Below, piece by piece: positions 1-64,000 of a DNA stretch of 64,000 nt. The DNA comes from Patagioenas fasciata (lineage: Eukaryota). The DNA lies in NCBI RefSeq assembly GCF_037038585.1, contig NC_092556.1:450619-514618 (forward strand), in the 5' to 3' direction. The notes below the pieces were generated by a model. That model had not been told where the DNA came from, ran no database searches, and worked only from the letters and a program-made list of their open reading frames with translations. The stretch's first letter is position 1; every line of letters starts with the position of its first letter. Position numbers and translations under genes: made by a program.

Positions 1-1650
1 GGGTGATGTGGGGTGATGTGGGGCGGGATGTGGGGCAGCTCGTAGCGGCCCTGCAGCGTCAGCAGGTGCAGCGCCTGCAGCCCTGGATGTGGGGCAGATG
101 TGGGGTGATGTGGGGTGATGTGGGGCGGGATGTGGGGCAGCTCGTAGCGGCCCTGCAGCGTCAGCAGGTGCAGCACCTGCAGCCCTGCGTGTGGGGTGAT
201 GTGGGGTGATGTGGGGTGATGTGGGGTGATGTGGGGCAGGATGTGGGGCGGGATGTGGGGCAGCTCGTAGCGGCCCTGCAGCGTCAGCAGGTGCAGCGCC
301 TGCAGCCCTGGATGTGGGGTGATGTGGGGCAGATGTGGGGCGGGATGTGGGGTGATGTGGGGCGGGATGTGGAGCAGATGTGGGGCAGATGTGGGGCGGG
401 ATGTGGGGTGATGTGGGGCAGGATGTGGGGCAGATGTGGGGTGATGTGGGGCGGGATGTGGGGTGATGTGGGGCAGATGTGGGGTGATGTGGGGCGGGAT
501 GTGGGGCAGCTCGTAGCGGCCCTGCAGCGTCAGCAGGTGCAGCGCCTGCAGCCCTGGATGTGGGGTGATGTGGGGTGATGTGGGGCAGATGTGGGGCGGG
601 ATGTGGGGTGATGTGGGGCGGGATGTGGGGCAGCTCGTAGCGGCCCTGCAGCATCAGCAGGTGCAGCGCCTGCAGCCCTGCAGGTGGGGTGATGTGGGGC
701 AGATGTGGGGCGGGATGTGGGGCGGGATGTGGGGTACTAATGGGGCACAGTGGGGCGGGATATGGGGTACAAATGGGGCACAGTGGGGTGGGGTATTGGG
801 CAGGATCTGGGCCATGATGTGGGTGGGATGTGGGGTGATGTGGGGCGGGATGTGGGGCAGCTCGTAGCGGCCCTGCAGCGTCAGCAGGTGCAGCGCCTGC
901 AGCCCTGGATGTGGGGTGATGTGGGGTGATGTGGGGTGATGTGGGTGGGATGTGGGGCGGATGTGGGGCGGGATGTGGGGTGATGTGGGGCAGATGTGGG
1001 GCAGGATGTGGGGCGGGATGTGGGGTGATGTGGGGCGGGATGTGGGGCAGCTCGTAGCGGCCCTGCAGCGTCAGCAGGTGTAGCGCCTGCAGCCCTGGAT
1101 GTGGGGTGGTGTGGGGCAGAAGATGGGGCAGGATATGGGGTACAAATGGGGCTCAGTGGGGTGGGATTTGGGGTACAAATGGGGCACAGTGGGGTGGGAT
1201 TTGGGGTACAAATGGGGCACAGTGGGGTGGGATATTGGGCAGGATGTGGGGCAGGATGTGTGTGGGATGTGGGGCAGATGTGGGGCAGAAGATGGGGCGG
1301 GATGTGGGGTACAAATGGGGCACAGTGGGGTGGGATATTGGGCAGGATCTGGGCCATGATGTGGGGCAGATGTGGGGTGATGTGGGGCAGAAGATGGGGC
1401 ACAGGGCAGCAAAACGTGGGGTGGGATGTGGGGTACAAATGGGGCACAGTGGGGTTGGATATTGGGCAGGATGTGGGGCACAACGTGGGTGGAATGTGGG
1501 GCAGATATGGGGGGCGATGTGGGGCAGAAGATGGGACAAGTGGGGCAGGATCTGGACCATGATGTGGGGCAGGATGTGGGGCAGGAGCTGGGGCACCATT
1601 GGGGATGTGGGGCGGGATCTATGGGGCGGGATCTATGGGGCAGAACCAAG
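1..1650. repeat. Tandem array built on a GATGTGGGG(C/T) 9-mer, interspersed with a ~50-bp core (cagctcgtagcggccctgcagcgtcagcaggtgcagcgcctgcagccctgg)
   Basis: Direct reading: gggtgatgtggggcgggatgtgggg units with the 50-bp core recurring at 36, 138, 261, 508, 631, 858 and 1048. Confidence 0.9.
36..1098 (-). other. Seven tandem copies of an MFAP4-like exon 5' fragment; minus strand reads ccag|GGCTGCAGGCGCTGCACCTGCTGACGCTGCAGGGCCGCTACGAGCTG = (G)LQALHLLTLQGRYEL
   Basis: The minus-strand translation matches MFAP4 ...EYWLG|LQNMHLLTLKQKYEL in the phase required by the upstream exon's phase-1 donor. Each copy keeps a pyrimidine-tract acceptor but runs into the CCCCACATC satellite instead of the rest of the exon. 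Confidence 0.6.
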
Positions 1651-1714
1651 GCCACCAAACCCCATAGAGCAACGGGAGCTGCTGCAAACCCAGGACTGGG
1701 AGGGACCCGGTCTG

Positions 1715-1812
1715 CGCTGTTCTGTACCAGTCTATACTGGTTTGTACTGGTCCATACTGGTCTATAGTGGTCTATACCGGTCCATACTGGTCTGTACTGG
1801 TCTATACTGGAC
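1715..1812. repeat. (ACTGGTCTAT)n 10-bp microsatellite immediately downstream of the MFAP4-like exon donor (intronic)
   Basis: ccagtctatactggtttgtactggtccatactggtctatagtgg... Confidence 0.85.
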
Positions 1813-1816
1813 TCAC

Positions 1817-1913
1817 CCAGCCAGTATTCGCCGTCCGCGCGTCCAAACCCCTGTTTGTAGTCGTTCCAGCCCCGGAAAAAACTGACGGAGCCGTTAAATC
1901 GCTTCTGAAAAAC
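1817..1913 (-). CDS. MFAP4: MFAP4-like (fibrinogen-related domain) exon encoding [33 protein letters not shown]
   Basis: Near-identical to human MFAP4 [35 protein letters not shown]. Minus-strand acceptor ttcag|GTTTTT and donor CTGG|gtgagt. It is part of the listed ORF 1071..2078 on the minus strand. Confidence 0.85.
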
Positions 1914-1924
1914 CTGAATTATGG

Positions 1925-3950
1925 GAGGGGGTTGGGGGGCACCCGGACGCCTGGGTCCCTCCCGGACGCCTGGGTCCCTCCCGAACTCCTGGGTGCCCCC
2001 CCAATCTCCTGCATCCCCCCCTATATCACACGGACCCCTTAGGCAGACCAGGTCTACCCAGGACCCTCCCAGGGCCACCAGGTCTACCCCGACCTTTCTC
2101 CCCCGAACTCCTGGGTCCCCCCCGAACTCCTGGGTTCCCCCCCGAACTCCTGGGTCCCTCGGGGCACTCCCGGGTCCCTCCCGAACTCCTGGGTCCCTTG
2201 GGGCACTCCTGGGTCCCTCCCGAACTCCTGGGTCCCCCCTATATCACACGGACCCCTTAGGCAGACCAGGTCTACCCAGGACCCTCCCAGGGCCACCAGG
2301 TCTACCCTGCTCTTTCTCCCCCGCACTCCTGGGTCCCCCCCGAACTCCTGGGTCCCCCCGGGTCCGTGGGGCACTCCGGGGTCCCTGGGGCACTCCCGGG
2401 TCCCTTGGGGCACTCCTGGGTCCCTCCCGTACCCCTACATCCCCCCTGTATCAGCTGGACCCCTTAGGCAGACCAGGTCTACCCAGGACCCTCCCAGGGC
2501 CACCAGGTCTACCCTGCTCTTTCTCCCCCGCACTCCTGGGTTCCCCCCCGCACTCCTGGGTTCCCCCGCCCCCCCGGGTCCCTTGGGGCACTCCTGGGTC
2601 CCTCCCGTACCCCTACATCCCCCCTATATCACACGGACCCCTTAGGCAGACCAGGTCTACCCAGGACCCTCCCAGGGCCACCAGGTCTACCCCGACCTTT
2701 CTCCCCCAAACTCCTGGGTTCCTCCCCGAACTCCTGGGTACCCCCCCGAACTCCTGGGTCCCCCCCCGCACTCCTGGGTCCCTCTCGAACTCCTGGATCC
2801 CTTGGGGCACTCCTGGGTCCCTTGGGGCACTCCTGGCTCCCTCCCCGAACTCCTGGTTCCCCCCATATTATATGGACCCCTTAGGCAGACCAGGTCTACC
2901 CAGGACCCTCCTAGGGCCACCAGGTCTACCCTGCTGTTTCTCCCCCGCACTCCTGGGTCCCCCCCGAACTCCTGGGTCTCCTCGGGTCCGTGGGGCACTC
3001 CGGGGTCCGTGGGGCACTCCTGGGTCCCTTGGGGCACTCCTGGGTCCCTCCCGTACCCCTACATCCCCCCTATATCACACGGACCCCTTAGGCAGACCAG
3101 GTCTACCCAGGACCCTCCCAGGGCCACCAGGTCTACCCTGCTCTTACTCCCCTGCACTCCTGGGTCCCCCCCGAACTCCTGGGTCCCCCCCGGGTCCGTG
3201 GGTCCCTCCGGGGTCCGTGGGTCCCTCCGGGGTCCGTGGGGCACTCCGGGGTCCCTTGGGGCACTCCCGGGTCTGTGGGGCACTCCTGGGTCCCCCCATA
3301 TTATATGGACCCCTTAGGCAGACCAGGTCTACCCAGGACCCTCCCAGGGCCACCAGGTCTACCCTGCTCTTTCTCCCCCGAACTCCTGGGTCCCTCCCCG
3401 CACTCCTGGGTCCCCCCCGCACTCCTGGGTCCCCCCGGGTCCGTGGGGCACTCCGGGGTCCGTGGGGCACTCCTGGGTCCCTTGGGGCACTCCGGGGTCC
3501 CTCCCCGAACTCCTGAGTCCCCCCATATTATATGGACCCCTTAGGCAGACCAGGTCTACCCAGGACCCTCCCAGGGCCACCAGGTCTACCCCGACCTTTC
3601 TCCCCCGAACTCTTGGGTCCCTCCCCGCACTCCTGGGTCCCCCCCGCCCCCCCGGGTCCCTGGGGCACTCCCGGGTCCCTCCTGAACTCCTGGGTCCCCC
3701 CTCGCACTCCTGGGTCCTCCTCAAACTCCTGGGTCCCACTCCTGGGTCTCCCCCAACCTCCTACATCCCCCCTATATCACACGGACCCCTTAGGCAGACC
3801 AGGTCTACCCAGGACCCTCCCAGGGCCACCAGGTCTACCCTGCTGTTTCTCCCCCGCACTCCTGGGTCCCCCCCGCACTCCTGGGTCCCCCCGGGTCCGT
3901 GGGTCCCTCCGGGGTCCGTGGGGCACTCCGGGGTCCCTTGGGGCACTCCG
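1925..3950. repeat. ~225-bp tandem repeat, about 9 units, containing CCCGGACGCCTGGGTCCC and ccctatatcacacggaccccttaggcagaccaggtctaccc
   Basis: The unit signature recurs at 2010, 2235, 2440, 2615, 2870, 3065, 3300, 3530 and 3770. It lies in the MFAP4-like intron. Confidence 0.85.
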
Positions 3951-3961
3951 GGGTCCCGTAC

Positions 3962-4105
3962 CGTCCAGACGTGGCCCAGCGTGCTCATGTCGCAGAAGAC
4001 GGGCAGGGGGGGCGCCCCGCTGCCCCCCGGGTACACCAGGTAGACGCCGTCCTCGCGCTCCCCCCCCGCGTGGATGTCGTGGCAGTCGCGGGGGGGCGGG
4101 GGCAC
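3962..4105 (-). CDS. MFAP4: MFAP4-like exon encoding VPPPPRDCHDIHAGGEREDGVYLVYPGGSGAPPLPVFCDMSTLGHVWT
   Basis: Matches human MFAP4 LDCDDIYAQGYQSDGVYLIYPSGPSVPVPVFCDMTTEGGKWT. Acceptor cgag|GTGCCC and donor ACG|gtacgg. It splices in phase 0 to the exon at 1817-1913 (WT|VFQKRF). Confidence 0.8.
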
Positions 4106-4139
4106 CTCGCAGGGGGGAGGGGCTGGCACAGCCACGGGG

Positions 4140-4900
4140 GGGTCATTGGGGGGGCCCCAGTGTCCCCGTGTCCCCATTGACCCCATTGACCCCATTGTTC
4201 CATTGCCCCCAGTGTCCCCATTGACCCCATTGTCCCCATTGACCCCATTATCCCATTAATTATCCCCATTGTTCCCATTGCCCCCATTGTCCCCATTGAT
4301 CCCCATTGTCCCATTCCCCCATTGTCCCCATTGTCCCAGTATCCCCATTATCCCATTAATTATCCCCATTGTCCCCATTCTCCCCATTGTCCCATTGCCC
4401 CCATTGTCCCCATTGCCCCCATTGCCCCCATTGCCCCCTATGTCCCCATTGTCCCAATGTCCCCATTGCCCCCAATGTCCCCATTGTCCCAATGTCCCCA
4501 TTGCCCCCATTGTCCCCATTGCGCCATTGTCCCCATTGCCCCCAATGTCCCCATTGCCCCATTATCCCCATTGCCCCCAATGTCCCCATTGTCCCAATGT
4601 CCCCATTGTCCCCATTGCCCCCAATGTCCCCATTGTCCCCATTGCCCCCAATGTCCCCATTGCCCCATTGTCCCCATTGCCCCCAATGCCCCCATTGTCC
4701 CCATTGCCCCCAATGTCCCCAATGTCCCCATTGCCCCATTGTCCCCATTGCCCCATTGTCCCCATTGCCCCCAATGTCCCCATTGTCCCAATGTCCCCAT
4801 TGTCCCCATTGCCCCCTTGTCCCCATGGTCTGTCCCCTCGTCCCCTGTCCGTCCCGTGTCCGTGGGTCCCACCTCGGGGGCTGATGGGTTGTCCCCCCCC
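4140..4900. repeat. (CCCCATTGTCC)n ~11-bp minisatellite
   Basis: Direct reading. It generates the listed spurious ORFs such as 4269..5249. Confidence 0.9.
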
Positions 4901-4929
4901 CAGTGTCCCCAGGGTCACCAGCGTCAGCA

Positions 4930-6440
4930 GCAGCACCTGCAATGGGGGCGTGTGGGGACCTATAGGATCCATAGGGGGTCCCTATAGAATCCATGGGGTG
5001 CTCTGGGGATCCCTGTTGGATCCACGGGGGGGTCTGGGGGTCCCTATAGGATCCATAGGGGGTCCCTATAGAATCCATGGGGTGCTCTGGGGATCCCTGT
5101 TGGATCCACAGGGGGGTCTGGGGGTCCCTATAGGATCCATAGGGGTTCCCTATAGAATCCATGGGGTGCTCTGGGGATCCCTATTGGATCCGCAGGGGGC
5201 TCTGGGGGGGTCCTATAGGATCCATAGGGGGTCCCCATATGATCCATAGGGGGCTCTGGGGGTCCCTATAGGATCTACAGGGGGGTCGAGTGGTCCCTAT
5301 AGGATCCATAGGAGGTCCCTATAAGATCCATAGTGGGGTCTTGGGGTCCCTATAGGATCCATAGGAGGTCCCTATAGGATCCATAGTGGGGTCTGGGGGT
5401 CCCTGTAGGATCTATGGGGGCTCTGGGGATCCATATAAGATCCATAGGGAGTCCCTATAGGATCCATAGTGGGGCCTGGGCGTCCCCATAGGATCCATAG
5501 GGGGGTCCCTATAGGATCTATGGGGGGCGGAATTTGATCCGTATAGGATCCATAGGGGGTCCCTATAGGATCCATAGGGGTGTCTGGGGGGGTCCCTATA
5601 AGGTCCATAGGGGATCAGTTTGATCCCTATAAGATCCATGGGGGAGTCTGGGGGTCCCTATAGAATCTATAGGGGAGTCTGGGGATCCCTATAGGACCCA
5701 TGGTGAGGGGGGTTGATCCCTATAGGATCCATAGGGGGTCCCTATAGGATCCATACGTCTATCTGGGGGTCCCTATTGGATCCATAGGGGGGTTTGGGGG
5801 TCCCTATAAGATCCATAGGGGATCCCTATAAGATGCATAAGGGGTTGGGGGCTCCCTATAGGATCTATAAGGGGTCCCTATAGGGCCCATAGGGGGTCAG
5901 GGGGTCCCTATTGAGTCCATAGGGGGGCTGGGGGTCCCTATAAGATCCATAGTGGGTCCCTATAGAATCCATAGGGTGCTCTGGGGGGCCCTATAGGATC
6001 CATAGGGGGTCCCTATAAGACCCATAGGGGTGCAGTTTGATCCCTATCGGATCCATAGGGGGGTGTGGGGGTCCCCATAGGATCCATAGGGGGTCTGGGG
6101 ATCCCTATAGGATCCATGGGCGGTCCCTATAGGATCCATAGGGGGTCCTTATAGGACCCACAGGGGTGCAGTTTGATCCCTATCGGATCCATAGGGGGGT
6201 CTGGGGGTCCCTATTGGACCCATAGGGGGTGTGGGGGTCCCTATAAGACCCATAGTGGGTCCCTATAGAATCCATGGGGTGCTCTGGGGGTCCCTATAGG
6301 ATCCATAGGGGGTCCCTATAAGACCCACAGGGGTGCAGTTTGATCCCTATCGGATCCATAGGGGGGCTGGGGGTCCCCATAGGATCCATAGGGGGGCTGG
6401 GGGTCCCCATAGGATCCATAGGGTGCCCGTAGGCCCCCGG
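4930..6440. repeat. ~22-bp minisatellite GGATCCATAGGGGGTCCCTATA
   Basis: Direct reading. Confidence 0.9.
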
Positions 6441-6649
6441 CTGTCCGTCCGTCCCGCCCGTTACCTCCGTCCGTCCGTCCATGGCGCCTCAGCCGCTTCC
6501 CCCCCCCCCAATCGGGGCCCCTCCCCGGACGCCTGGGTCCATTCCCGGACGCCTGGGTCCCTTCCCGGACGCCTGGGTCCCTTCCCGGACGCCTGGGTCC
6601 CCCAGCCCAGGGAGGCCCCTATGGGGGAAACGGCCCCGAATGGGCCATT

Positions 6650-7250
6650 TTAAGGCGGATTTGGGGCTTCTATAGGGGAAAAACGACTTTAAATCCGCTT
6701 TTCTATAGGGGAAACGCCCTTAATGGGGGGGTTATGCCACATTATCCCTATTTCTATACATTTTATAGCGAAAAACCCCCTAAAATCGCTATTTATCAGT
6801 CAAAAACCCCCTAATTGTGCCGCTTTATAACACCCACACCTTTAAATCCCCTTAATCTATAGGCAACGCGCCCTTAAACGCGTTTACATTCAACCTATAT
6901 ACATTAAACCTTAAGTGTGGCTGCTCTAGGGGGGAAACGCCCTAAATCTGCCCCCAAATGCGAAATAGCGCCCTAAATCCCGCCCTATTCACACAATGTA
7001 TACATTAATTAGGTGTTTTTGCGCTTTTTTATGTGCTATATACGTTTAAACTTCTGTTTCTATAAGGGAAACGCCCTTGAGTTGGTCCCTGAAGGGGCTG
7101 TGGGCAAAACTTGGTTCCCTATAGCGAAAATACCCTTAAATTGGCCCGGCTATAGGTCCAGGGCGTAGCTCCCCCCCTTATATGTGTGGTTTTATACATA
7201 AATAGTTTAATACTTACGTAATATTTTATATATATAGAGAAGTTTAGGCG
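6650..7250. promoter_or_regulatory. AT-richer unique island with ~8 dispersed copies of a 21-bp motif CTATAGGGGAAACGCCCTTAA, ending in a TATATATATAGAG tract
   Basis: Motif copies near 6670, 6705, 6755, 6850, 6925, 6965, 7060 and 7120, spaced 40-100 bp apart. This is the only AT-rich stretch in the window, and it lies directly upstream of the CpG promoter. Confidence 0.35.
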
Positions 7251-7259
7251 CCCCCCCAC

Positions 7260-7660
7260 TCCGGCCTCCTCACAAGATGGCGGCGCCGCGCGGGGCACGC
7301 TGGGAGTTGTAGTCCCGCCCCCTTAATCAGCCAATGCGCCTCAAGCACCGGGGGGACTACAACTCCCAGCGTGCACCGCGCCGGGTGGCGGCGGCCGCTG
7401 CTACAAGATGGCGGGCGGTGCGCGGTGTACGCTGGGAGTTGTAGTCCGCGTTGCCATTAAAAGCAATGGGGGTGGGCGGGGCTTGGGGACTACACCTCCC
7501 GGCGTGCCCCGCGCGTGGAGCGGGGACTTCCGGCGCTCGGCTGGACCGGAAGAGAAGGCGGGGGCGCGCGCGTGGCGTCGCCGTCTCGGCGTCTCCGCGG
7601 GTCCGGTTTGGGTTTTGCGTCGTTTTTTTTGGCTTTAAAAGCGCGAAAAAGGAGCAAAAA
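7260..7660 (+). promoter_or_regulatory. CpG-island promoter, possibly bidirectional, with two YY1 sites, four ZNF143/THAP11 SBS-like sites, CCAAT, two opposed ETS/GABP sites and a TTTAAAAG TATA-like element
   Basis: YY1 AAGATGGCGGC at 7274-7284 and 7405-7415. SBS-like ACTACAACTCCCAGCG in alternating orientation at 7300-7316, 7355-7372, 7432-7448 and 7488-7505. CCAAT at 7331-7335. ACTTCCGG at 7526-7533. CCGGAAG at 7545-7551. TTTAAAAG at 7635-7642. Confidence 0.6.
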
Positions 7661-7698
7661 AAGGGTGAAAAAGCCTCAAATCGGCGGCAGAGGAGCCG
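7560..7698 (+). other. SRRM2: Candidate non-coding first exon, putatively SRRM2 exon 1, ending at donor GGAGCCG|gtgagg
   Basis: A strong donor (gtgaggacc) sits about 40 nt downstream of the TATA-like element. The SRRM2 ATG exon has an upstream acceptor (ccccccgcag|GGCAGG at 13281), which implies an upstream 5'UTR exon. Confidence 0.4.
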
Positions 7699-7699
7699 G

Positions 7700-8320
7700 T
7701 GAGGACCCGGGGGGGGGGTTTGGGGGGTTTTTGGGGGGTTTTGGGGCCGTTGGTGGCGGTTGGGGGGGGGGGGGAAGATGGCGGTGTGAGGGAAAAAGGG
7801 TTAAAAAATGGGGTTTTTTTGGGGAAAAATGGGGGGTTTGAGGGAAAAATGGGCGGTTTGTGAGGGAAAGTGGGGGTCTATGAGGAAAAGTGGGGGTTTT
7901 TGGGGGGGAAAATGGGGGTTTTGGGGGGGGAAATGGGGGTGGGGAAATGGCGCGGGAAAAGGGGCTTTTGGGGGGGAAAAAAGGGGGGGTTGGGGGCTTT
8001 GTGAGGGGGAAAGGGGGGGTTGGGGGGAAAAAGGGGGAAGTTTGGGGGGAAAAGTGGATTTTGAGGGGAAAAAGGGGGTTTTGGGGTTTGTGGGGGAAAA
8101 TGGGAGGAGAAAAGGGGATTTGGGGGGGAAAAGGGGGATTTGGGGGCGGTTTTGAGGAGCAAAATGAGGGGAAATGGGAGGGGTTTAGGTGGAAAATGAG
8201 GTTTTTTAGGCAGAAAAAATTGGTGTTTCTAAGGGCAAAAAGTGAGGTTTTAGGTAAAAAGTTTGGGGGTTTGGGCCACGAAAAATTCGAGGTTTTGGGG
8301 GCGAAAAAGTGAGATTTTGG
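7700..8320. repeat. G-rich minisatellite (GGGGGAAAAGGGGGTTTTG family)
   Basis: Direct reading. Confidence 0.85.
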
Positions 8321-11210
8321 GACCAAAAAAAAGAGAGATTTTTAAGGGAAAAAAGTGAGATTTTTAAGGAAAAAAGTGAAATTTTTTAAGGAAAAATGAA
8401 ATTTTGGGGCAAAAAAGTGAGATTTTTTTTAGGGAAGAAAGTGAGATTTTTGAGGAAAAAAGTGAGATTTTTGGGGCGAAAAAAGTGAGGATTTTTGGGC
8501 GAAAAAGTGGGGATTTTGGGGGCCGAAAAAGTGAGATTTTGAGGCCGAAAAGGTGAGATTTTTAAGGAAAAAAGTGAGGTTTTGGGGGCCGAATAAAGTG
8601 AGGTTTTTGGGGCAGAAAAAGTGAGGTTTTGGGGGTGAAAAAGTGAGATTTTTGGGGCCAAAAAGGTGAGATTTTTAAGGAAAAAAGTGAGGTTTTTGGG
8701 ACCGAAGAAGTGAGATTTTTGGGGCGAAAAAGTGAGGTTTTTTAGGTAAAAAATTTGAGGGTTTTGGGGCGAAAATTTTGAGGTTTTGGGGCGAAAAATT
8801 TGAGGTTTTTTGGGTGAGAAGTTTTGGGGCAAAAGATTGAGGTTTTGGGGCAAAAGAACTTGAGGATTTTGGGCAAGAAAATCAGAAGGTTTGGGGTAAA
8901 AACAGTGAGGATTTTGGGGCAAAACAGTGAGGATTTTGGGGCCAAAAAAGTGAGATTTTTGGGGGCGAAAAAGTGAGATTTTTGGGGCAAAAAGTGAGAT
9001 TTTTTGGGGCGAAAAAGTGAGGTTTTAGGTAAAAAATTTGAGGGTTTTTGGGCGAAAATGTTGAGGTTTTGGGAGAAAAGTTTTGAGTTTTTTTGGGGTG
9101 AAAAATTTGAGATTTTTGGGGTGCGAAATTTTGAGGTTTTTGGGGCAAAAAAATCGAGGTTTTTGGGGCAAAAAAGTGAGGTTTTAGGTAAAAAAATTTG
9201 AGGGTTTTTGGGCAAAAATTTTGAGGTTTGGGGAGAAAAATTTTGAGGTTTTTTTGGGGTGAAAGATTGGAGGTTTTTGGGGGCCAAAAAAGTGAGGTTT
9301 TTGGGGGCCAAAAAAGTGAGGTTTTAGGTAAAAAATTTGAGGGTTTTTGGGCGAAAATGTTGAGGTTTAGGGTGAAAAATTTTGAGGTTTTTTGGGTGAA
9401 AGATTTGAGGTTTGGGGGTGAAAATTTTGAGTTTTTTGGGTGAGAAATTTTGAGGTTTTTGGGGCAAAAAGTGGAGGTTTTTGGGGCAAAAAAAATGGGA
9501 GGTTTTTAGTTAAAAAATGATGGTTTTGGGGAAAAAAAGAGGAAGAGATTTTTGGGGCAAAATTTGGAGGTTTTGGGGCAAAAAAAAATGGAGGTTGGGG
9601 GGCAAAATTTGGAGGTTTTTGGCCCAAAAGAGATTTGAGGGTTTTTGGGCAAAAAGATTGAGATTTTGGGGCAAAAATAGAGAGGTTTTGAGGTTAGAAA
9701 ATGAGATTTTTAGGCAAAAAAGTGAGGTTTTAGGTAAAAAATGGATGGGTTTGGGGCAAAAAAGGGGGTTTGGGTAAAAAAAATGGAGGTTTTTGGGAAA
9801 AAAGTGATTTTTTTGTTAAAAAAAGCGACTTTTAGGCAGAAAAAGTGGGATTTTTAAGGCAAAAGAAATGGAGATTTTGGGGTGGAAAAGGGAGATTTGG
9901 GGGCACAGAACTTGAGATTTTGAGGTGAAAAAAGTTGAGGGTTTTTTTAAGCCAAATTGAGGGGATTTTGGGTGAAAAAATGCGGGTTTTAGGTAAAAAA
10001 GGAGAGGTTTTGGGGTGAAAAACTTGAGGTTTTGGGGTGATAAAAATTGAGGGTTTTGGGCAAGAATGGGGACATTTTTAGGTTAGAAAATGGGGGTTTT
10101 GGGCAAAAAAAAATCGATGTTTTTAGGCAAAGAAATTGAGATTTTTAGGGCCAAAAAGTTAAGAAAGTTGAGGTTTTTGGGGTGAAAAATGTTGAGATTT
10201 TTGGGGTGAAAAATGTTGAGATTTTTGGGGTGAAAAATGTTGAGATTTTTGGGTGAAAAAAGTGAGATTTTGGGGCAAAAGAAGCTGAGATTTTTTTAGG
10301 CAAAACCCCTTGATTTTAAGCAAAAGAAATTGAAATTTTTTGGGGGAAAAAAATGAGGTTTTTAGGCAAAAATGTTGGGATTTTGGGGCAAAAGCGTTTG
10401 AGATTTTTAGGTGAAAATGTTGAGATTTGGGGGCGAAAATAAAGGGATTTTTAGGTTAGAAAATGAGGTTTTTAGGCAAAAGGGTTTGATGTTTTAAGGC
10501 AAAAAAAGAGATTTTTAGGTTAAAAATTGAAGGGGTTTGGGCGAAAAAATGAGGTTTTGGGGCAAAAAAAATGAGGTTTTTGGGTTAAAAAGGAGATTTT
10601 TAGGCAAAAAAAGTGAGATTTTGGGGCAAAAAACCCAGATTTGGGGTAAAATAATTTGAGGGGTTTTAGGTGAAAAAAGTGAGATTTTGGGTGAAAGGAA
10701 TTGAGGGTTTTTTAGGCCAAAAAATGAGGGGTTTTAGGTAAAAAATGTGAGGTTTTGGGGCCAAAAAAAATGAGGTTTTTGGGTGAAAAAATTGGGGGTT
10801 TTGGGTGAAAAAAAAAAGGGGTTTTGGGGCCAAAAAATTTGAGGTTTTGGGGCAAAAAGGAAGGAATTTTTGGGTTAGAAAATGGGGGTTTTAGGCAAAA
10901 AAAACCCTGATATTTTTAGGTGAAGAAATGGAGATTTTGGGGCAAAAAACGGAGTTTTTGGCCCCCAAAGTTTGATATTTTTAGGCAAAAAAAGTTGATG
11001 TTTTGGGGTGAAAAAAGTTGAGGGTTTTGGGCCAAAAAATGAGGTTTTTGGGCAAATTATTTGAGGTTTTGGGGGCCGAAAAATTGGGATTTTTTAGGTT
11101 AAAAAAGTGGGATTTTGGGGGCAAAGAAAACTGGAGAGTTTTGGGGCAAGAAAGTGAGGGATTTAGGGCAAAAAATGAGATTTTTTGGGGGCAAAAAAGT
11201 GAGGTTTTTG
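8320..11210. repeat. ~20-25-bp satellite GAAAAAGTGAGATTTTTGGGGC and variants
   Basis: Direct reading. It lies in the putative SRRM2 intron 1. Confidence 0.9.
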
Positions 11211-11219
11211 GGTAAAAAA

Positions 11220-13200
11220 AGGGGGTATGGGAGAAATTGGGGTTCAGGGAGGAACCAAGGGGTGAAATGGGGGGGATTTGGGGGTTCAGGGAGGAACCAA
11301 GGGGTGAAATGGGGGGGATTGGGGGTTCAGGGAGGAACCAAGGGGTGAAATGGGGGGGATTGGGGGTTCAGGGAGGAACCAAGGGGTGAAATGGGGGGGA
11401 TTTGGGGGTTCAGGGAGGAACCAAGGGGCGAAATGGGGGGGATTTGGGGGTTCAGGGAGGAACCAAGGGGTGAAATGGGGGGGATTGGGGGTTCAGGGAG
11501 GAACCAAGGGGTGAAATGGGGGGGATTGGGGGTTCAGGGAGGAACCAAGGGGCGAAATGGGGGGGATTTGGGGGTTCAGGGAGGAACCAAGGGGTGAAAT
11601 GGGGGGGATTGGGGGTTCAGGGAGGAACCAAGGGGTGAAATGGGGGGGATTTGGGGTTCAGGGAGGAACCAAGGGGTGAAATGGGGGGGATTTGGGGGTT
11701 CAGGGAGGAACCAAGGGGTGAAATGGGGGGGATTGGGGGTTCAGGGAGGAACCAAGGGGTGAAATGGGGGGGATTTGGGGGTTCAGGGAGGAACCAAGGG
11801 GTGAAATGGGGGGGATTGGGGGTTCAGGGAGGAACCAAGGGGTGAAATGGGGGGGATTGGGGGGTTCAGGGAGGAACCAAGGGGTGAAATGGGGGGATTG
11901 GGGGGTTCAGGGAGGAACCAAGGGGTGAAATGGGGGGATTGGGGGGTTCAGGGAGGAACCAAGGGGTGAAATGGGGGGGATTGGGGGTTCAGGGAGGAAC
12001 CAAGGGGTGAAATGGGGGGATTGGGAGGTTCAGGGAGGAACCAAGGGGTGAAATGGGGGGGATTTGGGGGTTCAGGGAGGAACCAAGGGGTGAAATGGGG
12101 GGGATTGGGGGTTCAGGGAGGAACCAAGGGGTGAAATGGGGGGATTGGGGGGTTCAGGGAGGAACCAAGGGGTGAAATGGGGGGGATTTGGGGGTTCAGG
12201 GAGGAACCAAGGGGTGAAATGGGGGGGATTTGGGGGTTCAGGGAGGAACCAAGGGGTGAAATGGGGGGGATTTGGGGGTTCAGGGAGGAACCAAGGGGTG
12301 AAATGGGGGGGATTGGGGGTTCAGGGAGGAACCAAGGGGTGAAATGGGGGGGATTGGGGGTTCAGGGAGGAACCAAGGGGTGAAATGGGGGGGATTTGGG
12401 GGTTCAGGGAGGAACCAAGGGGTGAAATGGGGGGGATTTGGGGGTTCAGGGAGGAACCAAGGGGTGAAATGGGGGGGATTGGGGGTTCAGGGAGGAACCA
12501 AGGGGTGAAATGGGGGGATTGGGGGGTTCAGGGAGGAACCAAGGGGTGAAATGGGGGGGATTTGGGGGTTCAGGGAGGAACCAAGGGGTGAAATGGGGGG
12601 GATTGGGGGTTCAGGGAGGAACCAAGGGGTGAAATGGGGGGGATTTGGGGGTTCAGGGAGGAACCAAGGGGTGAAATGGGGGGGATTGGGGGTTCAGGGA
12701 GGAACCAAGGGGCGAAATGGGGGGGATTGGGGGTTCAGGGAGGAACCAAGAGGTAAATGGGGGTGATTTGGGGGTTCAGGGAGGAACCAAGGGGTGAAAT
12801 GGGGGGTTGGATGGGGGGGTTTTGGGGGTTCAGGGAGGAACCAAGGGATGAATGGGGTGTTCCAGGGGGGTGGGTAAAGGGGGTTTTGGGGATTCAGGGA
12901 GGAACCACGGGGCGAGCGGGGGGTTGATGGATTTGGGGGTTCACTAAGGGGGTTTGGGGGTTCAGGGAGGAACCAAGGGGTGAAATGGGGGGGGTTGGTG
13001 GATTTGGGGGTTCACTAAGGGGGTTTGGGGGTTCAGGGAGGAACCAAGGGGCGAAATGGGGGGTTCCAGGGGTTTGGATAAAGGGGGCTTTGGGGGTTCA
13101 GGGAGGAACCATGGGGTGAAATGGGGGTGGGCTGTGGGGGTTCAGGGAGGAACCAAGGGCTGAAATGGGGGCTTCAGGGAGGAACCACGGGCCGAGCGGG
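11220..13200. repeat. 41-bp satellite GGGGTTCAGGGAGGAACCAAGGGGTGAAATGGGGGGGATT, about 45 units
   Basis: Direct reading. It is highly homogeneous. Confidence 0.95.
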
Positions 13201-13281
13201 GGGGTTGATGGATTTGGGGGTTCACTGCGGGGGTCTCGGGGTGCAGGGGGGGCGGGGGGTGGCTGACGCGTCCCCCCGCAG

Positions 13282-13581
13282 GGCAGGGGGTTTTCGGGGC
13301 GCCATGTACAATGGGATCGGGCTGGCGACGCCGCGGGGCAGCGGCACCAACGGCTACGTGCAGCGCAACCTGTCGGCCCTGCGGGGCAAACGGGAGCCCA
13401 GGACGGCCCAGAACGGGGGAGACCCCCCCCCCGGCCCCCCCGGCCCCGATCGGGACGACCCCCCCACCCTGGAAACCGGGGGGCTGCTCCGCAAACCCAA
13501 CCCCGACATCCTCGACCACCAGCGCAAGAGGAAGGTGGAGCTGAAATGCCTGGAGCTGGCCGAGCTCATGGAGGAGCAGGG
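13282..13581 (+). CDS. SRRM2: SRRM2 first coding exon (ATG at 13304): [34 protein letters not shown]...PNPDILDHQRKRKVELKCLELAELMEEQG
   Basis: Strong match to the human SRRM2 N-terminus [24 protein letters not shown]...KRPNPDILDHERKRRVELRCLELEEMMEEQG. Acceptor ccccccgcag| at 13281. Donor GG|gtgagt, phase 2. Confidence 0.9.
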
Positions 13582-13599
13582 GTGAGTGGCTCAAAGTGG

Positions 13600-14760
13600 C
13601 CCGAAACCGCACGAAATTAGCCCAAAACCGACCCGAAATGGGCCCGGACCGCCTTAAAATGCTCCCACATGGCCCCAGAATGGGCCCAGACGGCCTTAAA
13701 ATGAGCCCAGACCACCTTAAAATGCTCCCACGTGGCCCCAAGATGGGCCCAGACCACCTTAAAATGCTCCCAGATGACCCCAGAATGTGCCCAAATGACC
13801 CCAAAATGGGCCCAGAGGGCCTTAAAATGAGCCCAGACCACCTTAAAATGCTCCCACATGGCCCCAAGATGGGCCCAGACCACCTTAAAATGGGCCCAAA
13901 TGACCCCAGAATGGGCCCAGACCGCCTTAAAATGCTCCCGCATGGCCCCAAAATGGGTGCAAATGACCCCAAAATGGGCCCAGATGGCCTTAAAATGCTC
14001 CCATATGTGCCCAGACCACCTTAAAATGCTCCCACGTGGCCCCAAAATGGGCGCAAATGACCCTAAAATGGGCCCAGACCACCTTAAAATGCTCCCACAT
14101 GGCCCCAAAATGGGCCCAGACCACCTTAAAATGCTCCCAGATTAACCCAGAATGTGCCCAAATGACCCCAAAATGGGCCCAGATGGCCCCAAATTCCCCC
14201 CAACACCCCAAAACTCCACTTGGATCCTCCCAACTTCTCCTTCATCCCCATCTCCCGCACCCCCAAACTTCCCTTTTTCCCCCAAAAACCCCCTCTAGAC
14301 CCCCCAAGCACCCCCAAAACCCCTTCTAGACCCCCCAAAACCCCCTCTAGACCCCCCATGCACCCCCAAAACCCCCTCTAGACCCCCCATGCACCCCCAA
14401 AACCCCCTCTAGACCCCCCATGCACCCCCAAAACCCCCTCTAGACCCCCCCAGCACCCCCAAAACCCCCTCTAGACCCCCCCATGCACCCCCAAAACCCC
14501 CTCTAGACCCCCCCCATGCACCCCCAAAACCCCCTCTAGACCCCCCATGCACCCCCAAAACCCCCTCTAGACCCCCCCATGCACCCCCAAAACCCCCTCT
14601 AGACCCCCCCCATGCACCCCCAAAACCCCCTCTAGACCCCCCATGCACCCCCAAAACCCCCTCTAGACCCCCCCATGCACCCCCAAAACCCCCTCTAGAC
14701 CCCCCATGCACCCCCAAAACCCCCTCTAGACCCCCCAAGCACCCCCAACACCCCAAAAAT
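13600..14760. repeat. Two minisatellites in SRRM2 intron: a ~40-bp CCTTAAAATGCTCCCACATGGCCCCAAGATGGGCCCAGAC unit, then a ~30-bp CCCCAAAACCCCCTCTAGACCCCCCATGCA unit
   Basis: Direct reading. Confidence 0.9.
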
Positions 14761-15006
14761 CCCCCCAAAATCCCCCCGAATTCCCCCTCAACTCCACTTG
14801 GACCCTCCCAACTTCTCCTGCATCCCTGACTCCCGTACCCCCAAAACTCCCCTTTTTGCCCCCAAAACTCCCCTTTTTCCCCCCAAAACCCCCTTTTTCC
14901 TCCCCAACTCTCCCCCTTTTACCCCCCAACCCCCCTCCAATCCCCCCCCCAGCCCCCCAAAACCCCCCTTAGCCCCCCAAAAACCCCCTTCTCCCCCCAT
15001 TTCCAG

Positions 15007-15105
15007 GTACACGGAGAGCGAAATCCAGGACAAAGTCTCCACCTTCCGCACGATGCTCTTGGAACGCGACGTGGCCCTGGGGGACCCCGCCGACCCCAAA
15101 CCCGC
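15007..15105 (+). CDS. SRRM2: SRRM2 exon: (G)YTESEIQDKVSTFRTMLLERDVALGDPADPKP
   Basis: Matches human QGYEEQQIQEKVATFRLMLLEKDV. Acceptor ttccag|. Donor GC|gtgagt. The phase continues from the previous exon. Confidence 0.9.
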
Positions 15106-15190
15106 GTGAGTGCCCCCAAAACCCCCCCGAGACCCCCCAAAACCCCCCCTAATTAACCCCCCCCCCCTTAACGAGCTCCCCCCTCGTTAG

Positions 15191-15346
15191 CGTGACGGAA
15201 ACTCATCAGCTGGCCGAAGCTAACGAGAAGAAGAACGAGCGGCTGCGGGCGGCCTTCGGGATCAGCGACAGCTACGTGGACGGGAGCTCCTTCGACCCCG
15301 CGCGCCGCGCCAAAGAGACCCCCCCGGAGCCCCCCGAGCCCCCCAG
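15191..15346 (+). CDS. SRRM2: SRRM2 exon: AVTETHQLAEANEKKNERLRAAFGISDSYVDGSSFDPARRAKETPPEPPEPP
   Basis: Matches human PAVTETHQLAELNEKKNERLRAAFGISDSYVDGSSFDPQRRA. Acceptor cgttag|. Donor CCCCAG|gtaccg. Confidence 0.9.
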
Positions 15347-15439
15347 GTACCGACCCGGGGGTCCCCAAAACCCCCCGGTGCCCCCCAAAAACACCCCGGG
15401 CCCCCCAAGTTTTCCTGAGCCCCCCAAGTCCCCCTAAGT

Positions 15440-16330
15440 ACCATCAAACCCTTCTTAGTGTCTCAAACCCCTCATAGGGTTATACTGGGGTACAGGGGGG
15501 TCCCCAAACCCCATAGGGTTATACTGGGGTACAAGGGGGTCCCTGAAACCCCCCAGTGCCCCCCAAAAACACCCCAGGCCCCCCAAGTTTTCCTGAGCCC
15601 CCCAAGTCCCCCTAAGTACCATCAAACCCTTCTTAGTGTCTCAAACCCCATAGGGTTATACTGGGGTACAGGGGGGTCCCCAAACCCCATAGGGTTATAC
15701 TGGGGTACAAGGGGGTCCCCGAAACCCCCCTGTGCCCCCCAGAAATACCCCGGGCCCCCCAAGTTTTCCTGAGCCCCCCAAGTCCCCCCAAATCCCCCCC
15801 AAGTCCATCAAGCTCCCCTTAGTGTCTCAACCCCCCCCATAGGGTTATATTGGGGTACAGGGGGGATCCCCACACCCCATAGCGATATATTGGGGTACAG
15901 GGGGGATCCCCACACCCCATAGGTCAATATTGGGGTACAGGGGGGATCCTCAAACCCCATAGGGATATATTGGGGTACAGAGGGATCCCCACACCCCATA
16001 GGGATATATTGGGTACAGGGGGGATCCCCAAACCCCATAGGGATATATTGGGGTACAGAGGGATCCCCACACCCCATAGGGATATATTGGGGTACAGGGG
16101 GGATCCCCAAACCCCATAGGGATATATTGGGGTACAGGGGGATCCCCACACCCCATAGGGATATAATGGGGTCCTCACACCCCGTGGGTCAATATTGGGG
16201 TACAGGGGGATCCCCACACCCCATAGGGATATAATGGGGTACAGGGGGGTCCCCACACCCCATAGGGATATAATGGGGTCCCCACACCCCGTGGGTCAAT
16301 ATTGGGGTCCGGGGGGTCCCCCACACCCCC
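15440..16330. repeat. ~40-bp minisatellite CATAGGGATATATTGGGGTACAGGGGGGATCCCCACACC, plus a ~160-bp segmental tandem duplication (15370-15730)
   Basis: Direct reading. Confidence 0.85.
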
Positions 16331-16383
16331 AGGTGAACGTTGGGGTGCGGGGCCCCCCGTGGTGACCCCCCCCCGTTCCCCAG

Positions 16384-16461
16384 CGCCGGGCGCGAGGCCT
16401 CGAGCTCCCGCTCCCCGTCCCCCAAGCAGAAGAAGAAGAAGAAGAAGAAGGATCGGGGCAG
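16384..16461 (+). CDS. SRRM2: SRRM2 exon: SAGREASSSRSPSPKQKKKKKKKDRGR
   Basis: Matches human RESSSSRSPTPKQKKKKKKKDRGR. Acceptor cccag|. Donor GGCAG|gtgagg. Confidence 0.9.
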
Positions 16462-16529
16462 GTGAGGTGTGGGGAGGAAGGGGGCGCGGGGGGGTCGGGG
16501 TTGGGCCCCATGGAATGTGTGGGTCGCAG

Positions 16530-16583
16530 GTCGGCCAGCCGCTCCGGGGAGAGGAAGAAGAGCTCCAAGAAGAAGAAGCACAG
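16530..16583 (+). CDS. SRRM2: SRRM2 exon: RSASRSGERKKSSKKKKHR
   Basis: Matches human RSESSSPRRERKKSSKKKKHR. Acceptor tcgcag|. Donor CACAG|gtgggg. Confidence 0.9.
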
Positions 16584-16589
16584 GTGGGG

Positions 16590-18500
16590 TCTGTGGGGCG
16601 GGATCTGGGGGGGGGGATCTATGGGGGATCTGGGGGGGGATCTATGGGTTGGGGTGTATGGGGTGGGGTCTATGGGGCACGACCTAGGGGGGATCGGTTG
16701 GGGGATCTGTGGGGTGGGATCTGTGGGGTGGGATCTGTAGGGGGGATCTATGGGGTGGATCTATGGGGGAGCTGGTGGGGGGAATCTATGGGTTGGGGTC
16801 TATGGGGGGTGTATGGGGTGGGGTCTATGGGGCACGACCTAGGGGGGATCGGTTGGGGGATCTGTGGGGTGGGATCTATAGGGTAGATCTGTGGGGGATC
16901 TATGGGGTGGATCTATGGGGGATTGGAGGGGGAATCTATGGGGTGGATCTATGGGGGATCTGGGGGGGGGGAATCTATGGGTTGGGGTGTATGGGGTGGG
17001 GTCTATGGAGCACGACCTAGGGGGAATCAGTTGGGGGATCTGTGGGGTGGGATCTATAGGGTAGATCTGTGGGGGATCTGTGGGGTGGGATCTGTAGGGG
17101 GGGATCTATGGGGTGGATCTATGGGGGATCTGGGGGGGGAATCTATGGGTTGGGGTCTATGGGGGTGTATGGGGTGGGGTCTATGGGGCACGACCTAGGG
17201 GGGATCGGTTGGGGGATCTGTGGGGTGGGATCTGTAGGGGGGATCTATGGGGTGGATCTATGGGGGAGCTGGGGGGGGGAATCTATGGGTTGGGGTCTAT
17301 GGGGGGTGTATGGGGTGGGGTCTATGGGGCACGACCTAGGGGGGATCGGTTGGGGGATCTGTGGGGTGGGATCTGTAGGGGGGATCTATGGGGTGGATCT
17401 ATGGGGGATCTGGTGGGGGGAATCTATGGGTTGGGGTCTATGGGGGGTGTATGGGGTGAGATCTATGGGGCACGACCTAGGGGGGATCGGTTGGGGGATC
17501 TGTGGGGTGGGATCTATAGGGTAGATCTGTGGGGGATCTATGGGGTGGGATCTGTAGGGGGGGATCTATGGGGTGGAACTATGGGGGATCTGGTGGGGGG
17601 AATCTATGGGTTGGGGTCTATGGGGGGTGTATGGGGTGGGGTCTATGGGGCACGACCTAGGGGGGATCGGTTGGGGGATCTGTGGGGTGGGATCTGTAGG
17701 GTAGATCTGTGGGGGATCTGTGGGGTGGGATCTGTAGGGGGGGATCTATGGGGGATCTGGGGGGGGGGAATCTATGGGTTGGGGTCTATCGGTTGGGGTG
17801 TATGGGGTGGGGTCTATGGGGCACGATCTAGGGGGGATCTGTGGGGTGGGATCTATAGGGTAGATCTGTGGGGGATCCATGGGGTGGGGTCTATGGGGTG
17901 AGATCTATAGGGGGGATCTATGGGGTGGATCTATGGGGCATCTGGGGGGGAATCTATGGGGTGGATCTATGGGGGATCATCTATAGAGGATCTGTGGGGC
18001 GGGATCTATGGGGTGAATCTGTAGGGGATCTGTGGGGCGGGATCTATAGGGGATCTATGGGGTGAATCTATAGGGGATCTGTGGGGTGGGATCTATGGGG
18101 TGAATCTATAGGGGATCTGTGGGGCGGGATCTAGGGGGTGGATCTATGGGGGATCATCTATGGAGGATCTGGGGGGCGGGATCTATGGGGTGAATCTGTA
18201 GGGGATCTATGGGGCACGACCTATGGGGTGGATCTATGGGGTGGGTCTGTGGGGTGGAATCTAGGGGGGATCTCGGGTAGATCTATGGGGTATCTGTGGG
18301 ATGGGATCTATAGGGTGAGATCTATATGGGATCTCTGGGGCAGGATCTATGGGGTAGGATATGGAGTGGGATCTATAGGGTGAGATCTGTGGGGCACGAC
18401 TTACGGGGTAGGGTGTGGGGTGGGATCCATGGGGCAGAGTCCATAGGAGAGATCCATAGGGTGGAATCTGTGGGGCAGGATCCATAGGGCGGGATCCATG
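16590..18500. repeat. GGATCTATGGGGTGG-family minisatellite
   Basis: Direct reading. Confidence 0.9.
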
Positions 18501-18544
18501 GGTCGGGATCTATGGGGCTGCCCCTCACCCCCGTTTCCCCCCAG

Positions 18545-18577
18545 GTCTGAGTCGGAGGCCAAGAAGCGGAAGCACCG
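18545..18577 (+). CDS. SRRM2: SRRM2 micro-exon: SESEAKKRKHR
   Basis: Matches human SESESKKRKHR. Acceptor ccccag|. Donor CACCG|gtgagg. The phases are consistent on both sides. Confidence 0.85.
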
Positions 18578-18636
18578 GTGAGGGGGGGTAGGGGGGCAGA
18601 TTTTGGGGGGATTTGGGGGGATTTGGGGGTTGTGGT

Positions 18637-18667
18637 GACGTCACCGCTGACGTCACTGATGACGTCA
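18637..18667 (+). promoter_or_regulatory. Three tandem palindromic CRE-like octamers TGACGTCA within 31 bp, ending 12 bp before the exon-7 acceptor
   Basis: ggtgacgtcaccgctgacgtcactgatgacgtcatctccccccag|. This is intronic and therefore not a codon artefact, unlike the VTS-coding copies inside exon 10. Confidence 0.3.
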
Positions 18668-18678
18668 TCTCCCCCCAG

Positions 18679-18729
18679 CTCTCCCAGCCCCAAAACCAAA
18701 CACAAGGCCAAGGAGAAGAAGCGCAAGAG
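18679..18729 (+). CDS. SRRM2: SRRM2 exon: SPSPKTKHKAKEKKRKR
   Basis: Matches human SPTPKSKRKSKDKKRKR. Acceptor ccccccag|. Donor AAGAG|gtgagg. Confidence 0.85.
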
Positions 18730-18739
18730 GTGAGGCCCC

Positions 18740-20900
18740 AGTGTCCCCCCAGTGTCCCCCCAGTGTCCCCATTGTGTCCCCCCAGTGTCCCCATTGTGTC
18801 CCCCCAGTGTCCCCATTGTGTCCTCCCAATGTCCCCATTGTGTCCCCCCAGTGTCCCCATTGTGTCCCCTGTTGTGTCCCCCCAATGTGTCCCCATTGTC
18901 TCCCATTGTATTCCTCCCCATTGTGTCCCCCCACTGTCCCCATTGTGTCCTCCCAATGTCCCCATTGTGTCCCCCCAGTGTCCCCATTGTGTCCCCCCAC
19001 TGTCCCCATTGTGTCCCCCATGTCCTTCCCAGTGTCCCCATTGTGTCCCCCCAATGTCCCCCAATGTGTCCCCATTGTGTCCCCCATTGTGTCCCCATTG
19101 TGTCCCCCAGTGTCCCCATTGTGTCCCCTGTTGTGTCCCCCCAATGTCCCCCATTGTGTCCCCATTGTGTCCCCCCAATGTCCCCATTGTGTCCCCTGTT
19201 GTGTCCCCCCAATGTCCCCCAATGTGTCCCCATTGTCTCCCATTGTATTCCCCCCCATTGTGTCCCCCCAGTGTCCCCCCAATGTCCCCCCAGGGTCCCC
19301 ATTGTGTCCCCCCAGTGTCCCCCCAGTGTCCCCGTTGTGTCCCCTGTTGTGTCCCCCCAATGTCCCCCAATGTGTCCCCATTGTATTCCCCCCCATTGTG
19401 TCCCCCCACTGTCCCCATTGTGTCCCCCATGTCCTCCCCAGTGTCCCCATTGTGTCCCTCAGTGTCCCCTCCAGTGTCCCCCAGTGTCCCCATTGTGTCC
19501 CCCCATATCTCCCCATGTCCCCATTGTGTCCCCCCAGTGTCCCCATTGTCTCCCATTGCATCCCCTCCATTGTGTCCCCCATGTCCTCTGATGTCCCCCC
19601 ATTGTCCCCCCCAGGTCCCCATTGTGTCCCCCATGTCCTCCAGTGTCCCCCCAGATCCCCATTGTGTCCCCTATTGTCCCCCCAGATCCCCATTGTGTCC
19701 CCCCATATCTCCCTGTGTCCCCATTGTGTCCCCCCAATATCCCCCTGGTGTCCCCATTGTTTCCCATTGTGTCCCCCCAATGTCCCCATTGTGTCCCCCA
19801 TGTCCTCCAATGTCCCCAGTGTCCCCATTGTGTCCCCCAGTGTCCCCATTGTGACTCCTCCAATGTCCCCATTGTGTCCCCCAGTGTCCCCCCAGTATCC
19901 CCGTTGTGTCCCCCCATATCTCCCTGTGTCCTCAATGTGTCCCCCACCATGTCCCCCAGTGTCCCCATTGTCTCCCCGTTGTGTCCCCCACTGTGTCCCC
20001 CCAATATCCCCATTGTGTCCTCAATGACCTCCAGTGTCCCCCCAGGTCCCCATTGTGTCCCCCAGGTCCTCCTAATGTCCCCCAATGTCCCCATTGTGTC
20101 CCCCCATTGTGTCCCCCCATTGTGTCCCCCCATTGTGTCCCCCCATTGTGTCCCCCATTGTCCCCCATCATGTCCTATCCTCCCCCCCATTGTCCCCCCC
20201 ATTGTCCCCCCCATTGTCCCCTATCATGTCCTGTTGTCCCCCCCATTGTCCCCCCCATTGTCCCCCCCATTGTCCCCCCCATTGTCCCCTATCATGTCCT
20301 GTTGTCCCCCCCATTGTCCCCCCCATTGTCCCCCCCATTGTCCCCCCCATTGTCCCCCCCATTGTGTCCCCCATTGTCCCCCCCATTGTGTCCCCCATTG
20401 TCCCCCATTGTCCCCCATTGTCCCCCATTGTGTCCCCCATTGTGTCCCCCATTGTGTCCCCCATTGTCCCCTATCATGTCCTGTTGTCCCCCCCATTGTC
20501 CCCCCCATTGTCCCCCCCATTGTCCCCCCCATTGTCCCCCCCATTGTCCCCCCCATTGTCCCCCATTGTGTCCCCCATTGTCCCCTATCATGTCCTGTTG
20601 TCCCCCCCATTGTCCCCCATTGTCCCCCATTGTCCCCCATCATGTCCTATCCTCTCCCCATTGTCCCCTATCGTGTCCCCCATCCTGTGTCCCATTGCAT
20701 CCCCCATTGTCTCCTGTCATGTCCCCCATTGTCCCCCTCCATGTCCAATCACGTCTCCCCCATCATGTCCCCCATCGTCCCCCCTTGTCCCCCTTTGCAT
20801 CTTGTTGTGTCCCCCCTTGTGTCCCCCCTTGTGTCCCCCCTTGTGTCCCCCATTGTGTCCCCCATCGTGTCCCCCGTTGTGTCCCCATTGTCCCCGAGCC
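18740..20900. repeat. CCCATTGTGTCCCCCCAGTGTCC-family minisatellite
   Basis: Direct reading. It generates the spurious ORFs 18613..19854, 18741..20027 and others. Confidence 0.9.
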
Positions 20901-20924
20901 GTCGCTCACCCCCTGTCCCCCCAG

Positions 20925-20999
20925 ATCCCCCAGCGAGCCAGCGTCCCAGCGCAGCCGCCGCGACGACGCCCCCTCCTCCTCAGGCTCCTCCCCCTCACG
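20925..20999 (+). CDS. SRRM2: SRRM2 exon: RSPSEPASQRSRRDDAPSSSGSSPSR
   Basis: Acceptor ccccccag|ATCC. Donor TCACG|gtaagt. The phase chain is consistent, and the exon is RS-like. Confidence 0.75.
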
Positions 21000-21082
21000 G
21001 TAAGTCCCGCCCCCTTCCCCCCGCCCCACCCCCCCCCCGCCCCCCAAAACCCCACCAACCGACCCCCCCGTCCCCCCCGCAG

Positions 21083-21128
21083 GTGCCAGCGCCAGGAGGA
21101 GGAGCCGGGGCCGCCCCCCGCACCCCAG
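21083..21128 (+). CDS. SRRM2: SRRM2 46-nt exon: (R)CQRQEEEPGPPPAPQ
   Basis: Acceptor cccccgcag|. Donor CCCAG|gtgagc. Its length of 3n+1 is exactly what is needed to link the phase-2 end of the previous exon to the phase-0 start of the giant exon. Confidence 0.7.
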
Positions 21129-21209
21129 GTGAGCGCCGGGGGGGCCGGGGCCGCCCACCCCCGCCCGCCCCGCCCCCGCTCACCCCCCCCTCTCTCCCTC
21201 TCTCCGCAG

Positions 21210-26248
<5,039 letters not shown>

Positions 26249-26254
26249 GTGAGT

Positions 26255-28075
26255 GTCCCCAAGTGTCCCCAAGTGTCCCCTGGGGGTTCCTGGCCCCATA
26301 GTGGCCCCCAAGTGTCCCCAAATGTCACCCAGTGTCACCAGGTTATCAGCTCAGGGCCCCCCGAGTGTCCCCAAGTGTCACCTCAGGGTCCCCAAATGTC
26401 ACCCAGTGTCACCTTGGGGGTCCCCAGAGTGTCCCCAGATGTCACTCAGTGTCACCTTGGGGTCCCCAGAGTGTCCCCAGATGTCACCCAGTGTCACCAA
26501 GCATCAGCTCAGGGTCCCCCAAGTGTCCCCCGAGTGTCCCCGAATGTCACCCGGTGTCACCAAGTTATCAGCTCAGGGCCCCCCGAGTGTCCCCAAGTGT
26601 CACCTCAGGGTCCCCAAATGTCACCCAGTGTCACCTTGGGGGTCCCTAGAGTGTCCCCAAATGTCACTCAGTGTCACCTTGGGGTCCCCAGAGTGTCCCC
26701 AAATGTCACCCAGTGTCACCAAGCATCAGCTCAGGGTCCCCCGAGTGTCCCCAAATGTCACCCAGTGTCACCAAGTATCAGCTCAGGGGTCCCCAAGTGT
26801 CCCGAAGTGTCACCTCAGGGTCCCCAAATGTCACCCAGTGTCACCTTGGGGTCCCCAGAGTGTCCCCAAATGTCACCCAGTGTCACCTTGGGGTCCCCAG
26901 AGTGTCCCCAAATGTCACCCAGTGTCACCTTGGGGTCCCCAGAGTGTCCCCAAATGTCACCCAGTGTCACCAAGCATCAGCTCAGGGTCCCCCAAGTGTC
27001 CCCCGAGTGTCCCCAAATGTCACCCAGTGTCACCAGGTTATCAGCTCAGGGCCCCCCGAGTGTCCCCGAATGTCACCTCAGGGTCCCCCAATGTCCCCCA
27101 AGTGTCCCCAAATGTCACCCAGTGTCACCAAGCATCAGCTCAGGGCCCCCCGAGTGTCCCCCGAGTGTCCCCAAATGTCACCCAGTGTCACCAGGTTATC
27201 AGCTCAGGGCCCCCCGAGTGTCCCCAAATGTCACCTCAGGGTCCCCAAATGTCACCCAGTGTCACCAAGTATCAGCTCAGGGCCCCCTGAGTGTCCCCAA
27301 ATGTCACCCAGTGTCACCTTGGGGTCCCCAGAGTGTCCCCAAATGTCACCCAGTGTCACCAAGCATCAGCTCAGGGTCCCCCGAGTGTCCCCAAATGTCA
27401 CCCAGTGTCACCAAGTATCAGCTCAGGGGTCCCCAAGTGTCCCCAAGTGTCACCTCAGGGTCCCCAAATGTCACTCAGTGTCACCTCAGGGTCCCCCAAT
27501 GTCCCCCAAGTGTCCCCAAATGTCACCCAGTGTCACCAAGCATCAGCTCAGGGCCCCCCGAGTGTCCCCCGAGTGTCCCCAAATGTCACCCAGTGTCACC
27601 AGGTTATCAGCTCAGGGCCCCCCGAGTGTCCCCAAATGTCACCTCAGGGTCCCCAAATGTCACCCAGTGTCACCAAGCATCAGCTCAGGGCCCCCTGAGT
27701 GTCCCCAAGTGTCACCCAGTGTCACCTTGGGGTCCCCAGAGTGTCCCCAAATGTCACCCAGTGTCACCAGGTTATCAGCTCAGGGCCCCCTGAGTGTCCC
27801 CAAATGTCACCCAGTGTCACCTTGGGGGTCCCTAGAGTGTCCCCAAATGTCACCCAGTGTCACCTTGGGGGTCCCTAGAGTGTCCCCAAATGTCACTCAG
27901 TGTCACCTTGGGGTCCCCAGAGTGTCCCCAAATGTCACCCAGTGTCACCAAGCATCAGCTCAGGGTCCCCCAAGTGTCCCCAAGTGTCACCTCAGGGTCC
28001 CCCAAGTGTCCCCATTGTCCCCCATGTTGCCCCCATTGTCCCCGGGCCTGGTGTCCCCGGTGTCCCCAATGTCCC
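26255..28075. repeat. Minisatellite GTGTCCCCAAATGTCACCCAGTGTCACC... in the intron between the two SRRM2 poly-Ser exons
   Basis: Direct reading. It generates the spurious ORFs 26249..27793 and 26671..28947. Confidence 0.9.
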
Positions 28076-28089
28076 CCTTGTCCCCACAG

Positions 28090-28255
28090 GTGCCCCGCCC
28101 CCCCGGCGCTGCCATCGGCCCCCGACGCCCCCGACGTCCCCGCCATCGTCCCCGTGGTCCCCGTGGTCCCCAAGCGCCGCAAGCGCCGCAGCTCCAGCTC
28201 CTCCTCCTCCTCCTCTTCCTCCTCCTCCTCCTCCTCTTCCTCTTCCTCCTCCTCC

Positions 28256-28290
<35 letters not shown>

Positions 28291-28780
28291 CTCCTCTTCT
28301 TCCTCCTCCTCCTCCTCCTCCTCCTCCTCTTCCTCCTCCCCCGACGCCCCCCCCGCCCCCGACTCCGCCCCCGACTCCGCCCCCGCCGCCAAATCCCCGC
28401 CCCCTGCCCCCGCGCAGACCCCGCCCCCCGCCGTGACGTCAGCGGTGACGTCAGCGACCACCTCGGCGCCGCCCCCCGCCACCTCGGCCCCGCCCCCCGC
28501 CACCTCCGCCCCCGCCGCCCCCTCCCTGCTGTCCATCAAACCCTCGCCCCGCCCCCTGGCCCCGCCCACCCCCCGCCCCGCCCTCCCCCGCCCCTCGGGC
28601 ACCCCCCGCCCCTCCCCCAACCCCCTGCTGTCCCTCAGCCCCTCCCCCAGCCGAGGGGGCGTGGCCACCCGCGGGCCCCTCCCCCTGTTGGGGCGCGGCC
28701 CCGCCTTCCCCCGCCCCCCCACCCCCTTCCTGGCCACGCCCACCCGCTCCCCATTGGCCGCTTGTTACACCCCGCCCTCC
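28090..28780 (+). CDS. SRRM2: SRRM2 second poly-Ser exon: (P)CPAPPALPSAPDAPDVPAIVPVVPVVPKRRKRRSSSS(~55 S)PDAPPAPDSAPDSAPAAKSPPPAPAQTPPP...; 3' end unresolved
   Basis: Acceptor ccccacag|GTGCCC with correct phase (CC+G). KRRKRR-polySer corresponds to human PAKRKRRSSSSS...SPSPAKPGPQALPKPASPKKPPP. An interspersed CCCGGACGCCTGGGTCCC element is present by ~28790, so the coding sequence probably ends before that point. No downstream RS-rich terminal exons were found. Confidence 0.6.
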
Positions 28781-29132
28781 CCGGCCCGGACGCCCGGGTC
28801 CCCCTTTTGGCGCGGGCTCCCCGGACGCCTGGGTCCCTGCGTTCACCGCTATCACGGGATTGGCTGCGGCGGCCCCGGACGCCTGGGTCCCTGCTCCTCC
28901 TCCTCCTCCTCCTCCTCCTCCTCCTGCCTCCACCGTTTCTACGGTAACGGGGGGGCGCTGGGCGGGGGGGGGGATGGGCAGCCCCGGACGCCTGGGTCCC
29001 CAGCGCTTGGCGGGAAGCGCCCTGATTGGCGGAGGGCTGGGGGGGGGGGGCGGGTGCTGCCACCACCACCACCACCCCCCGCGCCCCTCCCCCCCCCGAA
29101 ACCCCTCCCCCTTCGCGGCCACGCCCACCAGC

Positions 29133-29753
29133 ATGGCCGCCCGCGCCTACAGCGGCGCCTCCCAGTACAACCTGGGGCTCTCCCAGTACAACCTGGGGGG
29201 CGCCCAGTACAGCGTGGGCGGGGCCTCCCAGTACAGCGTGGGCGGGGCCTCCCAGTACAGCATGGGCGGGGCCTCCCAGTACAACATGGGCGGGGCCTCC
29301 CAGTACAACCTGGGCGTCTCCCAGTATAACATGGGGGTCTCCCAGTACAACATGGGGGGCTCCCAGTACAACCTCCAGTACGCCCAGTATGCCCAGTACA
29401 CCCAGTACGAGGCCGCCGGGGGGGGAGGGGAGGCCCAGTACGCCCAGTTCGCCGCCAGCGCCGCCCAGTACGCGGCCGCCCAGCAGGGGGCGGCGCCCGC
29501 CGAGGGCTCCGCCCACCCGGCCGGCGCCGGCCAATCGGGGGCCGCGGGGGGCGGGGCCTGGGCCGCGGGGGAGGGGCAGCAGGAGGCCTGGGGGGGAGCG
29601 GCTGCTGGGGGGGGAGGGGCCGGGGCGGCGGGGGGGGCGGGGGGGGGGAGGGGCGGGGGGGAGCACGGGGGTGACCTGGGGGGCGTGGGTGGCGGGGGGG
29701 ACCGCCCCATAAGTGGGGGGCGGGGACCCAGAGACGGAGCCTCTGCCCCATAG
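29133..29753 (+). CDS. Uncharacterised ORF: MAARAYSGASQYNLGLSQYNLGGAQYSVGGASQYSVGG... with about ten 9-aa (27-bp) GASQYN(L/M/S)G repeats, then a QY/A/G-rich tail
   Basis: Listed ORF 28860..29753, with a strong Kozak ATG (accagcATGG) at 29133. The repeat period is a multiple of 3 and the variation sits at the codon level, which is unlike the surrounding satellites. A GCCACGCCCACC box lies immediately upstream. No homolog was recognised. Confidence 0.35.
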   Translation: MAARAYSGASQYNLGLSQYNLGGAQYSVGGASQYSVGGASQYSMGGASQYNMGGASQYNLGVSQYNMGVSQYNMGGSQYNLQYAQYAQYTQYEAAGGGGEAQYAQFAASAAQYAAAQQGAAPAEGSAHPAGAGQSGAAGGGAWAAGEGQQEAWGGAAAGGGGAGAAGGAGGGRGGGEHGGDLGGVGGGGDRPISGGRGPRDGASAP

Positions 29754-29759
29754 GAGGAG

Positions 29760-31210
29760 CCTCTGACGTGGAACAGGGGGTTCTGACCCATAAGTGGGGG
29801 GTGGACCCATAGAAGGAGCCTCTGCCCCATAGGAGGAGCCTCTGCCCCATAGAAGGAGCCTCTAACGTGGAACAGGGCGTTCTGACCCATAAGTGGGGGG
29901 TGGACCCATAGGTTGGGGGGTTGACCCATAGAAGGAGCCTCTGCCCCATAGGAGAAGCATCTGATGCAGAACAAGGGCGTGCGACCCATAAGTGGGGGGT
30001 GGACCCATAGAAGGAGCCTCTGCCCCATAGATGGAGCATCTGACGTGGAACAGGGGGTTCTGACCCATAAGTGGGGGGTGGACCCATAGGTTGGGGGGTG
30101 ACCCATAGAAGGAGCCTCTGCCCCATAGACGGAACCTCTGCCCCATAGAAGGAGCCTCTGCCCCATAGGAGAAGCATCTGGTGCAGAACAAGGGGGTGCG
30201 ACCCATAAATGGGGGAGTTGACCCATAGAAGGAGCCTCTGCCCCATAGATGGAGCCTCTGACATGGAACAGGGGGTTCTGACCCATAAGTGGGGGGTGGA
30301 CCCATAGAAGGAGCCTTTGCCCCATAGATGGAGCCTCTGACGTGGAACAGGGGGTTCTGACCCATAAGTGGGGGGTGGACCCATAGGTTGGGGGGTGACC
30401 CATAGAAGGAGCCTCTGCCCCATAGACGGAACCTCTGCCCCATAGAAGGAGCCTCTGCCCCATAGACGGAGCATCTGATGTGGAACAGGGTTCTGACCCA
30501 TAAGTGGGGGGTGTGACCCATAGATGGAGCCTCTGCCCCATAGATGGAACATCTGACATGGAACAAGGGGTTCTGACCCATAAGTGGGGGGTGTGACCCA
30601 TAGAGCATCTGACATTGGACAAGGGGGTCTGACCCAGAGATGGAGACTCTGCCCCATAGATGAAGCCTCTGCCCCATAGATGAAGCCTCTGCCCCATAGA
30701 AGGGAACATCTGACCCATAAGTAAGGGGTGTGACCCATAGGTTGGGGTTTCTGCCCCATAAGTGGGGGGTTGACCCATAGATGGAGCCTCTGCCCCATAG
30801 AAGGAACATCTGACCTGTAATGAGGGGGTCTGACCCATAAGTGGGGATGTGACCCATAGGTTGGGGGGGGATGTGACCCATAGGTTGGGGGGGGGTCTGA
30901 CCCATAAGTGGGGGGTGTGACCCATAAGTGGGGACTCTGCCCCAGAGAAACAACATCTGGTCCATAGTGGGGGGCTTGACCCATAGAAGGAGCTTCTGCC
31001 CCATAGCGGGTCCCCATAGGTGGGGGGTTCTGCCCCATAGAATGAACATCTGAGCCGTAACAAGGGGGGCTGCCCCATAGAAGGAGCCTCTGCCCCATAG
31101 AGGGGGGTCTGCCCCATAGAAGGATCATCAGCCCCATAGCGGGGGGTGCGACCCATAGAAAGCTCATCTGCCCCATAGTGGGGTGTTCCCTGCCCCATAG
31201 CGGGGGGTCC
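29760..31210. repeat. Complex minisatellite (ccatagaaggagcctctgccccatag / gacccataagtggggggtggaccc units)
   Basis: Direct reading. It generates the 826-aa spurious minus-strand ORF 28939..31419. Confidence 0.9.
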
Positions 31211-31329
31211 TGACCCACATTGGGGGAGGGGGGGTCTCTGCCCCATAGCGGGCGGCTCTGGCCCCACATGTCACCCCCCGCCCCACATCTGTGCCCCACA
31301 CCGGACACGGGAGCTCCCCTGGGACTCGG

Positions 31330-32250
31330 TGGAGGTGAGGAGATGTGGGGCAGGATGTGGGGCAGGATGTGGGGTGAACGCGGCCACTCGGGGGGCAGAG
31401 CCGCGGGTCGTGTTGTCACTTGGGGGGCAGATCTATGGGGCCTGTGAAGGTTGCGCTGACTCGGGGGGCAGATCTATGGGGCGCGGTCCCACTTGGGGGG
31501 CAGATCCGTGGGGCTCAATGGGGTGAATTGTTCTTACTTGGGGGGCAGAGCTGTGGGGCTTATGGGGTGGTGTTTGTTCCTACTTGGGGGGCTGACCTAT
31601 GGGGCTCTATGGGGCGTGTGTTGTGTTCAGTTGGGGGGCAGATCTATGGGGCTCAATGGGGCAAGTTGTTCCCACTTGGGGGGCAGATCTATGGGGCGCC
31701 GCGTCAGTTCAGCTGCTTCCAATGGGGCTTATGGGGCAGGCGCCCCACACTTGTGGGGCAGAGATGCTTTTCTTATGGGGGGCGGCTGTGGGGCTGGGAT
31801 CTGTGGGGCTGGGGGGGCATCTATGGGGCTGGCAGCATGTGGGGCAGCTTGGGCTGGCAATGCCATGTGGGGCAGGTTATGGGGCTGGGGGAGGGACCTA
31901 TGGGGCTGCCACGTTTCTATGGGGCTAGGGAGGGATCTATGGGGCTGCCACGTCGCTATGGGGCTGGGGAGGGATCTATGGGGCTGGGGGGGGAGTCTAT
32001 GGGGCCGCCATGTTTCTATGGGGCTGGGGCGGGATCTACGGGGCCACCATGTTTCTGTGGGGCTGGGGAGGGATCTATGGGGCAGCCATCACAATGTGGG
32101 GCTGGGGAGGGATCTATGGGGCTGGGGCAGGATCTATGGGGCCGCCACGTCGCTGTGGGGCTGGGGGCGGATCTCTGGGGCTGGCAGGCATCCGTGGGTC
32201 CGGGCGCCGTGGGGCAGCGCCGTGGGGCTGACCCATATCCCCCCCCAGGG
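31330..32250. repeat. GGGGCAGATCTATGGGGC-family minisatellite
   Basis: Direct reading. Confidence 0.85.
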
Positions 32251-32409
32251 GGCTGAGTCCCGCGCCGGCGCCGAGGAACCCGCGGCCACTTGTGGGGCGG
32301 CCGGTAGGTCTGTGGGGCACGATCCGTGGGGCGCAAACCCCATCCATGGGGCACAAACCCCATCCGTGGGGCGCAAACCCCATCCGTGGGGCGCAAACCC
32401 TCACCCCCT

Positions 32410-32650
32410 CTTTTCTATTGCAGCCCGGAAGCCCCGCCCCCTCCGCTGGCCACGCCCCCTCTCAAACCCCGCCCATTCCAACCCCGCCCACACCTTCCCC
32501 CCCCCCTTCCCTCAAACCCCGCCCCCTTTTCACCCGGTTGCCCCCGCCCACTCTCTCGGCCCCGCCCACTGTTTGTTAACCCCGCCCCTTCACTGTTAAC
32601 CCCGCCCCTTTTCCCGCGTGTTTTATCAATAGAAACCGACCAATGGCGGC
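32410..32650. promoter_or_regulatory. Cluster of about eight (A)CCCCGCCC GC-boxes plus a CCAAT box (gaccaatggcgg); orphan promoter-like element about 0.8 kb past the ELOB 3' end
   Basis: aaccccgcccattcc, aaccccgcccacacc, ccccgccccctt and gaccaatggcgg. It is preceded by an acceptor-like ttttctattgcag at 32411-32423. Confidence 0.3.
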
Positions 32651-32739
32651 TCTGGGTGTGTCTGTGGGCGGGGCTGGGGAAGGGGGCGGGGCCTGGGAAA
32701 GGGGGTGGGGCTTGGGCGGCTTCACTTCCATCGGGATAT

Positions 32740-33110
32740 TGGGGGGTGCTGAGCTCGGTCCCCCTGGGACCCACATTGGGGGCCCCACCCCCCCACCCCA
32801 AGACCCCTTGGGACCCCCAATAATCCCCCTGGGACCCCCCCCCCCCAACACCCTTGGGACCCCCACCCCAATATTGGGGTCCCCCAAACCCCCCTTGGGA
32901 CCCACATTGGGGACACCCCCCTTTACATTGGGGACCCCCCCAAGTCACCCTGGGTCCCCCCAATAATCCCCCTGGGACCCCCCCACCCCCACATTGGGAA
33001 CCTCCCCCAACCCCCAAATATTGGGCACCCCCGCTCCCAATCCCCCTGGGACCCACATTGGGACCCCCCCCCCCCTCCCCCCATCGTGACCCCAAATGAC
33101 ACCAGAGACC
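32740..33110. repeat. GGGACCCCCAATAATCCCCCT-type minisatellite
   Basis: Direct reading. Confidence 0.8.
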
Positions 33111-33433
33111 CCCAGGCTTTGATTCCTGCACCGCTTGATTGACACCTGTCACTCAACGAGAAGGAAACACCCCCGAGGGGGCGGAGCCGGGGAGGGGGGG
33201 GGGCGTGTCCGTGTCTCATTGGAGCGCTGCGGGGAGTGGGCGTGGCCATGGTGGGGTGGGCGGGGCCGGCTCTCAGTGACCGGTTTGTGTGGGGGCGTGG
33301 CCGGGGATGAGTGGGCGGGGCCGAGGCTCAGTGGTTTCAATGGGGGTTGGGGGCGTGGCCAGGAGTGGGGTGGGCGGAGTCTGGTGGCGAGTGGGCGGCG
33401 CCTGGGCAGCGCATTCGCGTCTGAACGAAGGGG

Positions 33434-33439
33434 TTTAAT
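33434..33439 (-). terminator. ELOB: ATTAAA polyadenylation-signal variant for ELOB (minus strand), about 85 nt after the stop codon
   Basis: Plus-strand tttaat at 33434-33439. Position only; weak evidence. Confidence 0.35.
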
Positions 33440-33521
33440 GGGGGGAGGCTGGGTGGGCGTGGCCGGAGCGGGGTGGGTGGGACCAGGGGAGGGTTGGGCG
33501 TGGTCAGGGGAGGGGGCGTGG

Positions 33522-33631
33522 TCAGGGGAGGGGCGGCTCCTGCGCCGCCCCCGCCGAGTCCTGGGGTTTCATGACGTCCGGCAGCTCGGGGGGGCTGGAG
33601 AAGGGGTCGATGCGCAGCCCCTCGAACGCCT
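33522..33631 (-). CDS. ELOB: ELOB terminal coding exon: (E)[35 protein letters not shown]
   Basis: Matches human elongin B [35 protein letters not shown]. Acceptor ccccccag|AGGCG. Stop TGA at 33524-33522. Confidence 0.85.
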
Positions 33632-33639
33632 CTGGGGGG

Positions 33640-35560
33640 CGACCGCGGTCAGGGGGGGGCCCCAGACCCACAGAGACCCCCATAGAGCCCCCCCAGACCC
33701 ACAGAGACCCCACAGAGCCCATAGAACCCCCCAGACCCACAGAGACCCCATAGAGCCCCCCCAGACCCACAGAGACCCCATAGAGCCCCCCCAGACCCAC
33801 AGGGACCCCGTAGAGCCCCCCCAGACCCACAGGGACACCATAGAATCCCCCCAGACCCACATGGACCCCCATGGGACCCCATAGAACCCCCCAGACCCAC
33901 ATGGGACCCTCAGACCCACATGGGACCCACAGAGACCCCACAGAAACCCCCAGACCCACAGAGACCCCATAGACCCACACAGACCCACATGGGACCCATA
34001 GAACCCCCCAGACCCACATGGACCCCATAGACCCCCCAATGAGGCCCCAGACCCACACAGACCCCCAGACCCCAAAACAACCAATGGGGACCCCAAAATG
34101 GGGCAGCCCCACATCCATGGGGCAGCCCCACTGCGACCCCCAAAATCCCACCTGGGGACCCCAAACACCCCCCCCCCGGGCACCCCAGAGCGTCCCCCAT
34201 GTCCCACTATGGGTCAGACCCACATCCATGGGGCAGACCCACTGCGACCCCCAACCCCCCTCCTGGGGACCCCAAGCCCCCCCCCAGGGCACCCCAGAGC
34301 GTCCCCCGTGCCCCACTATGGGTCAGCCCCACATCCATGGGTCAGCCCCACCTCTATGGGGCAGCCCCACTGCGACCCCCAAAATCCCCCCTGGGGACCC
34401 CAAACCTCCCCAGGGCACCCCAGAGCGTCCCCCGTGCCCCACTATGGGTCAGCCCCACATCTATGGGGCAGCCCCACTGCGACCCCCAACCCCCCTCCTG
34501 GGGACCCCAAGCCCCCCCCCAGGGCACCCCGGAGCGTCCCCCATGCCCCGCTATGGGTCAGCCCCACATCTATGGGTCAGCCCCACATCCATGGGTCAGC
34601 CCTACTGCGACCCCCAAAATCCCCCCTGGGGACCCCAATTTCCCCCCCCGGGCACCCCAGCGCGTCCCCCGTGCCCCGCTCTGGGGCGGCCCCAGACGTG
34701 TGGGGCGGACCCACCGCTGCCCCTCAGCGCCAGCCCCACGGTGGCGGGCGCCTGGGGCCGCGCGGTCTGGCTGGTGAAGCCGCAGTCCCCCAGGGTCTTG
34801 GAGTCATCCAGGAGTTGGTCATCCTGGGGGGCAGAGCCACGGAGAGCCAGGAGTGAGCGGCAGGGACCCACAGAGACCCATAGAGACCCATAGGGACCCA
34901 TAGAGACCCATAGAGACCATAGGGACCCATAGAGACCCATAGGGACCCATAGGGACCCATAGAGACCCATAGAGACCCATAGGGACCCATAGAGACCACA
35001 GAGACCCATAGGGACCCATAGGGACCCATAGAGACCCATAGAGACCCATAGGGACCCATAGAGACCACAGAGACCCATAGGGACCCATAGAGACCCATAG
35101 GAACCCATAGGGACCCATAGGGACCCATGGAGACCCATAGAGACCCATAGAGACCATAGGGACCCATAGGGACCGATAGAGACCCATAGGGACCATAGAG
35201 ACCCATAGAGACCCATAGAGACCATAGAGACCCATAGGGACCCATAGAGACCCATAGAGACCCATAGAGACCCATAGGGACCCACAGAGACCCACGGAAA
35301 TACACAGAGACCCATAGAGACCCATAGGGACCCATAGAGACCTCAGAGCCCCATAGGGACCCACAGAGACCCATAGAGACCCATAGAGACCCATAGGGAC
35401 CCAGAGAGACCCACAGAGCCCCATAGGGACCCATAGGGACCCATGGAGACCCATAGAGACCCATAGAGACCCATAGAGACCCATAGAGACCCATAGAGAC
35501 CATAGGGACCATAGGGACCCATAGAGACCCATAGGGACCATAGAGACCCTATGGGTCTCT
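33640..35560. repeat. GACCCATAGAGACCCATAGG 10/11-bp minisatellite filling ELOB introns, interrupted by the exon island at 34715-34823
   Basis: Direct reading. It generates the spurious ORFs 34602..35315, 34724..35512 and others. Confidence 0.9.
34715..34823 (-). CDS. ELOB: ELOB exon: [36 protein letters not shown]
   Basis: Matches human [35 protein letters not shown]. Acceptor ccccccag|GATGAC. Donor GCAGCG|gtgggt, phase 1. Confidence 0.85.
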
Positions 35561-35738
35561 ATGGTCCCTATGGGTCCCTATGGTCTCTATGGTTTCTCTG
35601 ATGATCTCTGTGGTGCTCTCTATGGTCTCTATGGTGAACTCTATGGTCCCTATGTTGCTCTCTATGGTCCCTATGTTGCTCTATCTGAACTCTATGGTGT
35701 GTATGACGCTATAGGTGCCGTATGGATGCCATGGGTAC

Positions 35739-35873
35739 CTTGTAGAGGCGCTGGTCCTGGGGGGGCCGGTGCAGGATCCCCTCCACCACGCGCTTGAGCT
35801 CCAGCACGGTGCTGGACTCCTTGGCATCGGTGAAGATGGTGGTCTTGTGCCGCCGGATCATCAGGAACACGTC
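35739..35873 (-). CDS. ELOB: ELOB exon: [45 protein letters not shown]
   Basis: Matches human [45 protein letters not shown]. Acceptor cccccag|GACGTG. Donor TACAAG|gtaccc. Confidence 0.9.
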
Positions 35874-35889
35874 CTGGGGGTCACGGGGT

Positions 35890-36900
35890 CACGGGGTCAC
35901 CGGGGTCACGGGGGGGTGGGGTTCTAGGGGGTTCTATGGGGGTCGTGGGGGTCATATGGGGTTCTATGGGGGTCGTGGGGGTCATATGGGGTTCTATGGG
36001 GGTTTGGGGTCACATGGGGTCATGGGGGTTCTATGGGGGTCACATGGGGTCATGGGGGGTCAGGGGTCATGGGGGTGGGGTCATGTGGGGTTCTATGGGG
36101 GTCATGGGGGTCATATGGGGTTCTATGGGGGTCACGGGGGGTGGGGTCATATGGGGTTCTATGGGGGTTTGGGGTCACATGGGGTCATGGGGGTTATATG
36201 GGGTCATGGGGGTCTGGGGTCATATGGGGTTCTATGGGGGTCACGGGGGGTGGGGTCATATGGGGGTTTGGGGTCACATGGGGTCATGGGGGTTATATGG
36301 GGGTCACATGGGGGTCATGGGGGTCACAGGGGCTTGGGGGTTATGGTGGGGTGGGGTCATGTGGGGTTCTATGGGGGGTCATGGGGGTTCTATGGGGGTT
36401 ATAGGGGGGTCACATGGGGTCATGGGGGGTCAGGAGTCATGGGGGTCTGGGGTCATGTGGGGTTCTATGGGGGTCATTTGGGGTCATGGGGGTCAGGGGT
36501 CATGGGGTCATACGGGGTTCTATGGGGGTCATGGGGGTTCTATGGGGGTCACATGGGGTCATGGGGGTGGGGTCATCTGGAGTTCTATGGGGGTCATTGG
36601 GGGTCATAAGGGGTTATATGGGGGTCATGGGGGATGGGGTCATATGGGGTTCTATGGGGTCACATGGGGTCATGGGGGTCAGGGGTCATGGGGGGCTGGG
36701 GTCACATGGGGTCACATGGGGTGGGGTCATAGGGGGTTAAATGGGGGTCACATGGGGGTCATGGGGGGCTGGGGTCATATGGGGTTATGGGGGGGGTCTG
36801 GGGTCATGGGGGTCACATGGGGGTCATGGGGGGGTCAGGGGTCATGGGGGGTGGGGTTATATGGGGGTCATGGGGGGTCAGGGGGTCCCATTTCAGGGGG
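35890..36900. repeat. GGGGTCATGGGGGTCACATGG-family minisatellite in ELOB intron 1
   Basis: Direct reading. Confidence 0.9.
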
Positions 36901-37140
36901 GCCCTGTGGGCGTGGCCAGGGCCATGGGGGCGTGGCCAGGCCCCTGTGAGCGCGGGAAGGGGCGTGGCCTCCAATGGGAGGCGTGGTATCCCCTAAAAGG
37001 AAAAGGGGGCGTGGCCTCCGCGCGGGGCCCGGGGGGCGGGGGGTGTTCGCTTTTCCCGCGCAAATCCGCTCTTTCCCGCCCAAACGCGGGTTTTCCCGCG
37101 CAAACCCGGGGTTTTCCCCCCCCCGGGGGGGTTTCTCGAA
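36900..37140. promoter_or_regulatory. Intronic promoter-like cluster: five GGCGTGGCC GT/GC boxes, a CCAAT box, CCTAAAAGGAAAAG, then three E2F consensus sites TTTCCCGCGCAAA / TTTCCCGCCCAAA
   Basis: gcttttcccgcgcaaatcc, ctctttcccgcccaaacgcgggttttcccgcgcaaaccc. It lies in ELOB intron 1, about 100-300 bp downstream of exon 1. Confidence 0.35.
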
Positions 37141-37209
37141 GTGGGAGGAGGGGCCCCGGGGGGGATTTTGGGGTAAATTCGGGGCTTTTTGGGGTTTTTT
37201 GGCGCTCAC

Positions 37210-37212
37210 CAT
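37210..37212 (-). CDS. ELOB: ELOB exon 1 coding part: ATG only (GGAACGAGCAGCGGCCGCCATTATG|gtgagcgcc)
   Basis: As in human ELOB, the first exon ends right after the start codon. The donor is gtgagc, and the next exon begins [10 protein letters not shown] in frame. Confidence 0.75.
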
Positions 37213-37214
37213 AA

Positions 37215-37560
37215 TGGCGGCCGCTGCTCGTTCCGGGTCCGGGCGATCCCAGCGGCCCCCGCGGCCGCCGCAGCCAATGGGGAGCGAGGCCACGCCCCCT
37301 GGCGGCGCCGCCATCTTGGGGAGGGCGGGTGGGAGCGGGGGGCGAAGGTGCCGGGCGCCATGTTGAAAGGGTCGAATTCCCGCCCTTTTTCCGGGCGCCA
37401 TGTTGAAAGGGTCGAATTCCCGCCCTTTTCGGGCGCCATCCTGGGAAGGTCTGATTTCCCGCCCTTTTCCCGGGCACCATTTTGAGAGGGTTCAAAGCCC
37501 CCCCCCCCACTCACTTCCGGGCGCCATTTTGAGCCGTTCAGCCATCTTGAGAAGGTCAAA
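37215..37560 (-). promoter_or_regulatory. ELOB: ELOB TATA-less promoter with a YY1 site (CAAGATGGCGGCGCC on the minus strand, 37303-37317), an inverted CCAAT (37271-37280) and GC/GT boxes; upstream it has four degenerate ~45-bp tandem units each carrying GCGCCATnTTG and TTCCCGCC (E2F-like)
   Basis: Direct reading of 37261-37320, and of the tandem units ccgggcgccatgttgaaagggtcgaattcccgccctttt at 37330-37540. Confidence 0.55.
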
Positions 37561-37599
37561 GGGGTTTTGGGGGCTTTTGGGGTGAATTTGGGGGTTTTG

Positions 37600-39060
37600 G
37601 GGGGTCCTGGGGGGGTTTTATGGGGTTATTTGTGCTCCTTGACGTATTTTGGGGGGTTTTGGGGGCGTTTTGGGGCTGTTTTGGGCGGATTTGGGGCTCT
37701 GGGTGGGGGTTTGGGGTCCTGAGCCGCGCATGGGCGGGGTTTAGGTGTCCATGGAGGTGCCTGTTTGGGGGTTTTGGGGGGGATTTGGGGGGACTTGGGG
37801 GTCCGGCTGCCCCATGGGGGGTGTTTGGGGGCAGTTTTGGGGGTTTTGGGGGGTTTGGGGGGCTGGGCGCCCCATAGATTCCGTTTTGGGGGGGGGTTGG
37901 GGGGCTGGGGGGGTTGGGGTCCTCAGGGCCCCCATTGGGGCGCATTGGGGGGGTTTGGGTGGCCAAGGAGGTGCCTGTTGGGGGGTTTGGGGGGGATGGG
38001 GGAGGGGAGGGGGGGAGGGGAAGGGACCCAGGCGTCCGGGCCCCACGGGTTTTGCTGACGGGGCAGGAGGCGCTGGGTGTGGGGGGAGGGAGGGACCCAG
38101 GCGTCCGGGCCCCACGCCCCGCCCCGCCCCCCCCCGGGGCACAGGGAGGGGGGGAGGGGGAGGGGGAGGGGGAGGGGGAGGGGGAGGGGGAGGGGGAGGG
38201 GGAGGGGGAGGGGGAGGGGGAGGGGGAGGGGGGGACCCAGGCGTCCGGGCCCCACATGTGGGGCTGATGTGGGGTGAGGGACCCAGGCGTTCGGGCCCCA
38301 TAAGTGACCCCCAACCAAGGGACCCAGGCGTCCGGGCCCCACATGTGGGGGTGACATGAGGTGAAGGACCCAGGCGTTCGGGCCCCACATCTGCCCCATA
38401 AGTGATCCCCAAGGAAGGGACCCAGGCGTTCGGGCCCCATAAGTGACCCCCAACCAAGGGACCCAGGCGTTCGGGCCCCACATCTGCCCCACAAGTGACT
38501 CCGCCCAACCAAGGGACCCAGGCGTCCGGGCCCCACATGTGGGGGTGATGTGGGGTGAGGGACCCAGGCGTTCGGGCCCCACACATGGGGCTGATGACAA
38601 GTGAGGGGACCCAGGCGTTCGGGCCCCACATCTGCCCCATAAGTGAACCTCAACGAAGGGACCCAGGCGTCCGGGCCCCATAAGTGACCCCCCCACCAAG
38701 AGACCCACGCGTCCGGGCCCCACATCTGCCCCATAAGTGAACCCCAAATCCAGGGGACCCAGGCGTCCGGGCCCCATAAGTGACCCCCCCACCAAGGGAC
38801 CCAGGCGTCCGGGCCCCACATCTGCCCCATAAGTGAGCCCCAAATCCAGGGGACCCAGGCGTCCAGGCCCCACATCTGCCCCATAAGTGACTCCGCCCAA
38901 CCAAGGGACCCAGGCGTCCGGGCCCCATAAGTGACCCCCACCGAAGGGACCCAGGTGTCCGGGCCCCATGGCGGGGGTGCCGTGGGGTGAGGACCCAGGC
39001 GTCCGGGCCCCACCCCGCCCCCCCCGCGTGGGCGAACCCGTTGGGCGAGGCCCCCGCCCC
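37600..39060. repeat. Satellite built on GGGACCCAGGCGTCCGGGCCCCA(CATCTGCCCCATAAGTGACC); includes a (GGGGGA)n tract at 38150-38230
   Basis: Direct reading. The same core appears in five other arrays in the window. Confidence 0.9.
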
Positions 39061-39156
39061 ACGGCCCCCGCCCCACGGCCCCGCCCCACGGCCCCGCCCC
39101 ATGGGCCCCATTTAAACGGCGGCGCCGTGGGGCGGGGGTTGGGGGGCAGGGCCGCT

Positions 39157-39241
39157 ATGGGGACCCCCGACCCCCTCCTCCCGCTGCTGCTGCTGCTGCT
39201 GCTCCCGGACCCACGGCGCGCGACCCACGGCTGCGAATCAG
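39157..39241 (+). CDS. Serine protease exon 1, signal peptide: MGTPDPLLPLLLLLLLPDPRRATHGCES(G)
   Basis: ATG with a hydrophobic poly-Leu core. Donor AATCAG|gtgggg, phase 1. It lies in the same frame as listed ORF 38968..39594. Confidence 0.7.
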
Positions 39242-39244
39242 GTG

Positions 39245-40020
39245 GGGCCCGGACGCCTGGGTCCCTCTGGGGGTCATGGGGGTCACTTATGGGGCCCGGA
39301 CGCCTGGGTCCCTATAAGGGGGTCATGGGGGTCACTTATGGGGCCCGGACGCCTGGGTCCCTCTGGGGGGTCACTTGTGGGGCCCGGACGCCTGGGTCCC
39401 TCTGGGGGTCACTTGTGGGGCCCGGACGCCTGGGTCCCTATAAGGGGGTCATGGGGGGGATGTGGGGCCCGGACGCCTGGGTCCCTATAAGGGGGTCATG
39501 GGGGTCACTTATGGGGCCCGGATGCCTGGGTCCCTCTGAGGTTTGGGGGTCACTTATGGGGCCCGGACGCCTGGGTCCCCTGGGGTTGGGGTGAGCTATG
39601 GGGTCACTTATGGGGCCCGGACGCCTGGGTCCCCTGGGGTTGGGGTGAGCTATGGGGGTCACTTGTGGGGCCCGGACGCCTGGGTCCCCTGGGGTTGGGG
39701 GTGAGCTATGGGGTCACTTGTGGGGCCCGGACGCCTGGGTCCCCTGGGGTTGGGGGTGAGCTATGGGGTCACTTGTGGGGCCCGGACGCCTGGGTCCCCT
39801 GGGGTTGGGGGTGAGCTATGGGGTCACTTGTGGGGCCCGGACGCCTGGGTCCCCTGGGGTTGGGGGTGAGCTATGGGGTCACTTGTGGGGCCCGGACGCC
39901 TGGGTCCCCTGGGGTTGGGGGTGAGCTATGGGGTCACTTATGGGGCCCGGACGCCTGGGTCCCCTGGGGTTGGGGGTGAGCTATGGGGTCACTTGTGGGG
40001 CCCGGACGCCTGGGTCCCTG
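39245..40020. repeat. ~60-bp satellite GGGGCCCGGACGCCTGGGTCCCCTGGGGTTGGGGGTGAGCTATGGGGTCACTTGTG
   Basis: Direct reading. Confidence 0.9.
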
Positions 40021-40038
40021 AGCGGGCGCCCCCTGCAG

Positions 40039-40071
40039 GTTCCCCGGGGCCGCTGACGAGGTCCAAGTTCA
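40039..40071 (+). CDS. Candidate 33-nt micro-exon of the protease: (G)SPGPLTRSKF
   Basis: Acceptor ccctgcag|. Donor TTCA|gtgagt. Its length is a multiple of 3, so the reading frame is preserved whether or not it is included. Confidence 0.45.
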
Positions 40072-40079
40072 GTGAGTGG

Positions 40080-41290
40080 GGGATGGGGACCCCAATGTCC
40101 CTGCGATGTCGTTAATTACCCCACTAATTAATTACCCCACTAATTACCCCATTGATTACCCCACTAATTACCCCATTGATTACCCCATTGATTTACCCAT
40201 TAACCCATTAATTACCCCCATTCCCCCACTAATTACCCCCATTAACCCCATTGATCCCATTGATCCCATTACCCCATTAATTACCCCATTACCCCATTAA
40301 TTACCCCCATTGTCCCAATGTCCCCATTGATCCCATTACCCCATTAATTACCCCATTACCCAGTTAATTACCCCCTTGTCCCCATTGTCCCAATGTCCCC
40401 ATTGTCCCCATTGTCCCCAATGTCCCCATTGATCCCATTGATCCCATGACCTCATTAATTACCCCATTAATTACCCCATTACCCCATTAATTATCCCATA
40501 ACCCCCATTACCCCCATTATCCCATTACCCCATTGTCCCATTGTCCCCACTGTCCCCACTGTCCCCATTGTCCCCGTTATCCCCACTAATTATCCCCATT
40601 ACCCCATTAATTACCCCCATTGTCCCATTGCCCCCATCGCTCCCATTGATCCCCATTGTCCTCAGTGTCCCCATTGTCCCCATTGTCCTTCATTGTCCCC
40701 ATTGTCCCCATTGATCCCCATTGTCCCCATTGTCCCCCATTGTCCCCCATTGTCCCCCATTACCCCCATTGCCCCCATTGATCCCCATTGTCCCCAATGT
40801 CCCCATTGCCCCCATGACCCCCATCACCCCCAATGTCCCCATCACCCCCATTGTCCCCATTGCCCCCAATGCCCCCATTGCCCCCATTGCCCCCATTGTC
40901 CCCATTGTCCCCATTACCCCCATTGCCCCCATTGCCCCCATTGCCCCCAATGCCCCCATTGCCCCCATTGCCCCCATTGTCCCCATTGTCCCCATTACCC
41001 CCATTGCCCCCATTGCCCCCATTGCCCCCATTGCCCCATTACCCCCATTGCCCCCATTGCCCCCATTGCCCCCATTGCCCCATTGTCCCCATTGCCCCAT
41101 TGCCCCATTGCCCCATTACCCCCATTGTCCCCAATGTCCCCATCACCCCCATTGCCCCCATCACCCCCATCGCCCCCATTGCCCCCATTGCTCCCATTGC
41201 CCCCATGACCCCCATGTACCCATCACCCCCATTGCCCCCAATGCCCCCATAGCCCCCACTGTCCCCATCGCCCCCATCACCCCCATCGCC
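40080..41290. repeat. (TAATTACCCCA)n changing into (CCCCATTGCCC)n minisatellite
   Basis: Direct reading. Confidence 0.9.
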
Positions 41291-41313
41291 CCCGCTGTCC
41301 CCGCTGTCCCCAG

Positions 41314-41529
41314 GCTGCGGGCGCCCCCTGGCGGGGCTGTCGCGCAACGTGGGCGGCGAGGACGCGGGGGCGGGGCGGTGGCCCTGGCAGGGGTCCCTGC
41401 CCCCATTGCCCCCATTGTCCCCTCTGTCCCCATTGTCCCCAGGCTGCGGGCGCCCCCTGGCGGGGCTGTCGCGCAACGTGGGCGGTGAGGACGCGGGGGA
41501 GGGGCGGTGGCCCTGGCAGGGGTCCCTGC
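41314..41529 (+). other. Two tandem pseudo-copies (41314-41400 and 41443-41529) of the first 87 nt of protease exon 3 (acceptor + [19 protein letters not shown](A/E)GRWPWQGSL), each truncated at TCCCTGC| into the CCCCATTG satellite
   Basis: The sequence is identical to the real exon (41599-41685) apart from two substitutions. Each copy keeps the ccccag acceptor but has no donor. Confidence 0.8.
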
Positions 41530-41598
41530 CCCCATTGTCCCCATTGTCCCCATTGCCCCCATTGTCCCCAATGTCCCCTCTGTCCCCGCTGTCCCCAG

Positions 41599-41764
41599 GC
41601 TGCGGGCGCCCCCTGGCGGGGCTGTCGCGCAACGTGGGCGGTGAGGACGCGGGGGAGGGGCGGTGGCCCTGGCAGGGGTCCCTGCAGCGCCGCGGCCGCC
41701 ACGTCTGCGGGGCCTCGCTGGTGGCGCCCGCCTGGGTGCTCACGGCCGCCCACTGCTTCCAGAC
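41599..41764 (+). CDS. Serine protease exon 3: (S)[54 protein letters not shown](T), containing the catalytic His
   Basis: Matches testisin/PRSS21 [54 protein letters not shown]. Acceptor ccccag|GCTGCG. Donor CAGAC|gtgaga. Confidence 0.85.
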
Positions 41765-41799
41765 GTGAGAGCGGGGGGGGGGGCATGGGGATGGGGGGG

Positions 41800-43325
41800 T
41801 CACATGGGGGGGGTCACATGACGGGGGGTGGTTATGGGGCTGGGGGGGGCAGATGGGGCTGAGGGGTGGGGGTCACATGGGGCTGGGGGGGTCACATGGG
41901 GCTGGGGGGCGTGGTTATGGGGCTGGCGGGTGGGGGTCCCATGGGGCTGGGGGGGTCACATGGGGCTGGGGGTGGGGTCCCATGGGGCTGGGGGGGTCCC
42001 ATGGGGCTGGGGGGGTTGTGGGGTGGGGGGCTATGGGGCTGGAAGGGGGTTGTGCGGGTAAGGGGGATCACATGGGGCTGGGGTGACCCCATCGCCCCCC
42101 ATTGCCCCCATTGCCCCCATTGCCCCATTGTCCCCATTGCCCCCATTGTCCCCATTGCCCCCATTGCCCCCATTGCCCCAAATGTCCCCATTGCCCCCAT
42201 TGCCCCCATTGTCCCCATTGCCCCCATTGCCCCCATTGCCCCATTGTCCCCATTGCCCCATTGCCCCATTGCCCCCATTGCCCCATTGCCCCCATTACCC
42301 CCATTGCCCCATTGCCCCCATTGCCCCCATTGCCCCCATTGCCCCATTGTCCCCATTGTCCCATTGCCCCCATTGCCCCCATTGCCCCATTGTCCCCATT
42401 GCCCCCATTGCCCCATTGCCCCCATTGCCCCCATTGCCCCATTGCCCCCATTGCCCCCCATTGCCCCATTGCCCCCATTGCCCCCATTGCCCCATTGTCC
42501 CCATTGCCCCATTGCCCCATTGCCCCCATTGCCCCATTGCCCCCATTACCCCCATTGCCCCATTGCCCCCATTGCCCCCATTGCCCCCATTGCCCCCATT
42601 GCCCCATTGCCCCCATTGCCCCATTGTCCCCATTGCCCCCAATGTCCCCATTGCCCCCATTGCCCCCATTGTCCCCATTGCCCCCATTGCCCCCATTGAC
42701 CCCCATTGCCCCCATTGCCCCCATTGCCCCCATCGCCCCCATTGTCCCCATTGCCCCCATTGCCCCCATTGACCCCCATTGCCCCCATCGCCCCCATTGT
42801 CCCCATTGCCCCCATTGCCCCCAATGCCCCATTGCCCCATTACCCCCATTACCCCCATTGCCCCATTGCCCCCATTGCCCCCATTGCCCCATTGCCCCCA
42901 TTGCCCCCATTACCCCCATTACCCCCAATGTCCCCATTGCCCCCATCGCCCCCATTGCCCCCATTGCCTCATTGCCCCCATTGTCCCCATTGTCCCCATT
43001 ACCCCCATTGCCCCATTGCCCCCATTGTCCCCATTGCCCCCATTGTCCCCATTGCCCCCATTGCCCCCATTGCCCCCATTACCCCCATTGCCCCCATTGC
43101 CCCCATTACCCCCATTGCCCCCATTGCCCCCATTGCCCCCATTACCCCCATTACCCCCATTGTCCCCAATGTCCCCATTACCCCCAATGCCCCCATTACC
43201 CCCACCGCCCCCATTACCCCCACCGCCCCCATTACCCCCAATGCCCCCATTACCCCCACCGCCCCCATTGCCCCCATTACCCCCATCCCCCCCATCCCCC
43301 CCATCCCCCCCATCCCCCCCATCGC
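41800..43325. repeat. GGGGCTGGGGGGGTCACATGG-type array, then a long (CCCCATTGCCC)n minisatellite
   Basis: Direct reading. It generates the spurious ORFs 42102..43643 and 42068..42964 (minus strand), among others. Confidence 0.9.
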
Positions 43326-43333
43326 CCCCACAG

Positions 43334-43605
43334 GGACCGCGACCCCCGCTCGTACTCGGTGCTGCTGGGCGCCCCGGAGCTGTCGGGCCCGCCGGGGGTG
43401 GGCGTGGCCATCCCGCTGGGGCGGGTCCTGCCCCACCCCTCGTACGCGGGCGAGGCCACCAGCGGGGACATCGCGCTGGCCCAGCTGGCCCGGCCCGTCC
43501 CCCTCTCGGCCGCGGTGCTGCCCGTCTGCCTGCCCGGGCCGCGCCTCCGCTTCCCGCCCGGCACCCCCTGCGTGGCCACCGGCTGGGGGGACATCGCCGA
43601 GGGAG
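43334..43605 (+). CDS. Serine protease exon 4: DRDPRSYSVLLGAPELSGPPGVGVAIPLGRVLPHPSYAGEATSGDIALAQLARPVPLSAAVLPVCLPGPRLRFPPGTPCVATGWGDIAEG, containing the catalytic Asp (DIAL)
   Basis: Matches the testisin region RYLGNSPYDIALVKLSAPV...CWVTGWGYIKEDE. Acceptor cccacag|GGACC. Donor GGGAG|gtcagg. Confidence 0.85.
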
Positions 43606-43619
43606 GTCAGGGGGACACG

Positions 43620-45800
43620 GGGGTGAGGGGGGCGTGGGGGTGATGGGGGTCATGGGGGCATTGGGGGTGATGGGGGTAATGGGGGCATTGAGGGTGATGG
43701 GGGCAATGGGGGTGGTAGGGACATTGGGGGTGATGGAGGTGATGGGGACATTGGGGACAATGGGGACAATGGGGACGTGGGGGGCAATGGGGGCAATGGG
43801 GACATTGGGGCAATGGGGGTAATGGGGGCAATGGGGGCAATGGGGACATTGGGGGTAATGGGGACAATGGGGACATGGGGGGCAATGGGGGCAATGGGGG
43901 TGATGGGGACATTGGGGGCAATGGGGACATTGAGGGTGATGGGGGCAATGGGGGTGGTAGGGACATTGGGGGCAATGGGGACATTGGGGGCAATGGGGAC
44001 AATGGGGACGATGGGGACATGGGGGACAATGGGGGCAATGGGGGCAATGGGGACATTGGGGGTGATGGGGGCAATGAGGACATGGGGGCAGTGGGGGCAT
44101 TGGGGGTGATGGGGACATTGGGGGCAATGGGGGCAATGGGGGCATTGGGGAAATTGGGGGTAATGGGGACATTGAGTGTAATGGGGGCAATGGGGGTGGT
44201 AGGGACATTGGGGGAAATGGAGGTGATGGGGACATTGGGGGTGATGGGGGCAATGGGGACATGGGGGGCAATGGGGACGATGGGGACGTGGGGGACAATG
44301 AGGACAATGGGGGCAATGGGGGCTATGGGGACATTGGGGACAATGGGGACATGGGGGACAATGGGGGCAATGGGGACAATGGGGGCAATGGGGACATTGG
44401 GGACGATGGGGACATGGGGGACAATGGGGACAATGGGGGCAATGGGGACATTGGGGACGATGGGGACATGGGGGACAATGGGGGCAATGGGGGCAATGGG
44501 GGCAATGGGGACATTGGGGACGATGGGGACATGGGGGACAATGGGGGCAATGGGGGCAATGGGGGCAATGGGGACATTGGGGACGATGGGGACATTGGGG
44601 GTGATGGGGAAATGGGCACCCAAGGGCACCCAACCATGGCCAAGGGCCCCCAATGGGGGTCAAGGGCACTCAGTGTGGGTCAAGGGCACCCAACGGGGAT
44701 CAAGGGCACCCAATGAGGATCAAGGGCACCCAGTGGGACTCAATGGGGATCAAGGGCACCCAAGGGCACCCAATGGGGATCAAGGGCACCCAACAGGGAT
44801 CAAGGGCACCCAACCATGACCAATGGCCCCCAATGGGGATCAAGGGCACCCAACCATGGTCAAGATGACCCAATGGGCGTCAAGGGCACCCAATCACACC
44901 CAAGGGGACCCAACGGGATCAAGGGCACTCAATGAGGATCAAGGGCACCCAGTGGGGGTCAATGGGGATCAAGGGCACCCAAGGGCACCCAATGGGGATC
45001 AAGGGCACCCAGTGGGGTCAAGGGCACCCAACCATAACCAACGGCCCCCAATGGGGATCAAGGCCACCCAAGGGCACCCAAAGGGGATCAAGGGCACCGA
45101 ACCATGACCAAGGGCCCCCAATGGGGATCAAGGCCACCCAAGGGCACCAACCATGACCAAGGGCCCCCAGTGGGACCCAACGGGGATCAAGGGCACCCAA
45201 GGGCCCCCAACCATGGTCAAGATGACCCAATGGGGGTCAAGGGCAACCAACCACACCCAAGGGGACCCAATGGGGATCAAGGGCACCCAAGGGCACCCAA
45301 TGGGACTCAATGGGGATCAAGGGCACCCAAGGGCACCCAATGGGGATCAGGGGCACTCAATGGGGATCAAGGGCACCCAACAGGGATCAAGGGCACCCAA
45401 CCATGACCAAGGGCCCCCAATGGGGATCAATGGCACTCAGTGGGGGTCAAGGGCACCCAGTGGGGGTCAAGGGCACCCAAGGGCACCCAATGGGGATCAA
45501 GGGCACTCAGTGGGGATCAAGGGCCCCCAATGGGGATCAAGGGCACCCAACCATGACCAAGGGCCCCCAATGGGGATCAAGGGCACCCAAGGGCACCAAC
45601 CATGACCAAGGGCACCCAATGGGGATCAAGGGCACCCAACCATGACCAAGGGCACCCAGTGGGGACCAAGGCCACCCAAGGGCACCAACCATGACCAAGG
45701 GCACCCAGTGGGGACCAAGGCCACCCAAGGGCACCAACCATGACCAAGGGCACCCAGTGGGACCCAATGGGGATCAAGGGCACCCGAGGGCCCCCAACGG
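43620..45800. repeat. (GGGGCAATGG / GGGGACATTGG)n, then a GGGATCAAGGGCACCCAAT-family minisatellite
   Basis: Direct reading. Confidence 0.9.
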
Positions 45801-45834
45801 GCTCCAGCGCGCCCCCCGCGCCCCTCCCCCGCAG

Positions 45835-46004
45835 AGGACCTCCCGTCGCCGCGGCGGCTGCAGCAGCTGGAGGTGCCGCTGTTGGCGCAGCAGACGTGCC
45901 AGCGCCTCTACCGCACCGACATGGGGCGCGCGCGGCCCCCGCGGCCCATCCAGCCCGACATGCTCTGCGCCGGCTACGCCGACGGCCGCAAGGACACCTG
46001 CAAG
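45835..46004 (+). CDS. Serine protease exon 5: (E)DLPSPRRLQQLEVPLLAQQTCQRLYRTDMGRARPPRPIQPDMLCAGYADGRKDTCK
   Basis: Matches testisin ALPSPHTLQEVQVAIINNSMCNHLF...DMVCAGNAQGGKDACF. Acceptor ccccgcag|. Donor TGCAAG|gtaccc. Confidence 0.85.
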
Positions 46005-46009
46005 GTACC

Positions 46010-49000
46010 CGGAGGTGTCACCGGGGGGGGTGGAACCACTGGGTGGGCACCAGAACCCCCTGAGATGTCACCATGGGGGGTGGAACCATTGGGTGGGCAC
46101 CAGAACCCCCTGGAGATGCCACCATAGGGGTCACCAACCCACCCTTGATCCCCAAGATGTCCTCAAGAACCACTGGGTGGGCACCAGAACCCCCTGGAGA
46201 TGTCACCATGGGGGGTGGAACCATTGGGTGGGCACCAGAACCCCCTGGAGATGCCACCATGGGTGTCCCCAACCCATCTTTGACCCCCAAAATGTCCTCA
46301 AGAACCACTTGGTGGGCACCAAAAGGTCCTTGAGGTGTCACCATGGGGGGATGGAACCATTTGGTGGGCACCAGAACCCCCTGGAGATGTCACCATGGGG
46401 GGTGGAACCATTGGGTGGGCACCAGAACCCACTTGAGATGCCACCATGGGGGGTGGAACCATTGGGTGGGCACCAGAACCCACTTGAGATGCCACCATGG
46501 GGGGTGGAACCATTGGGTGGGCACCAGAACCCCCTGGAGATGTCACCATGGGGGGTGGAACCATTGGGTGGGCACCAGAAGCCCCTGGAGATGTCACCAT
46601 GGGGGGTGGAACCATTGGGTGGGCACCAGAACCCCCTGGAGATGCCACCATGGGGGGTGGAACCATTGGGTGGGCACCAGAACCCCCTGGAGATGTCACC
46701 ATGGGGGGTGGAACCATTGGGTGGGCACCAGAACCCCTGGAGATGTCACCATGGGGGGTGGAACCATTGGGTGGGCACCAGAACCCCCTGGAGATGCCAC
46801 CATGGGGGGTGGAACCATTGGGTGGGCACCAGAACCCCCTGGAGATGTCACCATGGGGGGTGGAACCATTGGGTGGGCACCAGAACCCCCTGGAGATGCC
46901 ACCATGGGGGGTGGAACCACTGGGTGGGCACCAGAACCCCCTGGAGATGCCACCATGGGTGTCCCCAACCCATCCTTGACCCCCAATGGGGGTCAATGGG
47001 ACCCAACAGGGACTGGATGGGGTCAAGGGCACCCAATGGGATCCAACCGTGGCCAAGGGTACCCAATGGGGGTCAACGGCACCCAATGAGATCCAGCCGT
47101 GGACAAGGGTACCCAATGGGGATCAAGGGCACCCAATGGGGGTCAAGGGCACCCAATGAGATCCAACCATGGCCAAGGGCACCCAATGGGGGATCCAATG
47201 GGAGTCAAGGGCACCCAAGGGCACCCAACAGGGGTCAAGGGCATCCAATGGGGGTCAAGGGCACCCAATAGGACCCAACCATGGCCAAGGGCTCCCAATG
47301 AAGATCAAGGGCACCCAATGAAGATCAAGGGCACCCAATGGGGGTCAAGGGCACCCAATGGGGAACAAGGGCACCCAATGGGACCCAACCATGGCCAAGG
47401 GCTCCCAATGAAGATCAAGGGCACCCAATGGGGGTCAAGGGCACCCAATGGGGATCAAGGGCACCCAATGGGACCCAACCATGGCCAAGGGCTCCCAATG
47501 AAGATCAAGGGCACCCAATGGGGGTCAAGGGCACCCAATGAGGGTCAAGGGCACCCAACGGGACCCAACCATGTCCAAGGGCACCCAATGGGGGTCAATG
47601 GCACCCAATGGGGTCCAAGGGCACCCAACAGGACCCAACCATGGCCAAGGGCTCCCAATGAAGATCAAGGGCACCCAATAGGACCCAACCATGGCCAAGG
47701 GCACCCAATGGGGGTCAAGGACACCCAATGGGGTTCAAGGGCACCCAATGGGACCCAACCATGGCCAAGGGCACCCAATGAAGATCAAGGGCACCCAATG
47801 GGGGTCAAGGGCACCCAACGGGACCCAACCATGGCCAAGGGCTCCTAATGAAGATCAAGGGCACCCAATGGGGGTCATGGGCACCCAATGGGACCCAACC
47901 ATGGCCAAGGGCTCCCAATGAAGATCAAGGGCACCCAACGGGGGTCAAGGACACCCAATGGGACCCAACCATGGCCAAGGGCACCCAATGGGGGTCAATG
48001 GCACCCAATGGGGGTCAAGGACACCCAATGGGACCCAACCATGGCCAAGGGCACCCAATGAAGATCAAGGGCACCCAATGGGGGTCAAGGGCACCCAATG
48101 GGGATCAAGGACACCCAATGGGACCCAACCATGGCCAAGGGCTCCCAATGAAGATCAAGGGCACCCAATGGGGGTCAAGGGCACCCAATGGGGAACAAGG
48201 GCACCCAATAGGACCCAACCATGGCCAAGGGCACCCAATGAAGATCAAGGGCACCCAATGGGGGTCAAGGGCACCCAATGGGGAACAAGGGCACCCAATA
48301 GGACCCAACCATGGCCAAGGGCACCCAATGAAGATCAAGGGCACCCAATGAAGATCAAGGGCACCCAACGGGACCCAACCATGGCCAAGGGCACCCAATG
48401 GGGGTCAAGGGCACCCAACGGGACCCAACCATGGCCAAGGGCACCCAATGGGGGTCAAGGACACCCAATGGGGTTCAAGGGCACACAATGGGACCCAACC
48501 GTGGCCAAGGGCACCCAATGAAGATCAAGGGCACCCAATGGGGGTCAAGGGCACCCAACGGGACCCAACCATGGCCAAGGGCACCCAATGGGGGTCAAGG
48601 GCACCCAATGGGGGTCAAGGGCACCCAACAGGACCCAACCATGGCCAAGGGCTCCCAATGAAGATCAAGGGCACCCAATAGGACCCAACCATGGCCAAGG
48701 GCACCCAATGGGGGTCAAGGACACCCAATGGGGTTCAAGGGCACCCAATGGGACCCAACCATGGCCAAGGGCACCCAATGGGGGTCAAGGACACCCAATG
48801 GGGTTCAAGGGCACCCAATAGGACCCAACCATGGCCAAGGGTTCCCAATGAAGATCAAGGGCTCCCAATGGGGAACAAGGGCACCCAATGGGACCCAACC
48901 ATGGCCAAGGGCACCCAATGAAGATCAAGGGCACCCAATGGGGGTCAAGGGCACCCAATGGGGATCAAGGACACCCAACGGGACCCAACCATGGCCAAGG

Positions 49001-49620
49001 GCTCCCAATGAAGATCAAGGGCACCCAATGGGGGTCAAGGGCACCCAATGGGGATCAAGGACACCCAATGGGACCCAACCATGGCCAAGGGCTCCCAATG
49101 AAGATCAAGGGCACCCAATGGGGGTCAAGGGCACCCAATGGGGAACAAGGGCACCCAATAGGACCCAACCATGGCCAAGGGCACCCAATGAAGATCAAGG
49201 GCACCCAATGGGGGTCAAGGGCACCCAATGGGGAACAAGGGCACCCAATAGGACCCAACCATGTCCAAGGGCTCCCAATGAAGAACAAGGGCACCCAATA
49301 GGACCCAACCATGGCCAAGGGCACCCAATGGGGGTCAAGGGCACCCAATGGGGGTCAAGAACACCCAATGGAACCCAACCATGGCCAAGGGCACCCAATG
49401 AAGATCAAGGGCACCCAACGGGACCCAACCATGGCCAAGGGCTCCGAATGAAGATCAAGGGCACCCAATGGGGGTCATGGGCACCCAATGGGACCCAGCC
49501 ATGGCCAAGGGCTCCCAATGGGGATCAAGGGCACCCAACAGGACCCAACCGTGTCCAAGGGCACCCAATGGGGGACCCAACGTGGGTCAATGGCACCCAA
49601 GCTGCCCCCCCCATGTCCCC
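46010..49620. repeat. ~59-bp GGGGGTGGAACCATTGGGTGGGCACCAGAACCCCCTGGAGATGTCACCAT satellite, then a long GGGTCAAGGGCACCCAATGG(GACCCAACCATGGCCAAGG) satellite
   Basis: Direct reading. It generates dozens of the listed spurious ORFs. Confidence 0.9.
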
Positions 49621-49648
49621 CCCCTCGGTGACCCCACCCTCCCCCTAG

Positions 49649-50047
<399 letters not shown>

Positions 50048-50049
50048 GG

Positions 50050-51110
50050 GGGGAAATGGGGGATTGGGGGGGACCCCAAAAATAGGGGAGAGGGGGGAGG
50101 GCGCCCAAAAATGGGGGAGGGGCAAACCACCCCGATTTAGCCCCAAAATGGGCCCCAAACCCACCCGATTTAGCCCCAAAATGGGCCCCAAACCCACCCG
50201 ATTTAGCCCGAAAATGGGGTCAAAAACCCCCCGGCTTCGCCCCAAAATGATCATGGGGGAGGCACAAAACGCCCCGATTTCCCCCCAAAAGCCCCATAGG
50301 GGACCCCAAAACCTCCTGATTTTCCCCCAAAATGAGCCCCAGAACCCCCCCAATTTGCCCCCAAGGGGACCCCAAAACCTCCCGATTTCCCCCAAAATGA
50401 GCCCCAGAACCCCCCCAATTTGCCCCCAAGGGGACCCCAAAACCCCCCGATTTCCCCCCAAAATGAGCCCCAGAACCCCCCCAATTTGCCCCCAAGGGGA
50501 CCCCAAAACCCCCCGATTTTCCCCCAAAATGAGCCCCAGAACCCCCCCAATTTGCCCCCAAGGGGACCCCAAAACCCCCCGATTTCCCCCCAAAATGAGC
50601 CCCAGAACCCCCCCAATTTGCCCCCAAGGGGACCCCAAACCCCCCGATTTCACCCCCAAAAGCCCCATAGGGACCCCAAAATCCCCATAGGGGACCCCAA
50701 AAGCCCCCAAGGGACCCCAACTCCCCCCGATTTCCCCCCAAAAGCCCCATAGGGACCCCAAAACCTCCCAATTTAGACCCAAAATGTCCATAGGGGACCC
50801 CAAAACCCCCCGATTTAGCCCCAAAAGCCCCATAGGGACCCCAAACCCCCCAAATTTACCCCCAAAGGGACCCTAAAACCCCCCAATTTACCCCCAAAAG
50901 GGGCCCCAGAAGCCCCAATTTGCCCCCAAAGGGACCCCAAAAGCCCCCAATTTACCCCCAAAGGGACCCCAAAACCCCCCAATTTAGCCCCAAAATGGTC
51001 ATAGGGGACCCCAAAACCTCCCGATTTAGCCCCAAAAGGGACCCCAGAAGCCCCAATTTGCCCCCAAAGGGACCCCAAAACCCCCCGATTTCCCCCCAAA
51101 GGGACCCCGG
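50050..51110. repeat. CCCCAAAATGGGCCCCAAACCCACCCGATTTAGC-type minisatellite
   Basis: Direct reading. Confidence 0.9.
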
Positions 51111-51137
51111 GGGGGGCAGTGGGGTCCCATGTGGGTC

Positions 51138-51143
51138 AATAAA
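51138..51143 (+). terminator. AATAAA hexamer (gggtcaataaaggtg), a candidate polyadenylation signal for the protease gene about 1.1 kb after its stop
   Basis: This is the only plus-strand AATAAA between the protease stop and the LAT region. Confidence 0.3.
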
Positions 51144-51179
51144 GGTGAAAATGGGGCAAAAAGTGGCGGATTTGGGTCT

Positions 51180-54100
51180 TTTTTGGGGTTGTTGGGTTGG
51201 GGGGAATCTATGGGGCTGGGGGTCTATGGGGCTGGGGGTCTATGGGGCTGGGGGGCCTATGGGGCTGGGGGGATCTATGGGGCTGGGGGGCCTATGGGGG
51301 CTTCTATGGGGCTGGGGGGGTCTCTGGGGGTTTCTATGGGGCTGGGGGGATCTATGGGGGCTTCTATGGGGCTGGGGGGTCTATGGGGCTGGGGGGATTC
51401 TATGGGGCAGAGGAGGATTCTATGGGGCTGGGGGCGTCTATGGGGGCTTCTATGGGGCTGGGGGGTCTATGGGGCAGAGAAGGATTCTATGGGGCTGGGG
51501 GGGTCTATGGGGGTTTCTATGGGGCGGGGGGGTCTATGGGGGTTTCTATGGGGCTGGGGGGGATTCTATGGGGCTGGAGGGGACCTATGGGGCTGGGGGG
51601 TCTATGGGGGTTTCTATGGGGCTGGGGGGTCTATGGGGCAGAGGGGGATTCTATGGGGCTGGGGGTTTCTATGGGGCAGAGGGGGATTCTATGGGGCTGG
51701 GTGGTCTATGGGGGTTTCTATGGGGCTGGGGGAGATCTGTGGGGCTGAGGGGGATTCTATGGGGCTGGGGGGTCTCTGTGGGTTTCTATGGGGGTCAGAC
51801 CTATGGGGCAGGTGGGTGGGGCAGCGCTATGGGTCCGGCCGGGTCCCCGCCCCACACGTCCCCTCTGCCCCACAACCCCCCCCAGCCCCACGGCCGGAGC
51901 CTTCGCATCAACGAGGAGGAGGAGCCGCTTATGGGGCAGGACCCATAAGTGACCCCCAGACCCATAACTGACCCATAAGTGATTCCCAGACCCACATCTG
52001 CCCCCCAAGTGAACCCCAATGCCGAGGGACCCAGGCGTCCGGGCCCCACATCTGCCCCATAAGTGCCACCAAACCCCAGCGGACCCAGGCGTCCGGGCCC
52101 CACATCTGCCCCACACTTTGACTTTGGGGTCCAGTTTTATTGATGGTTGGGGGGCAATGGGGGGGTCTGTGGGTCACAGAGGAATCTATGGGTCACAGGG
52201 GGGAGATCTATGGGGCCCATCAAGGATCTATGGGTCACAGAGTAGATCTATGGGTCCCGGTGTGGTCTATGGGTCTGGGGGAGATCTATGGGGTGCAGGG
52301 CAAATCTGTGGGTCTGGGGGGATCTATGGGTCCCATAAGGAATCTATGGGGCCCAGGGCAAATCTATGGGGCCCAGGGTGAATCTGTGGGTCCCATAAAG
52401 AATCTATGGGTCTCAGGACAAGTCTATGGGTCCCAGAGCAAATCTGTGGGTCCCATAAGGAATCTGTGGGTCCCAGGACAAAACTATGGGTCACGGAGTA
52501 AATCTATGGTTCTCAGGACAAATCTATGGGGCCCATGGTGGGGATCTATGGGTCCCATAAAGAATCTATGGGTCCCAGGCCAAATCTATGGGTCCCAGAG
52601 AAAACCTATGGGTCCCATAAGGAATCTGTGGGTCACAGGACAGGTCTATGGGTCTCTATGGTCCCTATGGTCTCTATGGGTCCCTATGGGGCCCTATGGG
52701 TCTCTATGGGTCTCTATGGGTCTGTGTGGGTCTCTATGGGTCCCCATGGGTCTCTATGGGTCCTTATGGGTCTCTATGGGTCCCTATGGGTCTCTATGGT
52801 CTCTATGGGTCCCTATGGTCGCTATGGGTCTCTATGGGTCCCTATGGTCTCTATGGGTCCCTATGGGTCCCTATGGGTCCCTATGGGTTTCTATGGTCTC
52901 TATGGTCCCTATGGGTCTCTATGGTCTCTATGGGTCCCTATGGGTCCCTATGGGTCCCCATGGGGGTCTATGGGTCCTTATGGGTCTCTATGGGTCCGTG
53001 TGGGTCTCTATGGGTCTCTATGGTCTCTATGGTCTCTATGGGTCCCTATGGGTCCCTATGGGTCTCTATGGTCCCTATGGGTCTCTATGGGTCCGTGTGG
53101 GTCTCTATGGGTCTCTATGGTCCCTATGGTCTCTATGGGGCCCTATGGGTCTCTATGGGTCTCTATGGGTCTGTGTGGTCCCTATGGGTCTGTGTGGGTC
53201 TCTATGGGTCCCCATGGGTCTCTATGGGTCTGTGTGGTCTCTATGGGTCCCTATGGTCTCTATGGGTCCCTATGGGTCTCTATGGGTCTGTGTGGTCTCT
53301 ATGGGTCCCTATGGGTCTCTATGGGTCTCTATGGGTCCCTATGGGTCTCTATGGTCTCTATGGGTCTCTATGGTCTCTATGGGTCCCTATGGGTCCCTAT
53401 GGGTCTCTATGGGTCCCTATGGGTCTCTATGGGTCCGTGTGGGTCCCCATGGGGCGTCCGTGGGTCCGGGGTCCGTGGGTCCGATCTCAGCTGCGTCAGC
53501 GATTTTTTGGGGGCCAAAGCCCATAAGTTAGGGGGGGGGGAGGGGCAGCGGCTCCCGGGGCCTGCGGGGAGAATTTGGGGTGAAAAACGGGGGATTTGGG
53601 AAAAATGGGGTTGGGGGAAAATGGGGTTTTGGGGGGAAAAAAGGGGATTTTGGGGGTGAAAAATGGGGATTTTGGGGGACAAAAAATAGCGGGGGTTTTG
53701 GGGAAAATGGGGATTTTTGGGGGAAAAACGGGGGATTTTGGGTTAAAAATGGGGGTTTTTGGGGGTGAAAAATGGGGATTTTGGGGGGGGAATATTGGGG
53801 GTTTTTGGGGTGAAAAAAGGGGATTTTGGGGAAAAAATTGGGGTTTTGGGGGGGGAAATTTTGGGGTTTTTTGGGGTGAAAAATGGGGATTTTTGAGGGG
53901 AAAATTGGGGTTTTTTGGGGGAGAAAAATTGGGATTTTTGAGGGGGAAATATTGGGGGTTTTTTTGGGGTGAAAAAATGGGGATTTGGGGAAAAAAATGG
54001 GGGTTTTGAGGGGAAAAATTTTGGGACTTTTTTGGGTGAAAAAAGGGGATTTTTGAGGGAAAAATTGGGGTTTTTTTGGGGTGAAAAAAGGGGGTTTTGG

Positions 54101-54650
54101 GGTGGAAAACGGGGATTTTTGGGGTGAAAAAAGGGATTTTTGGGGTGAAAAAAGGGGATTTTCGGGTCAAAAATGGAGATTTTTGGGGTGAAAAATGGTT
54201 TTTTGGGGGTTGAAAATCGGGATTTTTGGGGTGAAAAAGGGCGATTTTGGGGTGGAAAATGGGGACATTTGGGGTGAAAAAGGGGGATTTTGGGATCAAA
54301 AAGGCGATTTTTGGGGTGAAAAAAGGGGTTTTTGGGGCGGAAAATGGGGATTTTTGGTGTGAAAATGGGGATTTTTGGCATAAAAAGGGGATTTTGGGGT
54401 CAAAAATGGGGATTTTTGGGGTGGAAAATGGGGATTTTTGGTGTGAAAATGGGGATTTTTGGCATAAAAAGGGGATTTTGAGGTCAAAAATGGGGATTTT
54501 TGGGGTGAAAAAGGGCGATTTTGGGGTGGAAAATGGGGATTTTGGGGTGAAAAAGGGGATTTGGGGGTGAAAACGTGGATTTTGGGGGTGAAAAGGGGGT
54601 TTTGGGGTGAAAAAGGGGATTTTTGGGGTGAAAAAGGGGATTTTTGGGGC
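51180..54650. repeat. Series of minisatellites: CTATGGGGCTGGGGGG (51180-51800), GGGTCTCTATGGGTCCCTATGG (52140-53460), GGGGTGAAAAATGGGGATTTTTGG (53550-54650)
   Basis: Direct reading. A small unique island at 51830-52140 separates the arrays. Confidence 0.9.
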
Positions 54651-54654
54651 AGAC

Positions 54655-54695
54655 CCACATGTTCTCGTAGTTGGCGGCGTCTTCGCTGTCGCTGC
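54655..54695 (-). CDS. LAT: LAT C-terminal exon carrying the YENM motif: (G)SDSEDAANYENMW...; 3' end unresolved because the ORF runs on into satellite
   Basis: Minus-strand acceptor cccccccag|GCAGCGAC. Matches human LAT EEEGAPDYENLQELN (Grb2 YxN site). The phase is compatible with the EYVNV exon. Confidence 0.55.
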
Positions 54696-54832
54696 CTGGG
54701 GGGGAAGGGAGAATTTTGGGGTGAAAAAGGGGGATTTTGGGAAAAAAGAAGAGGATTTGGGGGTGAAAAGGGGGAATTTTGGGGGGGAATGGGGGATTTT
54801 TGGGGTGAAAAAGGGGGATTTTGGGCACTCAC

Positions 54833-54874
54833 CGTGGTGGGGGGAGGGGACGTTGACGTATTCCTGGCTGCCCC
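54833..54874 (-). CDS. LAT: LAT exon: (G)GSQEYVNVPSPHH
   Basis: Minus-strand acceptor ccccag|GGGGCAGCC and donor CCACG|gtgagt. Matches human LAT GSREYVNVSQE, the canonical Grb2-SH2 pYVNV site. Confidence 0.65.
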
Positions 54875-54899
54875 CTGGGGGATGGGAGGATGTGGGGCG

Positions 54900-56520
54900 G
54901 TTATGGGGCACAGTGTGGGGCTATGGGGCTGCTTATGTGGGGCAGGATGTGGGGCTATGGGGCTGGGTATGGGGCACAATGTGGGGCTATGGGGCAGAGT
55001 TATGGGGCAGAATGGGGGGGTCTATGGGGCAGAATGGGGGGGTCTATGGGGTAGAGTTATGGGGCAGAATGGGGGGTCTATGGGGCAGGTTATGGGGCAG
55101 AATGGGGGGGTCTATGGGGCAGAATGGGGGGGTCTATGGGGCAGGTTATGGGGCAGAATGGGGGGTCTATGGTGCAGGTTATGGGGCAGAATTGTGGGGT
55201 CTGTGGGGCAGAGTTATGGGGCAGAATGGGGGGTCTATGGGGCAGGTTATGGGGCAGAATTGTGGGGTCTGTGGGGCAGAGTTATGGGGCAGAATGGGGG
55301 TCTATGGGGCTTCTTATGGGGCAGGTTGTGGGGCAGGTTATGGGGCAGAATGAGGGTCTATGCGGCAGGTTCTGGGGCTGGTTATGGGGCGGGATGTGGG
55401 GTGGGATATGGTGCTGGTTATGGGGCAGGTTGTGGGTCTACGGGGCTGGTTATGGGGCAGGATGTGGGGTGGGATATAGGGCAGGTTATGAGGCTGCTTA
55501 TGGGTCTGGTTATGGGGCAGAATGAGGGTCTATGGGGCAGGATCTGGGGCTGGTTATGGGGCAGGATGTGGGGCTATGGGGCTGGCTATGGGGTTGGTTA
55601 CGGGACTGGTTATGGGGCTGGATGTGGGGTGGGATATGGGGCTGGTTATGGGGTAGGTTGTGGGTCTATGGGGCAGGTTATGGGGCAGGATGTGGGGCAG
55701 GTTATGGGGCGGGATGGGGGTCTATGGGGCGGGTTATGGGGCTGGTTATGGGGCACATTATGGGGCACAATGTTGGTGTATGGGGCTAGTTATGGGGCAG
55801 GATGCGGGTCCATGGGGCAGGTTCTGAGGCAGGATGTGGGGCAGGTTATGGGGCAGTATATGGGGCAGGTTATGGGGTGGGATGTGGGTCGATGGGGCAG
55901 GTTATGGGGGGATCTATGGGGCTGGTTATGGGGCAGAATGGGGCTCTATGGGGCTGGTTCTGGGGCAGGTTGTGGGTCTATGGGGCAGGATATGGGGCAG
56001 GTTATAGGGCTGGTTATGGGGCAGAATGTGGGGCAGGTTATGGGGGCAGGATGTGGGTCTATGGGGCAGGTTATGGGGCAGGATGTGGGTCTATGGGGCT
56101 GGTTATGGGGCAGGATGTGGGGTGGGATGTGAGTCTATGGGGTTGGTTATGGGGCAGGTTATGGGGCAGGATGCGGGTCTACGGGGCTGGTTATGGGGCT
56201 GGTTATGGGGCGGGATGTGGGTCTATGGGGCTGGTTATGGGGCTGGTTATGGGGCGGGATGTGGGTCTATGGGGCTGGTTATGGGGCTGGTTATGGGGCG
56301 GGATGTGGGTCTATGGGGTTGGTTATGGGGCTGGTTATGGGGCAGGACGCGACTCTATGGGGCAGGTTACAGGGCTGGTTATGGGGTGGGATGTGGATCT
56401 ATGGGGCAGATCCATGGGGCAGATCCGTGGGTCTATGGGTCAGATCCATGGGGCAGATCCGTGGGTCTATGGGGCAGATCCATGGGGCAGATCCGTGGGT
56501 CTATGGGGCAGATCCATGGG
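54900..56520. repeat. GGTTATGGGGCAGGATGTGG-family minisatellite
   Basis: Direct reading. Confidence 0.9.
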
Positions 56521-56539
56521 GCAGATCCGTGGGTCTCAC

Positions 56540-56590
56540 CCAATGAGCTCCCGGTGCCTTTGGGGACGTTGACGTAATCGTCACCTTGAG
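56540..56590 (-). CDS. LAT: LAT exon: QGDDYVNVPKGTGSSL
   Basis: Minus-strand acceptor ttcccag|CTCAAGG and donor CATTGG|gtgaga. Identical to the human LAT motif IDDYVNVPES. Its phase-1 end joins the EYVNV exon as GGG. Confidence 0.7.
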
Positions 56591-56720
56591 CTGGGAATTA
56601 ACGGCAATTAACGGTAATTAACGGGTAATTAACGGTAATTAACGGGTAATTAACGGTAATTAAGGGGTAATTAACGGTAATTAACGGGTAATTAGCGGGT
56701 AATTAACGGTAATTAAGGGT
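56590..56720. repeat. (TAATTAACGG(G))n, about 12 units, AT-rich microsatellite directly abutting the LAT DDYVNVP exon acceptor
   Basis: attaacggcaattaacggtaattaacgggtaattaacgg... Confidence 0.9.
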
Positions 56721-56799
56721 AATTAAGGGGACCATGGGTCCCGTTGTCACCCACCCGAGGACTCGCTGTCCCCACCCGGGGGGGTCCCGTTTGTCACCT

Positions 56800-58960
56800 C
56801 CTGGTCGGGCAGAACGTGCCTGGGGACAATGGGGGGCAATGGGACACAATGGGGACAATGGGGGCAATGGGGACAATGGGACACAATGGGGACAATGGGG
56901 ACAATGGGGACAATGGGGGAATGGGGACAATGGGGACAATGGGGACAATGGGGACATTGGGGACAATGGGAGTCAATGGGAGTCAATGGGGTCAATGGGG
57001 GTGAATGGGGGTCAATGGGGGTCAATGGGAATCAATGGGGGTCAATGGGGTCAATGGGGTCAATGGGGTCAATGGGGACAATGGGGACAATGGGACAATG
57101 GGGACATTGGGGAAAATGGGGACAATGGGGACAATGAGGACAATGGGAGTCAATGGGGGTCAATGGGGATCAATGAGGGTCAATGGGGTTCAATGGGAGT
57201 AAATGGGGGTCAATGGGGGGCAATGGGGGCAATGGGGACAATGGGACACAATGGGGACAATGGGGACAATGGGGGCAATGGGGGCAATGGGGACAATGGG
57301 GGCAATGGGGACAATGAGGACAATGGGAGTCAATGGGGGTCAATGGGGATCAATGGGGGTCAATGGGGATCAATGGGAGTCAATGGGGGTCAATGGGGGT
57401 CAATGGGGGTCAATGGGGGTCAATGGGGTCAATGGGGTCAATGGGGACATTTGGTGACGTCACGCACACGTAGCCCATGTAGGTGACGTCATCGTCATCG
57501 GGGTCCGGGGGGACGGGGGGACCTGTGGGGACAATGGGGACAATGGGTCAATGGGGACAATGGGGTCGATGGGGGTCAATGGGAGTCAATGGAGATCAAT
57601 GGGGGTCAATGGGAGTCAATGGGGTCAATGGGGGTCTACGGGGGTCAATGGGGACAATGGGGACAATGGGGGTCAATGGGGTCTATGGGGTCAATGGGGG
57701 TCTATGGGGGGCAATGGGAGTCAATGGGGATCAATGGGGATCAATGGGGGTCAATGGGGGTCTACGGGGGTCTATGGGGGTCAATGGGGGTCAATGGGGT
57801 CAATGGGGGGCAATGGGGTCAATGGGGGTCAATGGGTCAATGGGGGGCAATGGGGTCAATGGGTCAATGGGGGGTCAATGGGGTCAATGGGAGTCAAAGG
57901 GGGGCAATGGGGATCAATGGGGTCTTTGGGGGTCTACGGGGGTCAATGGGGACAATGGGGATCAATGGGGGTCAATGGGGGTCTACGGGGGTCAATGGGG
58001 TCAATGGGGGTCAATGGGGGTCTATGGGGGTCAATGGGGGTCAATGGGGTCAATGGGGGGTCAATGGGTCAATGGGGGTCAGTGGGGTCAATGGGGTCAA
58101 TGGGGTCATGGGGTCAATGGGGGTCAATGGGGGTCAATGGGGTCAATGGGGGTCAACGGGGTCAATGGGAGTCAATAGGGATCAATGGGGGTCAATGGGG
58201 ATCAATGGGGGGTCAATGGGAGTCAATGGGGGTCAATGGGGGTCAATGGGGATCAATGGGGACACTTGGGGGTCAATGGGGGTCAATGGGGTCAATGGGA
58301 GTCAATGGGGGGCAATGGGTCAATGGGGGTCAATGGGTCAATGGGTCAATGGGGGTCAATGGGGGTCAATGGGGACAATGGGGGTCAATGGGGGGCAATG
58401 GGGATCAATGGGGTCTTTGGGGGTCTACAGGGGTCAATGGGGGTCAATGGGGGTCAATGGGTCAGTGGGGATCAATGGGGTCAATGGGGGTCAATGGGGG
58501 TCAATGGGGTCAATGGGATCAATGGGGTCAATGGGGTCAATGGGGGTCAATGGGGTCTTTGGGGGTCTACGGGGGTCAATGGGGGTCTATGGGGGTCAAT
58601 GGGTCAATGGGGGTCAATGGGGTCAATGGGGGTCAATGGGGGTCAATGGGGGTCAATGGGTCAATGGGGGTCAATGGGGGTCAATGGGGATCAATGGGGT
58701 CAATGGGGTCAATGGGGGTCAATGGGGGTCAATGGGTCAATGGGGGTCAATGGGGGTCAATGGGGGTCTATGGGGGTCAATGGGTCAATGGGTCAATGGG
58801 TCAATGGGGGTCAATGGGGGTCAATGGGGATCAATGGGGTCAATGGGGTCAATGGGGGTCAATGGGGGTCAATGGGTCAATGGGTCAATGGGTCAATGGG
58901 GGTCAATGGGGTCAATGGGGGTCTATGGGGGTCAATGGGTCAATGGGGTCCATGGGGACA
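56800..58960. repeat. (GGGGTCAATGG)n ~11-bp minisatellite
   Basis: Direct reading. It generates the spurious ORFs 57551..59815 and 57589..58992. Confidence 0.9.
57449..57522 (-). CDS. LAT: Candidate LAT exon: PPVPPDPDDDDVTYMGYVCVTSPN (homolog of the human EDEDDYHNPGYLVVLPDS PLCgamma-binding region); 3' boundary uncertain
   Basis: Minus-strand acceptor ccccacag|GTCCCC. Shares the DD-Y-x3-GY(V/L)xV pattern. The donor is weak (AAAT|gtcccc). Confidence 0.4.
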
Positions 58961-58982
58961 AGGGGTCCCCATTGTCACTCAC

Positions 58983-59186
58983 CGTTCGTTGACCCCCGGT
59001 GGCTCTGGGGGGGTTGGGGGGACCTGGGGGCCCATTGGGGACACTGGGGACATTGCCCCCCCGGCTCCGCCCCCATTGGCCCCAGGGGCCCCATTGTTGT
59101 CCCCACTGTCCCCGTTGTCCCCAGGGGCGCCCGCGGCGTCGGGTCCCTCGGCGCTTCCCACGGGTGGGGGAGGGGCTGGGGGGGAC
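58983..59186 (-). CDS. LAT: Candidate LAT Pro/acidic-rich exon: (R)SPPAPPPPVGSAEGPDAAGAPGDNGDSGDNNGAPGANGGGAGGAMSPVSPMGPQVPPTPPEPPGVNER
   Basis: Acceptor cccacag|GTCCCCC and donor AACGAACG|gtgagtgac. Its phase joins the PRIQF exon (AG+G). The composition resembles the human LAT proline-rich then acidic stretch. Confidence 0.4.
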
Positions 59187-59199
59187 CTGTGGGGGAGGG

Positions 59200-59790
59200 G
59201 ACACGCGGGGGTCACGGGGGACACTGGGGGTCAATGGGGACATTGGGGTCAGTGGGGACTTTGGGGACATTGGGGTCACTTGGGGGTCATTGGGGACATT
59301 GGGGACACTTGGGGGTCAATGGGGACATTGGGGGTCAATGGGGACACTGGGGGGTCATGGGGGACATTGGGGGACATTGGGGACATTGGGGACACTTGGG
59401 GGTCATGGGGGACATTGGGGGTCAATGGGGACTTTGGGGACATTGGGGACACTTGGGGGTCAATGGGGACATTGGGGGTCAATGGGGACACTGGGGGTCA
59501 ATGGGGACACTTGGGGGTCAATGGGGACACTGGGGGTCAATGGGGACACTTGGGGGTCAATGGGGACACTGGGGACACTTGGGGGTCAATGGGGACACTG
59601 GGGGGTCAGTGGGGACATTGGGGGTCAATGGGGACATTGGGGACACTTGGGGGTCAATGGGGACATTGGGGGTCAATGGGGACACTTGGGGGTCACTGGG
59701 GTCCTTTGGGGGTCACTTATGGGTCGCGGGGTCACTTGGGGGTCACTGGGGGGTCACTTGGGGGTCACTTGGGGGTCACTTGGGGGTCAC
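59200..59790. repeat. GGGGGTCAATGGGGACATTGG-family minisatellite
   Basis: Direct reading. Confidence 0.9.
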
Positions 59791-59794
59791 TGAC

Positions 59795-59838
59795 CTCTGC
59801 AAGGGGTCACGATGACAAAACTGGATCCGGGGGGCGGC
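59795..59838 (-). CDS. LAT: LAT exon: AAPRIQFCHRDPLQ(R)
   Basis: Acceptor cccccccag|GCCGCC and donor GCAGAG|gtcagt. Matches human LAT LYPRGIQFKRPHTV. Confidence 0.5.
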
Positions 59839-59999
59839 CTGGGGGGGGCGGGGGGGAGGGGCCAGTTGGGGGTCAGGCCCCTCCCCCCCAGCCCCATAGA
59901 AGGGACCCAGGAGTCCGGGAGGGACCCAGGAGTCCGGGACCCACAAGTGCTGCCCCCCTCCCCCCCACTCACTTGTCAGCGGCGTCCAATGGGGGGAGG

Positions 60000-62140
60000 G
60001 GACCTGTGGGGAGACCCATAAGTGACCCACAAGTGACCCAGGGAGACCCCCACCCAGCCCCACAAGTGCCCCATAGCGACCCCCGAGTGCCCCATAGCGA
60101 CCCCCAAGTGCCCCATAGTGACCCCCAAGTGCCCCATAGCGACCCCCAAGTGCCCCATAGCGAACCCCCAGGAGCCCCAGAGCGCCCCCCAAGTGCCCCA
60201 TAGTGACCCCCAAGTGCCCCATAGCGACCCCCCAAGTGCCCCATAGTGCCCCCCAAGTGCCCCATAGCGACCTCTAACTGCCCCCTAAGTGCCACCCCAG
60301 CCCCATAAGTGCCCCAGAGCGCCCCCCAAGTGCCCCATAGTGCCCCCCAAGTGCCCCCCATAGCGACCCCCAAGTGCCCCCCAGCCCCATAAGTGCCCCA
60401 TATTGACCCCTCTTAGTGCCCCCCAAGTGCCCCATAGTGACCCCCAAGTGCCCCATAGCGACCCCCAAGTGCCCCCATAGTTTCCTCCCCAGCCCCCCAA
60501 ATGCCCCATAGCGCCCCCTAAGTGCCCCCCAGTGCCACCCCAGCCCCATAAGTGCCCCAGAGCGCCCCCCAAGTGGCCCCATAGTGACCCCCAAGTGCCC
60601 CATAGTGCCCCCCAAGTGCCCCATAGCGACCTCCCAAGTGCCCCATAGCGATCCCCAAGTGCCCCATAGCGAACCCCCAGGTGCCCCATAGCGACCCCCA
60701 AGTGGCCCCCAAGTGCCCCCCAAGTGCCCCCCATAGCGACCCCCAAGTGCCCCCCAGCCCCATAAGTGCCCCATATTGACCCCTCTTAGTGCCCCCCAAG
60801 TGCCCCATAGTGACCCCCAAGTGCCCCATAGCGACCCCCAAGTGCCCCCCATAGTTTCCTCCCCAGCCCCCCAAATGCCCCATAGCGCCCCCTAAGTGCC
60901 CCCCAGTGCCACCCCAGCCCCATAAGTGCCCCAGAGCGCCCCCCAAGTGGCCCCATAGTGACCCCCAAGTGCCCCATAGTGCCCCCCAAGTGCCCCATAG
61001 CGATCCCCAAGTGCCCCATAGCGAACCCCCAGGTGCCCCATAGCGACCCCCAAGTGGCCCCCAAGTGCCCCCCATGTGCCCCCCATAGCACCCCCCAAGT
61101 GCCCCCCAGCCCCATAAGTGCCCCATATTGACCCCTCTTAGTGCCCCCCAAGTGCCCCATAGTGACCCCCAAGTGCCCCATAGCGACCCCCAAGTGCCCC
61201 CATAGTTTCCTCCCCAGCCCCCCAAATGCCCCATAGCGCCCCCTAAGTGCCCCCCAGTGCCACCCCAGCCCCATAAGTGCCCCAGAGCGCCCCCCAAGTG
61301 GCCCATAGTGACCCCCAAGTGCCCCATAGCGACCCCCAAAGTGCCCCATGGTGACCTCCCAACTGCCCCATAGCGACCCCCAAAGTGCCCCATAGTGCCC
61401 CACAAGTGCCCCATAGCGACCTCCCAAGTGCCCCACAGCGACCCCCCAAGTGCCTCCCATGTGCCCCCCATAGCGACCCCCAAGTGCCCCCATAGTTTCC
61501 TCCTCAGCCCCCCAAGTGCCCCATAGCGCCCCATAAGTGCCCCCTAAGTGCCGCCCCAACCCCATAAGTGCCCCATAGCGACCCCCAAAGTGCCCCATGG
61601 TGCCCCACAAGTGCCCCATAGCGACCTCCCAAGTGCCCCACAGCGACCCCCCAAGTGCCCCATAGCGACCCCCAAGTGCCCCCCAAGTACCCCCCATGTG
61701 CCCCCATAGCACCCCCAAGTGCCCCCCAGCCCCATAAGTGCCCCATATTGACCCCTCTTAGTGCCCCCCAAGTGCCCCACAGCGACCCCCGAAGCGCCCC
61801 ATAGCGCCCCCCAAGTGCCCCATAGCGCCCCCTAAGTGCCCCCCAGTGCCACCCCAGCCCCGTAAGTGCCCCAGAGCGCCCCCCAAGTGCCCCATAGTGA
61901 CCACCAAGTGCCCCATAGTGCCCCCCAAATGCCCCACAGCGACCTCTAACTGCCCCCTAAGTGCCACCCCAGCCCCATAAGTGCCCCATAGTGCCCCCCA
62001 AGTGCCCCATAGTGCCCCCCAAGTGCCCCATAGCGACCTCTAACTGCCCCCTAAGTGCCACCCCAGCCCCATAAGTGCCCCAGAGTGCCCCCCAAGTGCC
62101 CCATAGTGACCCCCAAGTGCCCCCCAAGTGCCCCATAGCG
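60000..62140. repeat. CCCCAAGTGCCCCATAGCGACC-family minisatellite
   Basis: Direct reading. It generates many spurious minus-strand ORFs (60274..60852, 60518..61534, 60786..61718). Confidence 0.9.
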
Positions 62141-62153
62141 CCCCCCAACTCAC

Positions 62154-62250
62154 GGCGGCGGCACCGGGTGCAGAGGCCGAGCAGCAACAGGAGGGTGGGG
62201 GGCAGCAGGATCAGGCCCCACAACCCGCTATGGGGCCCGGGACCCTCCAT
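62154..62250 (-). CDS. LAT: LAT exon 1: MEGPGPHSGLWGLILLPPTLLLLLGLCTRCRR(R), with a short ectodomain, a TM helix and a juxtamembrane CxxC palmitoylation motif
   Basis: Minus-strand ATG at 62250-62248 with Kozak cccagccccATGG, and donor CGCCGCC|gtgagt. The architecture matches human LAT MEEAILVPCVLGLLLLPILAMLMALCVHCHRLPG. Confidence 0.65.
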
Positions 62251-62399
62251 GGGGCTGGGGGGAGGGCGTCAGCCGTGGGGCCCGGACGCCTGGGTCCCCC
62301 CCTCATCCCGCCCCACGGGATCCCATTGGGGGCGTTGGGGGGGTCTGACCCATAAGTTGGGGGGCCCAGAAGTACAGTGGTTCCTGCCCCATAAGTTGG

Positions 62400-63840
62400 G
62401 GGTCTGGGAAGCCCATAACTGAGGGACCCAGGCGTCCGGGCCCCACATCTCCCCCCCAAATGCCACCTAAGGGAGGGACCCAGGCGTCCGGGCCCCACAT
62501 CTCCCCCCCAAATGCCACCTGAAGCAGGGACCCAGGCGTCCGGGCCCCACATCTCCCCCCCAAATGCCACCTGAAGCAGGGACCCAGGCGTCCGGGCCCC
62601 ACATCTCCCCCCCAAATGTCACCTAAGGAAGGGACCCAGGCGTCCGGGAGGGACCCAGGCGTCCGGGCCCCACATCTCCCCCCACCCAAATGCCACCTAA
62701 GGGAGGGACCCAGGCGTCCGGGCCCCACATCTCCCCCCCAAATGCCCCCTAAGGGAGGGACCCAGGCGTCCGGGCCCCACATCTCCCCCCCAGATGCCAC
62801 CTGAAGCAGGGACCCAGGTGTCCGGGAGGGACCCAGGCGTCCGGGCCCCACATCTCCCCCCCCAAATGCCCCCTAAGGGAGGGACCCAGGCGTCCGGGCC
62901 CCACATCTCCCCCCCCAAATGCCACCTAAGGGAGGGACCCAGGCGTTCGGGCCCCACATCTCCCCCCCAAATGCCACCTAAGGGAGGGACCCAGGCGTCC
63001 GGGCCCCACATCTCCCCCCCCAAATGCCCCCTAAGGGAGGGACCCAGGCGTCCGGGCCCCACATCTCCCCCCCCAAATGCCCCCTAAGGGAGGGACCCAG
63101 GCGTCCGGGCCCCACATCTCCCCCCCCAAATGTCACCTAAGGGAGGGACCCAGGCGTCCGGGAGGGACCCAGGCATCCGGGCCCCACATCTCCCCCCCAA
63201 ATGCCCCCTAAGGGAGGGACCCAGGCGTCCGGGCCCCCCATCTCCCCCCCCAAATGCCCCCTAAGGGAGGGACCCAGGTGTCCGGGCCCCACATCTCCCC
63301 CCCCAAATGCCCCCTAAGGGAGGGACCCAGGCGTCCGGGCCCCACATCTCCCCCCCAAATGCCCCCTAAGGGAGGGACCCAGGCGTCCGGGCCCCACATC
63401 TCCCCCCCAGATGTCACCTAAGGGAGGGACCCAGGCGTCTGGGCCCCACATCTCCCCCCCAAATGCCCCCTAAGGGAGGGACCCAGGCGTCCGGGCCCCA
63501 CATCTCCCCCCCAAATGTCACCTAAGGGAGGGACCCAGGCGTCCGGGCCCCACATCTCCCCCCCCAAATGCCACCTAAGGGAGGGACCCAGGCGTCCGGG
63601 CCCCACATCTCCCCCCCCAAATGTCACCTAAGGGAGGGACCCAGGCGTCCGGGCCCCACATCTCTCCCCCAAATGCCCCCTAAGGGAGGGACCCAGGCGT
63701 CCGGGCCCCACATCTCCCCCCCAAATGCCCCCTAAGGGAGGGACCCAGGCGTCCGGGCCCCACATCTCCCCCCCCAAATGCCCCCTAAGGGAGGGACCCA
63801 GGCGTCCGGGAGGGACCCAGGCGTCCGGGCCCCACATCTC
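62400..63840. repeat. 60-bp satellite GGGACCCAGGCGTCCGGGCCCCACATCTCCCCCCCAAATGCCCCCTAAGGGA, about 24 units
   Basis: Direct reading. It shares the GGGACCCAGGCGTCCGGG core with the arrays at 1925-3950, 6520-6610, 37990-39060, 39245-40020 and 52020-52100. Confidence 0.95.
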
Positions 63841-64000
63841 CCCCATCCCCCGCTACCTCCTCCCGGCGCCGCCACCTCCGGGTCCCCGAGCGCACGTGGG
63901 GGGAGGGGCCACCCCCCCTCCCCTCCCCCACCCCCAGGAAGCTGCGGGCGCCGTGGGGCAGGAAACGTGTGGGGCAGGAAATGTGTGGGGCAGGAAACGT

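Follow-up and report, generated by a model that had tools for sequence, protein, structure and literature searches.

The LAT of neognath birds was published in 2023 (Janusova et al., PLoS One; PMC10079008), and the high GC and GC3 content of its CDS, as well as the expression of chicken LAT, verified by RT-PCR, are known from that study, which covered ten species, none of them Columbiformes. According to the same source, a Gly before the PLC-γ1 tyrosine (human Y132, YLVV type) is a tetrapod feature, and SPNS1 is the 5′ neighbor of LAT in both human and kiwi (PMC10079008). A second related system is the intron stuttering described for chicken dot-chromosome genes, one of whose three defining features is intraspecific variation of intron length (Genome Biol Evol 2026; PMC12954441). 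The avian LATs of the first study include those of chicken (DBA07029.1), duck (DBA07032.1) and great tit (DBA07035.1). With them, the pigeon gene shares the Pfam and profile family, a GC-rich CDS (GC 0.705, GC3 0.83), a transmembrane segment followed by CxxC, the Gly-Tyr pair and three distal YxN sites.

The window, the whole stretch of 64,000 nucleotides of Patagioenas fasciata DNA that was analyzed, contains this gene on its minus strand (a slash marks a splice boundary; residues in parentheses are encoded by split codons).

62250 to 53528, minus strand: LAT coding span, ten GT-AG exons joined in one open frame
62154 to 62250, minus strand: exon 1, 97 nt, phase 0 to 1, donor GTGAGT; MEGPGPHSG, TM helix LWGLILLPPTLLLLLGL, C27-TR-C30-RR
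59973 to 60003, minus strand: exon 2, 31-nt mini-exon, phase 1 to 2; (R)PLPPLDAAD(K)
59795 to 59838, minus strand: exon 3, 44 nt, phase 2 to 1; (K)PPPGSSFVIVTPCR
58983 to 59186, minus strand: exon 4 (RefSeq), 204 nt, phase 1 to 1
57468 to 57522, minus strand: exon 5, 55 nt, phase 1 to 2, donor GT/GTGCGT after 57468; PPVPPDPDDDDVTYMGYV, including G142-Y143
56755 to 56819, minus strand: exon 6, 65 nt, phase 2 to 1; HVLPDQEVTNGTPPGGDSESS, completing GYVHVLPD
56540 to 56590, minus strand: exon 7, 51 nt; AQGDDY171VNVPKGTGSSL, Grb2/Gads-type YxN site
54833 to 54874, minus strand: exon 8, 42 nt; GGSQEY188VNVPSPHH, YxN site
54659 to 54695, minus strand: exon 9, 37 nt, phase 1 to 2; GSDSEDAANY206EN(M)
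53528 to 53561, minus strand: terminal exon; (M)PREPLPLPPP, TAA stop at 53530 to 53528

The span from ATG to stop is 8,723 nt. The concatenated exons form a 660-nt ORF whose translation is identical over 219/219 aa to XP_071657466.1, a RefSeq computational model titled “uncharacterized protein [Patagioenas fasciata]”. Every intron is bounded by GT-AG, and the phases run 0>1>2>1>1>2>1>1>1>2>0 across the ten exons. Splicing of the pigeon gene is a prediction from this model and from comparative evidence, with indirect support from the RT-PCR and expression data on chicken (PMC10079008); in the parrot, the ortholog is an uninterrupted ORF in the 1,024-nt Logan contig SRR21676447, which implies that the orthologous exons are co-spliced in real RNA. 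We consider it very probable (about 0.93) that the locus is an ordinary, intact LAT gene with repeat-stuffed introns, and that a phase gap reported for it is an artifact of frame reading. The preliminary description had recognized six peptide islands, and we recovered all of them on the minus strand with the positions and order that it reported, although the one called acidic runs 19 nt into intron 5, past the true donor. It overlooked three exons (59186 to 58983, 56819 to 56755 and 53561 to 53528). Neither AATAAA nor ATTAAA is present within 600 nt of the LAT stop.

The islands had been described as embedded in satellites, and they are indeed flanked by long arrays of tandem repeats, which according to TRF occupy 0.90 of the LAT span and 0.97 to 1.00 of each of the six introns longer than 600 nt. 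The arrays, all unstranded, are the following.

60057 to 62148: intron 1 array, about 98 copies of a 21/43-nt unit that occupy 97% of the intron
59197 to 59792: intron 3 array, 20/29/39-nt units, beginning right at the donor
56822 to 58957: array of introns 4 and 5, 10-nt GGGGTCAATG, about 224 copies, bracketing exon 5
54893 to 56536: intron 7 arrays, 12/34/44/88-nt units
53611 to 54825: arrays of introns 9 and 8, 21-nt TTGGGGTGAAAAATGGGGATTT-type, with exon 9 between them
62422 to 63829: satellite upstream of LAT, 52/53-nt, with a dispersed 18-nt motif GGGACCCAGGCGTCCGGG

The families of repeat units are mostly specific to one intron, apart from two intron pairs, 4 with 5 and 8 with 9, each of which has a family in common. 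These satellites are the introns themselves, and every intron carries a tandem repeat that has expanded locally within it. In this respect the gene differs from human and mouse LAT and resembles the stuttering genes of chicken dot chromosomes, which have local intron repeats bounded by exons and belong to the GC-rich, “hidden gene” class; stuttering was described in chicken (PMC12954441), and the present case comes from a pigeon.

An array content of about 90%, the satellite-like sequence within exon 4 and a RefSeq product named merely “uncharacterized protein” could also be expected of a decaying LAT pseudogene overrun by satellites, its motifs being relics. We regard this as very unlikely, since the ten-exon ORF is unbroken with canonical splice sites throughout, all functionally defined residues are retained, and dN/dS between the pigeon sequence and the parrot cDNA is about 0.48 (156 codons). 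Moreover, a repeat-filled architecture is normal in chicken dot-chromosome genes that are expressed (PMC12954441), expression of LAT itself is documented in chicken (PMC10079008), and no other LAT-like locus was seen.

The intact gene also accounts for the phase gap that had been left between exon 1 and exon 3; with phases continuous over the ten GT-AG exons and an ORF equal to XP_071657466.1, no gap exists. The gap had been derived from the peptide PRIQF, which lies in the −1 frame of exon 3 and is an out-of-frame coincidence. The translated frame is KPPPGSSFVIVTPCR, which carries the conserved vertebrate motif xSSFxVxxP; GSSFVIVTP of the pigeon aligns with TSSFMVITP of duck, PSSFIVMGP of cuckoo, NSFMVLT of tortoise and SSFTVL of newt. 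The 31-nt candidate at 60003 to 59973, which had been said not to restore the phase, goes from phase 1 to 2 and links exon 1 with exon 3. This mini-exon has 31 nt in chicken and 28 nt in parrot, with the same AG/GT...AA/GTGAGT architecture and phases as in the pigeon, and exon 3 ends at a GTCAGT donor common to pigeon and chicken; overall, sizes, phases and donors of exons 2 and 3 agree with chicken and parrot genomic DNA. Likewise, the YENM exon, thought to have no convincing donor or stop, ends at 54659 (..AACAT/GTGGGT), and its GTGGGT donor, starting at 54658, joins it to the terminal exon with the stop. These mistaken claims arose because PRIQF was taken as the frame or because the GTGGGT donor was overlooked.

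It could be argued that the PRIQF frame (...AAPRIQFCHRDPLQ...) is the true one, disrupted by homopolymer indels in the assembly, with an exon truly missing or mis-called, as had first been proposed, given that PRIQF is similar to human PRGIQF and that C-runs, a frequent source of errors in long-read assemblies, lie on either side of exon 3. This is extremely unlikely: two compensating errors would be required, the first ahead of exon 3 and the second ahead of exon 5 (phase 1), whereas the present sequence requires none; GSSFVIVTPCR matches in frame the conserved motif of 10 other species; non-human mammals have SSIFIKP-type sequences instead of PRGIQF; and the phases in chicken and parrot agree with those of the pigeon. 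In addition, five-residue matches to human LAT number 467 in the six frames of this Pro/GC-rich window against about 245 in shuffles, so that chance matches are common and a lone PRIQF is weak evidence. The weight of the LAT assignment comes from the ordered motif set together with the open frame, and not from single 5-mers.

Within the intact gene, one segment of the RefSeq model deserves a separate account.

59024 to 59161, minus strand: candidate 138-nt in-frame intron within exon 4, donor CC/GTGGGA, acceptor cccccag/G

The ends of exon 4 (GPPQPLPHP... and ...SPQPPQSHRGSTNG) can be aligned with other LATs, but its middle is unconserved and satellite-like and adds 46 pigeon-specific residues to the Pro-rich region of the model, a lineage-specific insert that other birds lack. 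When the 138 nt are removed, the exon reads ...PHP/SPQPPQ.... At the homologous position, crane and parrot have a phase 2 intron with donor CC/GTGGGT and acceptor cag/C TCC CCC CAG CCC CCC CAG AGC, and the parrot cDNA lacks the segment. A 23-nt stretch is common to the segment and the intron 3 satellite, and this motif is the only possible hint of exon-to-intron copying in LAT. The segment is probably an intron retained in the RefSeq model; the protein has 219 aa with ten exons and 173 aa with eleven, and the 219-aa product may therefore not be the main isoform.

The proposed identity as a LAT ortholog, and neither LAT2 nor another YxN adaptor, is supported by several lines of evidence. The pigeon protein matches Pfam LAT (PF15234) with 36.3 bits (E 6.8e-9, cut-off 27), close to the score of the RT-PCR-verified chicken LAT (35.0; tortoise, 77.3). 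A search with a profile built from the pigeon and parrot sequences retrieved the duck, chicken and great tit TPA LATs together with the LATs of rhea, emu, kiwi, cuckoo, tortoise, newt and vole, and all signaling motifs are conserved. That the gene encodes a different palmitoylated adaptor, such as LAT2/NTAL or LAX1, which have in common a TM helix, CxxC and several YxN sites, is exceedingly improbable, because hmmscan gave no match to the LAT2 family at E<=1, the LAX match is weak (11.6 to 12.7 bits, far under the cut-off of 27), the PLC-γ1-type site GYVxVLPD is present (LAT2 is not known to have one), all named relatives are LATs, and the crane ortholog lies in a SPNS1-LAT neighborhood.

Pigeon LAT has the structure of a type III transmembrane adaptor: an ectodomain of 9 residues is followed by a single TM helix. 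The top 19-aa hydropathy window corresponds to residues 9 to 27 (GLWGLILLPPTLLLLLGLC, mean KD 2.05), and the hydropathy scan revealed no second hydrophobic segment. The juxtamembrane CxxC (C27xxC30), a predicted palmitoylation site, is followed by a Pro-rich, disordered tail with conserved SSFxVxxP and SPQPPQ motifs. A PLC-γ1-type site with Gly first (G142-Y143-VHVLPD) precedes three distal YxN sites, DDY171VNV, EY188VNV and NY206ENM. In a 12-species alignment, C27, C30, G142 and Y143 are conserved in at least 90%, the G, Y, V, P and D of the PLC-γ1-type site are kept, and Y171, N173, E187, Y188, N190, Y206, E207 and N208 are invariant. This occurs in a protein that is only 41 to 50% identical to those of other birds and about 38% identical to vole LAT. 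The architecture, the four signaling tyrosines (human Y132, Y171, Y191 and Y226) and G131 are common to human and mouse LAT. The first distal site is YVNV, as in mammals, in contrast with YENV in other birds, and the short Pro-rich tail after YEN is shared with chicken and duck. The YENE exon has been lost, as in other neognaths. Unlike the LATs of other species, the pigeon protein lacks the DDYxNE tyrosine (Y127 in human).

If the pigeon protein works like its counterparts in human, mouse and chicken, the cysteines would be palmitoylated, and ZAP-70 would phosphorylate the tyrosines upon TCR triggering. Phosphorylated Y143 may then recruit PLC-γ1, presumably slowly because of the preceding Gly, while the YxN sites may recruit Grb2 and Gads-SLP-76. 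Lymphoid expression is likewise inferred.

Downstream of LAT, the window contains the following genes.

41598 to 49786, plus strand: PRSS, trypsin-family serine protease, convergent with LAT; exons by tblastn at 41634 to 41765, 43359 to 43607, 45849 to 46016 and 49649 to 49786
33537 to 35873, minus strand: ELOB (elongin B), three exons, 69 to 89% identical to human ELOB
13304 to 26252, plus strand: SRRM2, N-terminal exons (13304 to 13375, 13493 to 13582, 15008 to 15070, 15192 to 15296, 16546 to 16584) and a 2,055-aa open exon (20085 to 26252), whose end gives the 26252 boundary

The products match Pfam Trypsin (220 bits, full profile), ubiquitin (32 bits) and cwf21 (60 bits), respectively. LAT had been placed next to a PRSS cluster; a trypsin-family gene does adjoin it, but it is the only PRSS gene that we found in the window. 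In the C-terminal exon, it shares 91% identity with its counterparts beside LAT in parrot and crane, where PRSS is also tail-to-tail with LAT. Since this adjacency, for which a sauropsid comparison had been proposed, recurs in both birds, the linkage is real and conserved. In the crane, the order is SPNS1-LAT-PRSS, and the 5′ neighbor of LAT best matches SPNS1 (30/33 residues identical to 9boi_A); in the pigeon, the window reaches 1.75 kb beyond the LAT ATG on its 5′ side. In pigeon, crane and parrot, LAT is followed on its 3′ side by PRSS and then by ELOB and SRRM2, unlike in human, where LAT is at 16p11.2 adjoining SPNS1 and these three genes are at 16p13.3. To call the linkage unexpected overstates the case, because the arrangement is conserved in Neoaves. 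Finally, the PRSS gene has three tandem partial exon copies (at 41313, 41442 and 41598), a likeness to the exon stuttering of chicken genes (PMC12954441).

We read the minus strand of 54000-64000 and translated the six islands for which LAT-like peptides had been claimed. All six were recovered: MEGPGPHSGLWGLILLPPTLLLLLGLCTRCRR from 62250-62154, AAPRIQFCHRDPLQ from 59838-59795 (frame 0), PPVPPDPDDDDVTYMGYVCV from 57522-57449, QGDDYVNVPKGTGSSL from 56590-56540, GSQEYVNVPSPHH from 54874-54833 and SDSEDAANYENMW from 54695-54655, each on the minus strand. Tandem Repeats Finder (TRF) confirmed that these islands are embedded in satellites, with long arrays separating all six. A search for AG...GT-bounded segments within the non-repeat islands revealed two additional, unlisted exons, one of 204 nt at 59186-58983 and one of 65 nt at 56819-56755. 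The peptide of the acidic island (57522-57449) was present as described, but the donor differs from the one supposed: it is GT/GTGCGT after 57468 (slashes mark splice boundaries), giving GYV/HVLPD. When exons 1 and 3, with the 31-nt exon between them, were joined to the remainder, the unedited sequence gave a single open frame, and a search of 5.8 billion proteins matched this query at 100% identity and full length to XP_071657466.1, a 219-aa RefSeq "uncharacterized protein" of Patagioenas fasciata. Its C-terminus, ...NYENM-PREPLPLPPP, allowed us to locate the terminal exon at 53561-53528, preceded by the acceptor ccccgcag. The YENM exon, thought to have no convincing donor, is followed by GTGGGT directly after its true end at 54659.

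Coding exons of the LAT model
62250-62154, minus strand, exon 1
60003-59973, minus strand, exon 2 (31 nt)
59838-59795, minus strand, exon 3
59186-58983, minus strand, exon 4 (204 nt)
57522-57468, minus strand, exon 5
56819-56755, minus strand, exon 6 (65 nt)
56590-56540, minus strand, exon 7
54874-54833, minus strand, exon 8
54695-54659, minus strand, exon 9
53561-53528, minus strand, exon 10

The ten exons total 660 nt and every intron has GT-AG ends. The series of phases is 0>1>2>1>1>2>1>1>1>2>0, and the translation is identical to XP_071657466.1. The coding sequence has a GC content of 0.705 (GC3 0.83); no poly(A) signal was found within 600 nt of the stop.

The preliminary description identified the gene correctly and posed a structural puzzle that was wrong. 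It saw a phase gap between exon 1 and exon 3 that the 31-nt exon "does not fix", because PRIQF was taken as the frame of exon 3, which would need phase 0. The 31-nt exon is entered in phase 1 and left in phase 2; exon 3, shifted by one base, reads (K)PPPGSSFVIVTPCR and exits in phase 1; because exon 4, with 204 nt, is divisible by three, exon 5 is entered in the required phase 1, and one ORF results. The counterparts of the in-frame peptide are KPRPPGTFVVLAPQR in parrot LATs, TSSFMVITPSR in duck, PSSFIVMGPR in cuckoo, HNSFMLLTRPR in rhea, PNSFMVLTRAN in tortoise, HSSFTVLRSS in newt and PSSIFIKPT in vole; judged from these sequences, it is the conserved one across LATs. In genomic DNA of chicken and parrot, exon 2 is likewise bounded as cag/GT...AA/gtgagt (31 nt in chicken, 28 nt in parrot), exon 3 begins in phase 2 and ends in phase 1 as in the pigeon, and chicken and pigeon have the exon 3 donor GTCAGT in common. 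PRIQF is an out-of-frame accident: starting one base early turns TCC-AGT-TTT into ATC-CAG-TTT. The six frames of the window contain 467 five-residue matches to human LAT, versus about 245 in shuffles. We also considered PRIQF as the true frame with a one-base error in a C-run, and rejected it, since the unedited sequence yields a complete ORF matching RefSeq and the orthologs.

The pigeon protein matches the Pfam LAT family (PF15234) with 36.3 bits (gathering cut-off 27), in the range of the 35.0 bits of the experimentally verified chicken LAT; relatives named LAT and conserved signalling motifs also upheld the assignment to LAT. The LAT2 family gave no Pfam match at E<=1, and LAX scored only 12 bits. 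A word-indexed homolog search returned just two clusters; an exhaustive HMMER search with a pigeon and parrot profile reached further LATs, matching 28 proteins. Those looked up carry the name LAT (duck, chicken, great tit, rhea, emu, kiwi, cuckoo, tortoise, newts and vole), and a crane "hypothetical protein" was also among the 28. In a 12-species alignment, the Y171xN, E-Y188-x-N and Y206-E-N positions are invariant. Conservation reaches 90% or more at C27 and C30, at G142-Y143 (the PLC-gamma1 tyrosine and the Gly before it) and at the SPQ of SPQPPQ; in VLPD, V146, P148 and D149 either do not vary or are conserved to at least 90%. Residues 9-27 form the only strongly hydrophobic segment. A PDB sequence search gave no meaningful match, as expected because the LAT protein is disordered. 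The dN/dS between pigeon LAT and the parrot cDNA is about 0.48. On this sequence evidence, pigeon LAT is an ordinary ortholog that appears to be functional.

LAT was previously thought absent from Neognathae, and Janusova et al. (2023) reported it in ten bird species, a set without pigeons; it had been overlooked because it is GC-rich, keeps its cysteines, tyrosines and G131 in birds, and is expressed in chicken lymphoid organs (PMC10079008). The family is therefore already reported in neognath birds, and pigeon LAT is already in RefSeq, unnamed. Our results have little importance past annotation hygiene: XP_071657466.1 can now be named LAT, and the pigeon locus offers a complete genomic copy, with full exon-intron structure, of a gene believed missing from neognaths until 2023. 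The chicken RefSeq entry XP_040512786.1 ("E3 ubiquitin-protein ligase Hakai-like", 132 aa) shares a 90% cluster with chicken LAT DBA07029.1 and is therefore flagged here as a misnamed partial LAT. On the chicken scaffold MU179265.1 (10001-33825), LAT intron 1 is about 4.7 kb long and LAT exons recur (at 23570 and 33130, and at 23778 and 33336), a pattern pointing to duplication, to stuttering or to an artefact of the assembly.

A 1,024-nt Logan contig (run SRR21676447) carries a parrot-type LAT as an uninterrupted 164-aa ORF, and the parrot gene in the Guaruba guarouba assembly spans about 6 kb with introns; therefore, the orthologous exons are co-spliced in real RNA in the proposed frame. In the pigeon gene the ORF is intact and the splice sites are canonical; the protein has a TM helix with CxxC and the four signalling tyrosine motifs, and a G stands at -1 to the PLC-gamma1 tyrosine. 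By analogy with mammalian and chicken LAT (PMC10079008 and work cited there), the protein would be palmitoylated and its tyrosines phosphorylated by ZAP-70; pY143 would then recruit PLC-gamma1, and pY171, pY188 and pY206 would recruit Grb2 and Gads-SLP-76. Phosphorylation of Y143 may be slow and serve as a kinetic-proofreading step, as in those species (PMC10079008).

Both ends of exon 4 align with other LATs; its middle 46 residues (WEAPRDPTPRAPLGTT...CPQWAPR) have no aligned counterpart and are missing from the parrot cDNA. At exactly this position, parrot, crane and tortoise have an intron, which in crane and parrot is of phase 2, with donor CC/GTGGGT and acceptor cag/C TCC CCC CAG CCC CCC CAG AGC. 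The pigeon has CC/GTGGGA at 59161 and cccccag/G TCC CCC CAA CCC CCC CAG AGC at 59024/59023, in the same phase. The 138-nt segment in between (59161-59024) is open, in frame and comparable in size to introns 2, 6 and 8. We put the probability that splicing removes it from the main mRNA at about 55%; the gene would then have eleven coding exons and encode 173 aa. In the RefSeq model the segment is kept as coding, and versions with and without it are both in frame. A 23-nt stretch is shared between the segment and the intron-3 satellite; that the segment is retained in a substantial share of transcripts, as a 'stuttering' intron exonised in LAT, seems possible though doubtful. If so, this key immune adaptor would gain 46 lineage-specific residues in its disordered, Pro-rich part, and retention would recreate PRSPQP, resembling the mammalian Lck-SH3 site (PIPRSP), which chicken LAT is reported not to have (PMC10079008). 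With the segment retained, the ancestral acceptor AG falls in an Arg codon, giving APRSPQP at about residues 110-116. Splicing of the 138-nt segment remains our preferred reading, and a probable retained intron is accordingly flagged in XP_071657466.1. Other in-frame GT..AG pairs in exon 4 (63, 81, 102 and 159 nt) were rejected as too short or off the conserved intron position.

The neighbouring genes in the window lie in the order SRRM2 (+), ELOB (-), trypsin-family gene (+), LAT (-).

Genes neighbouring LAT in the window
from 13304, plus strand, SRRM2 cwf21 exons, with a 2,055-aa ORF at 20085-26252
35873-33537, minus strand, ELOB
41598-49786, plus strand, trypsin-family gene (PRSS)

The supposed PRSS cluster amounts to this one trypsin-family gene. 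In crane the order is SPNS1 (+), LAT (+), trypsin (-); the peptide of the gene upstream of LAT matches human SPNS1 at 30/33 residues and SPNS2 more poorly. SPNS1 also adjoins LAT in kiwi and human (PMC10079008). On CM098568.1 of the Guaruba parrot the order is QPRT, ELOB (-), LAT (+), trypsin (-), and the trypsin C-terminal exon is 91% identical among pigeon, crane and parrot. LAT and PRSS are therefore convergent neighbours in three Neoaves orders. The linkage to SRRM2 and ELOB, described as unexpected, is real, but it is not anomalous: the LAT-PRSS pair recurs in crane and parrot and is conserved avian synteny. The pair is inverted relative to ELOB (ELOB-, LAT+, PRSS- in parrot versus ELOB-, PRSS+, LAT- in pigeon), and the far side of ELOB holds QPRT in parrot versus SRRM2 in pigeon. 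With tortoise as the single outgroup, neither trypsin nor ELOB was found within 10 kb of LAT. We take human SRRM2, ELOB and PRSS33 to lie together at 16p13.3 and QPRT at 16p11.2. These positions and the human SPNS1-LAT adjacency place avian LAT at the junction of two human-16p blocks; LAT may mark exactly where, in Neoaves, the SPNS1-LAT block (16p11.2-like) meets the PRSS-ELOB-SRRM2 block (16p13.3-like), with a local inversion in parrots. The order SPNS1-LAT-PRSS(-ELOB-SRRM2) can serve as a synteny anchor on the avian microchromosome corresponding to human 16p.

Of the 8,723 nt between the LAT ATG and its stop, a fraction of 0.90 lies in TRF arrays; in every intron exceeding 600 nt the fraction is 0.97-1.00. 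In chicken dot-chromosome genes, "intron stuttering" denotes an exon-bounded, locally expanded repeat private to each intron, exon fragments are sometimes copied too, and LAT is listed among the "hidden" genes (PMC12954441, 2026). The pigeon LAT introns fit this architecture, which is already described in chicken and is now found in pigeon too. Tandem arrays likewise lie between the exons of SRRM2 (13304-26252, +) and of ELOB (33537-35873, -), and over the window as a whole the repeat fraction by k-mers is 0.48, so the architecture is regional and not LAT-specific. Complexity-filtered ORF concatenations of the flanking regions gave mostly uninformative repeat translations. LAT of rhea, tortoise and newt includes a 9-aa mini-exon, DSVPSYENE, corresponding to the human Y110 region, which all six neognath sequences of the 12-species alignment lack, pigeon included; its expected place, pigeon intron 4, is 98% satellite. 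In PRSS, the first catalytic exon has its 5' part in three tandem copies (41313-41684, +; starts 41313, 41442 and 41598), only the last of which runs on into the remaining exon sequence; this looks like the 'exon stuttering' of chicken dot-chromosome genes (PMC12954441). An 18-nt motif, GGGACCCAGGCGTCCGGG, has 96 copies in the window (<=2 mismatches) versus 0.08 expected, at 1942-3889, 6524-6601, 28785-29000, 38023-40018, 52026-52097, 59902-59938, 62281-62298 and 62423-63829; this dispersed motif was not found in the parrot, crane, tortoise or chicken loci. Its copies lie mostly in intergenic arrays, including head-to-head arrays between ELOB and PRSS (38023-39007, +; 39248-40018, -), and one inverted copy lies 31 nt upstream of the LAT ATG.
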